In this document: positions 1-64,000 of the stretch, piece by piece | Layout of the letters: each line of letters begins with the position of its first letter | Position numbering within the stretch: the first letter of the stretch is position 1 | Assembly (NCBI GenBank): GCA_005809105.1 | Contig: SYLI01000018.1 | Location: 195-64,194, forward strand | From: Verrucomicrobiales bacterium | GTDB lineage: Bacteria; Verrucomicrobiota; Verrucomicrobiia; Limisphaerales; UBA1100 | Direction of reading: 5' to 3' | DNA length: 64,000 bases | Notes under the pieces: model-generated | What the model saw: only the letters and a program-made list of their open reading frames with translations | Database searches by the model: none | Told to the model about the DNA's origin: nothing | Made by a program: the position numbers and the translations under genes

Positions 1-2
1 AG

Positions 3-422
3 ATGCAAAGCCGTCGCTTCGACACGGCTGACGAGACCAAAGTGATCGTGGCAGCCGCGGGATTGCTTCAAGATCTTGGATTCAATATTGACGAAAGCGA
101 AACCAAGTTGGGACTCGTGGTCGGATCCAAAGCGCGTACAGCAGTCGAGGGAGGGCAGGTCGTAGCCAAGGTGTTGATCGCCGCCATTTTTCAGGCGAGT
201 ATGGCCATTGAAAAAGAGCAGCGAATCAGGGCTTCCATCGTCACCAAGAAAATTGGGGACGTTGGCAAAGAGCAAATCGTGGTGCGGGTCACCTTCCAGC
301 GAATTGTATGGGACGAGAATAACGAGATTTCGAGACTTGAGGCATTGGTCGATCCTAAACAGTTTCAGGAGTTTTTTGCGGCGCTCTCAAAGGCGCTTTT
401 TCTCAATGCAAATGATATCTAA
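3..422 (+). CDS. Hypothetical protein, 5'-truncated by the window edge; paralog of the downstream lipoprotein
   Basis: The ORF is open to the window start. It aligns by eye with the C-terminal ~105 residues of ORF 429..845 (RRFDTADETK vs RAFDTTDREK; LQDLGF in both; shared C-terminal ...QEFF/QDFF..SKA.FL.A). I recognise no family. Confidence 0.5.
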   Translation: MQSRRFDTADETKVIVAAAGLLQDLGFNIDESETKLGLVVGSKARTAVEGGQVVAKVLIAAIFQASMAIEKEQRIRASIVTKKIGDVGKEQIVVRVTFQRIVWDENNEISRLEALVDPKQFQEFFAALSKALFLNANDI

Positions 423-428
423 TCTGCT

Positions 429-845
429 ATGAAAATCAGAAATATTGTAGCCGGGTCCTTGCTGCTCCTCGTCATGGGATGCCAGACATCTGAACAAGAG
501 CTCTTGAAGACCGACAAGAGTCAGGTGGAATTGCGTCGCATGCAAACACGGGCATTTGATACGACGGATCGGGAAAAAACCCTTCGGACTATCATCGCCA
601 CTTTGCAAGATCTCGGATTCGTGGTGGACAAGGCCGACGCCACACTGGGCAGTGTGACTGCGACCAAGTTGAGCGGCTATAATCTGATTATGACGGTGAC
701 CGTGAGGCCTAGAGGTGACAAGCAGCTTTTGGTGCGGTCCAGTGCTCAATTCAACATCCAAGCCGTTTCCGACCCAAAGCCTTATCAGGACTTCTTCACA
801 TCATTTAGTAAGGCGATGTTCTTGGAAGCTCATCAGGTGGATTAG
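429..845 (+). CDS. Small lipoprotein (hypothetical), tandem paralog of the upstream ORF
   Basis: Signal peptide with lipobox (LLLLVMG-C). 138 aa, starting 6 nt after the upstream paralog. G+C is lower than the flanks (lines 61-120 and 361-420 counted at ~42-43%). Confidence 0.6.
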   Translation: MKIRNIVAGSLLLLVMGCQTSEQELLKTDKSQVELRRMQTRAFDTTDREKTLRTIIATLQDLGFVVDKADATLGSVTATKLSGYNLIMTVTVRPRGDKQLLVRSSAQFNIQAVSDPKPYQDFFTSFSKAMFLEAHQVD

Positions 846-944
846 CCTCTCTCGCTGGAGCCGCCACGCATGGCCGGTTTCGGAAGGAGCTTCGTGAGTG
901 GCGCGGCTTCTTGGCGTAACGCAGTCTGCCTTATTTCAGACGGG

Positions 945-2477
945 TTAGAGATCGCGCAGCAATGCTTGCGCGGCGTCCTCAAAGAGTTTCTGCCATTGGG
1001 GAGCAAGCAGGCAGTCGCTGTCTTCCTGCGCGCCGCCGCGGTTCTTGAGCTGCTCAGCCGTGGGACAGTAATAGAGGTAGCCATTGGAGTAACCCGCCAC
1101 GTAGGTCTGCTCGTGCGGTGAGGCGCGCTTGATGTTAAGGCCAATCTGCACGGTGAGTTCTCCGGGGAAGGTGATGAGCCGCATGTCGCCAATGCGCACG
1201 CCGAGCACCTCGGCGTCCAGAGTCTGCTTGCCAGCAGCCGTGTTCTGCGCGTGGTGCAGTTTGAGCAGCGCGAGATTGGTCTGCACACGGGTGAGTTCTT
1301 CCATGATGAGGATGTTGCGCGTGTAGGCCAGCAGCGCGGCGCGGTTCTCGGCATCGAGTTTGAGGAGGCCGTCCCGTCCCATCGCCTGCTCGTGCAGGTA
1401 GGAATGCGAATAGTAAGAGGGAAAATCAGTGGCCAGACTGTATTTCACCGCGAGGGGAAGGTAGGTCTTGAGGTTAAGCGACGTGCCCTTGAGCGATTGC
1501 AAGAGATTGGTCTGCTCGGCCTCAAGGCGGAGGATGTGCGGCGCCAGATCAGCGCGGGGCAACGCCAGATTCTGTGTCCGCACCTTGAGCGCGCCTTCGG
1601 CCCGCGGGGTGATTTGCTTTGCCGCCTTGAGCGTGCGCAATCCCAGCATCAGGCCCAGCGGCTCGGCGTCGCGCACGTGGTGCGTGGCCTTGTACATCAC
1701 CGGATTGATGTCGCCGCCGCACCCCTGCAGAAACAGCGCCACGGCGCCGTGGCCCAGCGTCTCTTCGATGGTACGCGAAGCAAAGCCCACGAAGTCGGCG
1801 GTGTTGCCCTTGCCCGGCACGCCCTGGATGGGATGGCACGCAAAGTTGTAAAGAAGGGCCAGCGTGCGCCCGTCCTCGCGGTCCACGCGCAGGATGCCAA
1901 TCTCCGGATCCACCGGGCCCACGCCGGCCACGGCGTCATCGGGCGGTAGCGAGTAGGCGTGGCGCACATCGGCTTCGCGGCCGCTTTTAAGGCGCAGCCG
2001 GCGATTCTCCATGATGCGATCCTCGTGGCCTGCGCCTGCGCCCACCCGCACGGGCACCATGTCCTTGAACGCGGCCAACACCGCCTGCACCGTGCGTGCC
2101 TCCACATCGGCGCACACAATGCCGTGGCAATGGCTGGCGTTCACCAGCACCTGTTCGGGCGGCAGTCCCAACTCCCGCTGCAATCGGGCGCGGACGTTTT
2201 TAAGGTAGTCGTTGCCAATGGGGCCGATGCCACCAATGGCCACGGCGTCCACCGTGATGAGGGCCGCCTGATTGGTTCCCTGCCGCAATGCCAGCACCTT
2301 GACATAAAGGGGGTCGTTCACCGGGCCGGCCTCCTTGTGGGTGACCTCCACTTTGGCAACGCCCGCCAAGAGCGGCTGCGCGATGGCGTTTGCGTGCGGG
2401 GTTGCAACCAGCGCCGCGCACAGCGAGAGAAGGGCGGCAAAAGCACGGTGCGCCCGGTGCGCCTGTGGGGTTTTCAT
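945..2477 (-). CDS. Secreted neutral/alkaline ceramidase-like hydrolase (family call tentative)
   Basis: Signal peptide (AALLSLCAALVATPHANA). NASHCHG motif in the N-terminal domain, with length and layout reminiscent of the neutral ceramidase fold. Start set at ATG 2477; the ORF extends to 2513. Confidence 0.5.
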   Translation of the reverse strand: MKTPQAHRAHRAFAALLSLCAALVATPHANAIAQPLLAGVAKVEVTHKEAGPVNDPLYVKVLALRQGTNQAALITVDAVAIGGIGPIGNDYLKNVRARLQRELGLPPEQVLVNASHCHGIVCADVEARTVQAVLAAFKDMVPVRVGAGAGHEDRIMENRRLRLKSGREADVRHAYSLPPDDAVAGVGPVDPEIGILRVDREDGRTLALLYNFACHPIQGVPGKGNTADFVGFASRTIEETLGHGAVALFLQGCGGDINPVMYKATHHVRDAEPLGLMLGLRTLKAAKQITPRAEGALKVRTQNLALPRADLAPHILRLEAEQTNLLQSLKGTSLNLKTYLPLAVKYSLATDFPSYYSHSYLHEQAMGRDGLLKLDAENRAALLAYTRNILIMEELTRVQTNLALLKLHHAQNTAAGKQTLDAEVLGVRIGDMRLITFPGELTVQIGLNIKRASPHEQTYVAGYSNGYLYYCPTAEQLKNRGGAQEDSDCLLAPQWQKLFEDAAQALLRDL

Positions 2478-2537
2478 GTGGCAAGCATCGCAAAGGTTTC
2501 CCGGTGCTGGCAACCGCGCAATGGGGATGGCCCTTTT

Positions 2538-3314
2538 TTAGACCGACGCGTCCGGCGCAGGGAGCAATCCCGCCGTGGTGAAGCCGCCGTCCACACACAG
2601 AACCTGGCCCGTGACGTAGCTTGAGCGCGCCTCATCGAGCAGGAAGAGCGCGGCTTGGGCCACCTCATCGGGCGTGCCGTACCGGCGCTGGGGGACGGTC
2701 TGGCTCCAGCTCGCGCGGATGGATGGGGTATGCAGGGCGCGCGCCAGCGGCGTGTCGATGGGCCCAGGCGCGATGGCGTTCACCCGCACACGCGCGGACG
2801 CCAATTCCACCGCCATCACCTTGGTGGTCATGATGACACCCGCCTTGGTGGAGCCGTAGGCCACGCGCCCGATGTTGCCGGTGACACCGGACACCGACGA
2901 GAGATTGACGATGGAACCGCCCCCGCGCCGCGCCATGAGCCGCGCGGCTTCGCGCGACACGACAAACGTGCCGATGAGGTTCACCTCGATGAGCTTTCGG
3001 AAGAGCGCGGTGGAGGTGTCCAGACAGGGCACGTCGGCGGCGATGCCTGCAGAATTCACCACGCCCGCGAGCCGCCCCCCTTGGGCCTCGCATCGCGCCA
3101 TGGCTGCTGTCACGGCCGTCTCGTCCGTCACGTCCAGCGTTTCAAATCTCACCAGCTCACCGTGGGCCCGCAATTCCTCGCGCGCCTGATCGAGGTTGCC
3201 CGGATGCGCGTCGGCCACCACGGTGTGCCAGCCTTGGGAGAGCGTCGCGCGTGCGATGGCCAGGCCAATCCCCGACGCGCCGCCGGTGATGAAGATCGTT
3301 TTGGTTTCAGTCAT
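2538..3314 (-). CDS. SDR family oxidoreductase
   Basis: TGGASGIGLA Rossmann motif, NSAG, catalytic YGSTK (Y-x3-K), PGPIDTP. 4-nt ATGA overlap with the upstream gene 3311..4951 (its stop lies inside this start codon). Confidence 0.85.
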   Translation of the reverse strand: MTETKTIFITGGASGIGLAIARATLSQGWHTVVADAHPGNLDQAREELRAHGELVRFETLDVTDETAVTAAMARCEAQGGRLAGVVNSAGIAADVPCLDTSTALFRKLIEVNLIGTFVVSREAARLMARRGGGSIVNLSSVSGVTGNIGRVAYGSTKAGVIMTTKVMAVELASARVRVNAIAPGPIDTPLARALHTPSIRASWSQTVPQRRYGTPDEVAQAALFLLDEARSSYVTGQVLCVDGGFTTAGLLPAPDASV

Positions 3315-4951
3315 GATTTGCGTCGCCCCACGCGCTGCGGGGGCTTGAGGAATTGTTCAAACACATTGCGCGTGATGCGCGAAATGGCCTTGTCCACAAG
3401 GATCGAGCTGGGCCATGCGATGGATCCGGCGGAAAACACGCCGCCCCCCAAGGGCGTCTCGAAATGCGTGACCTCGGCGCCGCCGTCTGCCGCGTTCGTG
3501 CCGCGAGCAAGTACGCGTGCGTTGGCGGGCGAGCTTGGCGACACCTTGTCGGTCTCGTGCGCCGAGGCGCCGCCCGGACAGCGTCGGTGCAGGCTCTTTG
3601 TGCCAAAGAGGGCGCCCTTGCGCAGGCCGGTTCCGCGAAAGGCCCAGTGCGAAGGATCCACCACGCGAAAGGGCGCGCCGGTCATGGCGCCAGCTTCGGT
3701 GAACACCACGCCGAGCAAGCGGGCCTCCGACTCGACGTTGAGATGAAAGCGGCTCTCCAGCCCGCGCGCCTCGATGACGCGGCAGTCGCCGTTGCGCACC
3801 TCCATGGTGGAAGCGTCGGGAAACTTCACTTCGCAGTTGAGGCCATTGCCGCCCAAGTACACCAGCCTGCCGCCCTCCTCAAACACCCACCGCTTGACGC
3901 GTATGTACATGGCGCGCGACCAATACTCCGGATGAGTGCTGAGCACCAGCACGCGGTAGCGCGAGAGGTCCAGCGTGCCCCCGTGCAGCTGGGTTTCAGC
4001 GTAGAAGTCGTATGCGATTTTCTCACGCTCCAGCCAGCCCAAGAGTCGCCATTCGGCCGCCGCAACATGGCAGGCGGCACGGCCCTCGATGGGATCCGTG
4101 ATGGCGGTTGCAAGGTCGATGTGGTTGATGGGCTCGGGCCGGTCAAACGAAAGGGGCGCGTACGATTCGCAGTCGTAGAACCGGTGGTCGGGATCGGTGT
4201 AGCGCTTTAGGTCGAGGCGGCTGTTGACGGTCGGACGCGCGGGCAGGGCGTCGGCGTTGATGTAGTTGCTGCGCCCGCCAAACGCGTTGTACGCGTTCCA
4301 GGTGATGTTGGACGCCAGCACTGCGACGGGTGCCGTGGGTTGAGCCGGCGCCACAATCCACGGAAATGAGAAGCACGCGCCGCCGGGGGTGCGCGCGTGA
4401 AAATAATAGAGGCCGCTGCGCGCAGGCGCCTCAACAAACTGCCGGTGGACGGCGTTATTGTTGTAGCCGCGCTGATTCCATGCCGCGCCCGTGCGCGTGT
4501 AGTCGCCATCAGGCGTCACCTGCGCCGTCGCCTGCGGGCCATGTTCGTCCCACCAGCCCAGTCCGCGAATGAGCTCCTTCTTCCAGCCGTATCGCCACAA
4601 TTCGAGATGGTAGGGTTCCGCGGAATGGACACGGAACTCCGAGGACTCGCCGGCATGCACCCACTTGGGCCATGCGTAACCGTAGAGCGTGTTGGAGAGC
4701 AGCCGGAACTGCGCTGGCGGCTGGCCCGGCTTAAAATCAAGAGTGATGGTCTTGGCACCGAAGCCGGCCTTGTGAAAGGTGATGCGGTGCGGGCCTGGCT
4801 TGAGCGCTGCGTAGATGGCGCCGGTGGCGCGCGAGGTGGTCTCGAACGAGCCTTCCGCCGTTTCAATCTCCACGAGCGTGGCGGGCAGGGCAACGAAACG
4901 CTCGTCGCTGACAAAGCCGACCAGCTGGGTTGCGGGAGAGAAACCATTCAT
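3311..4951 (-). CDS. N,N-dimethylformamidase beta-subunit-like domain protein
   Basis: Motifs LASNITWNAYNAFGGRSNY and STHPEYWS...VYLGGNG, which I associate with the DMFase large-subunit-like family. Function unknown. Confidence 0.55.
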   Translation of the reverse strand: MNGFSPATQLVGFVSDERFVALPATLVEIETAEGSFETTSRATGAIYAALKPGPHRITFHKAGFGAKTITLDFKPGQPPAQFRLLSNTLYGYAWPKWVHAGESSEFRVHSAEPYHLELWRYGWKKELIRGLGWWDEHGPQATAQVTPDGDYTRTGAAWNQRGYNNNAVHRQFVEAPARSGLYYFHARTPGGACFSFPWIVAPAQPTAPVAVLASNITWNAYNAFGGRSNYINADALPARPTVNSRLDLKRYTDPDHRFYDCESYAPLSFDRPEPINHIDLATAITDPIEGRAACHVAAAEWRLLGWLEREKIAYDFYAETQLHGGTLDLSRYRVLVLSTHPEYWSRAMYIRVKRWVFEEGGRLVYLGGNGLNCEVKFPDASTMEVRNGDCRVIEARGLESRFHLNVESEARLLGVVFTEAGAMTGAPFRVVDPSHWAFRGTGLRKGALFGTKSLHRRCPGGASAHETDKVSPSSPANARVLARGTNAADGGAEVTHFETPLGGGVFSAGSIAWPSSILVDKAISRITRNVFEQFLKPPQRVGRRKS

Positions 4952-4957
4952 GATGTT

Positions 4958-6271
4958 TTAAGACTCGATACCGGGGGCGCGCGGCGTCGGCGGCCCATCC
5001 GGCTCCAGTTTTTTTGCAGGGTCCACAAACCACCAGCAGAGAGCCGCGACACAGAGCACGCCTGCCGCGATGAGAAAGAAGGGATCGAATTGGTCGCGCC
5101 CGGTGAAGCCCTGGGCCTTGCGCCAGTCGGCAAACCGGCCGAAGAGCACCAGTGACGTGACGGCGCCGAGCAATCCGGCCGCACCGTTGAGAAGGCCAAA
5201 CACCGAGCCCACATGCCGGCCGGTGACCTCGATCGTGGTGATCCACCACACCGGCATCATATGGTTCATCGCCAGATAGCCCAGCGCGATCACCAAAGTC
5301 GCCGTCCACGCGTCCTCGATGCGCGTGCTCGCCGCCAGCGCCACGGCCGCAAAGAGGAGCAGCGGAAGGCCGCAGCGTGCAGGCCGCGCACCGCGCCGGT
5401 GCAACATGTCGTGCAGCCGCCCGCCTGCGAGCATCCCCACGGCGCCCGCAGCCAGCAGCACCGAAGCCATCCAGCTCGAAGGATCCGCGCCCACCCCGCG
5501 CCCTTCCTGAAGATACTTGGGAAACCAGCCAAAGAAGATGTAGGAGGTGAAGCTCGAGCAGGCGAGGATCGACACCAGCAGCAGCAGGTTGGTGGACTGG
5601 AAAATCCGGCGCCACGGGATGGGGTCGCGCGTGGTGCCCGCGCCCGGGCTGCCGATGATGTCCCGCTCGAGGCGGTTCACGCTGGGATGTTCGCCGGGGG
5701 TTTCGCGGAACCATCTCCAGAAGGCCCAAGCCCACAGCACGCCGGCCGCGCCAAACACCACGAAGGTGCGCCGCCAGCCCAGCGCGTTGATGCACACTTG
5801 CGCCAGCGACGGCGCCACGGCGCCTCCCAGCAGCGACGCGGCAAGCATGACGCCCTGCACGCGCCCGCGTTCGCCGGCTGCGAACCATCGCGAGATGACG
5901 CGGGCGGCGTTGGGATAGGCGCCCGCCTCGCCGGCACCAAAGAGAAAGCGCGTCGCCAGCAGCGAGGCAAATCCCCCCACTGCGCCTGTCAACGCCGTGA
6001 AGGCCGACCACCACACCACGATGCGCGTGAGGACGCCTCGGGCGCCGTGGCGGTCGCCCAGCCGCCCGGCGGGAAGCTCGCACACCGAGTAGGCAAGCGT
6101 GAATGCCGCCAGCACCCAACCCCAGCGCGTGTTGCTGATGTGCAGCTCGTCCTGAATGGGCTTGGCGGCCTGCGCGATGCAGATGCGATCCAGATAAAGC
6201 AGAAACGAAAGTCCGCACAGCAACCCCAGCAGCACGAAGCGCGCGCGCGTGGGTTGGGGGGGCGGTTGCAT
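4958..6271 (-). CDS. MFS transporter (anion:cation symporter-like)
   Basis: Polytopic hydrophobic profile. LYLDR... N-terminal helix and the AGRLGDRHGARGV loop typical of MFS/ACS carriers. Start at ATG 6271; the ORF extends to 6319. Confidence 0.8.
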   Translation of the reverse strand: MQPPPQPTRARFVLLGLLCGLSFLLYLDRICIAQAAKPIQDELHISNTRWGWVLAAFTLAYSVCELPAGRLGDRHGARGVLTRIVVWWSAFTALTGAVGGFASLLATRFLFGAGEAGAYPNAARVISRWFAAGERGRVQGVMLAASLLGGAVAPSLAQVCINALGWRRTFVVFGAAGVLWAWAFWRWFRETPGEHPSVNRLERDIIGSPGAGTTRDPIPWRRIFQSTNLLLLVSILACSSFTSYIFFGWFPKYLQEGRGVGADPSSWMASVLLAAGAVGMLAGGRLHDMLHRRGARPARCGLPLLLFAAVALAASTRIEDAWTATLVIALGYLAMNHMMPVWWITTIEVTGRHVGSVFGLLNGAAGLLGAVTSLVLFGRFADWRKAQGFTGRDQFDPFFLIAAGVLCVAALCWWFVDPAKKLEPDGPPTPRAPGIES

Positions 6272-6293
6272 CGCGCGCGGGCAAGGCTGCGCA

Positions 6294-7412
6294 CTAGCGG
6301 TCCACGCGGCGGCGCGCAAGTTCCGCCTCGTCCAGTTCCACGCCCAACCCCGGCCCGTCGGGAATGCGCGCGGCGCGTGGGCCCAAGGTGAGCGGCTCCT
6401 TGAGCAGACACGTCTCGTGGTAGAGCGGGCCTATGATGTCGGCGGGCCATTGCTCCGAGCGAATGTCCGTTAGCGCCGCAGCCGCGTGCAACATGGCCGC
6501 CGTGCCGATGCCCAGCTCCAGATTGCTACCCATGCAACACGAAAGCCCCGCCGCGCGCGCCGTGTGCACGGCCTCGGCCGTGGCAGCGATGCCACCGTTC
6601 TTGCCAGGGTACACGCTCACGATGTCGACCGCGCGGTGGGTGGCCAGATGCCACGCCTGCGCCGCGTGGAAGGCGCTCTCATCGGCCATCAGCGGAGTCG
6701 TGGTGACCCGGCGCAGTTGCGTCCACGCAGCCGGGTCGTCCACGGGAATGGGCTGTTCGATGAAGAGCAGATGGTGCGCGTCCAGTCGGGGAATCGTGCG
6801 CCGGGCCGTTGCGACGCTCCAGCCGCAGTTGCCGTCCACGCCGATGGGAATGCGCTCGCCCGCCACGGCGCGCACCGCGGCAACCCGCGCGAGGTCGCCC
6901 TCGGCATCCAGCCCCACCTTGACTTTGAGCGCACTCACGCCCCACGAAAGGAATCGCTCGGCCAGCTTCACGGCCGCGGGCGGATCAAACGCGCCGATCA
7001 TGAGTTTAATCGGAACCTCCTCGCGCACCTTGCCGCCCAAGAGCGCCCACACAGGCTGGCCCAGCGACTTGCCCAGAATATCCCACAGCGCCATCTCGAT
7101 GGCGGCCTTGGTGAAGGGGTTGAGTTTAAGAAGAAAATCCATCCGGGCGCGGACGGTGTGGATGCGCGTGGGATCCATGCCCTTGAGCGCGGGGGCGAGC
7201 AGGTCGCGGATGGCCGCCACCGTACCGCCGCTGGTTTCGCCGCTCCACAACGCCGAGACCGTGGCCTCTCCCAAGCCCGTGAGGCCCTCATCCGTGTGCA
7301 CCTTCACGATGACGTAAGAGGAGACCGCGTGCTCGCCATGCGCCGTGCGCGTGGTCAGCCCCGCCTTCAACGGGACGCAGACAGGAATGGCGTCAATCGC
7401 AGTGATTTTCAT
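6294..7412 (-). CDS. Enolase-superfamily enzyme (mandelate racemase/muconate lactonizing family)
   Basis: LKVKVG (KxK), VDGNCGW, FIEQP and MADES metal/catalytic motifs. N-terminal capping domain with GLGEA. Confidence 0.8.
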   Translation of the reverse strand: MKITAIDAIPVCVPLKAGLTTRTAHGEHAVSSYVIVKVHTDEGLTGLGEATVSALWSGETSGGTVAAIRDLLAPALKGMDPTRIHTVRARMDFLLKLNPFTKAAIEMALWDILGKSLGQPVWALLGGKVREEVPIKLMIGAFDPPAAVKLAERFLSWGVSALKVKVGLDAEGDLARVAAVRAVAGERIPIGVDGNCGWSVATARRTIPRLDAHHLLFIEQPIPVDDPAAWTQLRRVTTTPLMADESAFHAAQAWHLATHRAVDIVSVYPGKNGGIAATAEAVHTARAAGLSCCMGSNLELGIGTAAMLHAAAALTDIRSEQWPADIIGPLYHETCLLKEPLTLGPRAARIPDGPGLGVELDEAELARRRVDR

Positions 7413-7753
7413 GCACGCTAAAGCGGGTGGTTGAGCAAGAGAAGTACCCCAAGGCCACCGCCCCAGTCAAAATGTTCCACAGTGAGGTGGGGGAGGGGTG
7501 CGGAGGTCGCGGCTTCACCTTTCCAGCCGCCAGCCGGAGGGATCGGCCGTGAGGCGGGTATATCCCTTGTGCTTCGCGTAGAGGGTGTGCATCGCCTCGA
7601 TGTTGTCGAAGAAACCCAAGATGTGGGCGGCACTGAACGATCCGCCTGCCTTCACCGGACGGCCGTGGATTTGCATCGAAGTGAGAAGCAGGGTGGCGCA
7701 CCGTGCTGCTCAAAGAGGTTGGCAAAGGAGGGCCAACACCGTTCAATGGGGCC

Positions 7754-8779
7754 ATGAATCCCACCCTTGCGTCCTTCATTTCACTGCTGCTCCTCGCGGG
7801 ATGGACCGCCGCCCCTTGCAGGGGGGCAATCAGTGCCGTCCGCAGGACTGCCCCGGCGCAGCCGGTGCCCGCCGCAGGCGCAGCGCAGCGAGCGCCCACT
7901 CACGCCAACGTGGCCTACGGCAAGCACGAGCGGCAGGTCTTGGATTTCTACAAGGCCAAGTCCGACAAACCCGCGCCCGTGGTGTTTTACATTCATGGCG
8001 GTGGCTGGGTGTCCGGCGACAAGGCGCGGGTCGGCGGGCTCGAATCATTTCTGGCGGCGGGCCTTTCCGTGGTGTCCATCAATTACCGGTACTCGACCCA
8101 GGCGCATTTGGCCGGTGTGAAGCCGCCCGTGCAATGGCCGCTGGCCGATGCGGCGCGGGCGCTGCAATTTGTCCGAAGCAAGGCCACGGAATGGAACTTG
8201 GACAAGCAGCGCATCGGCGCCACTGGCGGCAGTGCGGGCGCGTGCTCGAGCCTTTGGCTGGCGTTTCATGACGACATGGCCGATGCCAAGAGTGCGGATC
8301 CCATCGCGCGCGAGTCCACGCGCCTGTGGTGCGCCGCCGTGCAGGGTGCGCAGACGTCGCTTGACCCCCAACAGCTCAAGGAGTGGACGCCCAACAGCCG
8401 CTATGGCGGACATGCGTTTGGGTTCATGCCCGACCCCAAGGACACCAAGACGCGCGACACGCAGTTTGCGGCTTTCCTGGCCGCGCGCGAAGAGGTGCTG
8501 CCGTGGATCAAGATGTACTCGCCCTACGAACACGTGTCGGCCGGCGATCCTCCGGTGTATCTGCACTACTCCGCGCCGCCCGCCTTGGGCCAGGAACAAA
8601 AGGACCCCACCCACACGGCCAACTACGGCGTGAAGCTGGAGGAGAAGTGCAAGGCCACGGGCCTCGAATGCGAACTGGTCTATCCAGGCGCGCCGCGCGT
8701 GAAGCACGCTAACCTCGTGGACTATCTGGTCGCAACGCTCAAGGGGCCGCACCCCCGGCAACCGGCTGCGCCGCGGTAA
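7754..8779 (+). CDS. Alpha/beta hydrolase (esterase/lipase type)
   Basis: HGGGW oxyanion motif and GGSAGA nucleophile elbow. The start is uncertain: ATG 7754 gives a signal-peptide-like N-terminus, and GTG 7864 is an alternative lying downstream of the hairpin motif at 7812. Confidence 0.75.
   Translation: MNPTLASFISLLLLAGWTAAPCRGAISAVRRTAPAQPVPAAGAAQRAPTHANVAYGKHERQVLDFYKAKSDKPAPVVFYIHGGGWVSGDKARVGGLESFLAAGLSVVSINYRYSTQAHLAGVKPPVQWPLADAARALQFVRSKATEWNLDKQRIGATGGSAGACSSLWLAFHDDMADAKSADPIARESTRLWCAAVQGAQTSLDPQQLKEWTPNSRYGGHAFGFMPDPKDTKTRDTQFAAFLAAREEVLPWIKMYSPYEHVSAGDPPVYLHYSAPPALGQEQKDPTHTANYGVKLEEKCKATGLECELVYPGAPRVKHANLVDYLVATLKGPHPRQPAAPR
7812..7833 (+). repeat. Hairpin + GCAATCA motif, copy 1
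   Basis: CCCCT-TGC-AGGGG stem-loop followed by GGCAATCAG. Confidence 0.7.
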
Positions 8780-8781
8780 CA

Positions 8782-8820
8782 CCCCCTGCGGGGAGCACCT
8801 GCGGTGCGGCAATCAACATT
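8782..8820 (+). repeat. Hairpin + GCAATCA motif, copy 2 (double hairpin)
   Basis: CCCC-(C)TGC-GGGG, then GCACC-TGC-GGTGC, then GGCAATCAACATT. Begins 3 nt after the hydrolase stop codon. Confidence 0.7.
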
Positions 8821-8873
8821 TTGGCATCCGCCGGAATGTCTGTCTTGAGCGCGATCCGACCCTGATCGTCCTC

Positions 8874-8993
8874 GGATCAGCCTGTTCCGCCCGTGGATCA
8901 GCCTGTTATTGCCCCGGCGCAGCCGGTTCCGTCCGTGGATCAGGCTGTTATTGCCCCGGCGCAGCCGGTTCCGTCCGTGGATCAGGCTGTTCC
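8874..8993 (+). repeat. Tandem direct repeat: two complete 42-bp units (8893-8934, 8935-8976; 1 mismatch) with partial units on both sides; underlying 21-bp periodicity CAGSCKGTT-N12
   Basis: Read directly: GTGGATCAG(C/G)CTGTTATTGCCCCGGCGCAGCCGGTTCCGTCC x2, preceded by GGATCAGCCTGTTCCGCCC and followed by GTGGATCAGGCTGTTCC. Confidence 0.9.
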
Positions 8994-9231
8994 ATTGGCA
9001 AAGATCTGTTATGGCCGGGAATTTGAGACTAAGACGTCATGGTTCAATACGTCATGGCTCACAAAACTTTATTTAGTCTCTCTTGTTGCCATGCTCGCGT
9101 CGCTCACCAAGCACTGGTTATTCATTACTCTTGCCGTCGCCGGCTCCGCATACGTCTTGCTTCAAAAGAAAACGCATACGCTGATGCTGGGTGTGGACGG
9201 GAAAAAAAATGGCATGGCGCAGCCACGATAG
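8893..9231 (+). CDS. Hypothetical small membrane protein with an N-terminal 7-residue repeat
   Basis: GTG-initiated ORF. The N-terminus is encoded by the 42-bp tandem repeat (QPVPSVD/QAVIAPA alternation), followed by two hydrophobic helices. The segment is low in G+C. Coding status is uncertain. Confidence 0.3.
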   Translation: MDQPVIAPAQPVPSVDQAVIAPAQPVPSVDQAVPLAKICYGREFETKTSWFNTSWLTKLYLVSLVAMLASLTKHWLFITLAVAGSAYVLLQKKTHTLMLGVDGKKNGMAQPR

Positions 9232-9514
9232 CGACTTCATCAGTCGTGTTGTCCAAGCGCTTTCCCAGGCGATTGCCGCATCTGGCGGCGGACAAATATG
9301 TAAGGAGTGTGGTTCCATTGGTCTTCCTGTCCTTCATATGAAGGGAAGCGATAAGATTCAGACAATTCTCTGGTGGTTCGCGATCGTCCCCGGCCTTCTT
9401 TACCGGCAGTGGCGACTCGATTCATGCAAAGTGGTTTGTGGCTTTTGTGGAGGGAAGTTGGTGCTGGTTCGATCACATCGAGGTCAGCATTTGTGCCGCA
9501 CCTATCGCGGATGA
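9209..9514 (+). CDS. Small membrane protein with a split zinc ribbon (CxxC - hydrophobic helix - CxxC)
   Basis: ATG 9209. CKEC ... ILWWFAIVPGLLYRQWR ... CGFCGG. The LW..(I/V)PG(L/I)(L/I)Y..WR helix between two Cys knuckles is a pattern I recall from a widespread uncharacterised bacterial/phage family. Confidence 0.5.
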   Translation: MAWRSHDSDFISRVVQALSQAIAASGGGQICKECGSIGLPVLHMKGSDKIQTILWWFAIVPGLLYRQWRLDSCKVVCGFCGGKLVLVRSHRGQHLCRTYRG

Positions 9515-9577
9515 ATGGAGTTGCCCGCACGAAGCCTTGTGCTTGATGGGAGGGGCGCAATCGAGGAAAATCAAACG

Positions 9578-10798
9578 ATGCTCCCGAAGGTTTTCTTTCC
9601 ATTCATCGCCGCCCTGGCCATTGCCGGGGCGCCCCCTGCGGGGGGCAATCAACCATTGCCGTGCGCAGCACCTCCGCAGGGGAAGGGGATGTTCACTGAG
9701 CACTTGATCGCCGATAAGTACGGCTACGCCTACGGTGTTGCCGCGGCGGACTTGGATGGGGATGGCGACTTGGACCTGACCAGTGGCGACACGCGCGGCG
9801 ACGCGCTCTACTGGTTTGAGAATAATGGCACCGGGAGTTTCCGCAGACATTTCATCCAGCAGAATGAACCCGGCTGGTTCGAGCGCCACGCCGTGGGGGA
9901 TATCAATGGCGATCGCAAGCCCGATGTGGTCGTGGTTAAAAACCTCCACGGCCACTTGGTGTGGTTTGAGAACAGCGGCAAGCCCGCCGCCAGCGCCGCT
10001 TGGAAGCGGCATGTCATCACCACCGATTTGCAGCGCGCTTATGACGTCGTGCTCTTGGACCTCAATGCCGACGGGCGGCTGGATGTCGCCGCTTCGGCTT
10101 GGAATGGGAACCACATCGCGTGGTTTGCCAATCCGGGAAATGCGACGGCGGGGCAGATGTGGCGCAAGGAGATGATTGATCCGCAGCTTGCGGAATCGCG
10201 GACAATCCGCGCGGCCGATTTTAACGGTGATGGTCGCGCCGACCTGCTGGCCACCGGCAGGCTTGCCAACGTTACGGCGTGGTACGAGCGGACGGCCGAC
10301 GCCGCCGCAACGTGGAAGCGTCACGTCATCGATGAGAGGTCGCCCCAGCCCGTGCATGGGCAGCCGGTGGACTTGGATGGCGATGGCGACATGGACGTGG
10401 TGATGGCGCTGGGGATGCTTGCGGCGGCGGGGCAGCCGGAGACGAATGCGGTGGTGTGGTACGAGAATCTGGGAAAAGGTGCGCAGTGGAAAAAGCATCT
10501 CGTGGGAGACCTGCCCTTTGCCTTTGAGGCCGTGGCGGCAGACTTGGACGGCGACCGTGACCTTGACGTGGTGGGCACGGCGTGGGGCGGAACGGGGCAG
10601 GTGGTTTGGTTTGAGAACAGCGGCGACGCGAAGGCCCGTTGGGTGCGGCATGTGATCAAGGGTGCGTGGCCGCGCGCCAACCAGCCGGTGATCGCCGACT
10701 TGGATGGAGACCGGCGCCCTGACATCGCAGCCACGGCGGAGAATGGTTCCAACGAACTGCGTTGGTGGCGCAATGTCCTAGGGAAACCGCGCCCGTGA
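9578..10798 (+). CDS. FG-GAP/VCBS repeat protein
   Basis: Repeated D.DGDGD.D / D.NGD motifs (ADLDGDGDLDL, DINGDRKPDVV, DLNADGRLDV, DFNGDGRADL, DLDGDGDMDV, DLDGDRDLDV, DLDGDRRPDI). Candidate starts are 9515, 9578 (signal-peptide-like) and 9689. Confidence 0.8.
   Translation: MLPKVFFPFIAALAIAGAPPAGGNQPLPCAAPPQGKGMFTEHLIADKYGYAYGVAAADLDGDGDLDLTSGDTRGDALYWFENNGTGSFRRHFIQQNEPGWFERHAVGDINGDRKPDVVVVKNLHGHLVWFENSGKPAASAAWKRHVITTDLQRAYDVVLLDLNADGRLDVAASAWNGNHIAWFANPGNATAGQMWRKEMIDPQLAESRTIRAADFNGDGRADLLATGRLANVTAWYERTADAAATWKRHVIDERSPQPVHGQPVDLDGDGDMDVVMALGMLAAAGQPETNAVVWYENLGKGAQWKKHLVGDLPFAFEAVAADLDGDRDLDVVGTAWGGTGQVVWFENSGDAKARWVRHVIKGAWPRANQPVIADLDGDRRPDIAATAENGSNELRWWRNVLGKPRP
9631..9657 (+). 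repeat. Hairpin + GCAATCA motif, copy 3
   Basis: GCCCCC-TGCG-GGGGGC stem-loop followed by AATCAACCATT. Confidence 0.7.
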
Positions 10799-10904
10799 AT
10801 GACCGCGACACGCTTTGCCTTGATGCGCGCACAACGGCGCATGTGAGGTGATTAGGAGGTGTGTTCACTCCATTAGGCGCAGGCATCGATTGCAAAAAAC
10901 ACCT

Positions 10905-10920
10905 TGTGAAAGAAATCACA
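10905..10920 (+). promoter_or_regulatory. Perfect CRP/FNR-family-type palindrome TGTGA-N6-TCACA upstream of actA
   Basis: Read directly: TGTGAAAGAAATCACA, 58 nt upstream of the actA ATG and 7 nt upstream of the candidate -35 hexamer. Confidence 0.45.
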
Positions 10921-10927
10921 AATCCAC

Positions 10928-10955
10928 TTGCACCGAAGTTCGGGTTCAGTATCAT
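10928..10955 (+). promoter_or_regulatory. Candidate sigma70-type promoter of the act operon (TTGCAC-N16-TATCAT)
   Basis: The hexamers match 5/6 (-35) and 4/6 (-10) of the TTGACA/TATAAT consensus with 16-nt spacing. The -10 ends 22 nt before the actA ATG. PVC promoter consensus is uncertain. Confidence 0.35.
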
Positions 10956-10977
10956 GCGCCGGGTTTTGCGTTCTTAG

Positions 10978-11628
10978 ATGTCCAACATCTTTCCAAAATG
11001 GACCAACCGGCTGCCGCTTTTGGTGCTGGTGGGCGGGCTGCTACTGGGTGGCGGCGTGGTGACGGGGGTGACCTATTATTTTACGCCCAAGTACGCCAAC
11101 GTCGGCTACCAGCCGTTGCAGCCGGTTTCCTTCTCGCACAAGATTCACGCCGGGGAACTGGGCATGGACTGCCGCTACTGCCACAACGGCGTGGAGAAGT
11201 CGTGGTTCTCGAACGTGCCGGCGGCTTCGACTTGCATGAACTGCCACGGGGTGGTGCTCAAGGATGACCCGCGGCTGGCGCCGGTGCGCGAGAGCCACGA
11301 GAAGCACACGCCGCTGCCCTGGGTGCAGATCCACAAGACCCCGGACTACGTCTACTTCAACCACTCGGTGCACGTGAATCGCGGCATCTCCTGCGTGCAT
11401 TGCCACGGCAAGATCACGGAGATGGACGAGGTGCGGCATGAGAAGTCCTTGAGCATGGCCTTCTGCCTCGACTGCCACCGCAACACCCACGAGAAGATTC
11501 GCCCCTTGGAGCAGGTGTACAACCTGGACTGGAAGGGCGAGGGCTTCGCGCCTGAACGCGAGGGCCGCGCGCTGGCTGGCAAGCTGGGCGTGGAGGGCTC
11601 GCAGAGCTGCTCGGTCTGTCATCGATGA
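10978..11628 (+). CDS. actA: Alternative Complex III subunit ActA, pentahaem cytochrome c
   Basis: N-terminal TM helix plus five CxxCH motifs (CRYCH, CMNCH, CVHCH, CLDCH, CSVCH). First gene of the act cluster. Confidence 0.85.
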   Translation: MSNIFPKWTNRLPLLVLVGGLLLGGGVVTGVTYYFTPKYANVGYQPLQPVSFSHKIHAGELGMDCRYCHNGVEKSWFSNVPAASTCMNCHGVVLKDDPRLAPVRESHEKHTPLPWVQIHKTPDYVYFNHSVHVNRGISCVHCHGKITEMDEVRHEKSLSMAFCLDCHRNTHEKIRPLEQVYNLDWKGEGFAPEREGRALAGKLGVEGSQSCSVCHR

Positions 11629-14600
11629 GCGCACTCGATTCTCAAATGGAAGGCGCCCCGGGAGTGCAGTACTGGCGCGGTTTGCAGGCCCAGGGGCTGC
11701 TGCCCGAAAACGTGCCGCACACCGCCCTAGAATTCCCGAAGGATGCGGACCGGATGGATCCGGATTTTTCGCGCCGCGACTTCATGAAGTTGATGGGCGC
11801 CTCCTTTGGTCTGGCCGGTCTTGCTGGACTCGGGGTGGCGTGCCGGCGTCCGGTGGAGATGGTCGTGCCCTTTGGGCAACAGCCCGAAGGCTACACGCAC
11901 GGCGTCGCGCAGTATTTCGCCAGCGCCCGGCCCACGCGCACCGGCGCGGTGCCTCTCCTGGTGGAATCGAACGAAGGCCGGCCCACCAAGGTCGAGGGCA
12001 ACCCGGATTTCCCTGGTGGCAATGGCAGCACCGACCTGCATACGCAGGCGGCGATTCTCAATCTGTATGACCCCGACCGCGCGTCGGTCTTCCGGGGCGA
12101 GAAGGGTGAAACGCTGTCGCGGTCGGAGGCGCTTCAAAAATTGCGCACCGACGTCGTGCCGACGGCGCGCAACAACAACGGCGCGCACGTGGCGTTTTTG
12201 TTGGAGCCGGGCACATCGCCCACTCGCCTGCGGCTCCTGGCTCGCGTCAAGGAGACGCTCCCCGCCGCGAAATTCTACCAATGGGATCCGCTGGGTTTGG
12301 ACGTTTCTGCACGCGCGTCGGAAGCCGCATTTGGCAAGCCGGTGCGCCCTCACTACCACCTGGACCGGGCCGACGTGATTCTGTCGCTGGACTGCGATTT
12401 CATCGGTGGTGAGGAGGACTCGCACCGGCACATTCGCGATTTCGCCCGGGGGCGCAAGCTCAACACGACCACGGCGCGCAACATGTCGCGCCTCTACGTC
12501 GTGGAGCCGCTGATGACCCTCACCGGCGCCAGTGCCGACCATCGACTGCGCCTGCGTGCGGGCGACGTGGCCGGAGTCGCCGCGGCCCTCGCAGGGCGGC
12601 TGGGGTTGCCGGGGTTTGACGACAAACACCTTCCTTCCTCGGTGAAGGCCTCGTGGCTCGATCAATGCGCTGGCGACCTGCGCGGTGCATCCGGCAGGGT
12701 CGCGGTGCTGGCCGGGCACCGCCAGCCGGCCGCCGTGCATCAACTGGCGCAGGCGCTCAACGAAGCCCTCGGAGCCATCGGCGTTGAGGCCGATCACAAG
12801 CGGCCGGTGGAAATGCTTCCCGGCGTTCATCCAGCGGATGACTGGAAGGCGCCGGTGCACGGAGGCCTTGATGAACTGGTGAGCGAACTCAATGCCGGAA
12901 GGGTGCGCGAGCTTGTCATTCTTGGCGGCAATCCCGCCTACACCGCGCCGGCGGACTTGAACTGGGCCCAAGCCCAGGCCAGGGCCAAAACCGTCGTGCG
13001 GTTGGGCGATCATGCCGACGAATCCTCGCGCGGTTGCACGCTGCATCTGGGAAAAGCGCACTTTCTGGAATCGTGGGGCGACGCGCGAACCACCGACGGA
13101 ACTCTCGTGCCGGTGCAGCCGCTCATCCAGCCTTTGTTTGGCGGCTTGTCCGAGCTGGAGGTGCTTGCGGAATTTGCCGGTGTCAACCGTGCCGGCGCGC
13201 ACGAGCTGGTGCGCGAAACGTTCCGCGAGTTGACCGGCGCCGAGAACTTCGAGGATCGCTGGAAGCAGTTTCTCCATCAAGGCTTCTGGCCCGGAAGCGA
13301 ATCGCCGGTGGAGGCCGTCAAAGGTGCCAAGACCTCGCCTCTGGCGCCGGCGGGCGAGGGGCTTGAGGTGATTTTCACGCGTGATCACAGCGTGGAAGAC
13401 GGGCGTTATGCCAACAACGGCTGGCTGCAGGAGCTGCCCGATCCCATCACCAAGATCACTTGGGACAATGCCATTCTCGTGAGCCGCAAGACGGCCGAGG
13501 CTCAAGGCTGGCAGAACGGGTTGCGCCTTGCATTGACCGTGGGGCCGCGCTCGGTGGAGGGGCCGGTGTGGATCCAGCCCGGCCAGGCCGACGGCACGCT
13601 GGCGCTGGCGCTGGGGTATGGCCGCGATCCGAAGGCCTTCGGCGGGCGCATTGCCTGCTTTGGTGGCAAGGCCGTGGGTTTTAACGCCTACGCCATCCGC
13701 ACGGCGGGGCGCCTGCATTTTGATTCCGGCGCCAAGGCGGCACTGGCGCGCGGCACTCACAAGTTCTCCTGCACGCAGGATCACTGGTCGATGGAAGGTC
13801 GCGCGATTGTGCGCGAGGCCAATCTGGAGGGCGAATCCGGGTATGCCAAGAAGCCCGACTTCGCGCGGCAGATGGACTTGGACGCGCCCGAGCACGCGCG
13901 TCACACGATTGATCCCAAGACCGGCAAGCCCTATCAGATTTACGAGCACCCCTACAACGAGCGGCCCAAGCTCAAGAATGCGGCCGTCCAGTGGGGCATG
14001 TCGATTGACCTCAACTCCTGTGTCGGCTGCAACGCGTGCGTGGTTGCCTGTCAGAGCGAGAACAACATCCCCATCGTGGGCAAGGAGCAGGTGGGCAAGG
14101 GGCGTGAGATGCACTGGCTGCGCATCGACCGCTACTACACCGGGTTTGCCGGCGACCCCCACCACCGCGACACCGGGACGGATGCCGGGCAGTCGGCCCT
14201 TCATTGGATTGACGATCCGCAGGTGGTGCAGCAGCCCATGCTCTGCCAGCACTGCGAGTCGGCCCCGTGCGAAAGCGTCTGCCCCGTCAACGCCACCGTC
14301 CACGACGACGAGGGCTTGAACGTCATGGTGTACAACCGCTGCATCGGCACGCGGTACTGTTCCAACAACTGCGCATGGAAGGTGCGCCGGTTCAATTTCT
14401 TTGATTACAACAAGCGGCCGATCACCGCGCTCTACCAGGGGTTCCTCGCCAGCGTGGAGAAGGACGATCCCGGCGCGTGGGACGTGCTCAAGCTGGCGAA
14501 AAATCCGGACGTCACGGTGCGCATGCGCGGCGTCATGGAAAAATGCACCTACTGTGTGCAGCGCATCGAGCAGGCGAAGATCGCCCGCAAGCTCGCGGCC

Positions 14601-14999
14601 AGCCGTGAGTATCGCGACGCCGTGGCGCGTGATGGCAAGGGCCACGCGGTGGACGCGGTGGTGCCCGACGGGACTGTCCGGACGGCCTGCCAGCAGGCGT
14701 GCCCGGCGGAGGCAATCTCGTTTGGCAACATGGCCGATCCAGAGAGCCTCGTCTCGCAGTTGAAGCGGCTGCCCCGCAACTACGCGGTGCTGGGTTTCCT
14801 GGACACCAAGCCGCACACGACCTACCTGGCGCGCGTGCGCAATCCCAATCTCAAGGTGCCCGGCCCGTACGACGGCTACTACACCAAGCCGCTCAGCTCG
14901 CAGGACTACGACTCCAAGGCCGCGCATCCTGATGCGCATGGCACGCAGGGTGATCACGGCGCCGCGCCGGGGAGCCACAAAGAAGGAGGGCAGCCATGA
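11625..14999 (+). CDS. actB: Alternative Complex III subunit ActB (molybdopterin-oxidoreductase-like + Fe-S domains)
   Basis: Twin-arginine signal [10 protein letters not shown]. Large MopB-like N-terminal part. C-terminal ferredoxin-type clusters [44 protein letters not shown] overlap with actA. Confidence 0.9.
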
Positions 15000-16474
15000 G
15001 CGCGCACGCGCCCACGGATTCGTCGCCCGCGTACAGCACCACGACGCCGCCCGAATTGCAGCGGGTGCCGCTGGTGTTGGGGCAGCGGTCGCTGGGTTGG
15101 ATTTCCGATAAGATTTCCAGCATCGTCGAGGGCGACACCCCGCGTTGGTGGTGGTACGCGTTCATCCCCAGTTTCCTCATCGCGACGCTGGGCTTCGCGG
15201 CCATCGGCTACATGATCACGACGGGCATCGGCGTGTGGGGCCTCAACAACCCGGTCATGTGGGGCTGGGCGATCGTCAACTTCGTGTGGTGGATCGGCAT
15301 CGGCCACGCCGGCACGCTCATCTCGGCCATCCTCTTTCTGCTGCGGCAGAAATGGCGCACGTCCATCAACCGCGCTGCGGAGGCCATGACCATTTTTGCA
15401 GTGATGTGCGCGGGCATTTTCCCGGCCATTCACGTGGGACGCGTGTGGTATCTGTGGTATCCGCTGCCGATTCCCAATGGCAACGACATCTGGCCCCAGT
15501 TTCGTTCGCCTCTGTTGTGGGACGTGTTCGCGGTGTCTACCTACTTCACGGTGTCGCTGCTCTTCTGGTACATGGGATTGATCCCCGATCTGGCAACGCT
15601 GCGTGATCGGCTGAGGGTTCAGGCGCTGCGACTGACCGATCCAGCCGCGAAGTTCATCAACAAAGCCAAGCAGGCGCTTTATGGATTCTTCGCGCTGGGT
15701 TGGACAGGCTCCAACCGGCATTGGAGCCACTACGAGAAGATGTATTTGCTTTTGGCGGGGCTCTCCACGCCGCTGGTGTTGTCGGTCCACTCCATCGTGT
15801 CCTTCGACTTTGCCGTGTCGCAGGTTCCCGGATGGCATACCACGATCTTCCCGCCGTACTTTGTGGCGGGGGCGATCTTCAGTGGATTTGGCATGGTGCT
15901 GACGCTGATGATTCCAATGCGCAGCCTCTTCAAGCTGGAAGAGATCATCACCGAGCGCCACATCGAGCTGATGTGCAAGGTGACCCTGGCGACCGGCTCC
16001 ATCGTGGGCTACGCCTACGGGATGGAATTTTTCATCGCTTGGTACGGGGGCAGCCCCTACGAGCTCTACGCGTTCAAGAACCGCGCCTTTGGACCCTACT
16101 GGTGGGCCTACTGGATCATGGTGAGCTGCAACGTCATCAGCCCGCAGTTCTTCTGGTTCAAGAAAGTGCGCACCAACATGGTGGCGGTGTTTGTCCTCTC
16201 CATCTTTGTCAACATCGGCATGTGGTTTGAGCGCTTCGTGATTGTCGTGACGTCGCTGCACCGTGACTTCCTCCCCGCCAGCTGGGGCCATTACGGGCCG
16301 ACCTGGGTGGACGTGGTCACCTACGTGGGCACGATGGGCTTCTTCATGACGCTCTTCCTGCTCTTCATCCGGTTCCTGCCGCTGATCGCCATTTCCGAGG
16401 TGAAGGGGGTCACTCCGCAGGCCGATCCCCACCATGAACTGGGCGGCGCGACACGGGAAGGAGCCCGCGGATGA
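14996..16474 (+). CDS. actC: Alternative Complex III subunit ActC (NrfD/PsrC-like quinol-interacting membrane subunit)
   Basis: 492-aa polytopic membrane protein of NrfD type, directly after actB with an ATGA overlap. Confidence 0.9.
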
Positions 16475-17001
16475 GCCGCGCCCACGGCATTCTGGCGGAG
16501 TATCCGACGCCCGCGGCGGCGATGGCGGCGGCCGTGCGCGTGCGCGACGCAGGCTACTCGCGATGGGACGTGCACACGCCCTTTCCGGTCCACGGGATGG
16601 ACGAGGCGATGGGCCTCAAAAACTCGCCGGTGGGCTGGTTCACTTTTCTGGGCGGCTTGAGCGGCTACACGGGCGGCATGCTCATGATCTGGTTCATGAA
16701 CGCCTACCACTACGACATCGTGGTGGGCGGCAAGCCGCTCTTCAGCGGGTTTTATGCGTTCCCCGTCTGCTACGAGCTGACGATCCTACTCGGCGCCTTC
16801 GGCTCGATTCTGGGCATGCTCATCCTCAACCGGCTGCCGCGATGGCATCATCCGCTTTTGAGCAACCTGCGCTTTGCGCAAGTCACGCACGACAAGTTTT
16901 TCCTCGTCATCGAATGCGACGACGTGAAGTACGACGAAGCCCGCGCCCGCGCCCTCCTGCAAGCAGGCGCGGACCACATCGAGATGGTGGAGGACGACTA
17001 G
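16471..17001 (+). CDS. actD: Alternative Complex III subunit ActD
   Basis: 176 aa. N-terminal [10 protein letters not shown]....[16 protein letters not shown] signature followed by two TM helices. ATGA overlap with actC. Confidence 0.8.
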
Positions 17002-17002
17002 C

Positions 17003-17701
17003 ATGCGCCTCATTTTTGCAGGAATGGCGGTGTTGGTGCTGCTCGTGGTGGGGCTCTTGGGATTTCGGGGCAGCTCCTCTCGCAAGCCCCCGCTGGAAAT
17101 CTTTCCCGACATGGACCGCCAGCCCAAGCTGCGGCCCATGGAGCCCAACCGGTTTTTCCCCAACGGAATCAGCTCGCAGCCCACGCCCGAGGGGGCCGTG
17201 CCCCGCAGCCGCCCCGTGGTGGACCGTGAAGGCCGCAAGGTTTTCCCCTACCAGAATGACCATCCGGTCAACAGCGGGCGGGTCGCCGGCACCACCAACT
17301 ATCTGACTCTGTCGCCGCTGCCGGTATCGCGCGAAGTCGTCGCGCGCGGTCGCGAGCGTTACGCCATCAGCTGCGTGCCCTGCCACGGCGAACTGGGCGA
17401 CGGGCAGGGCATGGTCACCCGCATGGCCGTGGGCATGGCGGCTGCCAATCTGCATGATCCGGCCATCGTGCGCATGGCCGACGGCCAGCTTTACCGCACG
17501 CTGGCCTTTGGCAGCAAGGAAGGGCAGGGAGTGATGAAGGGTTACGCTTCGAACATCGACGTGGCCGACCGCTGGGCCATCGTGGCCTACCTGCGCGCCC
17601 TGCAGTCCTCGCGCCTTGCCAGCCTCGAGGAATTGAAGAGCTTGGAGAAGGCTCAGCCGGGCACCGTGCCCGCCGCGCTCTTGCAGCCCAAATCGAATTG
17701 A
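17003..17701 (+). CDS. actE: Alternative Complex III subunit ActE, monohaem cytochrome c
   Basis: N-terminal TM anchor, single CVPCH haem motif, and a downstream Met-containing segment. Starts 1 nt after the actD stop. Confidence 0.8.
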   Translation: MRLIFAGMAVLVLLVVGLLGFRGSSSRKPPLEIFPDMDRQPKLRPMEPNRFFPNGISSQPTPEGAVPRSRPVVDREGRKVFPYQNDHPVNSGRVAGTTNYLTLSPLPVSREVVARGRERYAISCVPCHGELGDGQGMVTRMAVGMAAANLHDPAIVRMADGQLYRTLAFGSKEGQGVMKGYASNIDVADRWAIVAYLRALQSSRLASLEELKSLEKAQPGTVPAALLQPKSN

Positions 17702-17703
17702 CG

Positions 17704-18891
17704 ATGAGCGCCCACGCCACTGCCGCCGCGCACGCCCACGCCGAGGATCATGTCCCGACGATGTGGGAGCGCCTTCCTTGGATGGCGGCGGCGCTGGGCT
17801 TTTTGGGTTGTCTGGCCGGCTACGTGTTCGAGGGGCCCAAGAATTTTGCGCACGCGTATCTCGTTGCGTTCATGTTTTTCCTGAGCCTCGGGTTGGGCGC
17901 GTTCTTCCTCGTGGTGATTCACCACCTCTTTGATGCGTACTGGTCGGTGCCCACCCGTCGGTTTCTGGAACACCTGGCCTGTCTGCTCCCGTGGATGGCG
18001 CTGTTCTTCCTGCCCATCGGTCTCTTGAGCGGCGACCTTTACTACTGGATGAACGTGGATCCTGCAAAGGATCACTCGCTGGCCGTCAAGCAGGTGCTCT
18101 TTAACAAGGCCACTTGGGGCGTGGCCAGTGCAGCCCTCTTCGGGATCTGGTGGCTGTGGACGCACCGGCTGCGCGGCTGGTCGCTGCGCCAAGACGAGAC
18201 GGGCGCGGCCGAGTGCACGACTGCCATGCGCCGCTGGGCGGCCTCGGGCATCTTCGTGTTCGCCTTTTCGCTCACGGCCGCGGCGATTTTCTGGATGAAG
18301 TCGCTGGAGCACCAGTTCTTCTCCACCATGTACGGCGTGTACTACTTTGCGGGGAGCGTGTGGATGACGCTGGCCACGGCCTACGCCATCGCGCTGCTGT
18401 TGCGGCGTTCAGGGCGTGTGCCGATGATGGGCCAGGAACAATTCCACAGCCTCGCCAAGCTGCTCTTCGCCTTCACAGTGTTTTACGCGTACATCCACTT
18501 CTCGCAGTACTTCCTCATCTGGAACGCCGCCATGCCGGAGGAAACCTTCTGGTACGCCAAACGCGAGCAGGGCACCTGGGCCATCGTGGGCTGGGTGATC
18601 ATCCTCGGCCACTTTGTGCTGCCCTTCCTGGTGCTGCTGCGCATCGATGCCAAGCTCAGCACCAAGGTCGTCATTCCTATTTTCGTCTGGGTGTGGCTGA
18701 TGCACCATCTGGATCTCCAGTTTAACATCATGCCACTGGTGCAGCCCGAGGGCCCGGCCTTCCTGATTTCCACCTTGGGTGCGCTGCTGTTCATCGGTGG
18801 CCTGCTCGCTGCGCTGTTCCTCTGGGACCTGCGCCGGCATCCGGCCTTCCCGTTAAAGGATCCGCGCATGGGAGAGGTGGTCCGCCACTGA
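17704..18891 (+). CDS. actF: Alternative Complex III subunit ActF (second NrfD-like membrane subunit)
   Basis: Polytopic membrane protein related to ActC. ATG 17704 lies 2 nt after the actE stop; the ORF-track start at 17698 is a TTG. Confidence 0.8.
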   Translation: MSAHATAAAHAHAEDHVPTMWERLPWMAAALGFLGCLAGYVFEGPKNFAHAYLVAFMFFLSLGLGAFFLVVIHHLFDAYWSVPTRRFLEHLACLLPWMALFFLPIGLLSGDLYYWMNVDPAKDHSLAVKQVLFNKATWGVASAALFGIWWLWTHRLRGWSLRQDETGAAECTTAMRRWAASGIFVFAFSLTAAAIFWMKSLEHQFFSTMYGVYYFAGSVWMTLATAYAIALLLRRSGRVPMMGQEQFHSLAKLLFAFTVFYAYIHFSQYFLIWNAAMPEETFWYAKREQGTWAIVGWVIILGHFVLPFLVLLRIDAKLSTKVVIPIFVWVWLMHHLDLQFNIMPLVQPEGPAFLISTLGALLFIGGLLAALFLWDLRRHPAFPLKDPRMGEVVRH

Positions 18892-18892
18892 C

Positions 18893-19276
18893 ATGAGCAA
18901 TCCCGGCACCCATTCCAATCATCGCGGCTGGCAGGCCTACGAAGTGGCGGCCGTATTGCTCGTGGTGCTCCTGGCCGTGTGGGTTTGGGGCCGCGCGCTT
19001 GAAGGATCGCGTGGCGAGGCGCCGGGCACGGCGCGCGCCAAGGAGCGTCAGGACAAGCTCACGCAAAGCCGCGAGCAGGCGCGTCAGGAACTGGAAAGCT
19101 TTGGCGCTCTGGATGGCCAGCGCTTCCGCATTCCCGTCAGCAGGGCGATGCAAGAGGCCGCCGATGCGATGGCCAAGGATCCGGCCGCCTTCCGCTCCGA
19201 CCTGCTCCAACGTCTTCCGCCTGCGCCAGAGACCCCCGCGGCACCGGTGGCACCGGCGGGCAACCAGAGCAACTGA
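18893..19276 (+). CDS. Small single-TM protein in the ActG position (hypothetical)
   Basis: 127 aa with one TM helix (AAVLLVVLLAVWVW) and a charged/Pro-Ala-rich tail. Starts 1 nt after the actF stop and ends 3 nt before the next gene. Confidence 0.5.
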   Translation: MSNPGTHSNHRGWQAYEVAAVLLVVLLAVWVWGRALEGSRGEAPGTARAKERQDKLTQSREQARQELESFGALDGQRFRIPVSRAMQEAADAMAKDPAAFRSDLLQRLPPAPETPAAPVAPAGNQSN

Positions 19277-19279
19277 TTC

Positions 19280-20731
19280 ATGAGCTGCCACGCCTCAACC
19301 CACGCGCACGCCTGCGGCCCCGCGACGCCAGAAACCGTGGACGCCTCGTGCCGTGGCGCCGTGCTGCTGCTGTTGGGCAGCGCGCTCGGCTGGCTGGTGC
19401 TCTCCACGCTGGCGCAGGTGCTGGCCTCGCTCAATTTCCATTCTCCTTCGCTGCTGGCGGGTTGCTCATTTCTGAGCTACGGACACCTCCAGTCGCTGGC
19501 GGGCACGGCGTTCATCTTCGGATTTGGCGGTAACGCGGCCTTCGGAATTTCCCTGTGGCTCTTGGCGCGCCTGCGCCAGACGGGATTGAGGCTTCCCGTC
19601 TCGGCGATTCTGGGAGGCATGGTCTGGAATGTGGGAGTCACTGCGGGCGCGCTGGGCATTCTGCAGGGTGATGCCAGCGGCTACGAAGGCATCGAACTGC
19701 CGCTCTACGCGCTGCGCCTGGTGATTGCCGGAGGCGCGATGATCGCGCTTTGCGCCGTGCTCACCTACCTGGCTCGATCACAGGAGGAATTGTACCCCAG
19801 TCTTTGGTATGTGCTGGCGGGGTTGGTGGTGTTGCCTGCGGCATTGGCGACGGTCTATCTGGCGCTTGGGGATGACCCGGTGCGCGGCGTGGCGCAAGCC
19901 AGCACAAGCTGGTGGGCGGCGTCGGCGCTGCGGGTGCTCTGGCTGGGTTCGATGGCTCTGGCGGCGGTGTTTTATTTCGTGCCCAAGCTGGTGGGAACAC
20001 CGCTCTACAGCAGGCAGCTGGCTGGATTTGGATTCTGGGGACTGCTCTTGCTGGGCGGCTGGGTCGGCGTTCCCGCCGAGGCGCCCGTGCCGGCATGGAT
20101 GACCCGGATGGGTGCCTTTGCATGTGTCCTCATGATCTTCCCGCTGTTCGCGGTGGTGTGGAACGTCCACCGCACCATTGGCGCCAATGCCGTGATGATG
20201 TCGCAGGATCTGACCCTTTCCTATCTTGGATTTGCACTGCTGTGCTTTCTGCTCTCAGGCTTGGCCGGCGTGTTGCAGCCCGTGCACGCGCACACCACGC
20301 AGTTCACGCTTTTCCCCGTGGCGGTGAAGCACCTTTGGAGCTTCGGTTTTGTCGTTATGACCGTACTGGGGGCCTGTGTTTACATGACGCCCCGGCTCGT
20401 CGGCCGCGACTGGGCAGGTGCCGGATGTCTTCGTTCCAATTTCAAGGTGGCCACGGCGGGGGTGCTGCTGCTGGTGATTCCGCAGCTCTTGGGCGGCTGG
20501 ATGCAGGGGCAGGGTTTGAATGACGCGGCGCAGGCGTACTCCAACCTACCGGCCAAGGCGCTCATGGCGCTGCGCGCGGCGTTCTTGGGCGAACTGCTCT
20601 TGCTGGTGGCCGCACTCATGGCTTTGAGCAATTTTCTCCGGCTGTTGGGCCCCGCGTGTTGCGGAGGCTGCTGCCCGCTGGAGTTTTTCCGCATGATCCG
20701 GCAATCCAAGAACACGCGGGGTGCTGCATGA
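19280..20731 (+). CDS. cbb3-type cytochrome oxidase subunit I (CcoN) homologue with a degenerate metal-ligand set
   Basis: 12-TM-type protein with clear CcoN-like blocks (FIFGFGGNA, FYFVPK..PLYS, VPAW). By my by-eye alignment it lacks the CuB and haem b3 histidines (see findings). Confidence 0.75.
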   Translation: MSCHASTHAHACGPATPETVDASCRGAVLLLLGSALGWLVLSTLAQVLASLNFHSPSLLAGCSFLSYGHLQSLAGTAFIFGFGGNAAFGISLWLLARLRQTGLRLPVSAILGGMVWNVGVTAGALGILQGDASGYEGIELPLYALRLVIAGGAMIALCAVLTYLARSQEELYPSLWYVLAGLVVLPAALATVYLALGDDPVRGVAQASTSWWAASALRVLWLGSMALAAVFYFVPKLVGTPLYSRQLAGFGFWGLLLLGGWVGVPAEAPVPAWMTRMGAFACVLMIFPLFAVVWNVHRTIGANAVMMSQDLTLSYLGFALLCFLLSGLAGVLQPVHAHTTQFTLFPVAVKHLWSFGFVVMTVLGACVYMTPRLVGRDWAGAGCLRSNFKVATAGVLLLVIPQLLGGWMQGQGLNDAAQAYSNLPAKALMALRAAFLGELLLLVAALMALSNFLRLLGPACCGGCCPLEFFRMIRQSKNTRGAA

Positions 20732-21879
20732 ACCGCGTGCCCCTGCTCATCGCCTGCATCTTGCTCGCGCTGGCGCCGGCGTGGTTCTCGCTCGTGCGGA
20801 TCGCCGCCCGGCAACAGTCCAGTCTGGCGCCGCATACCCGCGGCGAGTCGATCTATCCGCAGGACCGCGTTGGCCAGGCCAAGATGGGCCGCGAGGCTTA
20901 CCGCGCCAATGGCTGTTACCATTGCCACAGTCAGCAGGTGCAGCAGGGTGCCGTCGTCTACAATCTGTTCCTGACGGGTTCGGGCGCCAATCGCGAGGGG
21001 TTGCTTTCCGCAATGGGTCGCCGCGTGGAGGCCGCCAATGCCACCGGCAATCAGGTGCAAACCAAATCGTGGTCGGCCGCGAGGGATGCAGGCGCGTTGC
21101 ACACGGCGCTCTTTCTTAACACCGATGATTTCAAGACGCTGGACGAAGCCAGACTGGCGCAACGGCCGGAGGCCGGGGTTGCTCTGAAGCTCGAAGCGTC
21201 GGCGCGATTGGAGGCGCTCAGTTTGGCGGCGCTGGCCGACAAGAACGAGATTGCGCGTGCGCGCCGACTGCTCAAGCTGCCGCAAGAGGAGAATTCGACC
21301 GCGCCCGTCAAAGCCGACAAGCCGGGCTTATTCCTTGCTGGACCGGTGGGCTGGACTGAGGCCCGGGCGGCCGTTGCGGCGTTAAAAAACGCTGGGGGCG
21401 TTGTGCTCATGCAGCCCGAACTCGCGCCCGTGGCCCAAGGCCAGCCGGTGGGCGACACGGTGGCGCATGGCGGCTCCACCGCGTGGGGTCAGCGCCGCAG
21501 CGTTGGCCGCGACTATCTGTTTGAAACTCCCCTCATGCTTGGCTCGCAGCGCATCGGGCCCGATCTGGCGCATCTGGGCGGCCGGTGGAAGGGCGACGCA
21601 TGGCATTACCAGCATCTCTATAATCCCCGCGCCCAGGGAGTGGGCCATCCAAAGTCAGTGATGCCCCCCTACCGATTCCTGTTCACCCGCAGGGCGGGAG
21701 CCAAAATGTCAGAGGCGGAGATGGCGCAGGGCGGCTTTGTGTCGGGCAACGAAGTGGTGCTTCCAAAGCCGGAGGCGCGCGCCTTGGTGGCCTATCTTCG
21801 CAGTCTGGAGCAGCCTGATCTGTTGCCGGAGGCGCCTGCGCCCAAGTCTCGCGCGGCAGTCCTTCGCCCCAATCCATGA
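20728..21879 (+). CDS. cbb3 oxidase subunit II (CcoO)-like monohaem cytochrome c with a large insertion
   Basis: N-terminal TM helix, CYHCHSQ haem motif, and CcoO-like blocks GSQRIGPDLAHLGGRW, WHYQHLYNPR, SVMPPYRFLF. ATGA overlap with the upstream gene. Confidence 0.75.
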   Translation: MNRVPLLIACILLALAPAWFSLVRIAARQQSSLAPHTRGESIYPQDRVGQAKMGREAYRANGCYHCHSQQVQQGAVVYNLFLTGSGANREGLLSAMGRRVEAANATGNQVQTKSWSAARDAGALHTALFLNTDDFKTLDEARLAQRPEAGVALKLEASARLEALSLAALADKNEIARARRLLKLPQEENSTAPVKADKPGLFLAGPVGWTEARAAVAALKNAGGVVLMQPELAPVAQGQPVGDTVAHGGSTAWGQRRSVGRDYLFETPLMLGSQRIGPDLAHLGGRWKGDAWHYQHLYNPRAQGVGHPKSVMPPYRFLFTRRAGAKMSEAEMAQGGFVSGNEVVLPKPEARALVAYLRSLEQPDLLPEAPAPKSRAAVLRPNP

Positions 21880-22505
21880 GCGCACCTCAAGTCCACAAGC
21901 CCCAGCCGGATTCACCGGAGCCCACGGCAGCCGTGGCGCCGATGTCCGTGGCGGTGTTCGTTGCGCTGGCGGTGGTGCTCCATGCGGGCATGACCAGGGT
22001 GGACCGCGCGGCGGGCGCCTTCTCGCCACTGGTGTACGCGCCCTATTCGTCCGAAGAGGAATGGCAGGCGATGGCGGCACGGTCGCCCCTGGAGCTTCAG
22101 CAGGAACGTGGCGCGGCGATTTTCAAGGGCAAGGGCGGCTGCATGGGCTGCCATCAGGCGGGTGGCGAAGGTTCCACGGGTCAGAACACGCCGCCGCTGG
22201 CGGGGTCGGAATGGGTGCTCGCCGACAAGCCCGACCGCATCGTACGCATCGTGCTGCACGGGCTGAGCGGCCCGGTGAGCGTGAAGGATCGCGTGTGGAC
22301 GGGAGGCACGATGCCGCCGGTGGGAGCCAATCTGTCCGAGGAGGAGATTGCCGATGTGCTCACGTACATTCGCAGCGCCTGGGGCAACGCGGCCCGGCCT
22401 GTGGACGTGAAATCCGTAAAACTGATTCGCGACGCCGTGGGCTCCCGCGCCAAACCCTGGACGGCGCCGGAACTGGAAGCCGTGCCCGTCAGCGCGGGCA
22501 AGTGA
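21876..22505 (+). CDS. Membrane-anchored monohaem c-type cytochrome
   Basis: TM helix (VAVFVALAVVL), CMGCH haem motif, MPP distal Met region, and C-terminal LTYIRSAWGN typical of class I cytochromes c. ATGA overlap with the upstream gene. Confidence 0.75.
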   Translation: MSAPQVHKPQPDSPEPTAAVAPMSVAVFVALAVVLHAGMTRVDRAAGAFSPLVYAPYSSEEEWQAMAARSPLELQQERGAAIFKGKGGCMGCHQAGGEGSTGQNTPPLAGSEWVLADKPDRIVRIVLHGLSGPVSVKDRVWTGGTMPPVGANLSEEEIADVLTYIRSAWGNAARPVDVKSVKLIRDAVGSRAKPWTAPELEAVPVSAGK

Positions 22506-22562
22506 TCCCCGACTGCGCCGGGCTTGCCACCCACGCAAGCTCTGCCATTCTTGCCTTCATCC

Positions 22563-23918
22563 ATGAAGGCTGCATCGCTCCTTTCTCTCCTGCTCCTTTG
22601 GCTGCCGCTTGACGCCGCCCCATTCCGCGTCGCGCCCTTCAGCGCCGACGTCACCGTGCCCATGGGGCATGGCATGATGGGCGGCCTGTGGAAATCCAAA
22701 TCCGTGGCCGACCCCTTGCTGGCGCGCGGCATCGTTCTCCTGGGCGGCGACAAGCCGGTGGTGTTTGTTTCGGTGGACTGGTGCGAAATCCGCAACGCGG
22801 CGTTTGACCGCTGGCGTCTGGTGCTGGCCGAGGCTGCGGGCACCGATCCCCTGCGCGTGATGGTCAGCTGCATCCATCAGCACGACGCGCCCGTGGCTGA
22901 TCTTGAGGCGCAGCGCATGCTTGAGGAGCGCAAGCTGGCCGGCAGCATCTGCGACCTTGAATTCCATGAGAAGGCCGTGCGCGCCGTGGCAGCGGCGGTG
23001 CGAGAGGCCATGAAAACGCCGCGCCTCGTCACGCATGTGGGGCTGGGCCAGGCGAAGGTCGACCGCGTGGCCTCCAACCGCCGATACGTGCTGCCCGACG
23101 GCAAATTTTCATTCGGACGCGGCAGCGCCAGTGGCAAGAACGTGCTCGCGGCCGGGGCGCCCGAAGGCACGGTCGATCCGTGGCTCAAGACGCTCAGCTT
23201 CTGGGACGGCACCAACGCCATCGCCGCGCTGAGCGGCTACGCAACCCATCCCATGAGCTACTACCGCACGGGCGATGTTTCGGCAGACTTCCCCGGCGAT
23301 GCCCGCGCGCGGCGCCAGAAGGAAACGCCCGGCTGCCTGCAGGTATATTTTTCAGGCGCCAGCGGCAACGTCACTGCAGGTAAATACAATGACGGCGCCC
23401 GGACCAACCGCGCCGTGCTAGCGGGCCGCCTGCACGACGCCATGACGCGCGCATGGAAGGAGACACAGCGGCAACCCCTCCAGCGCGTTGACTTCCGCAG
23501 CACCACGGTGCGGCTGGAACCGCGGAACCATGCCGGATTTACCGTGGAGGATCTCAGGGGCAAACTCAAACCCGGCATCGACCCATTTCAACAATGTCTC
23601 GCGGCCATGGGGCTGAGCTGGCGTGCGCGCGCCGATGCCGGCCACAAGATTGACGTGCCGGTGCTGGATTTTGGGCCGGCCCAATTGCTGTTGCTGCCCG
23701 GAGAGAGCTATGTGGAATACCAGCTCGCCGCCCAGCAGATGCGCCCCGACTCGTTCGTGCTGGTCGCCGGTTACGGCGAATGCGCGACCGGCTACGTGCC
23801 CACCGAGAAGCACTGGGAGGAGGGCGACGGCAATCTGGGCGACTGGTGCTGGGTGCATCCCGGCGCGGAAAAACCGCTCTTGGATGCCATCCGCAGAGTG
23901 CTGGTGCCGGTGAAATGA
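22563..23918 (+). CDS. Secreted hypothetical protein, distant ceramidase-like fold (tentative)
   Basis: Signal peptide (MKAASLLSLLLLWLPLDAAP). SCIHQHDAP motif in a position analogous to NASHCHG of CDS 945..2477. Starts 57 nt after the respiratory operon, on the same strand. Confidence 0.45.
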   Translation: MKAASLLSLLLLWLPLDAAPFRVAPFSADVTVPMGHGMMGGLWKSKSVADPLLARGIVLLGGDKPVVFVSVDWCEIRNAAFDRWRLVLAEAAGTDPLRVMVSCIHQHDAPVADLEAQRMLEERKLAGSICDLEFHEKAVRAVAAAVREAMKTPRLVTHVGLGQAKVDRVASNRRYVLPDGKFSFGRGSASGKNVLAAGAPEGTVDPWLKTLSFWDGTNAIAALSGYATHPMSYYRTGDVSADFPGDARARRQKETPGCLQVYFSGASGNVTAGKYNDGARTNRAVLAGRLHDAMTRAWKETQRQPLQRVDFRSTTVRLEPRNHAGFTVEDLRGKLKPGIDPFQQCLAAMGLSWRARADAGHKIDVPVLDFGPAQLLLLPGESYVEYQLAAQQMRPDSFVLVAGYGECATGYVPTEKHWEEGDGNLGDWCWVHPGAEKPLLDAIRRVLVPVK

Positions 23919-23934
23919 CGCGCGGCGGCCCCTA

Positions 23935-26900
23935 CTAGTCTTGCGTGCGAAACGCCCACGCGCACAGCGAGGGCAGCACCAGAAGCGTCAGCACCGTGGA
24001 GGTGAGGATGCCCCCCATGACGACGGTGGCCAGCGGGCGTTGCACCTCCGCCCCCGTGCCCGAGGCAAACGCCATCGGCAGGAAGCCCAGCGCCGCCACC
24101 AGTGCCGTCATCAGCACGGCGCGCAACCGCAGCAGCGAGCCCGTGCGCACCGCGGAGAGTAGATCGCCTCCCCCCGCGCGCTGTTGCTGGATGAAGGTCA
24201 CCAGCACGAGTCCGTTTAACACCGCCACACCCGATACGGCGATGAACCCGACCCCGGCCGAGATGGAGAAGGGCATCCCGCGCATTGCAAGGGCGGCCAC
24301 GCCGCCCGTCAGCGCCAGCGGCACGCGCGTGAACCCCAGCAGTGCGGGTTTCGCCGCACCCAGCGCTGCGTGCAACAGCAGGAAAATCATCACGAAACAG
24401 ACCGGCACCACGAAGGCCAGCCGGTTGCGCGCACTCAAGTAATGCTCGTACTGGCCGCCCCATTGCGTCCACAGACCCGGCGGCAGCGCCGCCCCGCGCA
24501 CCACGGCCGCCTGCGCCTCGCGGACGAATCCGCCCAGGTCGCGCCCGCGCACGTTGGCCACCACCGTGATCCGCCGCTGGCCGTTGTGGCGGCTCACCTG
24601 GAAGGGGCCTTCGCCCTCGTCCAGATCGGCCAGCAGGCGCAGGGGAAGCACGTGCGGCAGGCCGGTGTGGTGCGGGTTGTTGGCCAGCGTCACTGCGTTG
24701 GGCCCTTCGTGAGGCTTTGCGGGCAGGGGCACGGGCAGATCGTCCAACTGCCGGCGGTCGGTGCGCACGGCTTCGGCCAGGCGCACCACCACGTCGAAAC
24801 GCTTGTCGCCCTCGAAGATCTGCCCTGCGGCATGACCACCCACCGCGCTGGTCACGGTGTCCACGATGTCGGCACCGGTCAATCCATGGCGGGCAAGCGC
24901 GCCCACCTTGGGGCGCACCGTCAGCATGGGCATTCCGGTCGTCTGCTCAAGGCGCACATCGGCGGCGCCGGCCACCGCCTGCAGCGTTTGGGCCACGCGC
25001 GATGCGGCTGCCCTCAGCTCGTCCATGTCGCTGCCGTACACATGCACCGCCACGTCGGCGCGGGTGCCGGCGATCAGTTCGTTAAACCGCATCTGAATGG
25101 GCTGGGTAAACTCGTAATCGTTGCCCGGCACGGCCTCCACCACCTCGCGCAGGCGCTGCTCCAGTTGGCCGCGAGAGAGCCTTGGATCGGGCCACGCCGC
25201 GCGATCCTTGAAGGTGATGAACGTGTCCGACACATGGGGCGGCATGGGGTCGGTGCCCAGATCAGTCGTGCCCGTTTTGGAGAACACCACCGCCACCTCC
25301 GGCAACGTGCTGATGGCCCGTTCCAGCTGCAGTTGCATCTCCGTGGCCTGATCCAAGCCCGTGCCGGGAATGCGCACGGCGTGCATGGCGATGTCGCCTT
25401 CGTCCAGCACGGGGATGAACTCATGGCCGAGCCGTGTGAAGAGCACGAGCGCGCCCGCACAGAGGAGCGTCGCGCCAGCCACCACCATGCGTGAGTGGCG
25501 CAGCGATCCGTCCAGCCACGGTGCGTAGAGCCGGCGCGCGCCGCTCATGAGCGGGTTCTCCGCCTCGGAAACCGGGCCGCGCACGCACAGCGCCACCATC
25601 GCCGGCACAAACGTCAGCGACAGGACAAACGCCCCCGCCAAAGCGAAGATCACCGTCAGCGCCATGGGGTGGAACATTTTCCCCTCCACACCGGCCAACG
25701 CCAGGATGGGAATGTACACGATGATGATGATGGCCTCGCCGAACACCGTGGCGCGTCGCACCTCGTGACTGGCGTGGCGCACGGTTTCCAGCCGCTCCTC
25801 GCGCAGCAGCGGCCGGCCCAGTTCCCGCTGGCGTTCCGCCAGCCGGCGCAGGCAGTTCTCCACGAGGATCACCGACCCGTCCACGATGAGGCCGAAGTCG
25901 ACCGCGCCCAGGCTCATCAGATTGCCGCTGATGCCCGCCGCCACCATGCCCGTGGCCGCCAGCAGCATGGAGAGCGGGATGGCCAGGGCCGTGATGCACG
26001 CCGCGCGCACGTGCCCCAGCAGCGCCAGAAGCACCACCACCACCAGCACCGCGCCGTAAAAGAGGTTGTGCTGCACGGTCGCGATCGTGGCGTTGACCAG
26101 TTTGGAGCGGTTCAGAAGCGGCGTGATGGCGATGTCCGGCGGCAGGCTGCGCTGCACTGCAGGCAGCTGCTCTGCCACGGCGCGCGCCACGGCGCGGCTG
26201 TTGCCACCCGTGCGCATCAGCACCGTGCCCACCACCGTCTCGCGTCCCTCGTGCGATGCGCTGCCCTGCCGCGCCGCGCCGGCGACCACCACGTCGGCCA
26301 CGTCTCCCACGAGCACCGGGGTGCCCCGCTTCTGCGAGATGGGCACGCGCGTGAGCGCCTCGCGCCTCTGCACGCGCGCATCCACGCGCACCAGCAGGGT
26401 TTCGCCACGGCGCTCCATGCGGCCGGCGCCGGCCACCCGGTTGTTTCGTTCCAGCGCGGTGATGAGGTCGCGCAGGGACAGGCCGTGCGCCAGCAGGTCC
26501 TGCAGGCGCGGCTGCACCTCGTACTGTTTAATAAATCCGCCCACGGCCTCGATGTCGGCGATGTCCCTCACGGTGCCCAGAAACTGCGGGCGCACCAGCC
26601 AGTCCTGCAGCGTGCGCAGATAGGTGAGCCGTTGGACTTCGTTGGTGAGCTGCTCGCCCTCGGGCGTCAGGTAATCGCCATTGGCCTGCAGCCCCGGGGT
26701 GCCCGTGGCGTTGCCCTGACTTGTGCCCATGTGCAATGACCACATATACACCTCGCCCAGGCCCGTGGAGAGGGGGCCCATCCGTGGATCGGCACCCTCC
26801 GGCAGCGTGGATCGGACATTCCCCAGCCTTTCATTGATCTGTTGGCGCGCGAAGTAGATGTCCATCGCGTCGTCAAATATCGCCGTCACCTGGCTGTAGC

Positions 26901-27165
26901 CATCGCGTGAGAGCGACCGTGTGGAGCGCAGGCCGGTGATGCCCGCCAGCGCGGTTTCGATGGGGAAGGTGACCTGCCGCTCGATTTCCTCCGGTGAAAG
27001 TCCCGGGTGCAGGGTATTGATCTGAACCTGCTTATTGGTGATGTCGGGCACGGCGTCGATGGGCAGCCGGGCGAGTGACAGTGCTCCGATCGCCGCGGCC
27101 ACCCCCGTGAGCGCCACCACCGAATGGCGCTGCTCGATGGCGAACTTAAGGATGCGTTCAATCAT
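23935..27165 (-). CDS. CusA/CzcA-family heavy-metal efflux RND transporter
   Basis: 1076 aa. Typical HME-RND N-terminus (MIERILKFAIEQRH...), 12-TM/2-loop architecture, and gene order with an adaptor and an outer-membrane factor. Confidence 0.9.
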   Translation of the reverse strand: MIERILKFAIEQRHSVVALTGVAAAIGALSLARLPIDAVPDITNKQVQINTLHPGLSPEEIERQVTFPIETALAGITGLRSTRSLSRDGYSQVTAIFDDAMDIYFARQQINERLGNVRSTLPEGADPRMGPLSTGLGEVYMWSLHMGTSQGNATGTPGLQANGDYLTPEGEQLTNEVQRLTYLRTLQDWLVRPQFLGTVRDIADIEAVGGFIKQYEVQPRLQDLLAHGLSLRDLITALERNNRVAGAGRMERRGETLLVRVDARVQRREALTRVPISQKRGTPVLVGDVADVVVAGAARQGSASHEGRETVVGTVLMRTGGNSRAVARAVAEQLPAVQRSLPPDIAITPLLNRSKLVNATIATVQHNLFYGAVLVVVVLLALLGHVRAACITALAIPLSMLLAATGMVAAGISGNLMSLGAVDFGLIVDGSVILVENCLRRLAERQRELGRPLLREERLETVRHASHEVRRATVFGEAIIIIVYIPILALAGVEGKMFHPMALTVIFALAGAFVLSLTFVPAMVALCVRGPVSEAENPLMSGARRLYAPWLDGSLRHSRMVVAGATLLCAGALVLFTRLGHEFIPVLDEGDIAMHAVRIPGTGLDQATEMQLQLERAISTLPEVAVVFSKTGTTDLGTDPMPPHVSDTFITFKDRAAWPDPRLSRGQLEQRLREVVEAVPGNDYEFTQPIQMRFNELIAGTRADVAVHVYGSDMDELRAAASRVAQTLQAVAGAADVRLEQTTGMPMLTVRPKVGALARHGLTGADIVDTVTSAVGGHAAGQIFEGDKRFDVVVRLAEAVRTDRRQLDDLPVPLPAKPHEGPNAVTLANNPHHTGLPHVLPLRLLADLDEGEGPFQVSRHNGQRRITVVANVRGRDLGGFVREAQAAVVRGAALPPGLWTQWGGQYEHYLSARNRLAFVVPVCFVMIFLLLHAALGAAKPALLGFTRVPLALTGGVAALAMRGMPFSISAGVGFIAVSGVAVLNGLVLVTFIQQQRAGGGDLLSAVRTGSLLRLRAVLMTALVAALGFLPMAFASGTGAEVQRPLATVVMGGILTSTVLTLLVLPSLCAWAFRTQD

Positions 27166-27171
27166 GTGCGC

Positions 27172-28737
27172 CTAGTAGCCGTCGCTGTGGTCGTGGCCGT
27201 GGTCGCCGGGCGACTTGAGCAGTTGCGCCTTGAGAATGAAACTGCCCCGCACCACCACCAGTTCCTCGGGCTTCAGTCCGCGCTGCACCGGCAGCCAGCC
27301 GTCCACCTCCGCCCCCAGCTCCACGTCGCGTCGCGCGAATCGGGAGTCAGAGCCGGCCACAGGCACAAAGACCACCGCCTGTCCGCCGATGAGCTGCACG
27401 GCCTCTCGTGGGATGGCCAGTCCCTCCACGGGTTCGGGCGCATCCGGAAGCTGTGCGGTGACAAACATCCCGGGGCGCCAGCGGCCGCCCTGATTGTCCA
27501 GCGTGGCGCGAACCTGAACGGTGCGGGTGTCCGGATCGGCCGTGGGGGCGATGTGTTCCACGGTGGTCTCGGCCGATTGCCGGCCGGCGCCATCCTCGAT
27601 CCGGACGCTCTGGCCGACCTTGAGCGTGGCAATGCGCGCCTGAGGCACGTCCATGAGAACCCACACACGGCTGAGATCCGCGAGGATCAAGAGGTGCGGG
27701 CGATCGGGTGATGCCATTTCGCCGGTGGTGATTTCGCGCTCCACCACCGTGCCGGCCCGTGGCGCGCGCACCGACAGCTGCGGATGAAGTTCATGCGTGG
27801 CTTCCAGCTTGGCAATGGACGCCGCGTCGGATCCAAGCAGCAGCAGCCTGTTGCGCGCGGCGGCAATGGCAAATTGAACCTGAAGCAGGTCGGCCTCGGC
27901 GACCTGAATGGCGCGGGCCTTGCGCGCCTCGCCTGCCTGCACAGCGGCGCGGGCCGCAACGACGCCCGCCTGCGACTGCTTGCGTTGTTGCTCCCATGCG
28001 ATCGCGGCGCCCTCGAGGCCTGAGCGCGCGCCTGTCTCCTTCGACTCAGCCGTCCGCCACGCGGATTCGCGCCGCGCCACCTCGGCCTGCGCGATGCCAC
28101 CGGCGCCCTCCAGCAGTTTTTTCGCGGCGGCATACTGCTCGCGGGCCGAGGCAGTCTCGACCCTTGCCGCCGACAGGGTGGATTGCGCCTGAACCAGGCT
28201 GGCATTGTTCTCGGAAAGCACCTGCTGCGCGAGAGCCTTGGCAAGATCCGCCTCGCGCTGGGCCAGATCCGGATCCAGTTTGGCCACGGACTGGCCGGAG
28301 GCCGCCGCCGCCCGCAGGGCGAGGTGTTTTAGATAGTCACTCTGCGCGGCGCCCAGCTCGGGGCTGTCGATGATGAGCAGGGTCTGGTTGGCCTCCACGC
28401 GAGTCCCCAGATGTGCGTTGAGGGTGGCGACGCGTCCGCTCAGGGGCGTGCTCACGTGCGCCATCGACTCCTCGTCAAACGACACGCGCGCCGGCACGGC
28501 ATAGGTGGGCATCAATTTGCGCACCGTGACATTCCCCAGCACCACGCCATTTTGCCGCAGGGCATTGGTGGATAGGGTGACCTCCAGCGCTGAGGCCAGG
28601 GTGCCGTTCACCGACGCCATTTTCGGCGCGCAGCAGTCGTCCACAGCGCCGGCGGCGTGGTGATGATCCGCATCGTGACGATTGCAGCCGAATGCCGCCG
28701 CCATCAGGGACAGGATGAGCAAGGGTTGGTTTTTCAT
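27172..28737 (-). CDS. Efflux RND periplasmic adaptor (CzcB/CusB-like), lipoprotein
   Basis: Lipobox AAFG-C. His-rich N-terminus (HDADHHHAAG..DDCC) and C-terminus (DHGHDHSDGY). Long Ala/Gln/Arg-rich alpha-hairpin, then beta-barrel/MP domain motifs. Confidence 0.85.
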   Translation of the reverse strand: MKNQPLLILSLMAAAFGCNRHDADHHHAAGAVDDCCAPKMASVNGTLASALEVTLSTNALRQNGVVLGNVTVRKLMPTYAVPARVSFDEESMAHVSTPLSGRVATLNAHLGTRVEANQTLLIIDSPELGAAQSDYLKHLALRAAAASGQSVAKLDPDLAQREADLAKALAQQVLSENNASLVQAQSTLSAARVETASAREQYAAAKKLLEGAGGIAQAEVARRESAWRTAESKETGARSGLEGAAIAWEQQRKQSQAGVVAARAAVQAGEARKARAIQVAEADLLQVQFAIAAARNRLLLLGSDAASIAKLEATHELHPQLSVRAPRAGTVVEREITTGEMASPDRPHLLILADLSRVWVLMDVPQARIATLKVGQSVRIEDGAGRQSAETTVEHIAPTADPDTRTVQVRATLDNQGGRWRPGMFVTAQLPDAPEPVEGLAIPREAVQLIGGQAVVFVPVAGSDSRFARRDVELGAEVDGWLPVQRGLKPEELVVVRGSFILKAQLLKSPGDHGHDHSDGY

Positions 28738-28752
28738 GGGACTGTCGGGGTA

Positions 28753-30102
28753 TCAGGGTTGGGACGGAGCAAGGGGGCCGCCACTGGCGCGGCGCAACTG
28801 GCTGGCGGCGACCGAAAGGCGCAGCTGCAATTCGAGCAGGCGCAACCGCGCAGCCTGCAAATCCAGTTCTGCGAAGCGGACGGGCGTGATGTCGGACTGG
28901 CCCGCCTCGTACACCGCGCGCGCCAGTCGGGCCCGTTCCGCCTGAAGGGGCAGGAGCTTTTCGCGCACCTGAACCGCAGCCCGCTGCAGCGCCTCATGCG
29001 CGGCATGAGCATGGCGCACCGCCGTGACCGTCCGACGCAGGTGCAGGGTCGTCTGGTGGCGTGCCTCGATGAGGCTGGCTTGCGCCTTGGATTGAGCGGC
29101 CTCTCCGGTGTCAAAAAAGGGCAGCGGCACGGTGGCCGAAGGACCCAGCGACCAGTCCGATTCGCGCTCGGCGGCCAGGCCGCCGCCAAACTCGGACAGC
29201 CATGCCAGCCGCGCCAGCGCATGGTCGTCTCCGCGTGCGGCCAGTTCCCACCGCGCCGACTGGATTTCCGGCCGACGCTGCAGCGCATGGGCGATCCAGA
29301 CCGCTTCAGGAACGAGCGGCGAAGGCTCGGCGAGGGGCGTGCCCAGTTGGAGTTCAACGGACCGCGAAGGCTCTCCCAGCAGCCGCGCGAGGGAAAGTCG
29401 CTCGCTCTCCAGCTTGAGCCAATGTTCAGATAGATCCGCCTGCGCCTCCTCCAACTGCGCGTCCAAGGCGATCACGTCCAGCCGCGTGCCCTCACCCGCG
29501 TCCAGCCGCCGCTGGGCCAGATCGCGCAACTGCGAGAGCACCGACTGGCGCAGTCGCAAAAGCTTGATGGCCTCCGAGTGGGCGAGGTGTCCGGCGTAGT
29601 GTGTTTCGGTGGCTTCGATGATGTCGAGCGCGGCGGCGACGGCGTCGGCCGCGGCCGCCCGCAGCCGGTGGTCGGCAGCCGCGATGCGGTGGGGCCGTCG
29701 CAACCATTGGGCAAGATCGGTGGCAATACCGGTCTCGATGGCGGTGGCGCCGCCGCCTTCGGGCAGCCGGAAGAGAATGTGCAGCACGGGATTTGGAAAT
29801 TGCCGCGCCTGCCACGACTCGGCCTGCGCGCCCCGGGCGCGGGCCAGTGCCATCTGAACTTCGGGCGCGGCCACCACGGCCTGCCTCACCGCGTCGGAGA
29901 GCGTGAGTGTGTTTGTTCCGCCGGGCAGATCCACCGCAGCCGTGTTGGTCTCAAAGCGGATTGCACCGCGCAATCCTGTGGCGGCAGCGACGGCCTCAGC
30001 GGCTTTGTCAGCGGGCAGGGGCATGCGGCAAGCCGTCCCCCACGCGAGGAGCGCGGCGGCGAGCAAACCCACGGACAGATACATACGAGAATGGAGTTTC
30101 AT
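28753..30102 (-). CDS. TolC-family outer membrane factor (CzcC-like)
   Basis: Start at ATG 30102 (MKLHSRMYLSVGLLAAALLAWGTAC, lipoprotein-type signal). Two OEP-type repeats with coiled-coil segments. The ORF extends to 30318. Confidence 0.8.
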   Translation of the reverse strand: MKLHSRMYLSVGLLAAALLAWGTACRMPLPADKAAEAVAAATGLRGAIRFETNTAAVDLPGGTNTLTLSDAVRQAVVAAPEVQMALARARGAQAESWQARQFPNPVLHILFRLPEGGGATAIETGIATDLAQWLRRPHRIAAADHRLRAAAADAVAAALDIIEATETHYAGHLAHSEAIKLLRLRQSVLSQLRDLAQRRLDAGEGTRLDVIALDAQLEEAQADLSEHWLKLESERLSLARLLGEPSRSVELQLGTPLAEPSPLVPEAVWIAHALQRRPEIQSARWELAARGDDHALARLAWLSEFGGGLAAERESDWSLGPSATVPLPFFDTGEAAQSKAQASLIEARHQTTLHLRRTVTAVRHAHAAHEALQRAAVQVREKLLPLQAERARLARAVYEAGQSDITPVRFAELDLQAARLRLLELQLRLSVAASQLRRASGGPLAPSQP

Positions 30103-30164
30103 ACGCAGGAAAGGCCACACAGCCCCAAGAGGCCGCATGGACAAAGGAACGCGCGGGCGTTCCC

Positions 30165-30545
30165 CTAGACGACAATGGCTGGAGTGCGCGCGGGCAACGC
30201 GACGCGTGTGAGGAAATGCCAACGACGCAAGAGGCCCGGCGGCGACACATCGTGCGTGCCGGACGGTTGTGGGTGAAGTGGGACAGGATTGACGACGGCG
30301 ATCGGGAGGAAAATCCAACTCGCAGGAGCCACGATGACGGTTGGCGCGGCCATTTCCACGCTGCCGCCCTCAAGGCTCGTGCACTGCGCACAATCCTCGG
30401 GTGACTGTACAGGTTCACTGTGCTTGCCCGCAGCGTCACAGCAGTCGTGCGAAGCCCAGTCGAGCGATGCCAGAAGGCAGTGCGACGTCGCCGGCAACCA
30501 GCACATCAGGAGCACACTCGCCAGAAAGCCACGCAGGCGGCTCAT
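30165..30545 (-). CDS. Small Cys/His-rich secreted or membrane protein leading the czc operon (hypothetical)
   Basis: Signal peptide ending LPATSHC, cluster HDCCDAAGKH...EDCAQC, then a hydrophobic segment (VIVAPASWIFLPIAVV). 62 nt upstream of czcC. Confidence 0.45.
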   Translation of the reverse strand: MSRLRGFLASVLLMCWLPATSHCLLASLDWASHDCCDAAGKHSEPVQSPEDCAQCTSLEGGSVEMAAPTVIVAPASWIFLPIAVVNPVPLHPQPSGTHDVSPPGLLRRWHFLTRVALPARTPAIVV

Positions 30546-30586
30546 GGTTTGCACTATTAGCACCATCGGTGCGAACCGACAAGACT

Positions 30587-31693
30587 TTACCGGCCGGGCG
30601 AGTTGCAGCGCTCAAAGATCTTTCCGGGGAGCTGGCGCACCTGCCGTTTCAACTCCAAGGACAGCAGCCCGACGGAGATTTTCGCTGGAGGCAGACCCGT
30701 CACGCGGACCAGCTCGTCGGTGGCAAGTTCGCCCGAGTCTAGGGCGGCGAGGATCTGCGCTTCGGTGGGGTCCAGAATCACGGCCGGAGGGTCCATCGGC
30801 GTTGGGGCCTGCGACTTGGGGAAGAATTGCCCAAGTTCCTCGAAGATGTCCCCAGCGCATTCGCAAAGCGCGGCGCCTTCCTTGATGAGTTTGTGGCAGC
30901 CTGCACTGCGGGGCGAATCTATGCGTCCGGGCACGGCAAAAACCTGACGTCCTCCCTCCACAGCGAGGTTGGCGGTGATGAGCGCGCCGCTAGTCAGGGT
31001 GGCTTCGACCACCACGGTGGCCTGCGTCATGCCTGCGACGATGCGGTTGCGGATGGGAAATGAATGTTTGCTGCCACGGCATCCCAAAGGAAACTGGGTG
31101 ATCACGGCTCCGGTTTGCGCAATGCGCTCAAAGAGCGGGGCGTTCTCGGCGGGGTACACCACGTCCATGCCTGTGCCCAGCACGGCCACGGTGAGCCCTC
31201 CGGCGGCCAGCGCGCCCTCGTGGGCAGCCGTGTCAATGCCGCGCGCGCCGCCGCTCACCACCGTCAATCCCGCACGCGCAAGATCACCGGCCAGCCGCCG
31301 CGCCGTTTCGCGCCCGTAGAGCGTGGTTTGCCGCGAGCCGACCACGGCCACGGCATTTCGCATCGCTTGGGTCAACGCGCCGCGCACATAGAGCACCAGC
31401 GGCGGATCGTGAATCTCGCGCAGCAGGGGCGGATACTCGTCATCCAAAAGGGAAATGATGCGGCAGCCGGCCTGCTTAGCTCGGGCCAGCTCTCCCTGCA
31501 CATCAATGGTGTCGCGCCAAGAGGCGATGGATTCCGCCAGCCCGGCGGCGAGGTGCGGAACCTCCCTCAGTTGGGCGACGGTAGCGCTTAAGATGGCGGG
31601 CGCGTCGCCGAATCGATCGAGCAACCTGCGCACGGTGGCCGGTCCCACATCGGGCAGGAGGTTGAGCGCCACCATCGCCTCGCGTGGGGTCAT
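30587..31693 (-). CDS. dprA: DNA-processing protein DprA (Smf)
   Basis: N-terminal SAM-like region. Rossmann-like core with VVGSR..T.YG, SGGARGID..AH.GAL and FPIRNRI(V/I)AG motifs. C-terminal winged-helix-like tail. Confidence 0.9.
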   Translation of the reverse strand: MTPREAMVALNLLPDVGPATVRRLLDRFGDAPAILSATVAQLREVPHLAAGLAESIASWRDTIDVQGELARAKQAGCRIISLLDDEYPPLLREIHDPPLVLYVRGALTQAMRNAVAVVGSRQTTLYGRETARRLAGDLARAGLTVVSGGARGIDTAAHEGALAAGGLTVAVLGTGMDVVYPAENAPLFERIAQTGAVITQFPLGCRGSKHSFPIRNRIVAGMTQATVVVEATLTSGALITANLAVEGGRQVFAVPGRIDSPRSAGCHKLIKEGAALCECAGDIFEELGQFFPKSQAPTPMDPPAVILDPTEAQILAALDSGELATDELVRVTGLPPAKISVGLLSLELKRQVRQLPGKIFERCNSPGR

Positions 31694-31742
31694 CCCTCCG
31701 AGGTTAAAACACTCTGCCCGGCTGGCAAGCGGGCAGTCCGCT

Positions 31743-34700
31743 CTATTTCCGATGCGGCTCCTTGGAGGCGCTCAGAAAAGTCAGGAGCGCCGCCACATCC
31801 TTAGGTGGCAGTGCGTCCACCAGCCCCTCGGGCATGATGGAGAGATTGGACGCGCTGAGAGAGCGAATGTCCTGGCGCTGGACCACGTGCCGCTTGCCCG
31901 TCAAATCCAGCAGCTCCACGCTGGTGCGCGATTCGCCCTCCAGCTTGCCAGCGATGGATTCACCGTCCTTGAGCTCGAGCGTCCACAGGCGGAAGTTGCT
32001 TTCCAATGAACGGTTGGGGTCCACGATCTCCGCGAGGATTTCCGCTGCGGGCCTGGCTCCAATTCCAGTCAGGTCCGGGCCGATGCGCCCCCCCCCACCC
32101 GCCAGCGTGTGGCATTGCGCGCAGACTAGCTTAAACACCTCCGCGCCGCGCGCCGCGTCACCGGCCTGTTCAATCCAAGGCAGCATTTTTTTCAGCACCG
32201 CCTGCCGGTCGATGTTGCCGCGCTGGGCGTCCAGCTGCTGGGCAAGTTGGGCGAGGGTGGCGTCGGAGCTGACCTTGAGCGCCTGCCATTGGGCCGCATT
32301 GAGTTCTCCGCGAAGGATTTTGCCCTGCTGGACGGCCTGCAGCAGGCCGCGCGTCCACACGGGGCGGCGCATCAGCACGGCAACGCCCTCGCGCCGTGTG
32401 GCTGCGGTGAGCACCGGCCACTTGGCCAGCAGGGCAGTGCCCGTGGTGTCCAGGCGGCTTTCGCCCAGTGCTCTCACAAACGCGCCGGCAAGCTCAGGAG
32501 GGGTCTGCACATCGATGGTGGCGAGGACGGCCGTGACGGTTTCGGACTTGTCCTCCAGTCGAAGCCAGCGCCTTGCGGCGTCTCCACGCTGGGCGTCGGG
32601 CACCGCGGACGAGGCCACTTGGGCGCGCATCTCGGCGATGACCGCCAGGGCGTCAGCAGCAAAAATGTCAGTGGTGCCCCATCGGGAAGCGAGTGTCAGC
32701 AGGCCTTCCTTGCAACGGTTGGGCAGCACCTTCATGAGGGCGGAGAGCTCGGCACGGTCGGCTTGGGTGAGCTTGGGGGCGGAACCCGCCGGCCAGCCTC
32801 GGGCCAGCCCGTCGATCACCGACGCTGCCAGTTCCTCATTGGCCGACCGCAGCGAGGCCAGCGTGCCCACGACCGATTCGACCGGCGCGCGCTGTGCATA
32901 ATGCTGGGTGACGATGCCCACGATCTGGCCGAGGCGCGGGGGCAGGCCCATGGCGGTCGCGCCTGTGGCAGGCCCAAGTTCCACCACTTCCACATCGTCC
33001 CACCAAGCCTCGCCTGTGGACCGGCCCCAGCCGCCGTAGAGCAGATTGAGCATCAGTTTGGTGTGCGCCCCGGTGTTAAACTCGCTTGTGATGCGCGTCC
33101 AGTCATGGTCGCCTTTCAGTGCGGCCGGTTTTCCCTCGCGCTGGAGTTCATGCAGGTTGAGCAGCGCGCCCTCGCCTGTGCCGGCCTTGAGTGCGCGGGT
33201 TTTGACCCAGGCGGAAAGGCGGTAGCGGGTGCGCGGTTTCACCACGAGGTCCTGCGACCAGCTGACATCGCCGCCCGCCGTCGAGGTGATCTTGACCGAG
33301 CGCTTTCCCGAATGAGCAACCTGGTCATCCACGGTGAGAATGGCAGTGCCTTGGTGGGTGGCCGGACGCCACGACGCCGGGAGCCCGTTGCGAATGTCCT
33401 CCAGCGATGGATTGGCAACCAGATTGCGGGGGGCGACTGCGGGGGCCGGCGTGGCGGCGCGTCCGGTGGCCGTGCTGTGGCCCAGCACAGAAGCCAGGAA
33501 TGCCGTGTCGTGGCGGGCGGCGGCGGCGGTGGCCGCCTCGGGTATCCAACGGTCGCCCGCGTTGCCGGGGTGTTGCAGTGCTTGATGCACGGCGGCGCCG
33601 GCCAGTTCGCTGGGCGCTTGGTCGGCCAGCGCCAGAAATGCGGCCAGTCGCACCTGCGCGTCACCATCGGTCAGCAAGCCGCCGTCCAAAATGGCCGCCG
33701 TGGCCACAGGTCGGGCGGGCAGAACCTGAAGCGCGTTGCGGCGCACACCTGCCGAAGGATGGCGCAGCGCACCCAGTGCAGCTTGCAGGGCGTCAGGGTC
33801 GCGCCCGTCCAGATAGCCCAGTCCGTGCAGCGTCCACAGCGCGTGCAGCGCGCCGGGGTTGAGCCCGATGGCATCGCGTGAGATGTCGCGCACCCGCGCC
33901 AGAAGCGCCGTGCGTGCCTCGGGCGAAGGCCCGCGTTCCACCAGCAACCGCTGAGCGTGACGCCGCCAGAAAAGATTGTCGTGGCCCAGCGCCGCGATAA
34001 GTCCGGCGGTGTCCGCGTCGGAAAGGCGCGGCGTGGCGGAAGGCGGGGCGTGGCGGTACACCACGCGGTAGATGCGGCCCAGCGTGGTGGCGCGCAGCGG
34101 GGTCTCGTAGGCGTTGCCCCTGCCGGTCTTGAATCCGATGGGCGTGGGGTTGTGCTGGATAATATAGTTATACCAGTCGATGACCCACACGTGTCCGTCG
34201 GGGCCCACCTCGGCCATGATGGGAGCCGTCCATTCGTCATCGCTGGCCAGCAGGTTGATGGGATTGTGCGCGCGAAAATCCGCGCCATCGCGCTCGAGGA
34301 AAAAGGTGCCGATGAGCTTGCCGGTGGGTTCGGCGACAAACGCGGTGCGATTCCAGTATTCGCTGGGCCATGCGCGCGCGGTGTACAGCGCGTGACCGGC
34401 CGCGGCGGTGTAGCCGCCGTGATGGTCCATCTGGCGAACCCGGTCGCTGAGCGCGTGGAAGAGATGAGTGTCGGCGATGGTGCCCAGCACGCTGCTGCTC
34501 CAGCCGCGCACCGATTCGTAGTAACGGTTGGGAATGGGCAGATAGACACTGGGATTGCGATTGGCCGTCGAGCCGAACACGAGGCCTTCCTCGCTGAAGC
34601 CCAGTCCCCAGCAGTTGTTATTATTGTTGCGCAGGAATTCCACGCTGCTGCCGTCGGGGCGCATGCGAAAGAAGCCGGTGGCGAACCGTCGCGGCTCGCC

Positions 34701-36029
34701 GGCGATTTCTCCTTGAAAGCCCGAGTAGCCCACCACGCCCCAGAGCCAGTTGTCGAAGCCATATTGCAGATTGTTGGGGCCCGCGTGAGTGTCGTTCTTG
34801 CCCCAGCCCGTCAGCAGCACATTGCGTGTGTCCGCCTTGCCGTCGCCATTGGTGTCCTTGAGGTAGAGCGTTTGGGGCGCCTGCTGCACCACCACACCGC
34901 CCTTCCAGAAGGCGAGGCTGGTGGGAATGTTGAGCCCGTCGGCAAAGAGCGTGAACTTGTCCGCGCGGCCGTCGCCATCGGTGTCCTCGCAGACGCGGAT
35001 GGTGTCGCTGCCCCCGCCGTCAGCGCGGATGTCGTTGGGGTAGTTCACCGACTCGCACACCCAGAGCCTGCCACGCTCATCCCACGCCATGGCGATGGGG
35101 CGGCGGATGTCCGGCTCAGAGGCAAAGAGCCTCGCCTCAAATCCGCGCGGCAGCACCATGTGGCGCGCCGATTCGGCCGCGGGGAGCGGCACCTGCATCT
35201 TCGCCACGTCGTTGCTCTGGACGCCCCACTTGGCACCAGCCACGTAGTGGGGGATTCGGTCTTTCGGCGTGACGTACTCAAAGGGCTTGAGGCCGCGCAC
35301 AGGCTCAAACTTGTGGGCGCTCACGGTGCGGCCGCTGGCCCAGCGGATGCCCCGCTCCACCAGCTCGTGGAATCCCGCGTTGCCCCAAGTTCGGTGGTCG
35401 TGGCCCCATGCGGTGTAAAACACGCGGCCTTTGCCCTGTGTGCGGATCCACGTCCAGGGCTCCTGATCGCGGTACTCGAGCACCGTGCGGCTCGTGGGAT
35501 TGTGGCGGTGGTGCACGTAGGTTTCATCCCAGCTCTCGAAGCCTTCAAAGCCCTTCAGGATTTCGTGGGAGGGGGCGGCGGCGCGCGTGCGGAAGACCCC
35601 GGTGCCGTGACTTTTGAACTGCGCACCCGTGAGGGCGACGAGCTTTTCCGAATTAAGGAAGCAATAGGAGGCGCAGTGAAGGGGCACAAAGCCACCGCCG
35701 CCTTCGACGTAATCAAGCAGTGCCTTCTCTTGGCTGGCTTCGATGGCGTTGATGTTAGCGTAGACCAGAAGCGCGTCGTAGCCGGCAAGGGTGGCGGCGT
35801 TGAGATCAGCCATGCGCTCGGTGTACACGAGCGTGATGCCGCGAAAGCTCATGGCCGGTTCCAACTGACGGAACCGCTCGGAGGGCTGGTGCGAACCACG
35901 GTCGCCGAGAAAGAGGACGCGCACGGGACGGTCCAGCGCCGCGCCCTTCACGGGGATGTCGGCGGCGTTACCGACGGCGATGAGGGTCAGCAGCGCGAGA
36001 GACGCCACCATCCAACGGATGCATTGCAT
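31743..36029 (-). CDS. Giant multidomain protein: ThuA-like + beta-propeller 'membrane-bound dehydrogenase' domain + HEAT repeats + CBM-like module + C-terminal cytochrome c (PVC-type CxxCH protein)
   Basis: Signal peptide. ThuA-like N-terminus (VRVLFLGDRGSH...FVPLHCAS...YTAWGHD). Propeller with DTDGDGRADK/DTNGDGKAD motifs. HEAT-like helical repeats. C-terminal CAQCH ... IMPEGL. Confidence 0.8.
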   Translation of the reverse strand: MQCIRWMVASLALLTLIAVGNAADIPVKGAALDRPVRVLFLGDRGSHQPSERFRQLEPAMSFRGITLVYTERMADLNAATLAGYDALLVYANINAIEASQEKALLDYVEGGGGFVPLHCASYCFLNSEKLVALTGAQFKSHGTGVFRTRAAAPSHEILKGFEGFESWDETYVHHRHNPTSRTVLEYRDQEPWTWIRTQGKGRVFYTAWGHDHRTWGNAGFHELVERGIRWASGRTVSAHKFEPVRGLKPFEYVTPKDRIPHYVAGAKWGVQSNDVAKMQVPLPAAESARHMVLPRGFEARLFASEPDIRRPIAMAWDERGRLWVCESVNYPNDIRADGGGSDTIRVCEDTDGDGRADKFTLFADGLNIPTSLAFWKGGVVVQQAPQTLYLKDTNGDGKADTRNVLLTGWGKNDTHAGPNNLQYGFDNWLWGVVGYSGFQGEIAGEPRRFATGFFRMRPDGSSVEFLRNNNNNCWGLGFSEEGLVFGSTANRNPSVYLPIPNRYYESVRGWSSSVLGTIADTHLFHALSDRVRQMDHHGGYTAAAGHALYTARAWPSEYWNRTAFVAEPTGKLIGTFFLERDGADFRAHNPINLLASDDEWTAPIMAEVGPDGHVWVIDWYNYIIQHNPTPIGFKTGRGNAYETPLRATTLGRIYRVVYRHAPPSATPRLSDADTAGLIAALGHDNLFWRRHAQRLLVERGPSPEARTALLARVRDISRDAIGLNPGALHALWTLHGLGYLDGRDPDALQAALGALRHPSAGVRRNALQVLPARPVATAAILDGGLLTDGDAQVRLAAFLALADQAPSELAGAAVHQALQHPGNAGDRWIPEAATAAAARHDTAFLASVLGHSTATGRAATPAPAVAPRNLVANPSLEDIRNGLPASWRPATHQGTAILTVDDQVAHSGKRSVKITSTAGGDVSWSQDLVVKPRTRYRLSAWVKTRALKAGTGEGALLNLHELQREGKPAALKGDHDWTRITSEFNTGAHTKLMLNLLYGGWGRSTGEAWWDDVEVVELGPATGATAMGLPPRLGQIVGIVTQHYAQRAPVESVVGTLASLRSANEELAASVIDGLARGWPAGSAPKLTQADRAELSALMKVLPNRCKEGLLTLASRWGTTDIFAADALAVIAEMRAQVASSAVPDAQRGDAARRWLRLEDKSETVTAVLATIDVQTPPELAGAFVRALGESRLDTTGTALLAKWPVLTAATRREGVAVLMRRPVWTRGLLQAVQQGKILRGELNAAQWQALKVSSDATLAQLAQQLDAQRGNIDRQAVLKKMLPWIEQAGDAARGAEVFKLVCAQCHTLAGGGGRIGPDLTGIGARPAAEILAEIVDPNRSLESNFRLWTLELKDGESIAGKLEGESRTSVELLDLTGKRHVVQRQDIRSLSASNLSIMPEGLVDALPPKDVAALLTFLSASKEPHRK

Positions 36030-36116
36030 CGGGGAAGCCTAGCAGGCACGCAAACCTTGTCCAGCAGCGGCCCTTGACGAGAGCCGTTGTAGAGCCTTGC
36101 TTTTGCGCCGGCGGGA

Positions 36117-37577
36117 CTACTGGGCGGGGATTTCGTTGAGCGTGTAGTACGCTTCCGCGTGGAGCAGGGGAAGCCCGGCGGCCGAGCGCACACCCGCAGC
36201 GCGCAGTTCGTGCACATGGCCTTTGACAAGGCCGCTCACTTCGAGGCGCACGCTGCGTCGGTCGGCGGCCACCGTGGCCTTCACCACCTTGGGCGTGGCC
36301 TTGTCCACCTCGGGGCTGCCGTAGTCGGCGCGGTACATGTAGGTGTAGGCCTCCATGGCGTAGGAGGCCGTGTCGGCTGCGGACTTCGCGTCCACCTCAT
36401 GCGTGAAGGTCAGTTCAAATCCCTCTGGCTTGGCGCGCATCTCGTGAATCTCAAAGGGCACCTTGCCGGTCCAGTTGACGCGTTCGAGCGCGAATCGCTT
36501 GCCACCGCGGGCTCCCCATCCGCGGTCGGTTCCGCCAACAAAGCACGCGCCCTCGGGCGTCATCATGACCGTCAGGTTGCCCGATCCGAAGCCCTTGCGA
36601 AACAGAATGGCTGCGCCCTGATAGACGCCATTGACCTTCTCCAAAAAGACACGGCTGAGCGTCGAGGCGGTCTGGTCGCCCACCAGCAGCTGATTCTTGA
36701 AGGGGCCAAACTTGCCCGTGCCGTCGAAGGCGAACCCACTGCTGGAATTGCCCAGCTTGCCATGCGGCAGGACACACGCGGGGGGAACCAGCTCCTTCAC
36801 ACGCTGACGCTCGGCAACCATGCGGCTATTGGTGTTGGGTTTGACGGGCGCCTTGCCCAGCGCCGCCTTCACCGCGGGCAGGTCGAACCACTTGAATCCG
36901 TCGGGATGGCCTTGGAACGATCCGGGCACGAGGTGTTTGAGTGAGCTCGATCCATTCCACGGCCCTTGGTTGTCGGTGTAAAACACCTCTCCCAGATGGT
37001 TGAGGCCGATGCCGCCGGGCGAACGGATGCCGCTGGCAGTGGGGATGAGCCTGCCGTCGGGAGTGACGCGCACGCACCAGCCGCGGTAGTCGATGTTGCT
37101 GTTAAAAGAGCCGGTCAGGCACAGCACCACCCAGATGTTGCCGTCCTTGTCGTGGCGCGAACCAAAGGCGTATTCGTGGTAGTCGCCGGTGATGCCCCAG
37201 CCATCGTTGAGCGTCTCAAACTGGTCGGCGCGGCCATCGCCGTTGGTGTCCTTCATGCGGGTGACCTCGCCGCGTTGCGTGGCGTAGAGCCAGCCATCTT
37301 TGGCGGCAAGGCCCAGAGGCTCGTGCAGTCCGTCGGCGTACAGGCTAAACTTCATGTCGCCGGGTTTTCCCAGCGGCTGATCCACCATGTAGAGATTGCC
37401 GCGGCGCCCACATACCGCCAGCTTGCCGTCGGGCATCATTTCCAGACCGCTCGCCTCCAGCACCACGGCCTCCGGGATGGGGAGGATGGTGATGGGATAA
37501 TAGTCCTCCTCCTTCGGAAGATCGGCGGCGCCCGCGAATCCCGCGGCCAGAATGACGGATGCGAAAAGTGCTTTCAT
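36117..37577 (-). CDS. Secreted beta-propeller protein (sorbosone/glucose dehydrogenase-like; DUF7133-type)
   Basis: Signal peptide (MKALFASVILAAGFAGAA). GLHEPLGL and DTNGDGRADQ motifs. Conserved neighbour of PVC-type CxxCH proteins. Confidence 0.65.
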   Translation of the reverse strand: MKALFASVILAAGFAGAADLPKEEDYYPITILPIPEAVVLEASGLEMMPDGKLAVCGRRGNLYMVDQPLGKPGDMKFSLYADGLHEPLGLAAKDGWLYATQRGEVTRMKDTNGDGRADQFETLNDGWGITGDYHEYAFGSRHDKDGNIWVVLCLTGSFNSNIDYRGWCVRVTPDGRLIPTASGIRSPGGIGLNHLGEVFYTDNQGPWNGSSSLKHLVPGSFQGHPDGFKWFDLPAVKAALGKAPVKPNTNSRMVAERQRVKELVPPACVLPHGKLGNSSSGFAFDGTGKFGPFKNQLLVGDQTASTLSRVFLEKVNGVYQGAAILFRKGFGSGNLTVMMTPEGACFVGGTDRGWGARGGKRFALERVNWTGKVPFEIHEMRAKPEGFELTFTHEVDAKSAADTASYAMEAYTYMYRADYGSPEVDKATPKVVKATVAADRRSVRLEVSGLVKGHVHELRAAGVRSAAGLPLLHAEAYYTLNEIPAQ

Positions 37578-37588
37578 GGTCGGTTCCA

Positions 37589-39133
37589 TTATTCAAATTC
37601 CCACTGGTACTGCTGGCGCAAGACGATCTTGCCATCCACTTTCAGCGGCACCACCAGTTCCTTGCGTCCACCGTTGGTGCGCAGGATGGGCGCAGAGGGT
37701 GCGCCGGTGAGTGTGATCTTGAGATCTTTGCCGACTTTCCAGCCGCCCTCCTTGGGCACGAGGTCGGCGTGCGCCGCGGCGAGATACCAAGTCTGGCCGC
37801 TGCCGGTGAGGGTGAGCTGTCGGGTGAAGCCGGGCTTCTCGCCGCCCTGCGGAATGAAGTAGTCCTCCACCAAAACTGCGCCGGCGCGGTAGCGGAACAC
37901 CGGCCGCTGTTGTTCGACCAGCTGGTAGCCCAAAAATCGCAAGTCTGCCACGCGCCCTTCAGCATTCTTGAGCTTTGGCCACGGCGCGCCCGCGGCGTCC
38001 AGCGTGGCAAAGGCCTGATCTCGCGCCAAGGGTATGGTGTAGTAGCCCGACGGGGGCTGAAAGCCCACGCCGCGGTCGCGCCAGTGGCGGGCTCCGTCCA
38101 TGAACGCGCCCTGCCAGATCAACGCGACCTGCATCGTGTTCGCATCGAAGCACAGGTTCACCTTCTCGGGATAACCAACGCCAATGCCCCGCGGGCTGGC
38201 GCCCTCGATGAAGTTTCTGTACATGACGGCCTCGCCACCGGCGGCCTCAATCGGGATTCCCGTAGGGTGCCCTTTGGCGGTCGATGTGGTCGTTGCGCCT
38301 GCCGAAAGGGCGAGATTTTTGATGCCCGGCCCGGACACGCTCACGGAGAGTTCCTCGCCGCCGGTCTTTTCAAAGTACTCCACGCGCACCTTGTGGGTGC
38401 CCTGCGTGAGCTTGACCTGCCCGGCCTTTTCCGCCGGCGGATGCACGCCATCATGGTTCACCACCACCTTGCCATCCACCGAAAGGCGGGAGCCGTCGTC
38501 GGACATGATGCGGAAGGAATAATCGCCAGCCTTCGACGCCTCAAAATCGCCTTCAAACACCATCGCAAAGGACTCATTGGCCTTGGCCAGCCGGATGTCG
38601 ATGAGGCCGCTGGGAACAGCGCCGCTGCCCGCCGCCTTGAGCTTTGCAAAATCGGGAAGTTTGTCCCAGTCGCCGGAGTACGTGGTGTAGGTGAGGTTTT
38701 TAAGGGCACCCTTGCCCGTGATCCCCGCCGACGGCTGTCCCAGCGAGCGCACGAACGCCGCCAGCGCCAGCATCTCCTCGTCGTTGACGCCGGGTACCTG
38801 CGGCATCGCCGCCGCCGCGCCCACCACGACCAGCTTGCCCGGGTCGCGGATGGATTCCAGAAAGTACGCGTCGTCAAACTTCACCTTCTGCTTTGCGCCG
38901 CCAAAGCCCACCGTCACCTCGCGTTCCTGTCCCCAAAACGACCCCAGAAACGCGGGCGCCTTGAGTGCCACGCCCGCCAGCGCCGGCTTGTCGGGATGGT
39001 ACTGGTGGCACTGGGCGCAGATTTTTGATTCAAAGAGCAGCGCCCCTTTGGCGGCCAGCGCGGGATCGTCCGCGGCGCCGCACCACAGCGTGGCCGCCAC
39101 GGCCAGGCATCCGGTGATGATGCGATGATTCAT
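37589..39133 (-). CDS. c-type cytochrome fused to a PA14 domain
   Basis: Start at ATG 39133 with a signal peptide. CAQCH haem motif near the N-terminus. PA14-like segment (YTTYSGDWDKLPDF...DYSFRIMSDDGSRLSVDGKVVVNHDG). Confidence 0.7.
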   Translation of the reverse strand: MNHRIITGCLAVAATLWCGAADDPALAAKGALLFESKICAQCHQYHPDKPALAGVALKAPAFLGSFWGQEREVTVGFGGAKQKVKFDDAYFLESIRDPGKLVVVGAAAAMPQVPGVNDEEMLALAAFVRSLGQPSAGITGKGALKNLTYTTYSGDWDKLPDFAKLKAAGSGAVPSGLIDIRLAKANESFAMVFEGDFEASKAGDYSFRIMSDDGSRLSVDGKVVVNHDGVHPPAEKAGQVKLTQGTHKVRVEYFEKTGGEELSVSVSGPGIKNLALSAGATTTSTAKGHPTGIPIEAAGGEAVMYRNFIEGASPRGIGVGYPEKVNLCFDANTMQVALIWQGAFMDGARHWRDRGVGFQPPSGYYTIPLARDQAFATLDAAGAPWPKLKNAEGRVADLRFLGYQLVEQQRPVFRYRAGAVLVEDYFIPQGGEKPGFTRQLTLTGSGQTWYLAAAHADLVPKEGGWKVGKDLKITLTGAPSAPILRTNGGRKELVVPLKVDGKIVLRQQYQWEFE

Positions 39134-39277
39134 ACGTATTTCAGATTTTGGAAATCCGGCCCGGCAGTCTGCCCGCCGACCTTCCGCCAGGCAAGCGACA
39201 AGCTTCGCGGAAGGGCGAACCCTCAATCGGACGGAGAAACCGCCCGGGCATTCAGAGAGGCGCGCACTCCGCTTGAG

Positions 39278-39841
39278 TCACGGCGCACGCCCCTTAGGCT
39301 TGTCCCCCCATCGGTCCACCTTGATGTCGCCATTCTCGTCAAAGACACGGTCGCGCACCTGCGCGCCCTTCTCCCACGTCTTCTCCCAGTTCACCTTCCC
39401 GTTCTCGTAATAGGCGCTGAGCTGTCCTGTGCCCTCCGCGGCGCGAGTGGCTTCCTTGCCATCGGGCAGGTACGTGGTGCCGCGCACAAACCGGCCCTGT
39501 GCGTAATCCAATTCGGTCCGCAGTTGGCCAGTGGAAAACCAGGTTCGCTGCACTCCATGCAGCTGGTTGTTATGATAGCGAAGCTGGGTCTTCTCCTTGC
39601 CATTGGCATGAGTGCCCGTAAACAAACCCTCGCGACGGCCTCCCACCACGTTCCCGGAAAATCCCTCGCCCGCGCTGGTGTACTGGAATTTCCCGTCGTA
39701 GAGCCGCTGGGTGCCCCGGTGGTAGTACAGCCCGTCGTCGCGCTGCTCCCAGCCGGTGTTTTCGCCCTGGGGCGCCACACACGCCACGCAAAGAAGCGAG
39801 ACCAGCGCGATCCCTCCACGAATCCACGAGTTCATGCTCAT
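39278..39841 (-). CDS. MORN-repeat lipoprotein (YwqK-like)
   Basis: Start at ATG 39841 (MSMNSWIRGGIALVSLLCVAC, lipobox). Repeated G.....Y..G.L.G motifs. ATGA overlap with the upstream Sel1 gene stop. Confidence 0.65.
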   Translation of the reverse strand: MSMNSWIRGGIALVSLLCVACVAPQGENTGWEQRDDGLYYHRGTQRLYDGKFQYTSAGEGFSGNVVGGRREGLFTGTHANGKEKTQLRYHNNQLHGVQRTWFSTGQLRTELDYAQGRFVRGTTYLPDGKEATRAAEGTGQLSAYYENGKVNWEKTWEKGAQVRDRVFDENGDIKVDRWGDKPKGRAP

Positions 39842-42222
39842 TCCTGCAAGGCGATGAATTCGTTGATCACTTTGCGCGCCTCCTCCACCTGCGGCGGACC
39901 CACCACCGCGGCCAGCGCGCGCAACGACTTGGTGGCTTCGGGATGGCTCTGTACCGCCGCCAGGCCCCACCACTTGAACGCCTGCACCAAGTCCACCGCC
40001 ACGCCTTCTCCCTTGAAGTAGTGGTTGCCCAGATTGTTTTGAGCATCGCGGTTGCCCTGCTCGGCGGCACGGCGAAACCACTGGACGGCGGCAGCATGAT
40101 CTTGCGCCACGCCCTGGCCGCTGGCAAAGCGCGCCCCCAGATTGTTCTGCGCCGGAGCGCAACCAGCGGCAGCCGCCTTCTGATACCATCCCACGGCTTG
40201 GGATGCGTCGGGCGCCACGCCCTTGCCCTGATCGAAGCGAAGGCCAAGATTAAATTGCGCGTCGCGGTAGCCGCCGGCGGCAGCCTTCCGATACCATTCC
40301 AGCGCGCCCACCGGATCGGCAGCGACGCCATCGCCTGATTCCAGCTTCACGGCCAGGTGATTCTGCGCGGCCGCATGGCCTTGATCGGCGGCGCGCCGGT
40401 AGAGACGCAGCGCCTCGGCGTCGTCCTGCGGCAGGCCCGGCGGGCCTTCGTCGTGACGGCAGGCAAGGTAGAACTGCGCACCCGCATGACCAGCCTCGGC
40501 AGCCTTGCGAAGCCAGTCTCGCGAGGACTGCTCGTTCTTCTCCACCGACTGGCCCAACGCGAGATGGATACCCAGATGGAACTGGGCCGTGGCGTTGCCT
40601 TCGGCCGCCAGCTTCTGGGCCACGGTCAGCGGGATGAGGCGCGCGGGCTGTCCCATCTGCAGGAGGTAGGTGATGTCGCGATGCTGCTGCGCCGCGGCAC
40701 CGCGCGCGTGCGCGGCGACGTAAAGCGGTTTCATCCGAGCCAGCCGCGCCTGCCACTCGCGGGCGAGGGTGAGGTCGCTCTCGGTGCCCACTCCTTCCTG
40801 CAGGCGCCGGGCCGTTTCCTGTATGGAGTTGGAGTCACCCCCCTCGGCGGAGCGCAGGTACCAGCGGGTGGCTTCGCGGTTGTCCGGCTCGATCCCGTTG
40901 CCTGAGGCGTAGTGGCGCGCCAGCAGGGATTGCGCGCCGGTGTGATCCTGTTCGGCCGCCTTGCGCAGCCATTGATTGGCGGTCTTGGTGTCCTGATCCA
41001 CGCCCTGCCCGTGAAGGTGTTTAAGAGCCAGCGCGAACTGGCCCTCGGCGTTGTCCTGCTCGGCGGCCTTGCGGTGCCACTTGGCGGCCTCCACCAGATC
41101 CTGCATCACGCCCTGTCCGCTGGCGTAGAGGTAGCCCAGCGTATTCTCCGCCGGGGCGTACTTCTGATCGGCGGCGCGCCGATACCACTTCAGGCATTCG
41201 TCCATGTTGGCTTCCAGCCCCCATCCGTAGCGGTACATGTTGCCCAGGCTCAGCTGGGCGCGGGCGTTGTTGCGCGAGGCTTCATCCACCAGTTCGGGCA
41301 GCAGTGCCTCAAAGTATCCGCGGGCCCGTTCGGCGTCTTGTGGAACATTGGTGCCGCGCGCATAGTGCATGCCCAGATAGTAGCGGCCCCACAAGTGTTG
41401 GTTGGCGGCGGCGCGCTGGTACCAGCGAATGGCTTCCTCATCGTCGCGCGCCACGCCGCGGCCATTCACATACTGGATGGCGATGTTGAACTGGGCGGAG
41501 GAATGTTCCTTGTCGGCCGCGCGGCGGTACCATTGCAGCGCCTTGGCATAGTCGGCCGGCGCCCCCCAACCCGAGGCGTACATGAGGCCCACCAAGTTTT
41601 GCGCGTCGGCGTCGTTGTCCTTCTCGGCCAGCGCCTGCAGCGCCTTGAGGCTCTCGGCAAACAACTGGTCGGAGCGGGCCTTGTCGCGCGGGGCGCCGTC
41701 GCCCTGCGAGAGGTGGTAGGCCAGAACATACTTGGCCCGCGCCATGCCCAGATCGGCGGACTTGGTGTACCACTTCAATCCCTCGGCCTTGTCCTGCGGC
41801 ACGCCGGTGCCATCAAAAATGATGTCGCCGGCCATCCATGCGGCGTAGGCGTCGCCGGCGTCCGCCAGCTTCTTTAGGGCGGGCAAAGCCTGCGCGAGCA
41901 ACGCATTGCCCTTTTCAATATCGCGCGCCACGGCGATTCCCGCGCGCATATGGGCGGCGGCCTGATACTGCCCCTTGGGGTGCTGCTGCGCCGACGATTT
42001 TTGCGCCCACTGCCAGGACGCGTTGTGATCGATGGCGGTGTTCCGGCCAAACGCCAGCGCGTCGCAAAGCAGCCACTGCGATTGGGCGTCTCCGGCCGCC
42101 GCCTTGGCTTGAAGGGTAATGAGCTCCGGCGGCAGCGCCGGCTTGGCACCGGGGGCTCCTGAGATCCCAAGCGTTGTGATTCCCATCAAGGCCGGCAGTC
42201 CCCAACGCAAAGCCCAGTTCAT
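39838..42222 (-). CDS. Sel1-repeat (SLR/TPR-like) protein, secreted
   Basis: Signal peptide. Many consecutive ~36-aa Sel1-type units (A..WY.KAA.QG...AQ..LG..Y..G.GV..D...A..W). Confidence 0.85.
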   Translation of the reverse strand: MNWALRWGLPALMGITTLGISGAPGAKPALPPELITLQAKAAAGDAQSQWLLCDALAFGRNTAIDHNASWQWAQKSSAQQHPKGQYQAAAHMRAGIAVARDIEKGNALLAQALPALKKLADAGDAYAAWMAGDIIFDGTGVPQDKAEGLKWYTKSADLGMARAKYVLAYHLSQGDGAPRDKARSDQLFAESLKALQALAEKDNDADAQNLVGLMYASGWGAPADYAKALQWYRRAADKEHSSAQFNIAIQYVNGRGVARDDEEAIRWYQRAAANQHLWGRYYLGMHYARGTNVPQDAERARGYFEALLPELVDEASRNNARAQLSLGNMYRYGWGLEANMDECLKWYRRAADQKYAPAENTLGYLYASGQGVMQDLVEAAKWHRKAAEQDNAEGQFALALKHLHGQGVDQDTKTANQWLRKAAEQDHTGAQSLLARHYASGNGIEPDNREATRWYLRSAEGGDSNSIQETARRLQEGVGTESDLTLAREWQARLARMKPLYVAAHARGAAAQQHRDITYLLQMGQPARLIPLTVAQKLAAEGNATAQFHLGIHLALGQSVEKNEQSSRDWLRKAAEAGHAGAQFYLACRHDEGPPGLPQDDAEALRLYRRAADQGHAAAQNHLAVKLESGDGVAADPVGALEWYRKAAAGGYRDAQFNLGLRFDQGKGVAPDASQAVGWYQKAAAAGCAPAQNNLGARFASGQGVAQDHAAAVQWFRRAAEQGNRDAQNNLGNHYFKGEGVAVDLVQAFKWWGLAAVQSHPEATKSLRALAAVVGPPQVEEARKVINEFIALQE

Positions 42223-42298
42223 GGCAGCGGAGTCTACCGGTGGGGGTTGCCCTTGTCCGCAAGAAATTGCTGGGCAAAACGTGTGAGACGGCCGGGCC

Positions 42299-42334
42299 CA
42301 AAAAAGGGCGGCGGCCGCCTCGGGTGAGACCGCC
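42299..42334 (-). terminator. Candidate intrinsic terminator downstream of the FAD oxidoreductase gene
   Basis: The minus strand reads GGCGGTCTCACCCGAGGCGGCCGCCGCCC followed by TTTTTT: a GC-rich self-complementary GGCGG/CCGCC segment plus a T-run. Lies ~150 nt after the stop at 42482. Confidence 0.35.
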
Positions 42335-42481
42335 TTGGGATTTGCGTCAGGGGGCGCCTTGGTTTATGCGCGCCCAAGTGCGGGCGGGGGGCGTCTCAAC
42401 CCCGCTCGTCATTCAATCAATCGCAAGTCTTCTATCGGCTGCTGCGCGCCTCACTTTAAACCAAAGGGCGTGCGCGTTTAT

Positions 42482-43642
42482 TTAGCCAGCTCGGGCACCC
42501 TCTCTGGAAGGTGCCGTAGGACTGCGCCACGCGAATGGGCCTGCCCATGGATTGGGAACACGCTCCACGACATCGGCAATTAGAGCGCCCATGACGGGTG
42601 CAAATTTGAACGCATGGCCGCTGTCTCCGGCAGCCACCACAAGGCCGGGGCGTTGCGGATCGTGGTCAATCCAGAACCGGCCATCAAAGGTGTCGCAGTA
42701 AAGACAGGTGTGGCTGGAGATGAGCGGCGCGTGTGCGATGTTGGGAAATGTGGCCGCTATGAATTCTCGGAACTGAGCCTCCACACCCGGCCCGATCACG
42801 CGCGGTGCATCTGGCGGTACGCGCCGCCCCTTGCCGTGGTGAGCGATCTTGAGCGTGCCATCCTCAAGCGCGGGAAATCCGTACCAGCCTGTGCGGGAGA
42901 TGTCGGCTGCCCACACGGGAAAACGTGGTGCCTGCCACGCCGCGGGAATAGGCACTTTGAAATGTAGCACCGGCTGGGCCGTGGCCCACATCACGTCTTT
43001 GAGGAATGGAAGTGCCGAGGGAGTCCACGCCCCGACGCACATCAACACGGCGTCGGCGCGCATCACCGTGCCGTCGGCAAATTCCGCGCCCACCACACGG
43101 GAGCTGCGTTCCTGCAGGCGCGCGAATGGACACGTCGTTCGCAGGTTCACCCCCGCGGCTTGGGCGTCGCGGGAAAGTTGGGCGATGACCTCGCCACTTT
43201 CCACCCAGCCCGCGTGCGGATTGAAGTAGCCGCCATCGTAACTTGCCGTGCCCCAAGCCGGGTACTCGGCGCGCAAGGTGGCTGCATCGAGTTTCCGCAG
43301 GGGAAAACCCAGACGCGAGAGTGCATGGAAGCTCTCATGCTCAAATCCGCCCGGCTCCATCGGCCCGCGGCGCAGCACGAGGAAGCCGTCCTCGTGAAAG
43401 AGTGTGCGCCGCCATTGCCGGTTCCATTGCCGCCAACCCGCAAGGCTGGCGCTGCCCATCGCGGTGTGCGTTTCATCCGCACCGTAGTCGGCGCGCACCA
43501 CCTTGCTGATATCGGTGGAGGCTGCCGTGGGGCGGGGCAGGGCACCCGTGTCGGCCAGCGTGACGTGCCAATGTCGCCGTCGCAGTTCCAACGCCGCCGT
43601 CAGTCCGAACATTCCGGCACCGAGGACAAGGATGGAACGCAT
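42482..43642 (-). CDS. FAD-dependent oxidoreductase (DAO/sarcosine-oxidase-like)
   Basis: N-terminal ILVLGAGMFGLTAALEL dinucleotide-binding motif and C-terminal AGDSGHAFKF motif. Start at ATG 43642 (alternative 43660). Confidence 0.8.
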   Translation of the reverse strand: MRSILVLGAGMFGLTAALELRRRHWHVTLADTGALPRPTAASTDISKVVRADYGADETHTAMGSASLAGWRQWNRQWRRTLFHEDGFLVLRRGPMEPGGFEHESFHALSRLGFPLRKLDAATLRAEYPAWGTASYDGGYFNPHAGWVESGEVIAQLSRDAQAAGVNLRTTCPFARLQERSSRVVGAEFADGTVMRADAVLMCVGAWTPSALPFLKDVMWATAQPVLHFKVPIPAAWQAPRFPVWAADISRTGWYGFPALEDGTLKIAHHGKGRRVPPDAPRVIGPGVEAQFREFIAATFPNIAHAPLISSHTCLYCDTFDGRFWIDHDPQRPGLVVAAGDSGHAFKFAPVMGALIADVVERVPNPWAGPFAWRSPTAPSREGARAG

Positions 43643-43694
43643 GACTTGGGTGGAGAGCATTCCACATTCAGCCGCCGATGGCACTCCCTCGAGG

Positions 43695-44609
43695 CTAGCG
43701 TTGCGCGCGGGCCGCTTGCGAAGGCCCGGGTTGCAACCGATCGCGGCCATCCACCGTCACTGGGCCGGAGATTTTCACCGCCACGGGCGTGCCCTCCTCC
43801 ATGACACTTCCTTCAAGGATCATCAATCCGCCCAATTGGCCGCTCACCATGGCGTGGGTCGCGAGCGAACGGTAGAGCGTGCCCTCCAGCACCATGGAGA
43901 TTTCCATCTGATTTCCGGCGGGATCCTTTATGGCGCCCCGTGCGTCGATGTGCAGCTCCAGCCGCGCGCAGCGTTCGCCTCCGTGCTGGGTGATGTCCCG
44001 AAGCGTCAGCTTTGCCTGACCGGTGGAGCGCAAGAGGTCGTGTCCCAGCCATCGCTTGGCGGCGGCGGCGTCCACCGTCCATGATTCGCCCACGCGCACG
44101 GCGCGGGCGGGCCACAGCTCATCTTCGAATCCGCCGGCCAGTTCGTCCAGCGCCAGCGACTGCTCCTTGCTGGGCTTCCCCTCGGCGAGGTGGAATTGCC
44201 ACCGGGCAGCGGACTTGTCGCCGACGACGGTGAGACCGTGAAGGGGGCCCTTCTCCGTCTCCACATCCTCCTTGCCGCCGAACACACGCGTGATGGCCAG
44301 CGTGTCCTCAGCGTAATGGAGTTTCACGCGGCGCGGCTGCACTCCGTCGGTGGAGACGAGCTCGTGTTCCAGCACCTGACGGCCGCGCATCTCCATCCGG
44401 CCCTGAACGGTCTGGTCGCCGAAGGTGATGAGCACGTTGCCTTCGGGAAACCCAAAGCGCATCTCTGAACGCATCACGCTGCCCGCGGTGCGGACAGGAC
44501 CGCGCAGGTCGTACGTGGTCGTTTGCGGTGGCGCGGTGGCACAGGCTTGGAGAAGGGCGGCGGCGATGAGGACACTCCCTCCCAACTGCGTTTTGCTCGC
44601 GGGCACCAT
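43695..44609 (-). CDS. Hypothetical lipoprotein
   Basis: Start at ATG 44609. Signal peptide with lipobox (AAALLQA-C). I recognise no family. Confidence 0.5.
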   Translation of the reverse strand: MVPASKTQLGGSVLIAAALLQACATAPPQTTTYDLRGPVRTAGSVMRSEMRFGFPEGNVLITFGDQTVQGRMEMRGRQVLEHELVSTDGVQPRRVKLHYAEDTLAITRVFGGKEDVETEKGPLHGLTVVGDKSAARWQFHLAEGKPSKEQSLALDELAGGFEDELWPARAVRVGESWTVDAAAAKRWLGHDLLRSTGQAKLTLRDITQHGGERCARLELHIDARGAIKDPAGNQMEISMVLEGTLYRSLATHAMVSGQLGGLMILEGSVMEEGTPVAVKISGPVTVDGRDRLQPGPSQAARAQR

Positions 44610-44777
44610 TATCTCTTTGCCTCCTTGCGAACCGGTCCGAAGGGACACGGCCGGGGCGCACAATGGCCGATTTTGACACCTGGGTAAAGCCGATTTTCCC
44701 CGTCCGACGCGCGGGCTTACGCTATCGGAAAGGGTTGACTTGCCGGCGGGCTTTTGGAGTGCTTAGCAACTTCTGTG

Positions 44778-45830
44778 ATGAAACAGGTTACTGACTTGCG
44801 CATTGACGGCATGGTCGCGCTGCCCACGCCTGCGGCGTTGGCGCGCGAGGTGCCGCGCACGGAAGCCCAAGCCGAACTCGTGGCGCAGGCCCGTCAGCAA
44901 ATCCACGCCATCATCCACCGGCAGGATCCGCGCCTGCTCGTGGTCGTGGGGCCCTGCTCCATTCACGACCTGGGTGGCGGCCGCGAGTACGCCGCGCGGC
45001 TGGCGGCGCTCGCGACAGAGCTGGGGGATCGGCTGCTCATCGCCATGCGCGTGTACTTCGAGAAGCCGCGCACCTCCACCGGTTGGAAGGGGCTGATCAT
45101 GGATCCGCATCTTAACGACACCTGCGACATTCCCGAAGGTCTGCGGCAGGCGCGAGGGTTTCTCGCCGAGGTGCTGGATCTGGGCCTGCCCACCGCCACC
45201 GAGCTGCTCGATCCCATCACGCCGCAGTACATCGCCGATTCGCTGTGCTGGGCGGCCATCGGTGCCCGCACGGTGGAATCGCAAACACACCGGCAGATGG
45301 CCTCGGGACTTTCGATGCCCATTGGTTTTAAGAATTCCACCTCCGGCGAGTTGATCACGGCCGCCAACGCCATCACCGCCGCCGGTCAGCGCCAGACTTT
45401 CCTGGGCATCAACGAAGACGGGCTGGCCGCCGCCGTCACCACCAGCGGCAACCCCGACTGCCATCTCATCCTGCGTGGCGGCGCCAGCGGGCCCAATTTT
45501 GACTCCACGCACGTGGGCCGCGCGACGGCCATGCTCCAAGGGCGCGGGCTCACCGCCTCGGTGATGGTGGACGCAAGCCACGGCAACAGCGGCAAGGATG
45601 CCGAACGCCAGGCCGTGGTGCTTGACGATGTGCTGGCACAGGTCTCCGCGGGAAACCGGCATCTCATCGGGGTGATGCTGGAGAGTAATCTGGCCGCGGG
45701 CAGCCAGCCCTTCCCGGTGCCGCGGGAGGCGCTGCGCTACGGCGTCTCCATCACCGACGCCTGCATCGGGTGGGACACCACCCAACGCCTGCTGCGCCGC
45801 GCGCACGGTGCGCTGGCCGCCCGCTTCTAA
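44778..45830 (+). CDS. 3-deoxy-7-phosphoheptulonate (DAHP) synthase, class I
   Basis: Class I alpha pattern: DLRI...LPTP..L, VVVGPCSIHD, YFEKPRT..GWKG, and KNSTSG...A in the C-terminal barrel. Confidence 0.9.
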   Translation: MKQVTDLRIDGMVALPTPAALAREVPRTEAQAELVAQARQQIHAIIHRQDPRLLVVVGPCSIHDLGGGREYAARLAALATELGDRLLIAMRVYFEKPRTSTGWKGLIMDPHLNDTCDIPEGLRQARGFLAEVLDLGLPTATELLDPITPQYIADSLCWAAIGARTVESQTHRQMASGLSMPIGFKNSTSGELITAANAITAAGQRQTFLGINEDGLAAAVTTSGNPDCHLILRGGASGPNFDSTHVGRATAMLQGRGLTASVMVDASHGNSGKDAERQAVVLDDVLAQVSAGNRHLIGVMLESNLAAGSQPFPVPREALRYGVSITDACIGWDTTQRLLRRAHGALAARF

Positions 45831-45855
45831 AGGTACGGCCAAAGAAAGGGACGCC

Positions 45856-47097
45856 ATGCACTGGATCGGCGCTGCGATGGAACAGGTCAGGGCGCAGTTT
45901 CCTGCGTTGCACCAGAGTGTGCGCGGCCGCCCCGCGGTGTTTCTCGATGGGCCGGCTGGCAGCCAAGTGCCGCAGAGTGTCATCGATGCGGTGGCCGGCT
46001 ACCTGCGCGATTGCAACGCCAATCACGGTGGCGCCTTCGACACCAGCCGCCGCAGCGATGCGTTGCTGGCGCGCGCGCACGAGGCCGTGGCCGATTTTCT
46101 GGGCGCGGACGATCCTGCAGGTGTGGTGTTCGGCGCCAACATGACCTCGCTCACGCTCGCCTTCAGCCGCGCGCTCTCGCGCACGTGGCGGCCCGGCGAC
46201 GAGGTGGTGATCTCGCAGCTGGAGCATGACGGAAACGTCACCCCCTGGCAGTTGGCCGCGCGCGAGGCCGGTGCAGTGGTGCGCATCGTCCGGCTGCAGC
46301 CGGATGACTGCACGATGGACTTGGACGACTTGGCCGCGAAGTTGGGCCCGCGCACAAAACTGGTGGCCGTCGGCGCCGCGTCCAACTTCTCCGGCACCGT
46401 CAATCCCGTGGCGCAGATTGTTCGCATGGCGCATGACGTGGGGGCGCAAGTGTTCGTGGACGCCGTGCACTTTGCGCCGCACCGCCTGATGGAGGTTTCG
46501 GCATGGGGCTGTGATTATCTGGTCTGTTCGGCCTACAAGTTTTTCGGGCCGCATGTGGGCGTGCTCTGGGGCCGGCCCGAGCGGCTGGCGGCTCTTTCGC
46601 CGCACAAGTTGCGCGTGGTGCCCGACACGCTGCCGGGCCGCTGGATGACCGGCACGCAGAACCACGAGGGCATCGCCGGCGTGCTGGCGGCCGTCGACTA
46701 TCTCGCAGCGCTCTCTCCGCAGGCGGGCGCAACGCGCCGGCAGTCTCTCATCGGTGCCATGGCGGCCATCGGCGCGCACGAGGCTGCGCTCACGCGGCAG
46801 TGCCTCAAGGGCCTCGGGCAAATCCCCGGCCTGCGCGTGTTTGGCATTACGGACGAATCACGAATGGAGGAGCGCGTGGCCACGTTTAGCTTCCGATCTT
46901 CGCGCTTGTCTCCGGCGGATCTGGCGCAGAGCTTGGCGGCTGAGGGCATTCACGTGTGGCATGGCAATTTTTATGCGTTGCCAGTGTCCGAGGCGCTGGG
47001 ACTGGAGCCCGAGGGCGCAGTGCGCGCGGGATTTCTGCATTACAACACAGCCGCCGAGGTGGACCGGTTGCTGGACGCGCTCAGCCGGCTGGCCTAA
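45856..47097 (+). CDS. Cysteine desulfurase-like class V aminotransferase
   Basis: PLP-fold motifs, with SAYKFFGPH containing the Schiff-base Lys. Start at ATG 45856. Confidence 0.75.
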   Translation: MHWIGAAMEQVRAQFPALHQSVRGRPAVFLDGPAGSQVPQSVIDAVAGYLRDCNANHGGAFDTSRRSDALLARAHEAVADFLGADDPAGVVFGANMTSLTLAFSRALSRTWRPGDEVVISQLEHDGNVTPWQLAAREAGAVVRIVRLQPDDCTMDLDDLAAKLGPRTKLVAVGAASNFSGTVNPVAQIVRMAHDVGAQVFVDAVHFAPHRLMEVSAWGCDYLVCSAYKFFGPHVGVLWGRPERLAALSPHKLRVVPDTLPGRWMTGTQNHEGIAGVLAAVDYLAALSPQAGATRRQSLIGAMAAIGAHEAALTRQCLKGLGQIPGLRVFGITDESRMEERVATFSFRSSRLSPADLAQSLAAEGIHVWHGNFYALPVSEALGLEPEGAVRAGFLHYNTAAEVDRLLDALSRLA

Positions 47098-47104
47098 AGC
47101 AAAA

Positions 47105-48121
47105 TCAGTGCGGCAGCAGCTCGATGCCGCATCCGGGCGCGTCGGGAAAATGGAACCGGCCATCCTCCACGCGGACGCCGGTGGCGGCGTCTGCGGCCAG
47201 CAACGCGGCCCCATCCAGATCCACGAAGTCCACGAGCGGCGCCATCTGGGCCGCGGCGGAGATGCCGACGGTTGACTCGGTCATGCAGCCCACCATCACG
47301 CGAAGCCCCAGCGCGCGCGCCTTGGCCACCATGCGCCGCGCCGGCGTCAACCCACCGCACTTGCAGAGCTTGATATTGATGCCGTGGAACCGGCCGGCGC
47401 AGGCTTCCACATCGGCCTCGCCCACGCAGCTTTCATCGGCGATGAGGGGCAGCGCGGACTCGGCAAACACGCGTTCCTGCGCGGTGCTGTTGGGCGGCAG
47501 GGGCTGCTCGATAAATTCCACTCCCAGCCCGGCCAGCGCGAGGGAGAGGCTCACCGCCTCCTCCTCCGACCATCCGCAGTTGGCGTCCACCCGCAGGCGC
47601 GCGGTCGTCTGTGCCCGAAGGGCGCGCACCGCCTCCAGATCGTTCGCCGTGCCGACCTTGACCTTGTACACCGGCCAGTGCGGGCGCTCGAGCAGCTTGG
47701 CCACCATGACCTCGACCGTGTCGATGCCGATGGTGTAGGACGACGCGGGCGCCGCCGCAGGGTCCAGCCCCCAGAGCCGGTGCACGCTCTGGTTTTGCTG
47801 CCGGCCCCAGAGGTCGTGCGCGGCGCAGTCGAGCGCGCTTTGCGCAAAGGGATGCGCGGCAAGCCACGGTGCCGTGGCCTCAAAAAGCAAGTGGGGATGG
47901 GTGAACGCGTGTGACTCGACCGCTTCCCGGGCGGATTCAAGCGCGGCGCGCACGCGATTAAGCGTCGCGTCGTAGTAGTCGTTTAACGGAGCCTCGCCGA
48001 AGCCGGAGTGGCCGCCCTCCCGCAGCTCGACGATGAGGGAGTGCTGCTCGGTGATCGACTCGCGCGCGATGGTGAAGGGATGCGCCAGGGGAAGCCGGTA
48101 CTCGTGCAGAAGCAGTTTCAT
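47105..48121 (-). CDS. Dipeptide epimerase-type enolase-superfamily enzyme (L-Ala-D/L-Glu epimerase-like)
   Basis: YKVKVG (KxK), VDANCGW, FIEQP, IADES, NIKLCKCGG (second catalytic Lys), DLDG. Start at ATG 48121, overlapping the upstream gene stop (ATGA). Confidence 0.8.
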   Translation of the reverse strand: MKLLLHEYRLPLAHPFTIARESITEQHSLIVELREGGHSGFGEAPLNDYYDATLNRVRAALESAREAVESHAFTHPHLLFEATAPWLAAHPFAQSALDCAAHDLWGRQQNQSVHRLWGLDPAAAPASSYTIGIDTVEVMVAKLLERPHWPVYKVKVGTANDLEAVRALRAQTTARLRVDANCGWSEEEAVSLSLALAGLGVEFIEQPLPPNSTAQERVFAESALPLIADESCVGEADVEACAGRFHGINIKLCKCGGLTPARRMVAKARALGLRVMVGCMTESTVGISAAAQMAPLVDFVDLDGAALLAADAATGVRVEDGRFHFPDAPGCGIELLPH

Positions 48122-49161
48122 GGCGTGCGAAGCAGTGCACGCACCGCCTCCACCAGTGGCGCGGCGCCGTCGCGGAAGATGTCGCAGGCCGGCAGGTTCA
48201 ACTCGCGCTCGACGCGCGCACGCTCGTCGCGATACTCCGCGTCGCCCACGCGGCGGCTGTTGATGGCCACGCCAATAAACCGGCAGGGGTGCGCCACGTT
48301 GGCGGTCGTGTGATAGAGCTGGATCAGCCGGTCCAGCGGCAGCAGCGGCACGTGGTTCAGGCCGTTGACATGGGTGCGGCCCATTTCGTAGCAAAGGATG
48401 AGCGCGTGCGGGGCGCAGCCGTGCAAGAGCCCCATCGTCACGGCGGAGTAGGCCGGGTGCGCGAGGCTGCCCTGACCTTCGACGACCACCACGGCGTGGT
48501 GCTGGTGAGCAAGCACGAGCTTTTCGACCGCGCCGTTGACAAAGTCGGAAACGACGGCGTCAACGGGGCAGCCGTGGCCCTCGATGAGGATGCCCGTCTG
48601 GCCGGTGGCGAGAAACTTGGCGTCCACGCCCAGCGCCTCAAGGCCGCGCGTCACCTCGATGGCGGCGACCATCTTTCCCACGCAGCAATCGTTGCCGACG
48701 GTGTGGACGCGCAGACACTTCTCGCGGAATCGGTCGCGACGCGCCACGTCTTGCTCGACGTTGCGTCGCAAGTCCACCAGTCGCACACCCTTGCGGCTGG
48801 CGGCAGCCGCAAATTCAGGGTCGTCACCGAGAAACTCGTGCAATCCGCTCTGCACTTCCATGCCGCGTTCAATGGCGCCGAGCACCGCCGCGCGCATGGG
48901 CCCGGGCAGTCGCCCGCCCTGTGGGGCGATGCCGATGAGCAGGGTGTCGGCCCCCGGCGGGGCGTCAGCGAGCGCGCGAATCACGGGGATGGCGCCGCCC
49001 ACTTGAAAGAGTTGCTGGGTGGTCTGCGGAGCGATGGTGGAATCAAGCACCGCCACCACTTCATCTGCGCGATAGCGGATGACGCTGACGGCCGTCTTGG
49101 CGTTGATGGGGTTGGACAACCCCTCGGTGAGGATGAGGATTTTGCGCTTGCGGCTCGTCAT
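48118..49161 (-). CDS. DUF1611 family protein (DgcN-like putative N-acetyltransferase)
   Basis: N-terminus ILTEG.....AKTA...IRY....VVAVLDS and the overall layout of DUF1611. Translationally coupled to the epimerase. Confidence 0.7.
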   Translation of the reverse strand: MTSRKRKILILTEGLSNPINAKTAVSVIRYRADEVVAVLDSTIAPQTTQQLFQVGGAIPVIRALADAPPGADTLLIGIAPQGGRLPGPMRAAVLGAIERGMEVQSGLHEFLGDDPEFAAAASRKGVRLVDLRRNVEQDVARRDRFREKCLRVHTVGNDCCVGKMVAAIEVTRGLEALGVDAKFLATGQTGILIEGHGCPVDAVVSDFVNGAVEKLVLAHQHHAVVVVEGQGSLAHPAYSAVTMGLLHGCAPHALILCYEMGRTHVNGLNHVPLLPLDRLIQLYHTTANVAHPCRFIGVAINSRRVGDAEYRDERARVERELNLPACDIFRDGAAPLVEAVRALLRTP

Positions 49162-49183
49162 GGCGAGTCGGCGGAGGATACGG

Positions 49184-49211
49184 CACGGGCGGCGGCTGAC
49201 AAGCGCCCGTG
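49184..49211 (-). other. 8-bp perfect inverted repeat (CACGGGCG-N12-CGCCCGTG) between ggt and the DUF1611 gene
   Basis: Read directly. There is no adjacent T-run, so it is not a classical terminator. It could be an RNA stem or a protein binding site. Confidence 0.3.
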
Positions 49212-49226
49212 TAATCGAGTTCCTGG

Positions 49227-50903
49227 TTAGTATCCGGCCGCGTGGCCATCTTTGCGCGACTCAGAGGCGCCGTGATACACCTTCTGGCCTTCGTCGCGCA
49301 GGATGGCTTGATAGCCGCCGTATCCGCCCTTCTGGACGCGCACGCGGTGCCCCTTCTTTTCCAGTGCAGCAACCATGTCGGCCGAAGGGCCCGGTTCCAG
49401 CCACACCACGCCGCCGTCGGTCATGCGCGAACCGGTGGGGTCGGAGCTGCCCGAATGCCGGATGCGCGGGGCATCGCCGGCGGCCTGCAGGCTCATCCCA
49501 AAATCGATGAGGTTCACCAGCACCTGCACATGGCCCTGCGGCTGCATGTCCCCACCCATCACGCCGAAGCTCAGCCACGGCTTGCCCTCGCGGGTGACAA
49601 AGGCCGGGATGATCGTGTGGAAAGGACGCTTGCCCGGGGCGTAGACATTGGGGTGGCCCTGCTGCAGGGTGAAGAGTTCGCCGCGATCCTGCAGCACAAA
49701 GCCCAGTTCGCCCGGAACGACGCCCGATCCAAATCCGCGGAAATTACTCTGGATGAGGCTCACCATGTTGCCTTGCGAATCGGCTGTCGTGAGATAGATG
49801 GTGTCGTTGCCGGGGAAGTCACCCGCGGGGAATTGGTTGGCAGCCTTGTCGGGTTGCACGAGCTTGCGGCGCTCCTGCGCGTAGGGCTTGGAGATGAGCC
49901 GCGCCACAGGAAGCTTGGCGAACGCAGGGTCGGCGTAATGCCGTGCGCGGTCCTCAAAGGCCAGCTTCTTGGCTTCCACAAAAGCGTGAATGTACTCGGC
50001 GCTTCCAAAGCCCATGGCGCGCACGTCGTATCCTTCCAGAATGTTGAGCATCTGCAGCGCGGCGATGCCCTGCCCGTTGGGCGGCAGCTCCCACACGGTA
50101 TGGCCGCGATAGGTGGTTGACACCGGTTCCACCCATTCGGACTTGTGCAACGTCAGATCCTCCTCGGTGATGAATCCGCCATGCGCCGCCATGTGCCGTG
50201 CGATTTCCCTGGCGATGGCGCCTTTGTAAAAAGCGTCGCGCCCTCCTTCGACGAGGGCCTGATAGGTGCGGGCCAGACGCGGGTTCTTGAATCGCTCACC
50301 AGCGCGCGGCATGCGTCCCAGCGGCATGTAGGTCTCGGCAAATCCGGGAAAGTCCCGGTAGGTTGCGGCTGCTGCGTTCATTTCCCCGGCGATGATGGGG
50401 CTCAAGGGCGCGCCCAGAATCGCGTAGTCAATGGCGGGTGCCAGCAGGCGCTTCATCGGCAGCCGACCGAATTTCGCGTGAAGCTCAAACCATCCGTCTA
50501 CGCAGCCGGGAACTGAAACCGGCAGCGGCCCCAGCGGGGGAATGGCGCTCAGACCCTTCTGCTTAAAAAAGTCCAATTTCAACGAGCGCGGCGAGCGGCC
50601 GCTGGCGTTAAGCCCCCGCAACGTCTGCGATTTTGCGTCCCAAACGATGGCGAAAAGGTCGCCCCCCACGCCACAGCCGGTGGGCTCCAGTAGGCCCTGC
50701 ACGGCATTGGCGGCGATGGCCGCATCCACGGCGTTGCCGCCGGCTTGCAAAATGGCAAGGGCCGTCTGGGTGGCCAGCGGCTGGCTGGTGGCGGCCATGC
50801 CGTTGGCGGCGATGACTTCGGAGCGGGTGGCGAAGGATCGATCTGCCGCTCCGGATTCCAAGAGGCCCAAGGTCATGCACCACGCCATGGCGAAAGTTTT
50901 CAC
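49227..50903 (-). CDS. ggt: Gamma-glutamyltransferase
   Basis: GGNAVDAAIA, the autoprocessing site NDTIYLTTAD (Thr nucleophile), and the GGDMQPQ block. The start is uncertain: GTG 50903 gives a signal peptide; alternatives are ATG 50888 and ATG 50981. Confidence 0.85.
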   Translation of the reverse strand: MKTFAMAWCMTLGLLESGAADRSFATRSEVIAANGMAATSQPLATQTALAILQAGGNAVDAAIAANAVQGLLEPTGCGVGGDLFAIVWDAKSQTLRGLNASGRSPRSLKLDFFKQKGLSAIPPLGPLPVSVPGCVDGWFELHAKFGRLPMKRLLAPAIDYAILGAPLSPIIAGEMNAAAATYRDFPGFAETYMPLGRMPRAGERFKNPRLARTYQALVEGGRDAFYKGAIAREIARHMAAHGGFITEEDLTLHKSEWVEPVSTTYRGHTVWELPPNGQGIAALQMLNILEGYDVRAMGFGSAEYIHAFVEAKKLAFEDRARHYADPAFAKLPVARLISKPYAQERRKLVQPDKAANQFPAGDFPGNDTIYLTTADSQGNMVSLIQSNFRGFGSGVVPGELGFVLQDRGELFTLQQGHPNVYAPGKRPFHTIIPAFVTREGKPWLSFGVMGGDMQPQGHVQVLVNLIDFGMSLQAAGDAPRIRHSGSSDPTGSRMTDGGVVWLEPGPSADMVAALEKKGHRVRVQKGGYGGYQAILRDEGQKVYHGASESRKDGHAAGY

Positions 50904-51028
50904 GGGATGGATGAGCCTCGCGCAATGCGCGGGCGGTGGCAACGGCAAACGCGCCCGACTCAAATCGGGTATCCAAGCCATGAAAAATACTGAATATCCG
51001 GGCGCACGTGGGAGCCTAAAAATAGGCG

Positions 51029-53890
51029 ATGAACCTGATGAATCCTCTCTGTGTCATTTTCATTGCAGGGCTTGTGATGACGCAGATGGCCGCTCCGGCG
51101 GCGGAGCCCCTGCACGTGCGCATCGACCGCGCGCTGGCGCAAAGCCAGTCCGGGCCGGTGGCGTTGCCGTCGGCCGACGAGGAGTTCATCAGGCGTCTGC
51201 ACCTGGACTTCATCGGGCGCATCCCGAGCGCCGTGGAGGCGCGTGCGTTTCTGGGCGACAACGCCACCGACAAGCGCGCCAAGGTCATGGATCGGCTCCT
51301 CTTGTCGCCCGAGCATGCGCGGCACATGTCGCGCACCATCGACATCATGTGGATGGAGCGCCGCCCTGAGAAGCATGTTAAGACGGCCGATTGGCAGGCG
51401 TATCTCATGCGCTCGTTTTCAACCAACCAGCCCTACGACAAGTTGGTGGCCGAGCTCTTTCTGGCCGATGGCAATGCGACTACCTCACTGCTGCCACGCG
51501 AACCGGCGCGGTTCATTTTGGATCGCGACGGCGAGCCGCACTTGGTGACCCGCGATGTCGGCCGCGTCTTTTTCGGCGTGGATTTCCAATGCGCGCAATG
51601 CCACGACCACCCCAAGGTGGATGACTATCTGCAGCGCGACTACTACGGGCTGCAGGCGTTTATCGCCCGCACCACCGTCTTCCAGCCCGATCCCAAGTAT
51701 CCTGCCATGCTGGCCGAGAAGGCCGCGGGCGAATCGCGTTTTAAGTCGGTGTTCACCAAGTATGAAGGCGAAACGCGCCCGCGCCTCTACGGCGCGTTCG
51801 AGTCCGCTGCGGTGGACGTCGCCCCGGGCACCGAGTGGGTGGTCGCACCCGATGACAAGCAGAAGAATCTGCGGCCCATACCCAAGGTCAGTCGCCGCGC
51901 CCAGCTGGCGGCCCAGGCCCCCGCCAACCTTGCGTTCCGTCGCAACATCGCCAACCGGCTTTGGTGGCACATGATGGGCCGCGGATTGGTGGAGCCTTTG
52001 GATGGCTTTAGCGCGGACAACGAACCCACCCATCCGGAGCTGCTCGATCTGCTGGCGAGTGAATTTGCCGCGATGAATTTTGATATGCGCGCCTTTCTGC
52101 GCGAGCTGGCGATGACCCAGCTTTATCAGCGCAGCTCGCGTCCTCCGCCGACGCTGACGCTGCCCACGCCAGAGTCCCTCGCCGCGTTGGAGGCCGAGGC
52201 GAAGGTGCTTGCCCCAAAGGCTGAACTCTCCGAGGCAGCATGGAAGAAGGCAGTGAGCGCCCTCAATCAAGCCGTGACCAATCGGATGCTGGCGGGAGCA
52301 GAGCTTGACAAGGCGGTGGCTGCGCAAGGAGAGGCGCGCAAGGCATTGGACGCTGCCGCCAAGGTTGCCGCAGACGCCACGACTCTGGTTGCCACCAAAC
52401 AGGATCTGCACAAGGTCACTGCCGAAGCCGCTGCCAAGGCAAAACTGGCCACCGACAAACTTCCCGCCGACAAGGAACTGGCGGATGCAGGCGCAAAGTT
52501 TCTGGCGCGCTCTCTCACATTGGCGGCTGAGCTTGCCGCCGCGCAGAAGGATTCCGACGCCAAGACCACGGCTACCAAGGCGGCCACGGATCGATTTGCT
52601 CTGGCCGAGAAATTCGCCAATGACAATCGAACCCGGTGGAACGGGTTGGATCAGCTGGTTCTTGGTGGCGACCGCGCGGTTCAAGTGGCCGCCTCCGAAC
52701 ACCAGACCAATCAGTTCAACCTCGCCAAGACCAAGCGCCGCTTGGATGACTCCAAGGCACTCGCGGAGTTTGTGCCGCTGGATGCCGCGGCACGGGCCGC
52801 CACCGCCAGTTTTCAAGCGGCCGACAAGAACTACGCCCCCGCCCGGCAATCCCTCACGAGCCTGCAGGCGGCCATTGCCGCTGCGCGCGATGGCATGGTT
52901 GCGGCGCAAACAAATCGGGATTCCACGGGCGCTTTGCTCCTCGAATTGCAGAAACAGGTTGCCGCCAAGGCCGACGGCGCCAAGGCGGTGACCGACGCGG
53001 CAGTTCTGGCCGAGGCCGCGCGGCTCAAGCTGCCCAATGACGCCGAACTGGCCGCCGCCGCCGCCAAGTTCAAGATGCGCGGCGAACAGTTAAACGCTGA
53101 ACTGGTGGCCCTTCAAAAACAGGTTCCCGACCGCGACAGCGCCGCCAAGGCCGCCGCCGAAAAACTGGCCGGAGCTCAGAAATTGCTGGCGGCGGAGGAA
53201 GCCAAATTGCCCGCGGCGCAAAAGGCCCTCGCCGACATCGAGCCTCAATGGAAGGCGCTTCAAGCGGCAGCGGCGGACTCCAAGGCGAAAGCCGACGCGG
53301 CATACGACCGGCTTTCACAGCGCTGGGCCACGAGCATGGCGACGGGGGTCTTCGCGCACCTCACGCCCGAACAGCTCTGCTGGAGCATTCTTCAGGGGGC
53401 CGGCACGGTGGACGCCCAACGCGTGGCCGCCGAGGCGGAGTTTAACCAGAAAAACCCGCTGCCGGCGGGCCAGCCCGAGGACGCCAACCGCACCGCCACA
53501 CGGTTGCGCACCGTGGAACAACTCGTCAATGACCGGCTGAAGGGCAACGAGGCGGTCTTCGTCAGACTCTTCGGTGGGGAAGAAGGCCAGCCGCAGGTTG
53601 ATTTTTATGCCACGGCCGAGCAGGCGCTGTTCTTCGCCAATGGCGGCACGGTATCGGCCATGCTGGCGCCCTCGGGGAACAACCTGGTGGCACGGCTGAA
53701 CCTGATGGCGGACGCCAAGGCAGTCGCCGATGAATTATACCTCACGGTGCTGACACGTAGACCGGTGCCCGATGAGTTGGCTGATGTGGAGCGGCAGCTG
53801 GCCGCGCGGCCCAAGGAACAGCGGGTGGCGGCCCTGCAGGAGATGGCGTGGGGGCTGATGACCTCGGTTGAATTTCGGTTTAGACACTGA
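51029..53890 (+). CDS. DUF1549/DUF1553 domain protein with a long central coiled-coil insertion
   Basis: Signal peptide. DUF1549-type RRLHLDFIGRIPS. CAQCHDHPKVDDY...DYYGLQAF block. C-terminal DUF1553-type tail (EFRFRH). About 380 aa of Ala/Lys/Glu-rich coiled coil in between. Confidence 0.8.
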   Translation: MNLMNPLCVIFIAGLVMTQMAAPAAEPLHVRIDRALAQSQSGPVALPSADEEFIRRLHLDFIGRIPSAVEARAFLGDNATDKRAKVMDRLLLSPEHARHMSRTIDIMWMERRPEKHVKTADWQAYLMRSFSTNQPYDKLVAELFLADGNATTSLLPREPARFILDRDGEPHLVTRDVGRVFFGVDFQCAQCHDHPKVDDYLQRDYYGLQAFIARTTVFQPDPKYPAMLAEKAAGESRFKSVFTKYEGETRPRLYGAFESAAVDVAPGTEWVVAPDDKQKNLRPIPKVSRRAQLAAQAPANLAFRRNIANRLWWHMMGRGLVEPLDGFSADNEPTHPELLDLLASEFAAMNFDMRAFLRELAMTQLYQRSSRPPPTLTLPTPESLAALEAEAKVLAPKAELSEAAWKKAVSALNQAVTNRMLAGAELDKAVAAQGEARKALDAAAKVAADATTLVATKQDLHKVTAEAAAKAKLATDKLPADKELADAGAKFLARSLTLAAELAAAQKDSDAKTTATKAATDRFALAEKFANDNRTRWNGLDQLVLGGDRAVQVAASEHQTNQFNLAKTKRRLDDSKALAEFVPLDAAARAATASFQAADKNYAPARQSLTSLQAAIAAARDGMVAAQTNRDSTGALLLELQKQVAAKADGAKAVTDAAVLAEAARLKLPNDAELAAAAAKFKMRGEQLNAELVALQKQVPDRDSAAKAAAEKLAGAQKLLAAEEAKLPAAQKALADIEPQWKALQAAAADSKAKADAAYDRLSQRWATSMATGVFAHLTPEQLCWSILQGAGTVDAQRVAAEAEFNQKNPLPAGQPEDANRTATRLRTVEQLVNDRLKGNEAVFVRLFGGEEGQPQVDFYATAEQALFFANGGTVSAMLAPSGNNLVARLNLMADAKAVADELYLTVLTRRPVPDELADVERQLAARPKEQRVAALQEMAWGLMTSVEFRFRH

Positions 53891-53939
53891 GCGGATTGTC
53901 CGAAGAGTCAATGACAGCGATGAACAGAACGGAGGCAAT

Positions 53940-55229
53940 ATGAAATGCACGTACGCATGCGGGTCGGCGGAACACACACTTGCCCGGCGAACCTTCTTGG
54001 GCGGGATGGCGGCTGGTGCCGGCGCCCTCATTGGCGGCTTGGACGCGCTGGCGGCGCCAGCGGCCGTGGCGCAAATGGCCAGAGAGCAGAAGCGCCTCAT
54101 CATCGTCCGGATGCACGGCGGCCTGAGCCAGCTTGAAAGCTGGGATCCCAAGCCCAACACCGACACTGGTGGGCCCTTCCGCGCCATTCCCACCTCGGTG
54201 CCCGGCATCCACATCAGCGAGCTTTTGCCGCACACCGCCAAGCAAATGCACCACCTGGCGCTGGTGCGGGGTATCAACACCAGGAATGATGACCACGGCA
54301 AGGGCACGTACATGATGGCCACCGGCCGCCACCCCGTGCCGGGGCAGAGCTTCCCCGAGTTGGGTGCCGTGGTGGCGCGCGCAATGGATCACAGCGGGCA
54401 GTCGCTTCCCGGCCACATCAACATCGCCGCCGGCGGCAGCGGCGGGCGCAACAACGACGCGGCCTACTTGGGCCCCAAGTATGCGAGCATCAGCCTGGGG
54501 GGCGCGCAGCCTCCGGCGTACACCACGCGGCCGGCCGGCGTCACCGATCAGACGTCGCAAAGCCAGGAGGATTTCCGGCGCCGGGCCAACGACCGTTTTG
54601 CCGGGCACCGGCGCACGGCGGAGACCGACGCCTATGTGCAAAGCTACGAACAGGCGCAGGAGCTGGTGCGGCAGCGCGAGGTTTTTGACTTGTCGAAGGA
54701 ACCGGCGAAAGATCACGAGCGCTACGGCTCGCATGATTTTGGCAAACACTGCCTCTTGGCGCGCCGGCTGGTGGAAAAGGGCGTCACCTGCGTCCAGGTG
54801 TCCCATTCCAACTACGACACGCACAACGAGAATTTCGAATTCCATTTCGAGCAGCTGGGCGAGTTTGACAAACCCTTCGCCACGCTGGTGGGCGACCTGG
54901 CCGACCGCGGCCTCTTGCAGCACACGCTGGTGGTGGTGCTCAGCGAATTTGGCCGCACCCCGCGCATCAACCAATACTACGGCCGCGACCATTGGGGTCA
55001 TGCGTGGTCGGTCTGCATGGGGGGGGCCGGTTTGAAGCGCGGTGCCGTCGTGGGCAAGACCAACGACAACGGCACGGCCGTCACCGACCGGCAGGTGGAC
55101 GCGGGGCACATGTTCCACACCTACCTGCGCGCGCTGGGCGTGAACTCCCGCCACCACTTTAGCATCGGTGGACAGCGGATCCCGATGGCCGATCCGGCAT
55201 TCGAGGCGATCGACGAACTGATCGCCTGA
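53940..55229 (+). CDS. DUF1501 domain protein (sulfatase-fold, Tat-exported)
   Basis: Tat-like signal RRTFLGGMAAGAGA. GGLSQLESWDPKP, VVLSEFGRTPRIN and GRDHW motifs. GGAGG Shine-Dalgarno 5 nt upstream of ATG 53940. Confidence 0.85.
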   Translation: MKCTYACGSAEHTLARRTFLGGMAAGAGALIGGLDALAAPAAVAQMAREQKRLIIVRMHGGLSQLESWDPKPNTDTGGPFRAIPTSVPGIHISELLPHTAKQMHHLALVRGINTRNDDHGKGTYMMATGRHPVPGQSFPELGAVVARAMDHSGQSLPGHINIAAGGSGGRNNDAAYLGPKYASISLGGAQPPAYTTRPAGVTDQTSQSQEDFRRRANDRFAGHRRTAETDAYVQSYEQAQELVRQREVFDLSKEPAKDHERYGSHDFGKHCLLARRLVEKGVTCVQVSHSNYDTHNENFEFHFEQLGEFDKPFATLVGDLADRGLLQHTLVVVLSEFGRTPRINQYYGRDHWGHAWSVCMGGAGLKRGAVVGKTNDNGTAVTDRQVDAGHMFHTYLRALGVNSRHHFSIGGQRIPMADPAFEAIDELIA

Positions 55230-55250
55230 GCGAGGCAGCCCATTCCTGCG

Positions 55251-56252
55251 ATGCCCGCCGACCCCAAGCTGGCGCACGTGGCGCGCGAGTTCGTCCACGG
55301 GGCGCCGCTCATCACCTGCCGGTTTGATCCCAAGGGGCGCTACCTTTTTGCCACAGGCGAGGACCGCGCCGTCATCCGCTGGGATCTGGCCAGCGGCGCC
55401 AAGACCGAGTGGAAGCCGCACGATTCCTGGGTGCGTGCTCTGGCCATCAGCCCCGACGGTCAGTTCCTGATCACGGCCGGCTGCGACGACATGCTGATGT
55501 GGTGGCCGGTTGCGGCGGAGAAGCCGCAAGCCACGCGCAGTGTCAAGGCGCACAACGGCTGGATTCGCGCGGTGGCGGTGAGCCCCGACGGCCAGTTGCT
55601 GGCGACCGGCGGCAACGACCGCATCGTCAAGCTCTGGAAACTGGCGGATGGCTCGCCCGTGCGCGAGATGCCCGGGCATGAGAAGGACATTTACAGCCTG
55701 CAGTTTCATCCCAGCGGAAAGGACCTGCTCTCGGCCGACCTCAAGGGCACCGTCCACCAGTGGGAAGTGGCGACGGGCAAGAAGGTGCGCAGCTTCGACG
55801 CCAAGGACCTCTACAGCTACAACGGCGGGCAGGGCGTGGACTTTGGCGGCGTGCGCAGCATGGCCATCGGGCCGGGGAAGGGGCATCTGGCGTGCGGCGG
55901 GCTTTACCAGGCCTCGAATCCGCTGGGGGCAGTGCACGAGCCCATCGTGCTGCGGTTCGACTGGGAGACGCAGAAGGTGTTAAAGAAGCACGTCTCGGCC
56001 GACATCAAGAACGGCGTCGTCTGGCGCACGGTGTTTCTGCCCGAGGGCGTGCTCGTGGGCTGCTCGGGCGGGGGTGCCGGCGGCGTACTGCTCTTCTGGG
56101 GCGAGAACGACGAGAAGCCCGCGCATCAGTTCAAGCTGCCGGACACGGCCCGCGAAATGGATTTGCACCCCGATGGCCTGCAACTGGCCACGGTGCACTA
56201 CAACAAGAAGCTCCTCATCACCCGGCTGACGGCGAAAGAGGCGAAGAAATAG
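55251..56252 (+). CDS. WD40 repeat protein
   Basis: Repeated H...V.A(L/V)A(I/V)SPDGQ.L(I/A)T(A/G)G.D..(L/V)..W units. Confidence 0.8.
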   Translation: MPADPKLAHVAREFVHGAPLITCRFDPKGRYLFATGEDRAVIRWDLASGAKTEWKPHDSWVRALAISPDGQFLITAGCDDMLMWWPVAAEKPQATRSVKAHNGWIRAVAVSPDGQLLATGGNDRIVKLWKLADGSPVREMPGHEKDIYSLQFHPSGKDLLSADLKGTVHQWEVATGKKVRSFDAKDLYSYNGGQGVDFGGVRSMAIGPGKGHLACGGLYQASNPLGAVHEPIVLRFDWETQKVLKKHVSADIKNGVVWRTVFLPEGVLVGCSGGGAGGVLLFWGENDEKPAHQFKLPDTAREMDLHPDGLQLATVHYNKKLLITRLTAKEAKK

Positions 56253-56259
56253 CCCAAGC

Positions 56260-57285
56260 CTATTCCAGATTGAACTGGGCCGGCTTGAGATTCTGCTTGG
56301 GCCAGTAGTCGGCGGGCTTGAAGCCAAACATGCTGGGCTCAAACCGCCCCACCGGTTCCACGGCCGCCTTGGCCGGCACGTCCAGCCCCACGCACCAGTA
56401 CGCTGCGTTGACCAGCAGCCGCCGCGTTCCCTCCCACTTCATGTCCACCGCCGCCCCGGTGGTGGTGGCGAAGCTGCGGCCCTTCTTCCCGCCGGGAACC
56501 TGGTACGACTTGGTCCAGGCCACGGGCATCATGGGATCGTTCTTCTTGCCCGCCACAGGCGGGTCGTCAAATTTCATCCCTGCCACGACCTGTCCCAGCA
56601 GCAGCGGCTTGCTGTCACCGGGCAGGGGCAGGCGCACGCCGTACACGTCCGAAAGCGCGAACACGTCGCCCTCGCCAATGCTCTTGAGCACCGGATGCTC
56701 CTTCGCCCCGGGCGCGAGGATGCCGCGCGCTGCTTCCCGGGCATGCGCGCCGTGGTGGTTGATCCATTGCTCGCCCAGCACCAGCCGTCCGAATCCATCG
56801 GCCCACTCTTTCTTCGGGCCCTTGTACCCGTTGCCGTAATGCGCCCACGGTTTGTTGCCGGCGATGTTGAAGGCGTGCGTGGCCGTGCGCAGGCCCATCA
56901 CCGGCCTGCCGGACTTCAGATACTCGTCAACGTGCGCCATCTGCTCGTCGGGCAGGTCGCGGAATCGCGTGGCGATCACCATGAGGTCGGCCGTGCGCAG
57001 GGCCGCCAGACCGGGGATGTTGCGGTTATTGTTGGGGTTGATCAATCCCGTGGCATCGTCGATCGCGAAGAGCACGGTGCATTTGAATCCATGCCGCACC
57101 GAAAGAATCTTGCCCAGTTGAGGGAGCGCCTCCTCCGACCGGTATTCCTCATCGCCCGAAATCAGGACCACATGCTTGCCAGCACCCGGCCCACCCTTGC
57201 CTTCGTACACCACCCACGGGTCGGCGGCACGGGCGGCGAAACCAAGGCCTAGAAACAGGGTCGTGGAAATGAGGAGACGTTTCAT
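56260..57285 (-). CDS. ThuA-domain protein, secreted
   Basis: Signal peptide. HVVLISGDEEYRSEE ... PVAWT pattern of ThuA-like class I glutamine-amidotransferase-fold proteins. Confidence 0.7.
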   Translation of the reverse strand: MKRLLISTTLFLGLGFAARAADPWVVYEGKGGPGAGKHVVLISGDEEYRSEEALPQLGKILSVRHGFKCTVLFAIDDATGLINPNNNRNIPGLAALRTADLMVIATRFRDLPDEQMAHVDEYLKSGRPVMGLRTATHAFNIAGNKPWAHYGNGYKGPKKEWADGFGRLVLGEQWINHHGAHAREAARGILAPGAKEHPVLKSIGEGDVFALSDVYGVRLPLPGDSKPLLLGQVVAGMKFDDPPVAGKKNDPMMPVAWTKSYQVPGGKKGRSFATTTGAAVDMKWEGTRRLLVNAAYWCVGLDVPAKAAVEPVGRFEPSMFGFKPADYWPKQNLKPAQFNLE

Positions 57286-57369
57286 GTTGCAAGACTTGTT
57301 GGCGCGGAGGTTGATGCGGGAATCTTAGTGGGAACCTCAGCCGATGCAAACCATGAATGAGGCTGCCGC

Positions 57370-57885
57370 GTGAAGACCCTAGTCCTGGTGCGCCATGCCA
57401 AGTCCAGCTGGGCCGACGGGGCGCAGGACGACCACGACCGGCCGCTGAACGAACGCGGTTTGCGCGATGCCCCGCGCATGGCGAAGCGACTGGCGGCACG
57501 CCCGCCTCACCCCGACGCCATCGTTTCCAGCACCGCGCGCCGCGCGCGCGACACGGCGGCCGCCTTCGCCGCCGCGCTGGGAGCGGGCCCTGCGGCCTTC
57601 CGTCTGGAAGCGGCGCTCTACCACGCCGCGCCGCAGGAGGCGCTGGCCCTCATCGCCGGTTTTCCCGATTCATGGGAGAGCGCGGTGTGCGTGGGCCACA
57701 ATCCCGGCCTCACAGCGCTGGCTGCCGGGGTGTTTGGCGCGCCTGTTGAACACATGCCCACGGGCAGCGTGGTGCGCCTTTGGTTCGACACGCGATGCTG
57801 GAGCCAGGTGCCGCACTCGCGGCCGCTTCGCGGCGACTTTGATTGGCCCAAGAATGAGAGCACGGATCCGCGTCCGTGGCCGTGA
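57370..57885 (+). CDS. Histidine phosphatase family protein (SixA-like)
   Basis: GTG start. LVLVRHAKSSW (RHA catalytic motif), RPLNERG, and a later VGHNPG block. Confidence 0.75.
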   Translation: MKTLVLVRHAKSSWADGAQDDHDRPLNERGLRDAPRMAKRLAARPPHPDAIVSSTARRARDTAAAFAAALGAGPAAFRLEAALYHAAPQEALALIAGFPDSWESAVCVGHNPGLTALAAGVFGAPVEHMPTGSVVRLWFDTRCWSQVPHSRPLRGDFDWPKNESTDPRPWP

Positions 57886-57913
57886 TGACGACGCGCGGAT
57901 GCGAAAGAGGAAG

Positions 57914-59272
57914 CTAGGGCAGCTGCAGGGGGATGCGGCCGGGCCTGGGGAACGGATTGGCCCCCGCCTTCGTGGGATCGAGCATCACCTCGAGCCTCTG
58001 ATGCACCATGTCCATGCCGCGATGCAGAAACTGGTCGGCCGTCTTGGCGCGCATCTCCTTGAGCAGCGACTGGCGGTTGCGCACCGCGTCGGCAGGCAGG
58101 CTCTCGCCCGCGGCCAGCGACATCATGGGCTGCCACATGCCGCCGTACTTGGTCAGGCCAAACTCCTTGCTTTCATTGGAACTCTTGATGCCCTCTTCCA
58201 TCACCTCGCGGAAAATTTCGTCGGACTGCGCGTTCATTCCCACGTATTTGAGCGTGGCATCGCGCAGGATGATGCGGTCGCCCGGATTGGTGATGGCCGG
58301 GTTGCGATAGGCTTGGATGAGCAGCGGCATGGCCCGCTCGCCCAGGGTTTCATTGATGAAACGCAGCGCGGCGCCGTCGAGCCGGCCCTCCTTGCTGACC
58401 AGGATGCGCTTGGCGAATTCCAGCAGGGCCGGGTCCTTGTGTTTCTGGAGGAAGGCGAAAAGCAACCGGCGCGAGGTGTCGTCCAGCGGCTCCTTGGCCA
58501 GCTCGCGCGCGGCGTTGAGCAGCCGCTCCTTGTGCGCCCCGGGACGCAGCGCTTCGAGCATTTGTGCCAGATGAACCACCTCGATGCCGCGACCGGTGCG
58601 GTCTAGTTCGGCGAGCAGGATGGCCTCGGCGGCGTCTCCGCCGATGTCGCGCAGCGCCTCAAAGAGACCCAGCCGCAGCGACGGCGGCAGGACGGTCTTG
58701 AAATCGGGCAGGTGATATGCGCCGTAGTCGCGCAGGGAACTCAAGTCCACGTTCTCGCCGACGTTGAGAAACCGGCGCGCGTCCCCCTGCTGCTGCTGCC
58801 AGTCGCCCGCCTTCTGGTATTCAATGTCCTGATCCTCTTTTAGAAATGCCTCGATGTCGGGCAGCGCGACCGCGCCCATCTGGGTCAGGCTGGCGAAAAG
58901 GTGGATCACCTGCCGCTGCTCACGGATTCGGTCAGCACCGGAGGGGTCCACCTTCTTGAGTTTTTCCAGCACCGTCTTGGGCACCGGGCGATGGGTTTCG
59001 AGGGTGGTTTGAGCGGCGGCCAGTTGGGTGCGCAGGCGTTCGGCCTCCTGCTCCCTCTGCGTGGCCTCCGTCGTGGCGGCCGCCAGGCGCTTCAAGTCGG
59101 CGGCGTGCTGTTGATCCTTCGACTGGGACTGCTCTCGCGCGGCAGCCTCGTGCGAGGTCGTCAGCTGGCGCGCCACGGCGTCCTGGCGTTTCGATTGCAC
59201 CGTCCAGACAAGGAGGCCGGTGGTGGCGGCGCCCAAGAGCGCGGCGATGATGAGGGTCAGGAATTGTTTCAT
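57914..59272 (-). CDS. Membrane-anchored coiled-coil/helical-repeat protein (hypothetical), paralog A
   Basis: Start at ATG 59272 (MKQFLTLIIAALLGAATTGLLVW TM anchor). Gln/Ala/Arg-rich coiled coil followed by a ~330-aa helical repeat region. Clear similarity to 59280..60590. Confidence 0.55.
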   Translation of the reverse strand: MKQFLTLIIAALLGAATTGLLVWTVQSKRQDAVARQLTTSHEAAAREQSQSKDQQHAADLKRLAAATTEATQREQEAERLRTQLAAAQTTLETHRPVPKTVLEKLKKVDPSGADRIREQRQVIHLFASLTQMGAVALPDIEAFLKEDQDIEYQKAGDWQQQQGDARRFLNVGENVDLSSLRDYGAYHLPDFKTVLPPSLRLGLFEALRDIGGDAAEAILLAELDRTGRGIEVVHLAQMLEALRPGAHKERLLNAARELAKEPLDDTSRRLLFAFLQKHKDPALLEFAKRILVSKEGRLDGAALRFINETLGERAMPLLIQAYRNPAITNPGDRIILRDATLKYVGMNAQSDEIFREVMEEGIKSSNESKEFGLTKYGGMWQPMMSLAAGESLPADAVRNRQSLLKEMRAKTADQFLHRGMDMVHQRLEVMLDPTKAGANPFPRPGRIPLQLP

Positions 59273-59279
59273 GGCAGGG

Positions 59280-60590
59280 TCAGTTGGGGGGCGTGGCGGC
59301 CTTCCCCCGTTTTTCCTCAAGCTCGGCCATGCGCCGGTCCATGGCCGTCAATCCGAACTGCAGCAGCAGATCCGAGGATTCCTTTCGCACCTCGCCCAGC
59401 AGTTTGCGCCGGGCCTTGATCAGCTCCGCGGGTTGGTCCTCCAGATCGCGCGCCAGGCTGCCAATGGGCTGGAAGAGATTTTCGTAGCGCTTGAAGTCCA
59501 TCAAATCCTTGCCCTTCATGTCGCGCACGCCTTCGCGCACCATCTCACGGAACATTTCATCGGCGTGCTCGTTGATGCCGATGTAGCGTAGCGCGGCATC
59601 ACGGATGGCTGCCTTCTCCATCGGGTCGGTGACGCGCGGATCCTTGTAGGCCGCCAGCAGCGTGGGCATGGCACCTTCGCCCAGCACCTGCCGCAGATAG
59701 GCCAGCGCGTAGCCGTCGAGTTTGCCGGAGGCGCTGATGAGAATCCGCTTGGCCGTCTCCACGAAAACGAGGTCTTGGTACTTGATCAGAATGGCGTAGA
59801 GATAGCCGGCCGAGCGCTGGTCAAGCGCGCTGGCATCCTCGGCGGGTGGCGGGTTGGCGAGGATTTCGCGTGTCGCCTTGAGAATGTCGTCGCGGTGCCG
59901 CCCCGGGGAAAGTTCTTCTAGCAAGAGATCGAGGTACGCCACCTCCACACCGCGCGCCGTTTGGGCCAGTACTTCGCTCAGAATGGTATCCGCCTCAGGG
60001 CCGCCGATGTGGGCCACCACTTCCAAGAGGCCCAACCTCAGCGTGGGAGGGAACTGATTCTCAGGCTTGGGCAGGGGTTGAAAGTAGTTCCCGAAGGCGC
60101 CCGTGCGCATCTGGCGCCGGCGCATCTCCTCCTCATTGCGGGGCGGCGGTTCGGGGGCCGGTGGAGGGAGGTATTCGAGGTCGGCCGCCAGCGAGAGGAA
60201 TTGCTGGATGGCCGGCAGGGCGGCCGGCCCCAGATCCACCAGCGATTCCAGCCCGTGCACCGCGCGGCGCTTGGTGCGGCGGTCGGCGGGGTCAAGTTTC
60301 TGAAGCTGTTCGAGAATCTGCGCGGGCGTCGGCCGTGGGGTGGGTTGCAGAGCGGCGTCGCTGGAGTTGGTGGCCGCAGCGTCCGGGCGTTGCGCGTCGG
60401 CCAGTTTGCGCGCCAGTTCGCTCGACCGCTCCTGTCCCGCGCGCCGTTGCTGCGCCAGTTGCTCGCCAAAGGCCGCCTCCTGTTGCCGCAGTGCGGCTCC
60501 CTGCCTTCGCGTGAGACTGTCACGCACCATCAAGCCGCAGGCCAGCGCACCCAGCACCGCCGCCATGAGGAGGTAGAGCAGGCGCTTCAT
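59280..60590 (-). CDS. Membrane-anchored coiled-coil/helical-repeat protein (hypothetical), paralog B
   Basis: MKRLLYLLMAAVLGALACGLMV anchor and the same architecture as paralog A (for example LEVVAHIGGPEADTILSEVL vs FEALRDIGGDAAEAILLAEL). ATGA overlap with the upstream gene. Confidence 0.55.
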   Translation of the reverse strand: MKRLLYLLMAAVLGALACGLMVRDSLTRRQGAALRQQEAAFGEQLAQQRRAGQERSSELARKLADAQRPDAAATNSSDAALQPTPRPTPAQILEQLQKLDPADRRTKRRAVHGLESLVDLGPAALPAIQQFLSLAADLEYLPPPAPEPPPRNEEEMRRRQMRTGAFGNYFQPLPKPENQFPPTLRLGLLEVVAHIGGPEADTILSEVLAQTARGVEVAYLDLLLEELSPGRHRDDILKATREILANPPPAEDASALDQRSAGYLYAILIKYQDLVFVETAKRILISASGKLDGYALAYLRQVLGEGAMPTLLAAYKDPRVTDPMEKAAIRDAALRYIGINEHADEMFREMVREGVRDMKGKDLMDFKRYENLFQPIGSLARDLEDQPAELIKARRKLLGEVRKESSDLLLQFGLTAMDRRMAELEEKRGKAATPPN

Positions 60591-62128
60591 GGGGCCGAGG
60601 GTGGCGGATTGCCTGGGGTAAGCCAGCGGTTTCGGCCGGCCTCAAGCTCGCTGCCATCGAGCACGCCGTCGCGGTTGGAATCCAGCCGGGCGAAGAGCGG
60701 CGTCAGCCAACCGGGTGCTTCGTCCCGCGCCAGTTTGCCGTCGCGATTCCGGTCATTGGCACGAAGCAGGCCGGCGACCAACTGTCCTCCGCCCCCGGCA
60801 GCGGCACGCGTCGCGCTGCTCTTTAACACCTGCCGTGCATGATCCTGCTGCGACTTCTCTAATGTGGCCTGGTCATCGCGGTCCTTGACCTTCACCATGA
60901 GGGTGATAGCGCCCATCTCATCCTCCGATTGCGGCCCCCAACGCACCCGGCGCGGAGGGTGGCTGGGATTGCGCGGGTTGGCAGCCGAGTTATCCCAAGT
61001 GAGCTTCACCGAGAGGCGCGTGCCTTGGGGCAGCGAAACAAATTTCTGGAAGTCGTACTGCTCCTGCCATGAGAAGTCCCAGTGGTCGATGCCGACAAGT
61101 TTCCTGACCGTGCCATCGGGCAGCGTGGCGGTCATTTCCAGCGTGCGACCGATGTAGTGCATGTGACCGCTGATGCCAAAAGCCTCCACGGCGACGGGCA
61201 TCTCAAACGTGTCGGTGACGGTGTATTTGTCGGCGCCGGCGGGGATGTCCACGGCGGAGAGAGCGCCAAACGCCGGAGGCAGCTGCAGGGCGGTGAACAC
61301 CGACCGGGGAGCTTCCTTGGCGAAGTAGATGCCGACGGTCGACTGTTCGGACTCCGCTTTGCCCGTCGGGTGGAAATGGGTGGAGAGCACCAGGTCCGAT
61401 CCGCGCGGCACGCGATACGCCATGCCCTCGGGAAGCGTTCGCGGTGTCGCGCCGACCGCCCAGCCCCCAAGGGGGCCGACGCCGTTCTGATTGCGCAGCA
61501 TGCCGCGAAATCCAATCTGCCCTGCGACCCCATCCATGCCCTTGGCCATGCCCGTGCTGTCATAATAAAAAAGCGAGTGATGCACCACGCGGGGCGCGCT
61601 GGGGCGAAATTCGATGGCCTTCACCCAGCGATCCTCCGCCAGATTTAGTGGCAGGGTGAAGAGCCGATACTGGTCGCGGCCCTCGGCGGGGATCGCGTGC
61701 GGCTTTCTCATCTTGACGACGAGATCGGGCTGGCCCAGCTGCCAACCCGCGGTGAACCGGGGCAGGGGCGGCAGTTTGGTCGCGTCGCCTTCGGCCATGC
61801 CCTCGCGAACCCACTTTGCCAGTAGTTCAATCTGCGCTGGATTCAGGCGCCGGTCATTCTCAAAGGCAAAGTCGCCGGAGGTGGCGTGCCAAGGGGGCAT
61901 CTGGCGCGAGGCCGTGACCTTGGCGATCTGCTCGCCGCGCTTGGCGATGTCGCGATAGTTTTCCAAGGTGAAGGGGGCGGCCTCGCCCGCGCGGTGGCAG
62001 CCGCTGCAACTCTTGAAAATGATGGGCGCGATGTGCTCGCTAAAGGTCACGGGGGCGGCACCCAAAACGGGGACTGCTGCGCCAAATGCGGCAAGAACTA
62101 AGCAAAGGCTTCGGAGTAGGCGATTCAT
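60587..62128 (-). CDS. Secreted cytochrome c-like (CxxCH) + copper type II ascorbate-dependent monooxygenase-like + EF-hand protein
   Basis: Signal peptide. IAPIIFKSCSGCH (planctomycete-type cytochrome c motif). VVHHSLFY, HFHPTG and GHMHYIGR...M (PHM/DBH-like CuH/CuM ligand pattern). C-terminal DRNRDGKLARDE and DSNRDGVLDGSE EF-hand loops. Confidence 0.7.
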   Translation of the reverse strand: MNRLLRSLCLVLAAFGAAVPVLGAAPVTFSEHIAPIIFKSCSGCHRAGEAAPFTLENYRDIAKRGEQIAKVTASRQMPPWHATSGDFAFENDRRLNPAQIELLAKWVREGMAEGDATKLPPLPRFTAGWQLGQPDLVVKMRKPHAIPAEGRDQYRLFTLPLNLAEDRWVKAIEFRPSAPRVVHHSLFYYDSTGMAKGMDGVAGQIGFRGMLRNQNGVGPLGGWAVGATPRTLPEGMAYRVPRGSDLVLSTHFHPTGKAESEQSTVGIYFAKEAPRSVFTALQLPPAFGALSAVDIPAGADKYTVTDTFEMPVAVEAFGISGHMHYIGRTLEMTATLPDGTVRKLVGIDHWDFSWQEQYDFQKFVSLPQGTRLSVKLTWDNSAANPRNPSHPPRRVRWGPQSEDEMGAITLMVKVKDRDDQATLEKSQQDHARQVLKSSATRAAAGGGGQLVAGLLRANDRNRDGKLARDEAPGWLTPLFARLDSNRDGVLDGSELEAGRNRWLTPGNPPPSAP

Positions 62129-62134
62129 CTTGGG

Positions 62135-62746
62135 CTATGGATTGGGCAACGGCACGATGGGACATCCGACGGCCGCGGGCCAGGGGCGGTCGTGCGCCCG
62201 ATTGGCAAGCACGGCCTGCAATGCTTGCCTCAGGTCGTGGCGGGTGACGGTCGTGCGCGGTTTGTCGAGCGCTTCGTAGAGGTTGTTAATCCGGCCGCGA
62301 TACACAACGTGTCCCGCAGCGGTGACCACCACAGCTTCGGGAGCGGTGGCGGCACCGGTGGCGTGAACCAGCGTGTGCGTCCGGTCGTGAAAGGCGCGCA
62401 GCGCGCCCAAGCCAAATTCCGCGCCGTGCAGGCGCAGGTCTTCCGGCAGTGCGTCGGGGTCGGGGTACACCACAATGCAGCGGACACCCTTGGGCGCGAA
62501 ATCCCGGGCGATGCGTCCCATCTCAGGCGCGAGCCGGTTGGACACCGGGCAGTCGTGCGCGAGAAAAAACAACACGGTTGCGTTGGAGTCCTTTCCTCCG
62601 AAGGGGCGAACCACCTTTCCCGATAGGTCCGTGGCCTCGATGCGCAGGTCAACGTCGCGGGGTGTGGGCTCGGCGGCGGGAGATGCCCCACGGATCGACA
62701 GGCAGAGCATCAATACAAGGCGCAACATTTTCGGGACGGCCACCAT
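62135..62746 (-). CDS. Thioredoxin-fold redoxin-like protein with a monothiol CPVS motif
   Basis: Signal peptide. LFFLAHDCPVSNR at the position of the CxxC motif. C-terminal VGCPIV. The start is ATG 62746 or 62728. Ends 6 nt upstream of the monooxygenase-like gene. Confidence 0.6.
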   Translation of the reverse strand: MVAVPKMLRLVLMLCLSIRGASPAAEPTPRDVDLRIEATDLSGKVVRPFGGKDSNATVLFFLAHDCPVSNRLAPEMGRIARDFAPKGVRCIVVYPDPDALPEDLRLHGAEFGLGALRAFHDRTHTLVHATGAATAPEAVVVTAAGHVVYRGRINNLYEALDKPRTTVTRHDLRQALQAVLANRAHDRPWPAAVGCPIVPLPNP

Positions 62747-62819
62747 GATACCATACGGGCGAATGCTTCGCCAAGTTACACCAGCCGCACGCGGACTTTT
62801 CCACCGTAGGGAAGCGGCC

Positions 62820-63839
62820 CTAGCGCGGTTTGCGTCCGATGAGCGTTTCGGCAATCTGCACAGCATTAAGCGCAGCACCTTTGAGCAGCTGGTCGCCCGC
62901 CACCCAGAAGCAAAGGCCATTCTTCATCGCGCAATCCAGTCGCAACCGGCCCACGGCGCAGTGGTCGCGCCCCGCCACGGCAAGCGGCATGGGGTACTCA
63001 TTGCGGGAGGGGTCGTCCACCACGTCCAGCCCGGGTGCCGCTTGGAGCGCGCGTCGTGCCGCCGCCACGGAAACCGGCTTGCGAAACTGGGCGCTGACCG
63101 CCACCGAATGGGCGCGGTACACCGGCACGCGAACGCAGGTGATGCTGGCACGAAGGCCGGGGTGATGCATGATCTTGCGCCCCTCGTTTTGCAGCTTCAT
63201 CTCCTCGCGCGTATAGCCGTCGGGCAGGAAACTGTCGACGTGCGGCAGCACGTTGAAGGCGATCTGGTGCGGGTACACCTCGCGCGTGACGGGCTTGCGT
63301 GCGGCGACTTGCCCCACCTGCCGATCGAGTTCGGCGATGGCCTGGGCACCGGTGCCGGAGACGGCCTGATAGCTGGAGGCAAACACGTGCGTGACACCGA
63401 AGGCGCGGTGCAGCGGATAGAGCGCCATGAGCGTGATGGCCGTGGTGCAGTTGGGGTTCGCGATGATGCCGCGGTGGCGGTGCGCGTCGGCGGCGTTGAT
63501 TTCCGGCACCACCAGCGGCACCTCGGGGTCCAAGCGAAAGGCGCTGGAGTTGTCCACCACCACGCAGCCGGCCTTCACTGCCATTGGGGCAAACTCGCGC
63601 GAGATGTCGCCGCCGGCGCTGAAGAGTGCAAAGTCCACTCCCACGAAGGAGGCGGGGGTAAGCTCGCGCACCGTGACGCTGCGTCCGCCGAAGCGCACGC
63701 GTTTTCCCGCCGACCGACGGGAAGCCAGCGGCAAGAGCGTTCCCACCGGAAAGCGCCGCTCCTCGAGCACGCGCACCATCTCACTGCCGACCGCGCCAGT
63801 GACGCCCACGACCGCCACGGTGTACTTGGTTTTTTTCAT
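62820..63839 (-). CDS. asd: Aspartate-semialdehyde dehydrogenase
   Basis: VAVVGVTGAVG NAD(P) motif, NPNCTT active-site Cys block, SGAG and VPV...H motifs. Start at ATG 63839; the ORF extends to 63998. Confidence 0.9.
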   Translation of the reverse strand: MKKTKYTVAVVGVTGAVGSEMVRVLEERRFPVGTLLPLASRRSAGKRVRFGGRSVTVRELTPASFVGVDFALFSAGGDISREFAPMAVKAGCVVVDNSSAFRLDPEVPLVVPEINAADAHRHRGIIANPNCTTAITLMALYPLHRAFGVTHVFASSYQAVSGTGAQAIAELDRQVGQVAARKPVTREVYPHQIAFNVLPHVDSFLPDGYTREEMKLQNEGRKIMHHPGLRASITCVRVPVYRAHSVAVSAQFRKPVSVAAARRALQAAPGLDVVDDPSRNEYPMPLAVAGRDHCAVGRLRLDCAMKNGLCFWVAGDQLLKGAALNAVQIAETLIGRKPR

Positions 63840-63930
63840 CAAAGGGCCGCGGATGATAGCGGATGTTTTTGGGGTGTCAAATACATGAAATGACTGGCGA
63901 GAGGCCCGCCGCCGTGGTCTTCTCTCCGGC

Positions 63931-64000
63931 ATGGAGGTGAACGCGTGCATTCGTGCCGCGCGACGGGAGGACGTGCCGGGCATCCTCGCGGTGTACAACC
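63931..64000 (+). CDS. Probable GNAT N-acetyltransferase, 3'-truncated by the window end
   Basis: ATG 63931. MEVNACIRAARREDVPGILAVYN resembles the N-terminus of PAT/GNAT acetyltransferases. Only 23 codons are visible. Confidence 0.3.
   Translation, partial: MEVNACIRAARREDVPGILAVYN

Follow-up and report, generated by a model that had tools for sequence, protein, structure and literature searches.

An alternative complex III gene cluster with a ligand-less cbb3-type oxidase module in a verrucomicrobial genome: a proposed scaffold and electron relay

Alternative complex III and its oxidase neighbours

In genomes encoding alternative complex III (ACIII), an oxidase gene cluster usually follows the act genes (PMC5928083). 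Proton pumping by ACIII itself is a matter of debate (PMC8498564, PMC5928083). An ACIII adjoining a C-type oxidase has already been documented for Verrucomicrobia (PMC8498564), so the architecture itself is not new. ACIII-cbb3 clusters of verrucomicrobial methanotrophs and Opitutaceae were described by Refojo et al. 2010, as cited in PMC8498564, and display the same architecture as the locus analyzed here: act genes followed by ccoN, ccoO and a cytochrome c gene.

With the ACIII systems of Rhodothermus marinus, Flavobacterium johnsoniae, Roseiflexus and Chloroflexus (6F0K, 6BTM, 6LOD, 8K9E) the present locus shares the subunit set and the gene order, but its partner cluster is derived from the C family and is not of the caa3/aa3 type, and the catalytic subunit is devoid of cofactor ligands. 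With the cbb3 oxidases CcoNOP of P. stutzeri (3MK7/5DJQ) and R. capsulatus (6XKW) it shares the CcoN fold, the haem motif, core and Met context of CcoO, and an anchored third cytochrome c. However, ligands for haem b, haem b3 and CuB, the cross-link Tyr and CcoS are all absent here, the third cytochrome is a monohaem c552-like protein instead of a dihaem CcoP, and CcoO carries a large inserted domain. Of the class-level relatives sampled, about two thirds have the canonical form in the same slot, with a six-His CcoN and ccoS, whereas the form described here has neither. A ligand-less, ccoS-less CcoN linked to ACIII was not mentioned in the literature searched. The unusual part of the locus is the oxidase module, with its ligand-less CcoN and missing ccoS. 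It is proposed, with a probability of about 0.6, that the gene string encodes an ACIII together with a disarmed cbb3 oxidase that survives, free of cofactors, as a scaffold and as an extension of ACIII for electron relay.

The gene string at 10978-22505

The window, the whole stretch of 64,000 nucleotides that was analyzed, originates from a Pedosphaera-like verrucomicrobium. Ten consecutive ORFs occupy positions 10978-22505 of its + strand, on which all features given below are located: actA to actF and the genes for an ActG-like protein, a CcoN-like protein, a CcoO-like protein and a cytochrome c. The earlier note had counted twelve genes, but had placed the junctions correctly, with ATGA overlaps at 11625, 14996, 16471, 20728 and 21876 and gaps of 1-3 nt at 17001/17003, 17701/17704, 18891/18893 and 19276/19280. 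The order of act genes, small TM protein gene, ccoN, ccoO and cytochrome c gene was conserved in 34 of 34 related Verrucomicrobiota loci (19 class-level genomes of about 15 families, 11 named MAGs and 4 further loci). The concern that the adjacency might be fortuitous is thus removed. One copy per genome was found among 68 same-class genomes.

ActA (10978..11628) is a QrcA-like pentahaem cytochrome c with an N-terminal TM helix, five CxxCH motifs and Pfam Cytochrome_C7/c3 matches; it is syntenic in all relatives, at 49-60% identity. The start of actB (11625..14999) lies in the ATGA overlap with actA. Its product fuses a molybdopterin-like part (B1) to a 4Fe-4S part (B2); the N-terminus, with Tat motif SRRDFMK, matches the TAT-variant signal model, residues 109-493 are QrcB-like and the C-terminus is QrcC-like, with Fer4_7/8/11 (Pfam) at residues 790-925. 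The two NrfD/PsrC-like membrane subunits that ACIII requires are both present. ActC (14996..16474) is of the quinol-binding NrfD/PsrC type (PF03916, E 6e-25; 60-68% identity in relatives; dN/dS 0.084 versus the closest relative, L053). ActF (17704..18891, starting at ATG 17704 or TTG 17698), the second NrfD-like subunit, has no Pfam match and matches the ActF chains 6f0k_F (E 1.6e-52), 6lod_F and 8k9e_F. ActD (16471..17001; PF11821, E 5e-60), an ACIII-specific two-helix subunit, is the sole ActD of the genome, and ActE (17003..17701) is a monohaem cytochrome c with an N-terminal TM helix, one CxxCH (CVPCH) and matches to Pfam Cytochrom_C and Cytochrome_CBB3. These data support a bona fide ACIII set in the order actABCDEF. 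The following single-TM protein (18893..19276; dN/dS 0.24) has a conserved periplasmic '...VRIPI..AMEL' motif and a homologous small ORF after actF in nearly all relatives; its profile is best matched in the PDB by ActG (8k9e_G), though weakly (E 0.008).

The CcoO-like gene (20728..21879) overlaps the ccoN-like gene by ATGA, and ATG 20728 is taken as its true start because the N-terminus aligns with relatives from M1. It encodes a monohaem cytochrome c with an N-terminal TM helix and CYHCH at residue 63. Two blocks of its core align to CcoO, residues 53-72 with positions 58-77 and residues 258-331 with positions 90-159, and the Met ligand context SVMPPY is retained. Between these core blocks lies an insert of ~185 residues (about 20944-21498); the haem-to-GPDL spacing is 214, versus 45 in most relatives. 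The last gene (21876..22505) encodes a membrane-anchored monohaem class I cytochrome c, the module's own single-haem cytochrome of the earlier note, which is c552-like with one CxxCH (CMGCH) and so is not a dihaem CcoP. Its best PDB matches are the cytochrome c domain of Cu-nitrite reductase (5e-17), T. thermophilus c552 (2e-12) and CcoP (7e-10). The statement that the module lacks CcoP holds to that extent only, since the protein occupies the CcoP position, here as in canonical clusters, and has a partial match to the ccoP model TIGR00782, over one haem domain (E 1e-11). Counting CxxCH motifs reproduced the haem c tally given earlier, with five in ActA and one each in ActE, the CcoO-like protein and the cytochrome c.

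The CcoN-like subunit and ccoS

The CcoN-like protein (19280..20731) has a 12-TM CcoN fold without the ligands of haem b, haem b3 and CuB. It matches PF00115 with 112 bits but fails the NCBIfam equivalog TIGR00780 (ccoN), scoring 92.7 bits versus a cut-off of 583.15. Its AF2 model (pLDDT 87.3) finds CcoN chains as top Foldseek matches (TM 0.85-0.88; rmsd 2.3 A to 3mk7_A). The Pfam and TIGR matches, the alignment to PDB sequences and the fold comparison agree that the partner module is cbb3-derived, as had been claimed. A cNOR (NorB) identity was considered and rejected: the same six ligand columns are empty, and NOR structures rank below CcoN (TM 0.75).

What had been called an atypical subunit I proved to be a CcoN fold from which the six-His ligand set and the cross-link Tyr are gone. 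In the alignment to 3mk7, 6xkw and relatives, H60 is replaced by A74 and WWxxH by WWAAS215, the HH pair is deleted after P265, and HxH has become V349/K350/H351. Over the six ligand columns (two for haem b, one for haem b3, three for CuB) canonical relatives read HHHHHH, the window A, S, P, gap, V, H, and its closest relative S, S, H, gap, L, D. One His, H351, falls on the second ligand of helix 10, a position held by Asp in the closest relative. In the column of the helix-7 cross-link Tyr, canonical sequences have Y without exception (100%), while 80% of the ligand-less ones have G, among them the window (G259). Other invariant His residues are also lost in ligand-less CcoN, while structural W/G/P/R residues are retained; the family alignment contains no alternative conserved His, Met or Cys in the TM core. 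By their number of ligand His residues the sequences fall into two classes: 34 have 6/6 and 61 have at most two, with no intermediate states.

The loss of ligands goes together with the absence of ccoS. Each of the 31 canonical clusters has a FixS-like ORF (PF03597) shortly before ccoN; none of the ligand-less clusters has one. A six-frame search of this whole genome with a clade-specific HMM and PF03597 gave no CcoS/FixS match. Besides the window, 13 other sampled genomes carried the ligand-less, ccoS-less form; a whole-genome Pfam FixS search was positive for all 11 canonical genomes and negative for 13 of the 14 ligand-less ones. Because the CcoN-like protein, although it keeps its fold, has no haem and copper ligands and the genome has no CcoS/FixS, binding of haem b, haem b3 and CuB and reduction of O2 are most likely lost, judging from the sequence; a cofactor may nevertheless be held by non-His ligation. 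Surveys take ccoN matches as microaerobic capacity, while the proteins here and in about a third of the sampled relatives are probably unable to bind haem or copper. If this is true, the 'high-affinity cbb3 oxidase' genes of many soil and freshwater Verrucomicrobiota reduce no oxygen, and correlated CcoS loss would serve as a genomic marker by which live and dead ACIII-linked cbb3 modules can be told apart.

A possible scaffold and relay, and other explanations

The operon-like unit would descend from an ancestral verrucomicrobial ACIII-cbb3 'superoperon'. Its first seven genes are predicted to yield a complete ACIII (ActABCDEF and the ActG-like protein), which would oxidize menaquinol and pass the electrons via the Fe-S clusters of ActB to the haem wire of ActA and ActE. 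The last three genes would specify a disarmed cbb3 oxidase in which the CcoN-like protein (CcoN'), a fold without cofactors that reduces no O2, acts as a membrane scaffold holding the CcoO-like protein and the anchored c552-like cytochrome c beside ACIII. Their haems would lengthen the ACIII wire, to 8 c-haems in total. Gene order suggests the association with ACIII, and retention of CcoN' under purifying selection suggests its scaffold role. In the ACIII-aa3 supercomplex of F. johnsoniae and the bc1-cbb3/CIII2CIV supercomplexes (8SMR, 6XKW) a quinol:cytochrome c oxidoreductase is likewise wired to its acceptor by anchored c-haems, directly and without a soluble carrier; in contrast, the middle element here would be a non-catalytic oxidase shell. 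Such a shell would be a natural respiratory pseudo-enzyme scaffold, wired to ACIII by gene order, and raises the question what a haem-copper oxidase subunit I can contribute without catalysis (an anchor for CcoO, supercomplex formation or an ion path).

It is unlikely that CcoN' has been repurposed for a non-redox role, such as proton or ion conduction coupled to the turnover of ACIII, or sensing or regulation of the complex, with the cytochromes being secondary. The entire 12-helix bundle is kept, with conserved polar residues (R97, Q206, K236, N295, Q409), and the debate on proton pumping by ACIII itself would leave a place for such a role. However, among the loci retrieved, ligand-less or canonical, no intact CcoO-like or cytochrome c ORF has lost its CxxCH. 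That both c-haem partners are so strictly retained together speaks for electron transfer instead. No precedent for a non-redox role was found in the literature searched.

There is little to suggest that the cco-like trio is a functionless, decaying remnant, persisting through its embedding and translational coupling in an essential operon. Ligand-less ccoN genes do evolve faster than canonical ones (dN/dS 0.08-0.23 overall versus 0.01-0.06), so that part of the sequence may be relaxed; they are found on long tree branches, and the residues at the ligand sites are not conserved. Nevertheless, these ratios are far below 1 and the genes are under purifying selection, as seen for the pairs L058/L059 (0.079, dS 0.58) and L060/L063 (0.18, dS 0.28) and for the window versus L053 (0.16, similar to actB and actE, 0.145). 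The ORFs are intact (459-540 aa) in 61 of 61 ligand-less sequences, to about 30% identity, structural residues are conserved, and the haem motifs of both partner cytochromes persist in every cluster. Lineage-specific additions also argue against decay, namely the domain insert of the CcoO-like protein and a Cys-rich tail at the C-terminus of the CcoN-like protein (GPACCGGCCP, 20648..20677). Tails of the CCxxCC type are found repeatedly within the window's subclade (P0002, P0003, P0005, P0007, P0015, P0022) and are absent from the canonical CcoN forms in the family alignment; in the AF2 model the tail has low pLDDT.

Separate expression of the act and cco-like genes as two neighbouring operons, by means of an internal promoter, is improbable as well. 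In relatives the actF-to-ccoN interval measures 200-900 nt and contains one or two small genes, but in the window the gaps across it measure 1 and 3 nt, too short to accommodate a classical intergenic promoter. Internal promoters or terminators that might split the unit were searched for. No sigma-70-like promoter was seen inside it in a consensus scan, which is a weak test because promoters of Verrucomicrobiota are poorly known, and no terminator-like hairpin was found at its gene junctions; weak hairpins within coding sequence numbered 25, versus 14.6 +/- 4.5 in shuffles. Furthermore, a single conserved CRP-type box precedes actA. This perfect CRP/FNR-type palindrome, TGTGAAAGAAATCACA (10905..10920), lies in the 179-nt gap before actA, is the only one in the window and is a candidate operator of the operon's single promoter region; a TGTGA-N6-TCACA box is also present upstream of actA in L053, L048 and L049. 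The gene packing suggests one mRNA and stoichiometric co-synthesis. An eleventh same-strand gene (22563-23918) starts 57 nt after the cytochrome c gene with no terminator-like site in between, and is syntenic only in L053.

It is hardly credible that the module still functions as a cbb3-type (or NOR-type) reductase, holding its cofactors via non-canonical ligands or migrated residues. The fold is fully kept, the haem c of the CcoO-like protein, the natural electron entry point, is retained, and the genes are under purifying selection, but the six His residues and the cross-link Tyr are replaced by residues varying among relatives (A/S/Q/N/G), the HH site is a 2-residue deletion in a TM core without alternative ligands, the ccoN equivalog score is far too low, and CcoS is missing.

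As scaffold and relay, the module would deliver its electrons to another oxidase or to other periplasmic acceptors. No other oxidase was found in the window, in agreement with the earlier note. The genome has only one other haem-copper oxidase, of the A-type (aa3), on contig C9, with ctaB, coxI, III, IV, a CuA-type coxII without CxxCH and SCO, and no bd oxidase. This aa3 oxidase, a low-affinity type without a cytochrome c domain of its own, is the genome's only predicted O2 reductase and could be the recipient of electrons from the extended wire. In six relatives, some ligand-less and some canonical, coxII/coxI come directly after the cytochrome c gene. A Rieske/cytochrome b-dihaem c complex is encoded on C16, so ACIII is not the sole route to cytochrome c. 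A wider and more tentative hypothesis, which we consider possible but rather less than an even chance, is that the oxidase became a cofactor-free scaffold several independent times in Verrucomicrobiae, each time with loss of ccoS and retention of both c-type cytochromes, and that the shell bridges ACIII and aa3 in a three-part ACIII / pseudo-cbb3 / aa3 assembly.

Gene content, junctions and conservation of the unit

The respiratory unit at 10978-22505 consists of ten consecutive open reading frames on the + strand; an earlier note had given twelve genes. Apart from this count its observation is correct, and its interpretation is largely so. The first seven encode an alternative complex III (ACIII). 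ActD matches PF11821 (5e-60), ActC is NrfD-like, and ActB carries Fe-S domains, QrcB/QrcC-like halves and a Tat motif. ActF has no Pfam match and was identified by its similarity to solved ActF chains (1.6e-52). A homologue of the 127-aa single-helix protein encoded after actF occupies that place in nearly all relatives, and a profile of the homologues gave ActG of PDB 8K9E as its best, weak match (E 0.008). ActG is expected at that place, and the protein may tentatively be regarded as ActG-like. No other act cluster was found in the genome of this organism. The remaining three genes encode a CcoN-like protein, a CcoO-like protein and a cytochrome c. Counting of CxxCH motifs indicated that ActA is a pentahaem and ActE a monohaem protein and, with one motif each in the CcoO-like protein and the cytochrome c, the claimed series of 5, 1, 1 and 1 was recovered, eight c-haems in total.

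The junctions are as tight as had been reported. ATGA overlaps are present at 11625, 14996, 16471, 20728 and 21876, and gaps of 1, 2, 1 and 3 nt were found at 17001/17003, 17701/17704, 18891/18893 and 19276/19280, respectively. The start of the CcoO-like gene was placed at the ATG at 20728 rather than at the upstream GTG at 20656, because the N-terminus then aligns with those of the relatives from residue 1. A consensus scan, of limited power in a verrucomicrobium, detected no sigma-70-like promoter within the unit, and the terminator-like hairpins that it found are short and located inside coding sequence, none of them at a gene junction. From its packing, the unit is predicted to be co-transcribed. 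A gap of 179 nt lies 5' of actA and contains a perfect CRP/FNR-type palindrome, TGTGAAAGAAATCACA (TGTGA-N6-TCACA), at 10905-10920, 73 nt before actA. The same box is found 5' of actA in the closest relative of the locus (L053, at -74) and in the loci L048 (-37) and L049 (-54); as these clusters belong to different families, chance occurrence is unlikely.

The gene at 22563-23918 on the + strand, starting 57 nt past the last cytochrome gene, encodes a secreted-looking protein of 451 aa. No terminator-like site was seen between the two genes in the consensus scan. It was rejected as a member of the conserved unit, having no Pfam match and being syntenic in L053 only. The protein shares 82% identity with its L053 counterpart, with a dN/dS of 0.17.

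The nearest named relative is a metagenome-assembled genome (MAG) of a Pedosphaera sp. from Lake Baikal, with a CcoN-like protein that is 71% identical and a locus harbouring the same ten genes and the following one. Searching 301 genomes of the phylum at the protein level revealed a single copy in each of 68 genomes of the same class. The order act - small transmembrane protein - ccoN - ccoO - cytochrome c is maintained in each of the 34 loci for which sufficient flanking sequence was available (19 from class-level genomes representing about 15 GTDB families, 11 from named MAGs and 4 more), many of them with 4-nt overlaps at the ccoN/ccoO and ccoO/cytochrome c junctions. Fortuitous adjacency of the cbb3-like genes in this genome, considered in the earlier note, is therefore refuted, and the arrangement is ancestral. 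ACIII beside a C-type oxidase has already been described for Verrucomicrobia (PMC8498564, in a statement citing Refojo et al. 2010).

Cofactor ligands of the CcoN-like protein and its partner cytochromes

The CcoN-like protein (483 aa) is a haem-copper oxidase subunit I according to Pfam (112 bits) and scores 92.7 bits with the ccoN equivalog model, which has a cut-off of 583. It was aligned with the CcoN proteins of 3MK7 and 6XKW as well as with 94 relatives. The haem b histidine of helix 2 is replaced by Ala74, the WWxxH motif of helix 6 reads WWAAS, helix 7 has lost the HH pair by deletion, and the HxH motif of helix 10 has become V-K-H, the remaining histidine of which is an aspartate in the closest relative. 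The cross-link tyrosine is a glycine. Judged from this alignment, all cofactor ligands are gone from the protein. Structural Trp, Gly, Pro and Arg positions are retained, and an AlphaFold model (pLDDT 87, pTM 0.88) superimposes on CcoN with TM scores of 0.85-0.88 and an rmsd of 2.3 Å.

The CcoN-like protein carries a Cys-rich tail, GPACCGGCCP (20648-20677), at its C-terminus, which is predicted to be cytoplasmic. Tails of this CCxxCC type recur within the subclade of this protein and are not found in canonical CcoN; metal binding and acylation are possible roles.

In the CcoO-like protein, CYHCH is retained together with the conserved core and the context of the Met ligand. Approximately 185 residues are inserted between CYHCH and the core (20944-21498), and its AlphaFold model is poor (pLDDT 50, pTM 0.33). 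The insert was identified via Pfam matches in relatives: the CcoO-like proteins of three loci (L055, L056 and L059) carry an insert of ~73 residues (residues ~80-146) that matches PF00542 with 29-33 bits, above the cut-off. PF00542 is the Ribosomal_L12 C-terminal domain, a ribosomal-protein fold within a periplasmic cytochrome. In the ~185-residue insert of this protein and that of L053, the two halves of the domain appear to be split by an extra helical segment of ~100 residues. The third protein, a monohaem class I cytochrome anchored in the membrane, most resembles c552 and the cytochrome c domains found in copper nitrite reductases, and it partially matches one CcoP haem domain. The CxxCH motifs of both partner cytochromes are retained in every cluster with an intact reading frame inside the fetched sequence.

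Ligand loss, FixS and the number of conversions

Ligand state among the CcoN-like sequences is bimodal: 34 sequences have all six histidines (canonical), 61 have two or fewer (ligand-less), and none lies in between. In a sample of 42 genomes of the class, ranked by similarity to the window and hence non-random, 28 are canonical and 14 ligand-less. An open reading frame of 65-90 aa matching Pfam FixS occurs immediately 5' of ccoN in all 31 canonical clusters with upstream sequence. FixS, encoded by ccoS, is a cbb3 maturation protein acting as a cofactor-insertion factor. No such frame was found in any ligand-less cluster, nor in a six-frame search of the whole genome studied here. A Pfam FixS search over whole genomes was positive for 11 of 11 canonical and negative for 13 of 14 ligand-less ones. 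The exception, genome G150, has a FixS-like match of 23.6 bits at 5017-5142 of its contig C73, away from the contig that carries its act genes; the match could represent a remnant or part of another oxidase locus. This tracking of ligand loss by FixS loss provides independent support for the absence of haem b and copper from ligand-less CcoN. The loci L007, L008, L036 and L068 (genomes G300 and G048) also lack ccoS and represent an intermediate form with the pattern H-N-Q-R-Y-H, in which the ligands of haem b3 and CuB are lost and the two of haem b are kept; going by these residues, their CcoN may still bind one haem. No description of a ligand-less CcoN was found in the literature searched, which covered a minority of subscription journals. 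The ACIII and C-type oxidase architecture is known; a cofactor-less oxidase with correlated loss of ccoS is, as far as this literature shows, undescribed.

The ligand-less genes are not pseudogenes. Their reading frames are all intact, with lengths of 459-540 aa, even where identity falls to about 30%. Unsaturated pairs of ligand-less ccoN gave dN/dS values of 0.079 and 0.18, and comparison with L053 gave 0.16, similar to actB and actE; the pair L066/L067 (genus g29) was left out because its synonymous sites are saturated. Canonical ccoN pairs gave 0.01-0.06. Selection on ligand-less ccoN is purifying but relaxed.

Descent of the ligand-less forms from a single ancient clade agrees with most of the CcoN tree, in which the majority of them form one clade (56 rows, SH-aLRT 96), but not with the trees of ActC, the CcoO-like protein and the cytochrome c. 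Even in the CcoN tree, L018 (which sits inside a canonical family), L007/L008 and the sequence P0054 clearly represent losses of their own. In the trees of the neighbouring genes ligand-less and canonical clusters are interleaved, for instance canonical L039 within L033/L035/L038 and canonical L051 with L045/L046, and three to five changes are needed. Both members of genus g29 are ligand-less within an otherwise canonical family. In AU tests on the CcoN data, rejection of the groupings of the neighbouring genes was at best weak (p 0.034 and 0.225). Three independent conversions can be taken as a secure minimum. The conflict between the trees may be explained either by convergent decay, with the CcoN tree affected by long-branch attraction, or by exchange of ccoN alone among clusters, and both explanations stand.

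Candidate electron acceptors and a proposed relay

The genome (3.0 Mb, 96% complete) harbours a single other haem-copper oxidase, of the A-type, on contig C9, where ctaB, coxI, coxIII, coxIV, a CuA-type coxII without CxxCH and a gene for an SCO protein are found; no bd oxidase was found in the genome. On contig C16 (1805-4274, - strand) the gene for a Rieske-like Tat protein precedes that for a 583-aa cytochrome b with a dihaem cytochrome c fused to it, so that quinol and cytochrome c are connected by two routes, ACIII being one of them. In six relatives (L042, L045, L046, L048, L049 and L051) coxII and coxI lie directly 3' of the cytochrome c gene. They are of the A-type, 45-63% identical to the C9 enzyme, and form act - cbb3(-like) - aa3 mega-clusters in canonical as well as ligand-less lineages. 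In this arrangement, the cbb3(-like) module lies between ACIII and an aa3 oxidase.

It is proposed that the module associates physically with ACIII and acts as an electron relay. Menaquinol would be oxidised by ACIII, and electrons would pass via the haems of ActA and ActE to those of the CcoO-like protein and the anchored c552-like cytochrome. The CcoN-like protein would serve as a cofactor-free scaffold keeping both cytochromes at the membrane, and from their haems electrons may finally reach either the aa3 oxidase or some other acceptor in the periplasm.

In the aa3 oxidase on C9, CoxII (47650-49014, 454 aa) is greatly extended at its N-terminus and lacks a cytochrome c domain, and CoxIII (45518-46738, about 400 aa) carries a long hydrophilic insertion between its transmembrane segments.

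What the first reader, a model, noticed from the sequence alone, without database searches (positions are those of the whole stretch)
19280..20731. CcoN (cbb3 oxidase subunit I) homologue that seems to have lost five of six haem/CuB histidine ligands and the cross-linked Tyr - a 'pseudo-oxidase' wired to ACIII
The 483-aa product aligns block-for-block, by eye, with canonical CcoN as I remember it from Pseudomonas stutzeri. The metal ligands, however, are substituted.
- Canonical LRPLHTNAVIFAFGG (haem b His) reads LQSLAGTAFIFGFGG here.
- WWYGHNAVGF (CuB His) reads WWAASALRVLW.
- YIWAGPHHLHY (cross-linked Tyr plus two CuB His) reads GGWVGVPAEAP.
- GHVHAGALGW (haem b3 His and haem b His) reads AVKHLWSFGF, so only one His is retained.
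The flanking non-ligand blocks are conserved (FYFVPK..PLYS, GFWGL, VPAW). This argues for a real homologue rather than noise.
The protein also gains Cys/His-rich termini: MSCHASTHAHAC at the N-terminus and CCGGCC near the C-terminus. Both look like metal-binding motifs.
A catalytically dead haem-copper oxidase scaffold, translationally coupled to ACIII on one side and to c-type cytochromes on the other, is not something I know to be described. It could act as a structural or electron-relay scaffold, or as a metal-handling subunit.
Basis: partly seen in the sequence, partly recalled or inferred. Interest (0 to 1): 0.85.

Follow-up and report, generated by a model that had tools for sequence, protein, structure and literature searches.

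The report
Ligand-less cbb3 subunit beside ACIII
This gene encodes a well-conserved relative of the catalytic subunit of cbb3 oxygen reductase that has lost its haem and copper ligands but is kept, with two intact haem-c partner subunits, at the end of alternative-complex-III operons in many Verrucomicrobiota; it is probably a structural scaffold rather than an oxidase, although databases label it as an oxidase.

Summary
ORF 19280-20731 is a true CcoN homologue by sequence profile and by predicted fold. Three independent alignments put A, S, P, A and V at the haem and CuB histidine positions and G at the cross-linked Tyr. Only the H347 equivalent remains.

It is not a decayed gene. It belongs to a large clade in which about 190 of 203 sampled proteins carry 0-2 of the six His. 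The clade appears derived from canonical, fully liganded ACIII-linked cbb3 oxidases of Verrucomicrobiota. It is under purifying selection (dN/dS 0.17). In 29 of 29 informative loci the order is actABCDEF, small protein, this gene, CcoO-like gene, monohaem cytochrome c gene.

The partner subunits keep their haem-c motifs everywhere (one Met-motif exception, L030). The proton-pathway residues and the ccoS-like gene found before ccoN in most canonical relatives sampled are gone.

Best reading: a cofactor-less scaffold that anchors two c-type cytochromes as the electron exit of ACIII. I found no prior description in the searchable literature. A 2024 survey of the superfamily calls the active-site histidines completely conserved outside gNOR. 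Public pipelines name these proteins cbb3 subunit I (K00404). Function is inferred, not shown.

The parts
10978..11628 (+). actA, pentahaem cytochrome c subunit of alternative complex III
   Evidence: Pfam Cytochrome_C7 and c3 hits. NCBIfam QrcA-like, E=2e-22. Conserved at the head of the operon in related loci.
11625..14999 (+). actB, large Fe-S subunit of ACIII (1124 aa)
   Evidence: Syntenic with genes carrying Fer4 domains in related loci. Overlaps actA and actC by 4 nt.
14996..16474 (+). actC, NrfD-type quinol-binding membrane subunit
   Evidence: Pfam NrfD, E=5.8e-25. 70-91% identical across ligand-less loci.
16471..17001 (+). actD
   Evidence: Pfam ActD PF11821, E=5e-60.
17003..17701 (+). 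actE, monohaem cytochrome c
   Evidence: Pfam Cytochrom_C and Cytochrome_CBB3. One CXXCH motif in every locus.
17698..18891 (+). actF, second NrfD-like membrane subunit. It has no Pfam hit. The start may lie 2 codons downstream, as gene callers give 395 aa.
   Evidence: Position and synteny. 49-87% identical across loci.
18893..19276 (+). 127-aa protein with one predicted membrane helix, ActG-like by position
   Evidence: Homologous to the 135-aa protein at the same position in the canonical ACIII-cbb3 operon L035, and to ORFs in most ligand-less loci. No Pfam family.
19280..20731 (+). Ligand-less CcoN homologue ('psN'), the finding itself: a 12-helix haem-copper-oxidase subunit I fold without haem or CuB ligands
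   Evidence: homology, fold, ligand columns. (family-wide loss). (dN/dS 0.17).
20728..21879 (+). CcoO-like monohaem cytochrome c ('psO', 383 aa) with an insertion of about 190 aa
   Evidence: Pfam FixO, E=7.5e-21. CYHCH, GPDL and SVMPPY motifs are present. CXXCH and GPDL are in every locus; the Met motif is missing only in L030. ATGA overlap with the psN stop codon.
21876..22505 (+). CcoP-like monohaem cytochrome c ('psP', 209 aa)
   Evidence: Pfam Cytochrom_C, E=1e-13, and Cytochrome_CBB3. CMGCH motif; one CXXCH in every locus. ATGA overlap with the psO stop codon.

Best explanation
The 483-aa protein is a non-catalytic, cofactor-less descendant of CcoN, the catalytic subunit of cbb3 oxygen reductase.

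Proposed history. An ancestral verrucomicrobial super-operon encoded ACIII followed by a working cbb3 oxidase. In one lineage the CuB, haem b3 and haem b ligands, the cross-linked Tyr, the proton-pathway residues and the adjacent ccoS-like maturation gene were lost.

Proposed function. The 12-helix protein was kept because the two membrane-anchored c-type cytochromes encoded after it still need it as their assembly platform. These are the CcoO-like and CcoP-like subunits. The trio forms a haem-c exit module attached to ACIII. Electrons would run from quinol through ActC and ActB to the ActA and ActE haems, then to the psP and psO haems. They would leave to a separate terminal oxidase or reductase. 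An A-family oxidase is encoded directly downstream in some basal relatives.

What is shown: homology, fold, loss of ligands, conservation, selection, synteny, and intact haem-c motifs in the partners. What is inferred: absence of cofactors, physical association with ACIII, the direction of electron flow and the identity of the acceptor.
For: - True CcoN homologue and fold.
- Five of six His and the Tyr are replaced by A/S/G/P/A/V. Of 203 family proteins, 107 have none of the six His, 68 have one and 9 have all six. No His, Met, Cys or Lys column is conserved only in the ligand-less clade. The single clade-specific consensus residue is A248, which replaces S240.
- The polar residues I recall as the cbb3 proton pathway are replaced: T215G, Y223F, S240A, H243G, Y317F, E323A.
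- A neighbour-joining tree places the fully liganded sequences basally, with one exception (P0053), and the ligand-less ones in essentially one derived clade. Canonical relatives L035 and L043 have the same actABCDEF-small gene-ccoN-ccoO-cytochrome c order. L035 adds a 62-aa FixS/CcoS-like gene (PF03597) before ccoN; L043 has an unassigned 76-aa ORF there. That gene is absent from all ligand-less loci.
- Purifying selection: dN/dS is 0.167 for psN, against 0.145 for actB and 0.147 for actE. psN still evolves about twice as fast as canonical CcoN at equal ActC divergence: 42-46% against 65% identity. The largest loss of conservation is in helices 6-11, the catalytic core.
- psO keeps CXXCH and GPDL in every locus and the S-x-M-P-x-Y/F Met motif in all but one (L030). 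psP keeps one CXXCH in every locus.
- Synteny with ACIII holds in 29 of 29 informative ligand-less loci, at 31-71% identity. Start and stop codons overlap.
- A-family oxidase genes follow psP in L031 and L038.
Against: - There are no biochemical data. Haem or Cu content, complex formation and activity are all untested.
- The window and 27 of the 29 related loci have no terminal oxidase gene nearby, so the electron acceptor is unknown.
- The rest of this genome could not be searched for other oxidases.
- A 12-helix protein is a costly anchor for two small cytochromes, which leaves room for a further, unseen function.
- The model coordinates could not be inspected for filled or open haem cavities.
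- The tree is a simple distance tree, so one loss against several losses is not firmly resolved. Basal members with partial ligand sets exist.
Confidence: 0.6

Rival explanations
1. It is still a redox enzyme. It would bind haem or another cofactor through non-canonical ligands and reduce O2, NO or another substrate.
For: The fold is fully preserved. The gene is under purifying selection. It still sits next to electron-donating cytochromes. Some basal clade members keep both haem ligand sets, such as P0082, or the low-spin haem pair, such as P0143. The query keeps the H347 equivalent.
Against: No His, Met, Cys, Lys or Tyr column is conserved specifically in the ligand-less clade. The retained His is present in only 11% of members. 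Ligand positions are mostly A, G, P, Q or N. Small residues next to the ligands that are conserved in canonical proteins (G at query 219 and 353) are not kept in the clade and read V and W in this protein. The proton-pathway residues are lost. No ccoS-like gene is present.
Confidence: 0.07
2. It has been repurposed for a non-redox membrane function. Examples would be an ion or proton conduit, or a conformational coupling partner for ACIII, with the cytochromes being incidental.
For: A 12-helix membrane protein is conserved and tightly coupled to ACIII. Proton translocation by ACIII is proposed but unproven in the literature (PMC5928083).
Against: The polar residues of the only known cbb3 proton pathway are replaced by G, F and A. 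No new conserved polar or charged transmembrane residues appear in the clade. The partner cytochromes are kept with intact haem motifs in every locus (one Met-motif exception, L030), which argues they are the point of the module.
Confidence: 0.1
3. It is a decaying pseudogene or a functionless relic carried along in the operon.
For: All catalytic residues are lost. It evolves about twice as fast as canonical CcoN.
Against: The reading frame is intact and full length in more than 190 diverged homologues at 30-70% identity. dN/dS is 0.17. Codon usage is normal. Structural residues shared with canonical CcoN are conserved. Translational coupling with both neighbours is kept.
Confidence: 0.02
4. 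It is a physical adaptor that docks ACIII to an A-family (aa3-type) oxidase, forming a supercomplex built around a fossil oxidase. This is a stronger version of the scaffold idea.
For: Basal ligand-less loci L038 and L031 read ACIII-psN-psO-psP-COX2/COX1/CtaA. Canonical L035 also has COX2 after its CcoP-like gene. The Pfam hits for these COX2 proteins show no cytochrome c domain, so they would need a haem-c donor. An ACIII-caa3 supercomplex is known in R. marinus (PMC5928083).
Against: Only 2 of 29 ligand-less loci have an adjacent A-family oxidase. The window itself has none within 64 kb. There is no structural or biochemical evidence.
Confidence: 0.2

Closest known systems
CcoN, subunit I of cbb3-type cytochrome c oxidase (C-family haem-copper oxidase; P. 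stutzeri 3MK7, R. capsulatus 6XKW)
   Same: Same 12-helix fold (TM 0.85-0.88). Same Pfam family. Shared structural motifs: WW before helix 6, FYFxPK, FW, PxPxW and the E-x-x-E periplasmic loop. Followed by CcoO-like and CcoP-like cytochromes.
   Different: It lacks the ligands of haem b, haem b3 and CuB, the cross-linked Tyr and the proton-pathway residues. It scores 92.7 bits against the 583-bit cutoff of the ccoN equivalog model. There is no ccoS-like neighbour. Its CcoP-like partner has one haem where, from memory, the Pseudomonas protein has two.
ACIII-linked canonical cbb3 operons of Verrucomicrobiota (Terrimicrobiaceae and Chthoniobacterales MAGs, loci L035 and L043). ACIII-cbb3 co-location is also reported for Methylacidiphilum (PMC6688271).
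   Same: Identical gene order: actABCDEF, small single-helix protein, N subunit, FixO-type subunit, monohaem cytochrome c. The small protein is homologous. These appear to be the sister or ancestral state in the tree.
   Different: Those CcoN proteins keep all six His and the Tyr. L035 carries a CcoS-like gene before ccoN (L043 has an unassigned 76-aa ORF there). They are 64-90% identical to each other. The ligand-less clade evolves about twice as fast.
ACIII-caa3 supercomplexes (Rhodothermus marinus, PMC5928083; Flavobacterium johnsoniae, from memory)
   Same: ACIII operons are followed by genes for the complex that takes their electrons. Haem-c domains bridge the two.
   Different: There the partner is an active A-family oxidase with a fused cytochrome c domain. 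Here the partner's core subunit has no redox centre.
HCO families with altered active sites (gNOR, NOD; Murali et al. 2024, PMC11214002)
   Same: Members of the haem-copper oxidoreductase superfamily that depart from the canonical ligand set.
   Different: [quoted passage not shown]
Dead-enzyme structural subunits of respiratory complexes, such as the core 1 and core 2 proteins of mitochondrial bc1, which derive from a processing peptidase (general knowledge)
   Same: A catalytic fold is retained as a structural part of an electron-transfer complex after its original activity is lost.
   Different: Unrelated fold and lineage. This is an analogy of principle only and was not tested here.

Membership tests
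Haem-copper oxidoreductase superfamily, subunit I (Pfam COX1 PF00115) | Sequence profile match above the curated threshold | tested here: met
   112.4 bits against a 34.8-bit cutoff, E=3.1e-32, covering profile positions 3-411 of 436.
Haem-copper oxidoreductase superfamily, subunit I | Twelve-helix core fold | tested here: met
   AF2 model with pLDDT 88 and pTM 0.89, twelve long helices. TM 0.85/0.88 to 3mk7_A.
Haem-copper oxidoreductase superfamily, subunit I | Six His ligands: two for the low-spin haem, one for the high-spin haem, three for CuB/FeB | tested here: not met
   A74, S215, P265, A266 and V349 replace five of them. Only H351 (= H347) remains. That position is His in only 11% of the clade.
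C-family oxygen reductase CcoN (TIGR00780 equivalog) | Equivalog model score at or above the cutoff | tested here: not met
   92.7 bits against a 583.15-bit cutoff.
C-family oxygen reductase CcoN | Cross-linked active-site Tyr in helix 7 (Y251) | tested here: not met
   G259 in the query. Tyr is present in 1% of the clade.
C-family oxygen reductase CcoN | Proton-pathway residues (T215, Y223, S240, H243, Y317, and E323 near haem b3). The residue list is from memory of the 3MK7 paper; residue identities were checked against the 3mk7_A sequence. | tested here: not met
   G223, F231, A248, G251, F323 and A329. A248 is the clade consensus at 85%, against S at 92% in canonical sequences.
C-family oxygen reductase CcoN | Encoded with CcoO (FixO) and a CcoP-type cytochrome c | tested here: met
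   FixO, E=7.5e-21, and Cytochrom_C / Cytochrome_CBB3 in the next two genes. Conserved in all loci.
C-family oxygen reductase CcoN | O2 reductase activity and bound haem b, haem b3 and Cu | not testable with these tools
   Needs purified protein.
Alternative complex III gene cluster (accessory module) | Encoded directly downstream of actABCDEF on the same strand | tested here: met
   True in the window and in 29 of 29 informative ligand-less loci.
Alternative complex III gene cluster (accessory module) | Physical association with the ACIII complex | not testable with these tools
   Needs co-purification or cryo-EM.
Pseudogene | Disrupted frame or neutral evolution | tested here: not met
   Intact 483-aa ORF. 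dN/dS 0.167 against the 71%-identical orthologue. Full-length homologues down to 30% identity.

The most novel reading that the evidence does not exclude
A fossil oxidase serves as the keystone of a new respiratory supercomplex. The cofactor-less CcoN would hold two haem-c subunits and physically bridge ACIII to a separate A-family oxidase or another terminal reductase. A whole branch of the haem-copper oxidase superfamily would then have become a purely structural, electron-wiring module. Partial-ligand intermediates (haem-only forms) would record the stepwise loss.
Probability: 0.2. Interest if true: 0.85.

Novelty: new variant of a known kind. Interest (0 to 1): 0.72.

Why it matters
First, the haem and copper ligands of subunit I are treated as the defining invariants of the haem-copper oxidoreductase superfamily. 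A large, selected clade without them would be a clear exception. It would also be a natural experiment on what the fold does apart from catalysis, such as assembly of CcoO and CcoP or docking in a supercomplex.

Second, these proteins are named 'cbb3-type cytochrome c oxidase subunit I' or K00404 by PGAP, JGI and Tara annotations. Surveys that use ccoN as a marker of high-affinity, microaerobic respiration probably over-count it in Verrucomicrobiota from lakes, oceans, soils and groundwater.

Third, the series from fully liganded through haem-only to ligand-less forms, all in the same operon context, makes the evolutionary route from enzyme to scaffold directly testable.

Tried and rejected
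- **The downstream 451-aa secreted protein as electron acceptor.** The gene at 22563-23918 follows psP in 11 loci. It has no PDB sequence match. It belongs to a very large family similar to the neutral/alkaline ceramidase N-terminal domain, with more than 7400 homologues and no redox motif. I rejected it as part of the system.
- **Structure of the CcoO-like subunit.** Only a single-sequence prediction was possible. The model had pLDDT 39.8 and was unusable, so no fold search was run.
- **Promoter and terminator scan of the operon.** No promoter-like site was found, and only weak hairpins inside coding sequence. Uninformative.
- **A-family oxidase next to the module as a general rule.** It was found only in L031 and L038 and not in the window. 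It is kept as a minority scenario.
- **Metal-binding termini as a family trait.** The N-terminal run is shared only with the closest relative. The C-terminal Cys cluster occurs in about 30 of 203 proteins.
- **Literature.** Ten full-text searches and several papers gave no description of a ligand-less CcoN (papers read).
- **An unresolved lead.** The 'unknown group' of PF00115 sequences mentioned in PMC5492636 is credited to Muntyan et al. 2015, which could not be read. Older subscription papers on ACIII gene clusters and cbb3 phylogeny were not searchable either.
- **First genome-collection scan.** The broad 28-sequence alignment failed because it had no conserved stretch. A narrower alignment worked.
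Full report
**Observation.**
Window 19280-20731 (+) is an intact 483-aa ORF. Its third-position GC is 0.78, like that of its neighbours. The identical protein was found on nine contigs, including two NCBI MAG assemblies and a Logan run assembly, so it is not an assembly artefact.

It matches Pfam COX1 (PF00115) at E=3.1e-32, 112 bits against a cutoff of 34.8, over residues 28-416. It reaches only 92.7 bits on the ccoN equivalog model TIGR00780, whose cutoff is 583.

phmmer against PDB sequences finds only cbb3 subunit I chains, including 6xkw_n and 3mk7_A, at E about 1e-17. An AlphaFold2 model built on 28 family members is confident, with pLDDT 88 and pTM 0.89, and shows twelve long helices. 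Its best Foldseek matches are CcoN chains. For 3mk7_A the TM scores are 0.85/0.88, rmsd 2.7 A and identity 21%. NorB and A/B-family subunit I follow.

**Ligand columns.**
I rebuilt the P. stutzeri numbering from the phmmer alignment. The positions read:
- H60->A74, H207->S215, Y251->G259, H257->P265, H258->A266, H345->V349, and H347->H351, which is kept.
- The polar residues I recall as the cbb3 proton pathway, plus the Glu near haem b3, are also replaced: T215G, Y223F, S240A, H243G, Y317F, E323A. The residue identities at those numbers were verified in the 3mk7_A sequence.
- E122 of the periplasmic loop is kept.

A MAFFT family alignment gives the same column assignments. So does a profile-profile alignment of 28 ligand-less against 14 fully liganded relatives (hhalign probability 100%, E=6e-122, 471 columns). 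The by-eye alignment was right.

**Not a one-off.**
A word-indexed search found 55 relatives at 25-100% identity. A full profile search of 1.84 billion representatives found 798 at E<=1e-30, and all of the best 150 were at E<=4e-111.

Of the 203 proteins in hand, the count of the six His positions occupied is:

| His kept (of six) | Proteins |
|---|---|
| 0 | 107 |
| 1 | 68 |
| 2 | 16 |
| 3 | 2 |
| 4 | 1 |
| 6 | 9 |

The His retained in the query is present in only 11% of the clade. No His, Met, Cys or Lys column is conserved specifically in the ligand-less proteins. The only clade-specific consensus residue is A248, which replaces the proton-pathway Ser.

In a neighbour-joining tree the fully liganded sequences are basal, with one exception (P0053, on a long branch). 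The ligand-less ones form essentially one derived clade. This is a simple distance tree, so a single loss is likely but not proven. Basal members keep partial sets. P0082 keeps both haem ligand sets but not Y251, H257 or H258. P0143 keeps only the low-spin haem pair. This hints that CuB and the Tyr were lost first.

**Selection.**
Against the 71%-identical orthologue in a Lake Baikal Pedosphaera MAG (L004), dN/dS values are:

| Gene | dN/dS |
|---|---|
| psN (this gene) | 0.167 (dN 0.20, dS 1.21) |
| actB | 0.145 |
| actE | 0.147 |
| CcoO-like (psO) | 0.188 |
| cytochrome c (psP) | 0.193 |

The protein is therefore constrained, but less so than an active CcoN. Two canonical ACIII-linked loci with 77% ActC identity have 65% CcoN identity. 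Ligand-less pairs with 74-78% ActC identity have only 42-46%. Relative to canonical sequences, conservation drops most in helices 6-11, the catalytic core, and least in helices 1-5.

**Context.**
The window carries a tightly packed plus-strand operon:
- actA 10978-11628
- actB 11625-14999
- actC 14996-16474
- actD 16471-17001
- actE 17003-17701
- actF 17698-18891
- a 127-aa single-helix protein, 18893-19276
- psN 19280-20731
- a CcoO-like gene, 20728-21879
- a monohaem cytochrome c gene, 21876-22505

psN starts 3 nt after the upstream stop codon. Both downstream junctions are ATGA overlaps.

A scan of species-representative genomes returned 31 loci. Nearly all are Verrucomicrobiota MAGs (Pedosphaera, Limisphaerales, Verrucomicrobiales, Chthoniobacteraceae). 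There are single records labelled Acidoferrum and Planctomycetaceae for ligand-less loci. The Granulosicoccaceae and Myxococcota records (L029, L032) carry canonical liganded CcoN. The samples are from lakes, oceans, groundwater and soil.

A tblastn map, plus four further look-ups of distant members, shows the same order in 29 of 29 ligand-less loci that have upstream sequence. That order is actABCDEF, small protein, psN, psO, psP. Three loci were too short to tell. The small protein is homologous to the one at the same place in canonical operons.

**The partners are intact.**
The CcoO-like protein keeps CXXCH and GPDL in every locus. It keeps the S-x-M-P-x-Y/F motif, which holds the axial Met in CcoO, in all but one (L030). 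The last cytochrome keeps one CXXCH everywhere. So the haem-c subunits remain under functional constraint while the membrane core has lost its redox centres.

**Ancestry.**
Fully liganded CcoN proteins of Terrimicrobiaceae and Chthoniobacterales (P0045, P0450) sit in the same ACIII-linked arrangement. In L035 a 62-aa FixS/CcoS-like gene (PF03597, E=4e-7) lies just before ccoN. tblastn finds this gene only in canonical loci L035/L036 and L027, and in no ligand-less locus or the window. L043 has an unassigned 76-aa ORF at that position. Other canonical relatives (L041, L029, L032, L027) are not ACIII-linked.

Canonical L035 has a COX2 gene after its cytochrome c. Two basal ligand-less loci continue with A-family oxidase genes: L038 with COX2-COX1-CtaA, and L031 with COX1-COX3-...-COX2-CtaA. 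Most ligand-less loci have no oxidase gene nearby, and the window has none within 64 kb.

**Interpretation.**
The most economical reading has three steps:
- An ancestral ACIII-cbb3 super-operon, sometimes with an aa3 oxidase as well, lost oxygen reduction in the cbb3 part.
- The CcoO-like and CcoP-like cytochromes were kept as the electron exit of ACIII.
- The core subunit persisted as their membrane scaffold.

From memory of cbb3 assembly work, CcoO stability depends on CcoN. That dependence would explain why the core could not simply be deleted. This is an inference.

I put about 0.85 on 'cofactor-less and non-catalytic' and about 0.6 on the full scaffold and relay model. The rivals are non-canonical cofactor binding, a non-redox transport role, and a functionless relic. 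Each is weighed in its own section of this report. The relic reading is effectively excluded by conservation and dN/dS.

**Comparison with the known.**
It works like a structural subunit derived from an enzyme. By homology and fold it belongs to the HCO subunit I superfamily. It fails the defining cofactor features of that superfamily and the equivalog threshold for CcoN, so it should not be filed as a cbb3 oxidase subunit.

[quoted passage not shown] ACIII operons followed by oxidase genes, and an ACIII-caa3 supercomplex, are known (PMC5928083). ACIII-cbb3 co-location is reported for Methylacidiphilum (PMC6688271).

I found no description of a ligand-less CcoN clade in ten full-text searches. 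The library lacks most subscription papers. One lead, the 'unknown group' of Muntyan et al. 2015, could not be read. NCBIfam has no dedicated model. PGAP, JGI and Tara label these proteins cbb3 subunit I, K00404 or COG3278.

The N-terminal MSCHASTHAHAC run is shared only with the closest relative. The Cys cluster after helix 12 (CCGGCC) is conserved as CCGCCNP in the nearest subclade, and variants occur in about 30 of 203 members. It is real but lineage-limited, and its role is unknown. By homology with CcoN it should face the cytoplasm, which I state from knowledge of the 3MK7 topology.

**Verdict.**
The finding is a new, widespread non-catalytic variant of a known family. Its function is inferred from sequence, and the immediate practical consequence is for annotation.

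Noticed in passing
L042 10001-12205 (protein P0055): A 734-aa fused CcoN-CcoO protein (PF00115 + PF02433) whose ligand columns read Q/Q/C/R/D/Q/T. It is preceded by a 346-aa cytochrome c and is not next to ACIII. It may be a second, independent ligand-less HCO lineage. Identity to the query is only 27%, so the alignment needs checking.
   Followed up: partly
Proteins P0082, P0143, P0153 (basal members of the ligand-less clade): These carry partial ligand sets. P0082 (Opitutales MAG) keeps H60, H207, H345 and H347 but has A/Q/Y at Y251/H257/H258. P0143 keeps only H60 and H347. P0153 keeps only H60 and H207. They look like intermediates in a stepwise loss.
   Followed up: partly
window 20657-20674 (aa 460-465 of the 483-aa protein): A Cys cluster, CCGGCC, lies directly after helix 12. 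It is conserved as CCGCCNP in the nearest subclade. Variants CPC, CCRECCHC and CCKCC occur elsewhere, in about 30 of 203 family members. Function unknown.
   Followed up: partly
window 20728-21879: The CcoO-like protein carries an insertion of about 190 aa, rich in Ala, between the CYHCH motif and the GPDL...SVMPPY region. The protein's length varies from 222 to 462 aa among ligand-less loci, so the insertion is not universal. The single-sequence AF2 model was unusable.
   Followed up: partly
window 22563-23918 (+); also 945-2513 (-): A 451-aa secreted protein of a very large family similar to the neutral/alkaline ceramidase N-terminal domain (PF04734), with more than 7400 homologues, mostly labelled hypothetical. 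It follows the cytochrome c gene in 11 related loci and is more conserved (67-81%) than the module itself. A second, weak PF04734 protein lies at 945-2513.
   Followed up: partly
window 31743-39226 (-): A 1428-aa ThuA + DUF7133 + cytochrome c fusion protein, followed by a DUF7133 protein and a cytochrome c + PA14 protein. These could be periplasmic dehydrogenases feeding the cytochrome c pool. A related 1462-aa DUF7133 protein lies near the ACIII cluster in L039.
   Followed up: no
window 51029-55229 (+): A PSCyt2/PSD1 (DUF1549/DUF1553) and DUF1501 gene pair, which I recall as typical of Planctomycetes-Verrucomicrobia genomes.
   Followed up: no
window 23935-30318 (-): An RND efflux operon (AcrB-type pump, HlyD-type adaptor, outer-membrane factor) converging on the ACIII operon.
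   Followed up: no
L031 12902-14870: The A-family COX1 gene downstream of the ligand-less module is split into two overlapping ORFs (12902-14494 and 14043-14870). This is either a frameshift or an assembly error.
   Followed up: no
L012, L013 (record titles): Two MAGs that carry the ACIII-psN cluster are titled 'Akkermansia muciniphila'. They group with Pedosphaera-like sequences, so the label is probably a taxonomic mislabel.
   Followed up: no

Follow-up and report, generated by a model that had tools for sequence, protein, structure and literature searches.

Organization of the Locus

Four minus-strand genes, here called g1 to g4, follow one another in the window, by which we mean the whole 64,000-nucleotide stretch of DNA that was analysed. 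They encode an exported thioredoxin-fold protein, a large protein that combines a cytochrome c domain with a PHM/DBH-like two-copper core, and two paralogous anchored solenoids (Table 1). The genes are packed as closely as a sequence-only reading of the same DNA had described, and to the exact nucleotide: there is a 6-nt gap between g1 and g2, a 4-nt ATGA overlap (60587-60590) between g2 and g3, and a 7-nt gap between g3 and g4. The junctions are equally tight in the relatives L001, L002, and L021. A consensus scan gave two promoter-like matches where 0.4 would be expected. The promoter-like site in the spacer between asd and g1 has a −10 element that runs into the ATG at 62746, which would favour the downstream ATG as the start of g1. 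The source organism is represented solely by a metagenome-type assembly. All Pfam matches of the window's own proteins, including those quoted below, fall under the gathering score.

Table 1. Features of the four-gene locus, in window coordinates
Feature	Coordinates	Strand	Description or basis
g1	62135..62746	−	Exported thioredoxin-fold partner protein, 203 aa; alternative ATG at 62728
g1 active-site C66-P-V-S69	62540-62551	−	Profile alignment to CxxC proteins
g1 invariant C195	62162-62164	−	Invariance in 63 partners
Promoter-like site TTGGCG-18-TATCAT with TG	62745..62774	−	73-nt asd-g1 spacer; consensus match only
g2	60587..62128	−	513 aa; signal peptide, monohaem cytochrome c domain, PHM/DBH-like two-copper core, EF-hand tail
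g2 haem c domain (residues ~28-120)	61769..62047	−	CxxCH at 61994-62008; M77 in MPPW
g2 PHM/DBH-like double beta-sandwich core (residues ~125-415)	60884..61756	−	H183/H184, H251, H322/H324, M405; Foldseek and ligand alignment
g2 EF-hand loop pair (D459-E470, D483-E494)	60647..60754	−	DxNxDGxLxxxE twice in the sequence
g3	59280..60590	−	436 aa; membrane anchor ~4-23, stalk helix to ~66, ARM/HEAT-like alpha-solenoid ~89-431
g4	57914..59272	−	452 aa; old g3 paralogue, architecture as g3

A PHM/DBH-like Two-Copper Core Joined to a Cytochrome c Domain

A signal peptide is visible at the start of g2, and across 30 homologues of 48-75% identity the residues C41, C44, H45, M77, H183/H184, H251/H253, H322/H324, and M405 are invariant. 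Single-sequence phmmer and profile alignments place the HH, H, and HxH of g2 on the HH, H, and HxH of PHM. The H183/H184 pair and H251, invariant in 30/30 homologues, align with the PHM ligands of the CuH site, and H322-x-H324 aligns with the HxH of the CuM site. M405, in a DEMG motif, stands where the CuM Met is expected, and the g2-PHM alignments stop short of Met314. Sequence-level E-values to PHM reach 1e-3 only, at ~17% identity. With the AF2 model of g2 (pLDDT 83) as the query, Foldseek retrieves PHM 3mll at E 2e-12 (TM(target) 0.64, ~300 columns) and DBH 4zel at E 2e-10, and the top 31 matches are all PHM or DBH. Among Pfam profiles, Cu2_monoox_C scores 17.8 bits on g2 against a cut-off of 23 and matches 23 of the 30 family members at E <= 0.01 (best 2e-5); the Pfam N-terminal domain model of copper type II monooxygenases has no match in g2. 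The PHM/DBH-like copper pattern (HH...H, HxH...M) proposed in the sequence-only reading is borne out for HH, H, and HxH by profile alignment and by the fold search, and all its residues, M405 included, are invariant.

The N-terminal CxxCH that had been noticed in g2 is formed by three of these invariant residues, C41, C44, and H45, and the likewise invariant M77 (MPPW) is likely the distal ligand of the haem. Cytochrome_CBB3 reaches 16 bits on g2 against a cut-off of 27 and matches 14 of the 30 family members. Three large ORFs in the genome also match the haem c module at their N-termini.

At the other end of g2, both EF-hand loops that had been reported prove canonical, DRNRDGKLARDE (459-470) and DSNRDGVLDGSE (483-494), and the AF2 model folds the predicted pair as helix-loop-helix. 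EF-hand_5 scores 21.2 bits on g2 (cut-off 25.9) and matches 15 of the 30 homologues, among which the number of loops varies from zero to one or two. The most likely role of the loops, which sit in a tail that varies between lineages, is to bind structural Ca2+. Ca-responsive signalling, on which nothing bears except the loops themselves, is not supported.

The Thioredoxin-Fold Partner

A thioredoxin fold had been proposed for g1 and is supported by a PDB phmmer match (2ywi, 1e-12) and by profile alignment to 2l5o and ResA. Its Pfam scores are 24.8 for AhpC-TSA (cut-off 26) and 23.6 for Redoxin (cut-off 26.6). The profile alignment matches C66 to the leading Cys of the motif in 2l5o (CPGC) and ResA (CKPC) and S69 to the trailing one, so the earlier description of g1 as a "CPVS monothiol" protein is correct for the active site. 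What that description overlooked is a second Cys, C195, in a C-terminal "GC" that is invariant in 63 g1-type partners. The fourth position of the motif in these 63 proteins is Ser or Ala and never Cys; the CxxC redox motif of TlpA/ResA-type thiol-disulfide oxidoreductases is absent from g1 and from all of them.

The g1-g2 Pair as the Conserved Unit

Of 77 loci, 62 have a redoxin gene next to the g2-type gene and on its strand (upstream in 56, downstream in 6). Such pairs span at least four phyla, with Verrucomicrobiota, Planctomycetota, and Acidobacteriota among them; the redoxin and DBH-like pairs that had been ascribed to PVC genomes are thus common there and beyond. In one genome of the order, the redoxin, the cytochrome c, and the PHM core are encoded in a single 626-aa ORF (L103), in which both Cys residues are kept and the fused g1-orthologous domain scores 43.8 in Pfam. 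g1 and g2 are a real and very widespread two-gene module, and it is this pair, rather than the set of four, that the distribution shows to be the conserved functional unit. The g2-type family of bacteria is large: one search returned more than 2,200 matches among 8,000 candidates scored, and a pattern scan of species genomes confirmed at least 587 stretches. Our literature search found no published study of a haem-fused PHM-like bacterial family. Within the order, four of the five long g2 paralogues sampled end in TPR tails.

An Order-Restricted Family of Anchored Solenoids

g3 and g4 are 36% identical over their full length (E 4e-80). The two had been called recent-looking paralogues, but each has orthologues of its own at 42-77% identity and the g3-type genes form a separate clade with 100/100 support, which makes the duplication an old one. 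We found no Pfam family and no PDB sequence match for either protein. In the model of g3 a long N-terminal helix leads into an alpha-solenoid, whose Foldseek matches are generic ARM/HEAT or designed-repeat proteins only (best E 1.8e-4, TM 0.2-0.4); the original picture of TM-anchored helical-repeat paralogues of no recognised family stands. Both proteins are probably anchored in the inner membrane and periplasmic, although the charges flanking the TM segment leave the topology undecided. Members of the family occur in 81 of 151 genomes of the order, compared with 1 of 301 phylum-sampled genomes, and the window defines them as a family of anchored solenoid proteins that lacks annotation and is confined to the order.

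Linkage of the Solenoids to the Pair

The sequence-only reading had taken the four genes for a single dedicated system and had named their failure to co-occur elsewhere as a refutation. By that test a single dedicated system is not supported. We find all four together in one syntenic clade only, where L001, L002/G337, L025, L026, and L031-L033 keep g1, g2, g3, and g4 in this order at only ~50-55% g2 identity. The syntenic block of this clade consists of a split paralogue, GNAT, asd, g1-g4, SixA, ThuA, WD40, and DUF1501. Because conservation extends to all of the 10-gene neighbourhood, asd included, inheritance explains the linkage of g2, g3, and g4. A g3-family gene adjoins g2 in 6-7 of 80 loci, all within this one block, and among the 151 genomes of the order the adjacency is seen in G000 and G337 only. 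One block (L021) has g1, g3, and g4 with g2 missing, another (L035) has g2 with one g4-type gene and no g3-type gene, and G413 has no g3-family gene within 2.4 kb downstream of g2. Outside the window's clade the g2 and g3-family genes are 176 kb apart or sit on separate contigs; most g3-family members lie away from g2, some of them in genomes without it. Both g2 and a strong g3-family gene are present in 40 genomes of the order, only the latter in 13, only g2 in 52, and neither in 46. g3 and g4 are not obligate partners of g1 and g2, to which they are joined only in a small verrucomicrobial lineage. Still, a real complex could lie behind the ATGA overlap and behind the persistence of g2-g3-g4 down to ~50% g2 identity, and the L021 block could mean that g3 and g4 work with g1 rather than with g2.

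One explanation would make g3 and g4 unrelated to g1 and g2: members of an expanding lineage-specific envelope family would by chance have come to lie behind g2 in some ancestor and would now be read from the g2 promoter. Consistent with this, the 3-Mb genome gives five g3-family profile matches, representing four copies of which one is split into two genes. Both halves of the split copy, the C-terminal one with its own signal peptide, lie just upstream of asd, and another copy adjoins a DUF4139 gene on contig C14. A sister genome has up to 10 profile matches, further members either neighbour PSCyt/DUF1501 genes or are oriented divergently to cysH/cysDN/sulfite reductase genes, and the counts given above amount to a weak phyletic association with g2. 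We regard such a history as possible but doubtful, since the overlap of the g3 start with the g2 stop is kept in L002, which suggests selection for co-expression, and since the TPR-tailed paralogues show the enzyme family recruiting helical-repeat modules.

Another explanation unites all four proteins in one envelope system, in which g3 and g4 would form a heterodimeric inner-membrane scaffold for g2 (and g1), and Ca2+ on the EF-hand tail would switch a periplasmic oxidative modification or signalling process. The translational coupling of the genes through the ATGA overlap and the 7-nt gap, the gene order maintained despite divergence of g2, the recurrence of helical-repeat modules with the enzyme as TPR fusions, and the long EF-type tail of ~105 residues found on every g3-linked g2 all speak in its favour. 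We nevertheless consider it improbable: inheritance of the neighbourhood accounts for the linkage, the incomplete blocks and the genomes with only one of the two families argue against a fixed assembly, the same tail occurs on g2 homologues without g3 or g4, and strict EF loops are absent from the g3-linked g2 of L031-L033.

Proposed Function

On balance, we favour the reading that the locus is one transcription unit built from two separable parts, the g1-g2 module and the g3-g4 pair. g2 would be exported to the periplasm as a monohaem cytochrome c joined to a complete PHM/DBH-type non-coupled two-copper core, and we infer that it hydroxylates C-H bonds with O2, the tethered haem c standing in for ascorbate. 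Electrons would reach the haem one at a time, either from the respiratory chain or from a soluble cytochrome, and would move on to CuH, and CuM would be the site of the O2 and substrate chemistry. That g2 is instead no hydroxylase, but a PHM-like scaffold with a haem used for copper handling, oxidase electron transfer to O2, or peroxide chemistry beside a thiol peroxidase g1, would suit its redox-protein partners, its lineage-variable neighbours (PQQ-like propellers, sulfatases), a neighbourhood in which we found no substrate clue, and the lack of an adjoining PAL-like lyase gene (NHL-repeat ORFs lie on other contigs only), yet this is quite unlikely given that the two PHM copper sites keep their six ligands without change across at least four phyla, as expected if full two-site monooxygenase chemistry is kept.

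For the hydroxylase that we favour, a peptide or protein substrate is our guess, drawn by analogy from two facts: PHM acts on peptides, and the g2 paralogues carry peptide-binding TPR tails. g1 would be a dedicated, stoichiometric accessory of g2, equipped with a nucleophilic Cys in CxxS/A, a second invariant Cys near the C-terminus, and a subfamily-specific His. It has about an even chance of being a thiol-redox partner, whether for peroxide scavenging or for reductive upkeep of the enzyme; by analogy, it might less probably be a Sco-like Cu(I) loader, and a substrate-related role takes up the rest. g3 and g4, as anciently duplicated anchored solenoids coupled translationally to g2 only in a family-level clade, would stand outside the core machinery of the enzyme. 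The TPR tails fused to g2 paralogues make an optional adaptor role possible, and we tentatively suggest, at most, that g3 and g4 may resemble those tails in serving as optional membrane tethers or substrate adaptors. It seems unlikely that they are detachable substrate adaptors in trans for a system that hydroxylates or amidates envelope or secreted proteins at their C-termini or side chains, with g1 as its thiol or copper maintenance factor; if so, bacteria would have in this locus a counterpart of animal peptide amidation that does not depend on ascorbate.

PHM/DBH chemistry is usually regarded as eukaryotic and ascorbate-dependent, and a review table lists PHM and DBM as cuproproteins of eukaryotes only (PMC7435645). 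The locus adds one more member to a very large bacterial family in which a two-copper core appears to be linked with a haem c of its own and with a thioredoxin-fold partner dedicated to it. The repeated gain of helical-repeat protein-binding modules by this family, as TPR tails in cis and as ARM/HEAT-like proteins in the operon, is a hint of peptide or protein substrates. The window's own contribution is modest but useful.

Comparison with Known Systems

Generic ARM/HEAT alpha-solenoids (importin-alpha, beta-catenin, designed armadillo, alphaRep) superpose weakly on the g3 model. Unlike them, g3 and g4 are bacterial, TM-anchored, and restricted to one verrucomicrobial order, and they have no specific relative in that group. 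The TPR-tailed paralogues L104-L107 have the same cytochrome c and PHM-like core as g2 (E 1e-129 to 1e-149 to the g2 profile). Their helical-repeat module is a covalently fused TPR, whereas that of the window consists of two separate membrane-anchored ARM/HEAT-like proteins, with no similarity to the tails of L104-L107 detectable by hhalign (E 0.71).

The closest known relatives of g1 are 2YWI (Geobacillus), 3U5R (Sinorhizobium), and 2CVB/2YWO (Thermus TTHA0593), which we take to be the CDD "PRX_like1" group and which show full-length profile similarity at E 7.5e-20, 1.4e-13, and 2.1e-9. They share with g1 a single Cys at the first CxxC position followed by Pro, a YRG motif, and the C-terminal "GC". 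The g1 subfamily adds an invariant N70 and a near-invariant H107 and E137, none of which is present in 2YWI, and, unlike this uncharacterised group, g1 is exported and is tied genetically, or fused, to a PHM-like enzyme. Sco1/SenC copper chaperones have a thioredoxin fold with a CxxxC and a His, and g1 may be compared with them for its fold, its two Cys and one conserved His, and its gene position beside a periplasmic cuproenzyme. The motif itself differs, CxxS/A plus a distant C-terminal Cys in g1 versus CxxxC; g1 has no match to the SCO1-SenC Pfam family at E <= 0.1, and fusion to the client enzyme, as in some genomes, is unusual for such a chaperone.

PHM, the catalytic core of PAM (1PHM, 1OPM, 3MLL), and DBH (4ZEL) have in common with g2 the two-domain beta-sandwich fold, the CuH site (HH + H), and the HxH of CuM; in g2 an invariant Met of a DEM motif stands at the place expected for the CuM Met. 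g2 differs from both enzymes in being bacterial and Sec-exported, with a monohaem cytochrome c domain fused at its N-terminus. g2 has neither a DOMON nor a PAL domain, it carries an EF-hand tail (a TPR tail in paralogues), and it is accompanied by a dedicated thioredoxin-fold partner.

Arrangement of the Four Genes

The four minus-strand genes under study, which encode a redoxin-like protein (g1), a putative haem/copper protein (g2) and two paralogues (g3 and g4), are packed as tightly as the sequence-only reading had claimed; the ORF calls give exactly the g1/g2 gap of 6 nt, the ATGA overlap of g2 and g3, and the g3/g4 gap of 7 nt. On the same strand upstream of g1, asd ends at 62820, leaving a spacer of 73 nt, and on the downstream side a SixA-like phosphatase gene is convergent with g4. 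A promoter-like site lies in the asd-g1 spacer; if this site is real, the start of g1 would be 62728 (MLRLVLMLCLS...), with a very short leader. The terminator scan returned no minus-strand terminator-like site within or after g2-g4 and two inside g1, a number not above that of shuffled sequence, and there were no Rfam matches in 57000-64000. With Pfam and NCBIfam, the window's own proteins gave sub-threshold matches only (g1 to AhpC-TSA/Redoxin; g2 to EF-hand, Cu2_monoox_C and Cytochrome_CBB3), and g3 and g4 gave no genuine match. Weak matches to UBact, XopAW, lanmodulin, TatA-like and FlgD fell far under the cut-offs and were discounted as reflecting low complexity or EF loops.

Locations of the four genes and of related features in the window's genome (G000; the window lies on its contig C106) and in relatives (L, extracted loci; other G numbers, sampled genomes)
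Feature	Location	Strand	Description
g1	62746-62135	minus	203 aa; alternative ATG at 62728
g2	62128-60587	minus	513 aa
g3	60590-59280	minus	436 aa
g4	59272-57914	minus	452 aa
Promoter-like site	62745-62774	minus	asd-g1 spacer; -10 hexamer includes the ATG at 62746
g3-family copy, contig 14	G000:C14:81574-83208 (L017:7574-9208)	minus	544-aa ORF, full-length, very long tree branch
Split g3-family copy, N-terminal half	C102:3-752 (L018)		start of contig 102; TM/coiled-coil
Split g3-family copy, C-terminal half	C106:64855-65601 (= L015:1348-2478)	minus	solenoid body, just past window end
Haem-domain matches in large ORFs	G000:C17:10642-10977, C93:14418-14780, C101:23366-23689 (L009-L011)		g2-profile match
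TPR-tailed g2 paralogues	L104-L107 (G441, G309, G393, G361)		580-695 aa; Pfam TPR E 1e-10 to 1e-21

A Conserved Pair: g1 and g2

Linkage of g1 and g2 was tested at 80 loci from different GTDB species, covering Verrucomicrobiota, Planctomycetota, Acidobacteriota, an Armatimonadota-type MAG and others. In 56 of the 77 loci with room for it, a g1-type redoxin on the same strand stands directly upstream of g2, and in 6 directly downstream; the pairing of a redoxin with a DBH-like protein that had been proposed for PVC genomes is thus borne out by same-strand adjacency in 62/77 loci, in PVC phyla and others. The two genes are retained amid otherwise unrelated neighbours in Opitutia, Acidobacteria and other homologue loci, and in one genome of the window organism's order they are fused into a 626-aa ORF that joins redoxin, cytochrome c and PHM core and keeps both Cys. 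The pair is the conserved unit.

Several g2 loci have settings of their own. The closest EF-tailed homologues of g2, in marine Verrucomicrobiales MAGs (L027, L029, L030 and L034), have no redoxin alongside; secreted "...NWPQFRGPG..." proteins of ∼440-470 aa occupy one or both flanks, and the equivalent neighbour at L007:7620-9044 is a PQQ_2-type beta-propeller by Pfam. Such a neighbour may be an alternative partner of g2. In Opitutia bacterium ISCC 51 (L004, CP076041.1:1910165-1923613), the pair sits among five sulfatase genes, a setting of some interest because formylglycine generation can be copper-dependent, and one that may be chance, given the sulfatase-rich genome. Four g2 loci clearly of verrucomicrobial/acidobacterial type (L023, L049, L056 and L072) come from MAG records titled Akkermansia muciniphila, Heliomicrobium or Bifidobacterium, and these bins are probably mislabelled.

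Gene 2 Joins a Haem Motif to a PHM-like Copper Core

More than 2,200 of 8,000 scored candidates in the database search are homologues of g2, and almost all of them carry the label "hypothetical" or "cytochrome c". Across 30 homologues at 48-75% identity, C41, C44, H45, M77, H183, H184, H251, H253, H322, H324 and M405 are invariant, and Cu2_monoox_C is matched individually by 23 of the 30. In alignments to peptidylglycine alpha-hydroxylating monooxygenase (PHM), phmmer and the family profile agree in placing VHHS on VHHM, THFH on VHYG and HMHYIG on HTHHLG, which are the histidines of PHM's two copper sites, CuH and CuM. The putative Met ligand is assigned solely from the invariant DEM motif. 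Because the sequence E-values are marginal (5e-3 with phmmer, 1e-3 with the family profile), the matter was settled by the AlphaFold model (pLDDT 83), whose best 31 PDB matches are all PHM or dopamine beta-hydroxylase (DBH), the top one at E 2e-12, with a TM to target of 0.64 over ∼300 aligned columns. The sequence-only description of g2 is therefore correct: the DBH-like copper histidines align in profile and fold searches, and the protein has the CxxCH motif and, in its tail, two canonical EF loops (459-470 and 483-494); homologues carry 0, 1 or 2 such loops. The haem part of the g2 profile (positions ∼8-119) additionally picks up three very large ORFs of the same genome (843, 1705 and 1135 aa), in each case at the N-terminus, pointing to a monohaem module common to g2 and other big secreted proteins there.

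Gene 1 Is a Monothiol Thioredoxin-Fold Protein with a Second Invariant Cysteine

The nearest solved relatives of g1 (2YWI, 3U5R and 2CVB) are all uncharacterised. Profile alignment with 2L5O (CPGC) and ResA (CKPC) aligns C66 with the first Cys of CxxC and S69 with the second, so that CPVS is a monothiol CxxC, as first proposed. The 2ywi alignment had offered another register, with C66 as the second Cys of CNHC in a Prx-like xxxC motif; this is ruled out by the profile alignment, the CNHC reading being misleading because 2ywi carries an additional upstream Cys. Among 63 partner redoxins from related loci, there is no variation at C66, P67, N70, D121, P136, Y149-R150-G151 or G194-C195; H107 is kept in 61, and residue 69 is Ser in 36 of them and Ala in the other 27. 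Two cysteines are thus invariant, and the C-terminal one (C195) is absent from the sequence-only description.

Genes 3 and 4 Belong to an Order-Restricted Family of Anchored Solenoids

The paralogues g3 and g4 share 36% identity from end to end. The g3 model (pLDDT 84) has a 65-residue N-terminal helix, comprising membrane anchor and stalk, followed by ∼16 helices, and its structural matches are generic ARM/HEAT or designed repeat proteins only; the g3 profile, searched against PDB sequences, gave no match below E 0.2. Together with the absence of a Pfam model, this agrees with their first description as N-terminally anchored HEAT/ARM-like paralogues of no recognised family. There were 53 matches in a word-based search, and at E <= 1e-30 a full profile search recovered 233 representative clusters. 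The family occurs in 81 of the 151 genomes sampled from the order, frequently in multiple copies; among 301 genomes drawn from across the phylum, the window's own is the single one with the family, apart from two weak partial matches. It is essentially confined to one order. The duplication had been thought recent. In the maximum-likelihood tree, however, every first-position (g3-type) gene falls in one 100/100 clade, those in second position are divided among other clades with good support, and orthologues are 42-77% identical, so the duplication is old.

The window's 3-Mb genome holds four copies (five profile matches): g3, g4, one on contig 14 and a split copy. The contig 14 ORF lies between a DUF4139 gene, whose end it overlaps, and a following 493-aa ORF without Pfam match, and may represent a second operon context for the family. 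The C-terminal half of the split copy carries a signal peptide of its own as well as a Gly-rich (GGFGG) tail, and an opposite-strand GNAT gene stands between it and asd; the arrangement implies that the start of contig 102 abuts the end of contig 106. The split pair is conserved in L002, L026, L032, L033, L054 and G413. Since the detached body bears a signal peptide, the solenoid is predicted to be periplasmic. Other family members adjoin PSCyt/DUF1501 genes, and two distant ones (L020:7001-8365 and L022:7001-8248, on unrelated metagenome contigs) are divergent from sulfate-assimilation genes (PAPS reductase, CysN/CysD-like, sulfite reductase).

Genes 3 and 4 as Possible Adaptors

Genes of the g2 family often number 2-8 per genome in the order, and in four of five longer paralogues sampled there C-terminal TPR repeats replace the EF tail, indicating that this enzyme family repeatedly gains alpha-helical repeat modules. 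The start of g3 sits on the g2 stop codon, as it does in L002. These observations, weighed against the lack of TPR-g3 similarity, leave the idea that g3/g4 serve as an optional tether or adaptor as a tentative reading, somewhat short of an even chance, and make an obligate four-part system improbable.

By the refuting condition that the sequence-only reading set itself, co-occurrence elsewhere, the proposal that all four genes form one system is not upheld. Homologues of g2 occur in 92 of the 151 order genomes, yet adjacency of g2 to a g3-family gene is limited to two of them, the window's genome and G337, which belongs to the same family. Elsewhere the two lie on separate contigs or, in G430, at a distance of 176 kb, or there is no g2 (as in G303, G424, G435 and G450). 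In combined counts, 40 genomes have both, 13 g3-family genes only, 52 g2 only and 46 neither, and the 7 of 80 g2 loci with g3-family genes are all close relatives. By tblastn with the window's neighbours, the block is syntenic in close relatives from the split paralogue through GNAT, asd, g1-g4, SixA, ThuA and WD40 to DUF1501, so the fact that the four genes stay together does not count as independent functional evidence. Single genes also drop out: L021 has g1-g3-g4-SixA-ThuA and lacks g2, L035 has g1-g2 with a single g4-type gene only, and in G413 a full-length member lies upstream of asd, and the 2.4 kb examined downstream of g2 contain no g3-family gene. Descent of g3/g4 from TPR tails was rejected, hhalign giving no similarity between them.

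Proposed Mechanism and Relation to Known Enzymes

The g2 product is exported and carries a motif for haem c attachment; on its PHM fold the PHM-type ligands, with a putative Met, are all present and invariant. Its partner is a CxxS/A thioredoxin-fold protein that is genetically coupled to it and in some cases fused. We propose that the haem would stand in for ascorbate as one-electron donor to CuH, with CuM as the probable site of O2 activation and C-H hydroxylation. By analogy with PHM, and given the repeat modules, the substrate might be a peptide or protein. The redoxin would act stoichiometrically on the enzyme through thiol redox chemistry, C66 working with C195 as resolving Cys; alternatively, C66, C195 and H107 could form a Sco-like Cu(I) site. 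There is no PAL-like gene next to g2, and NHL-repeat ORFs, sought as a proxy for a PAL-like lyase, number five in the genome and none on the window's contig.

Our literature search brought up no work on haem-fused, PHM-like enzymes of bacteria. The window is one further member of the g2 family, with a lineage-specific appendix; PHM and DBM are listed for eukaryotes only in a review table (PMC7435645).
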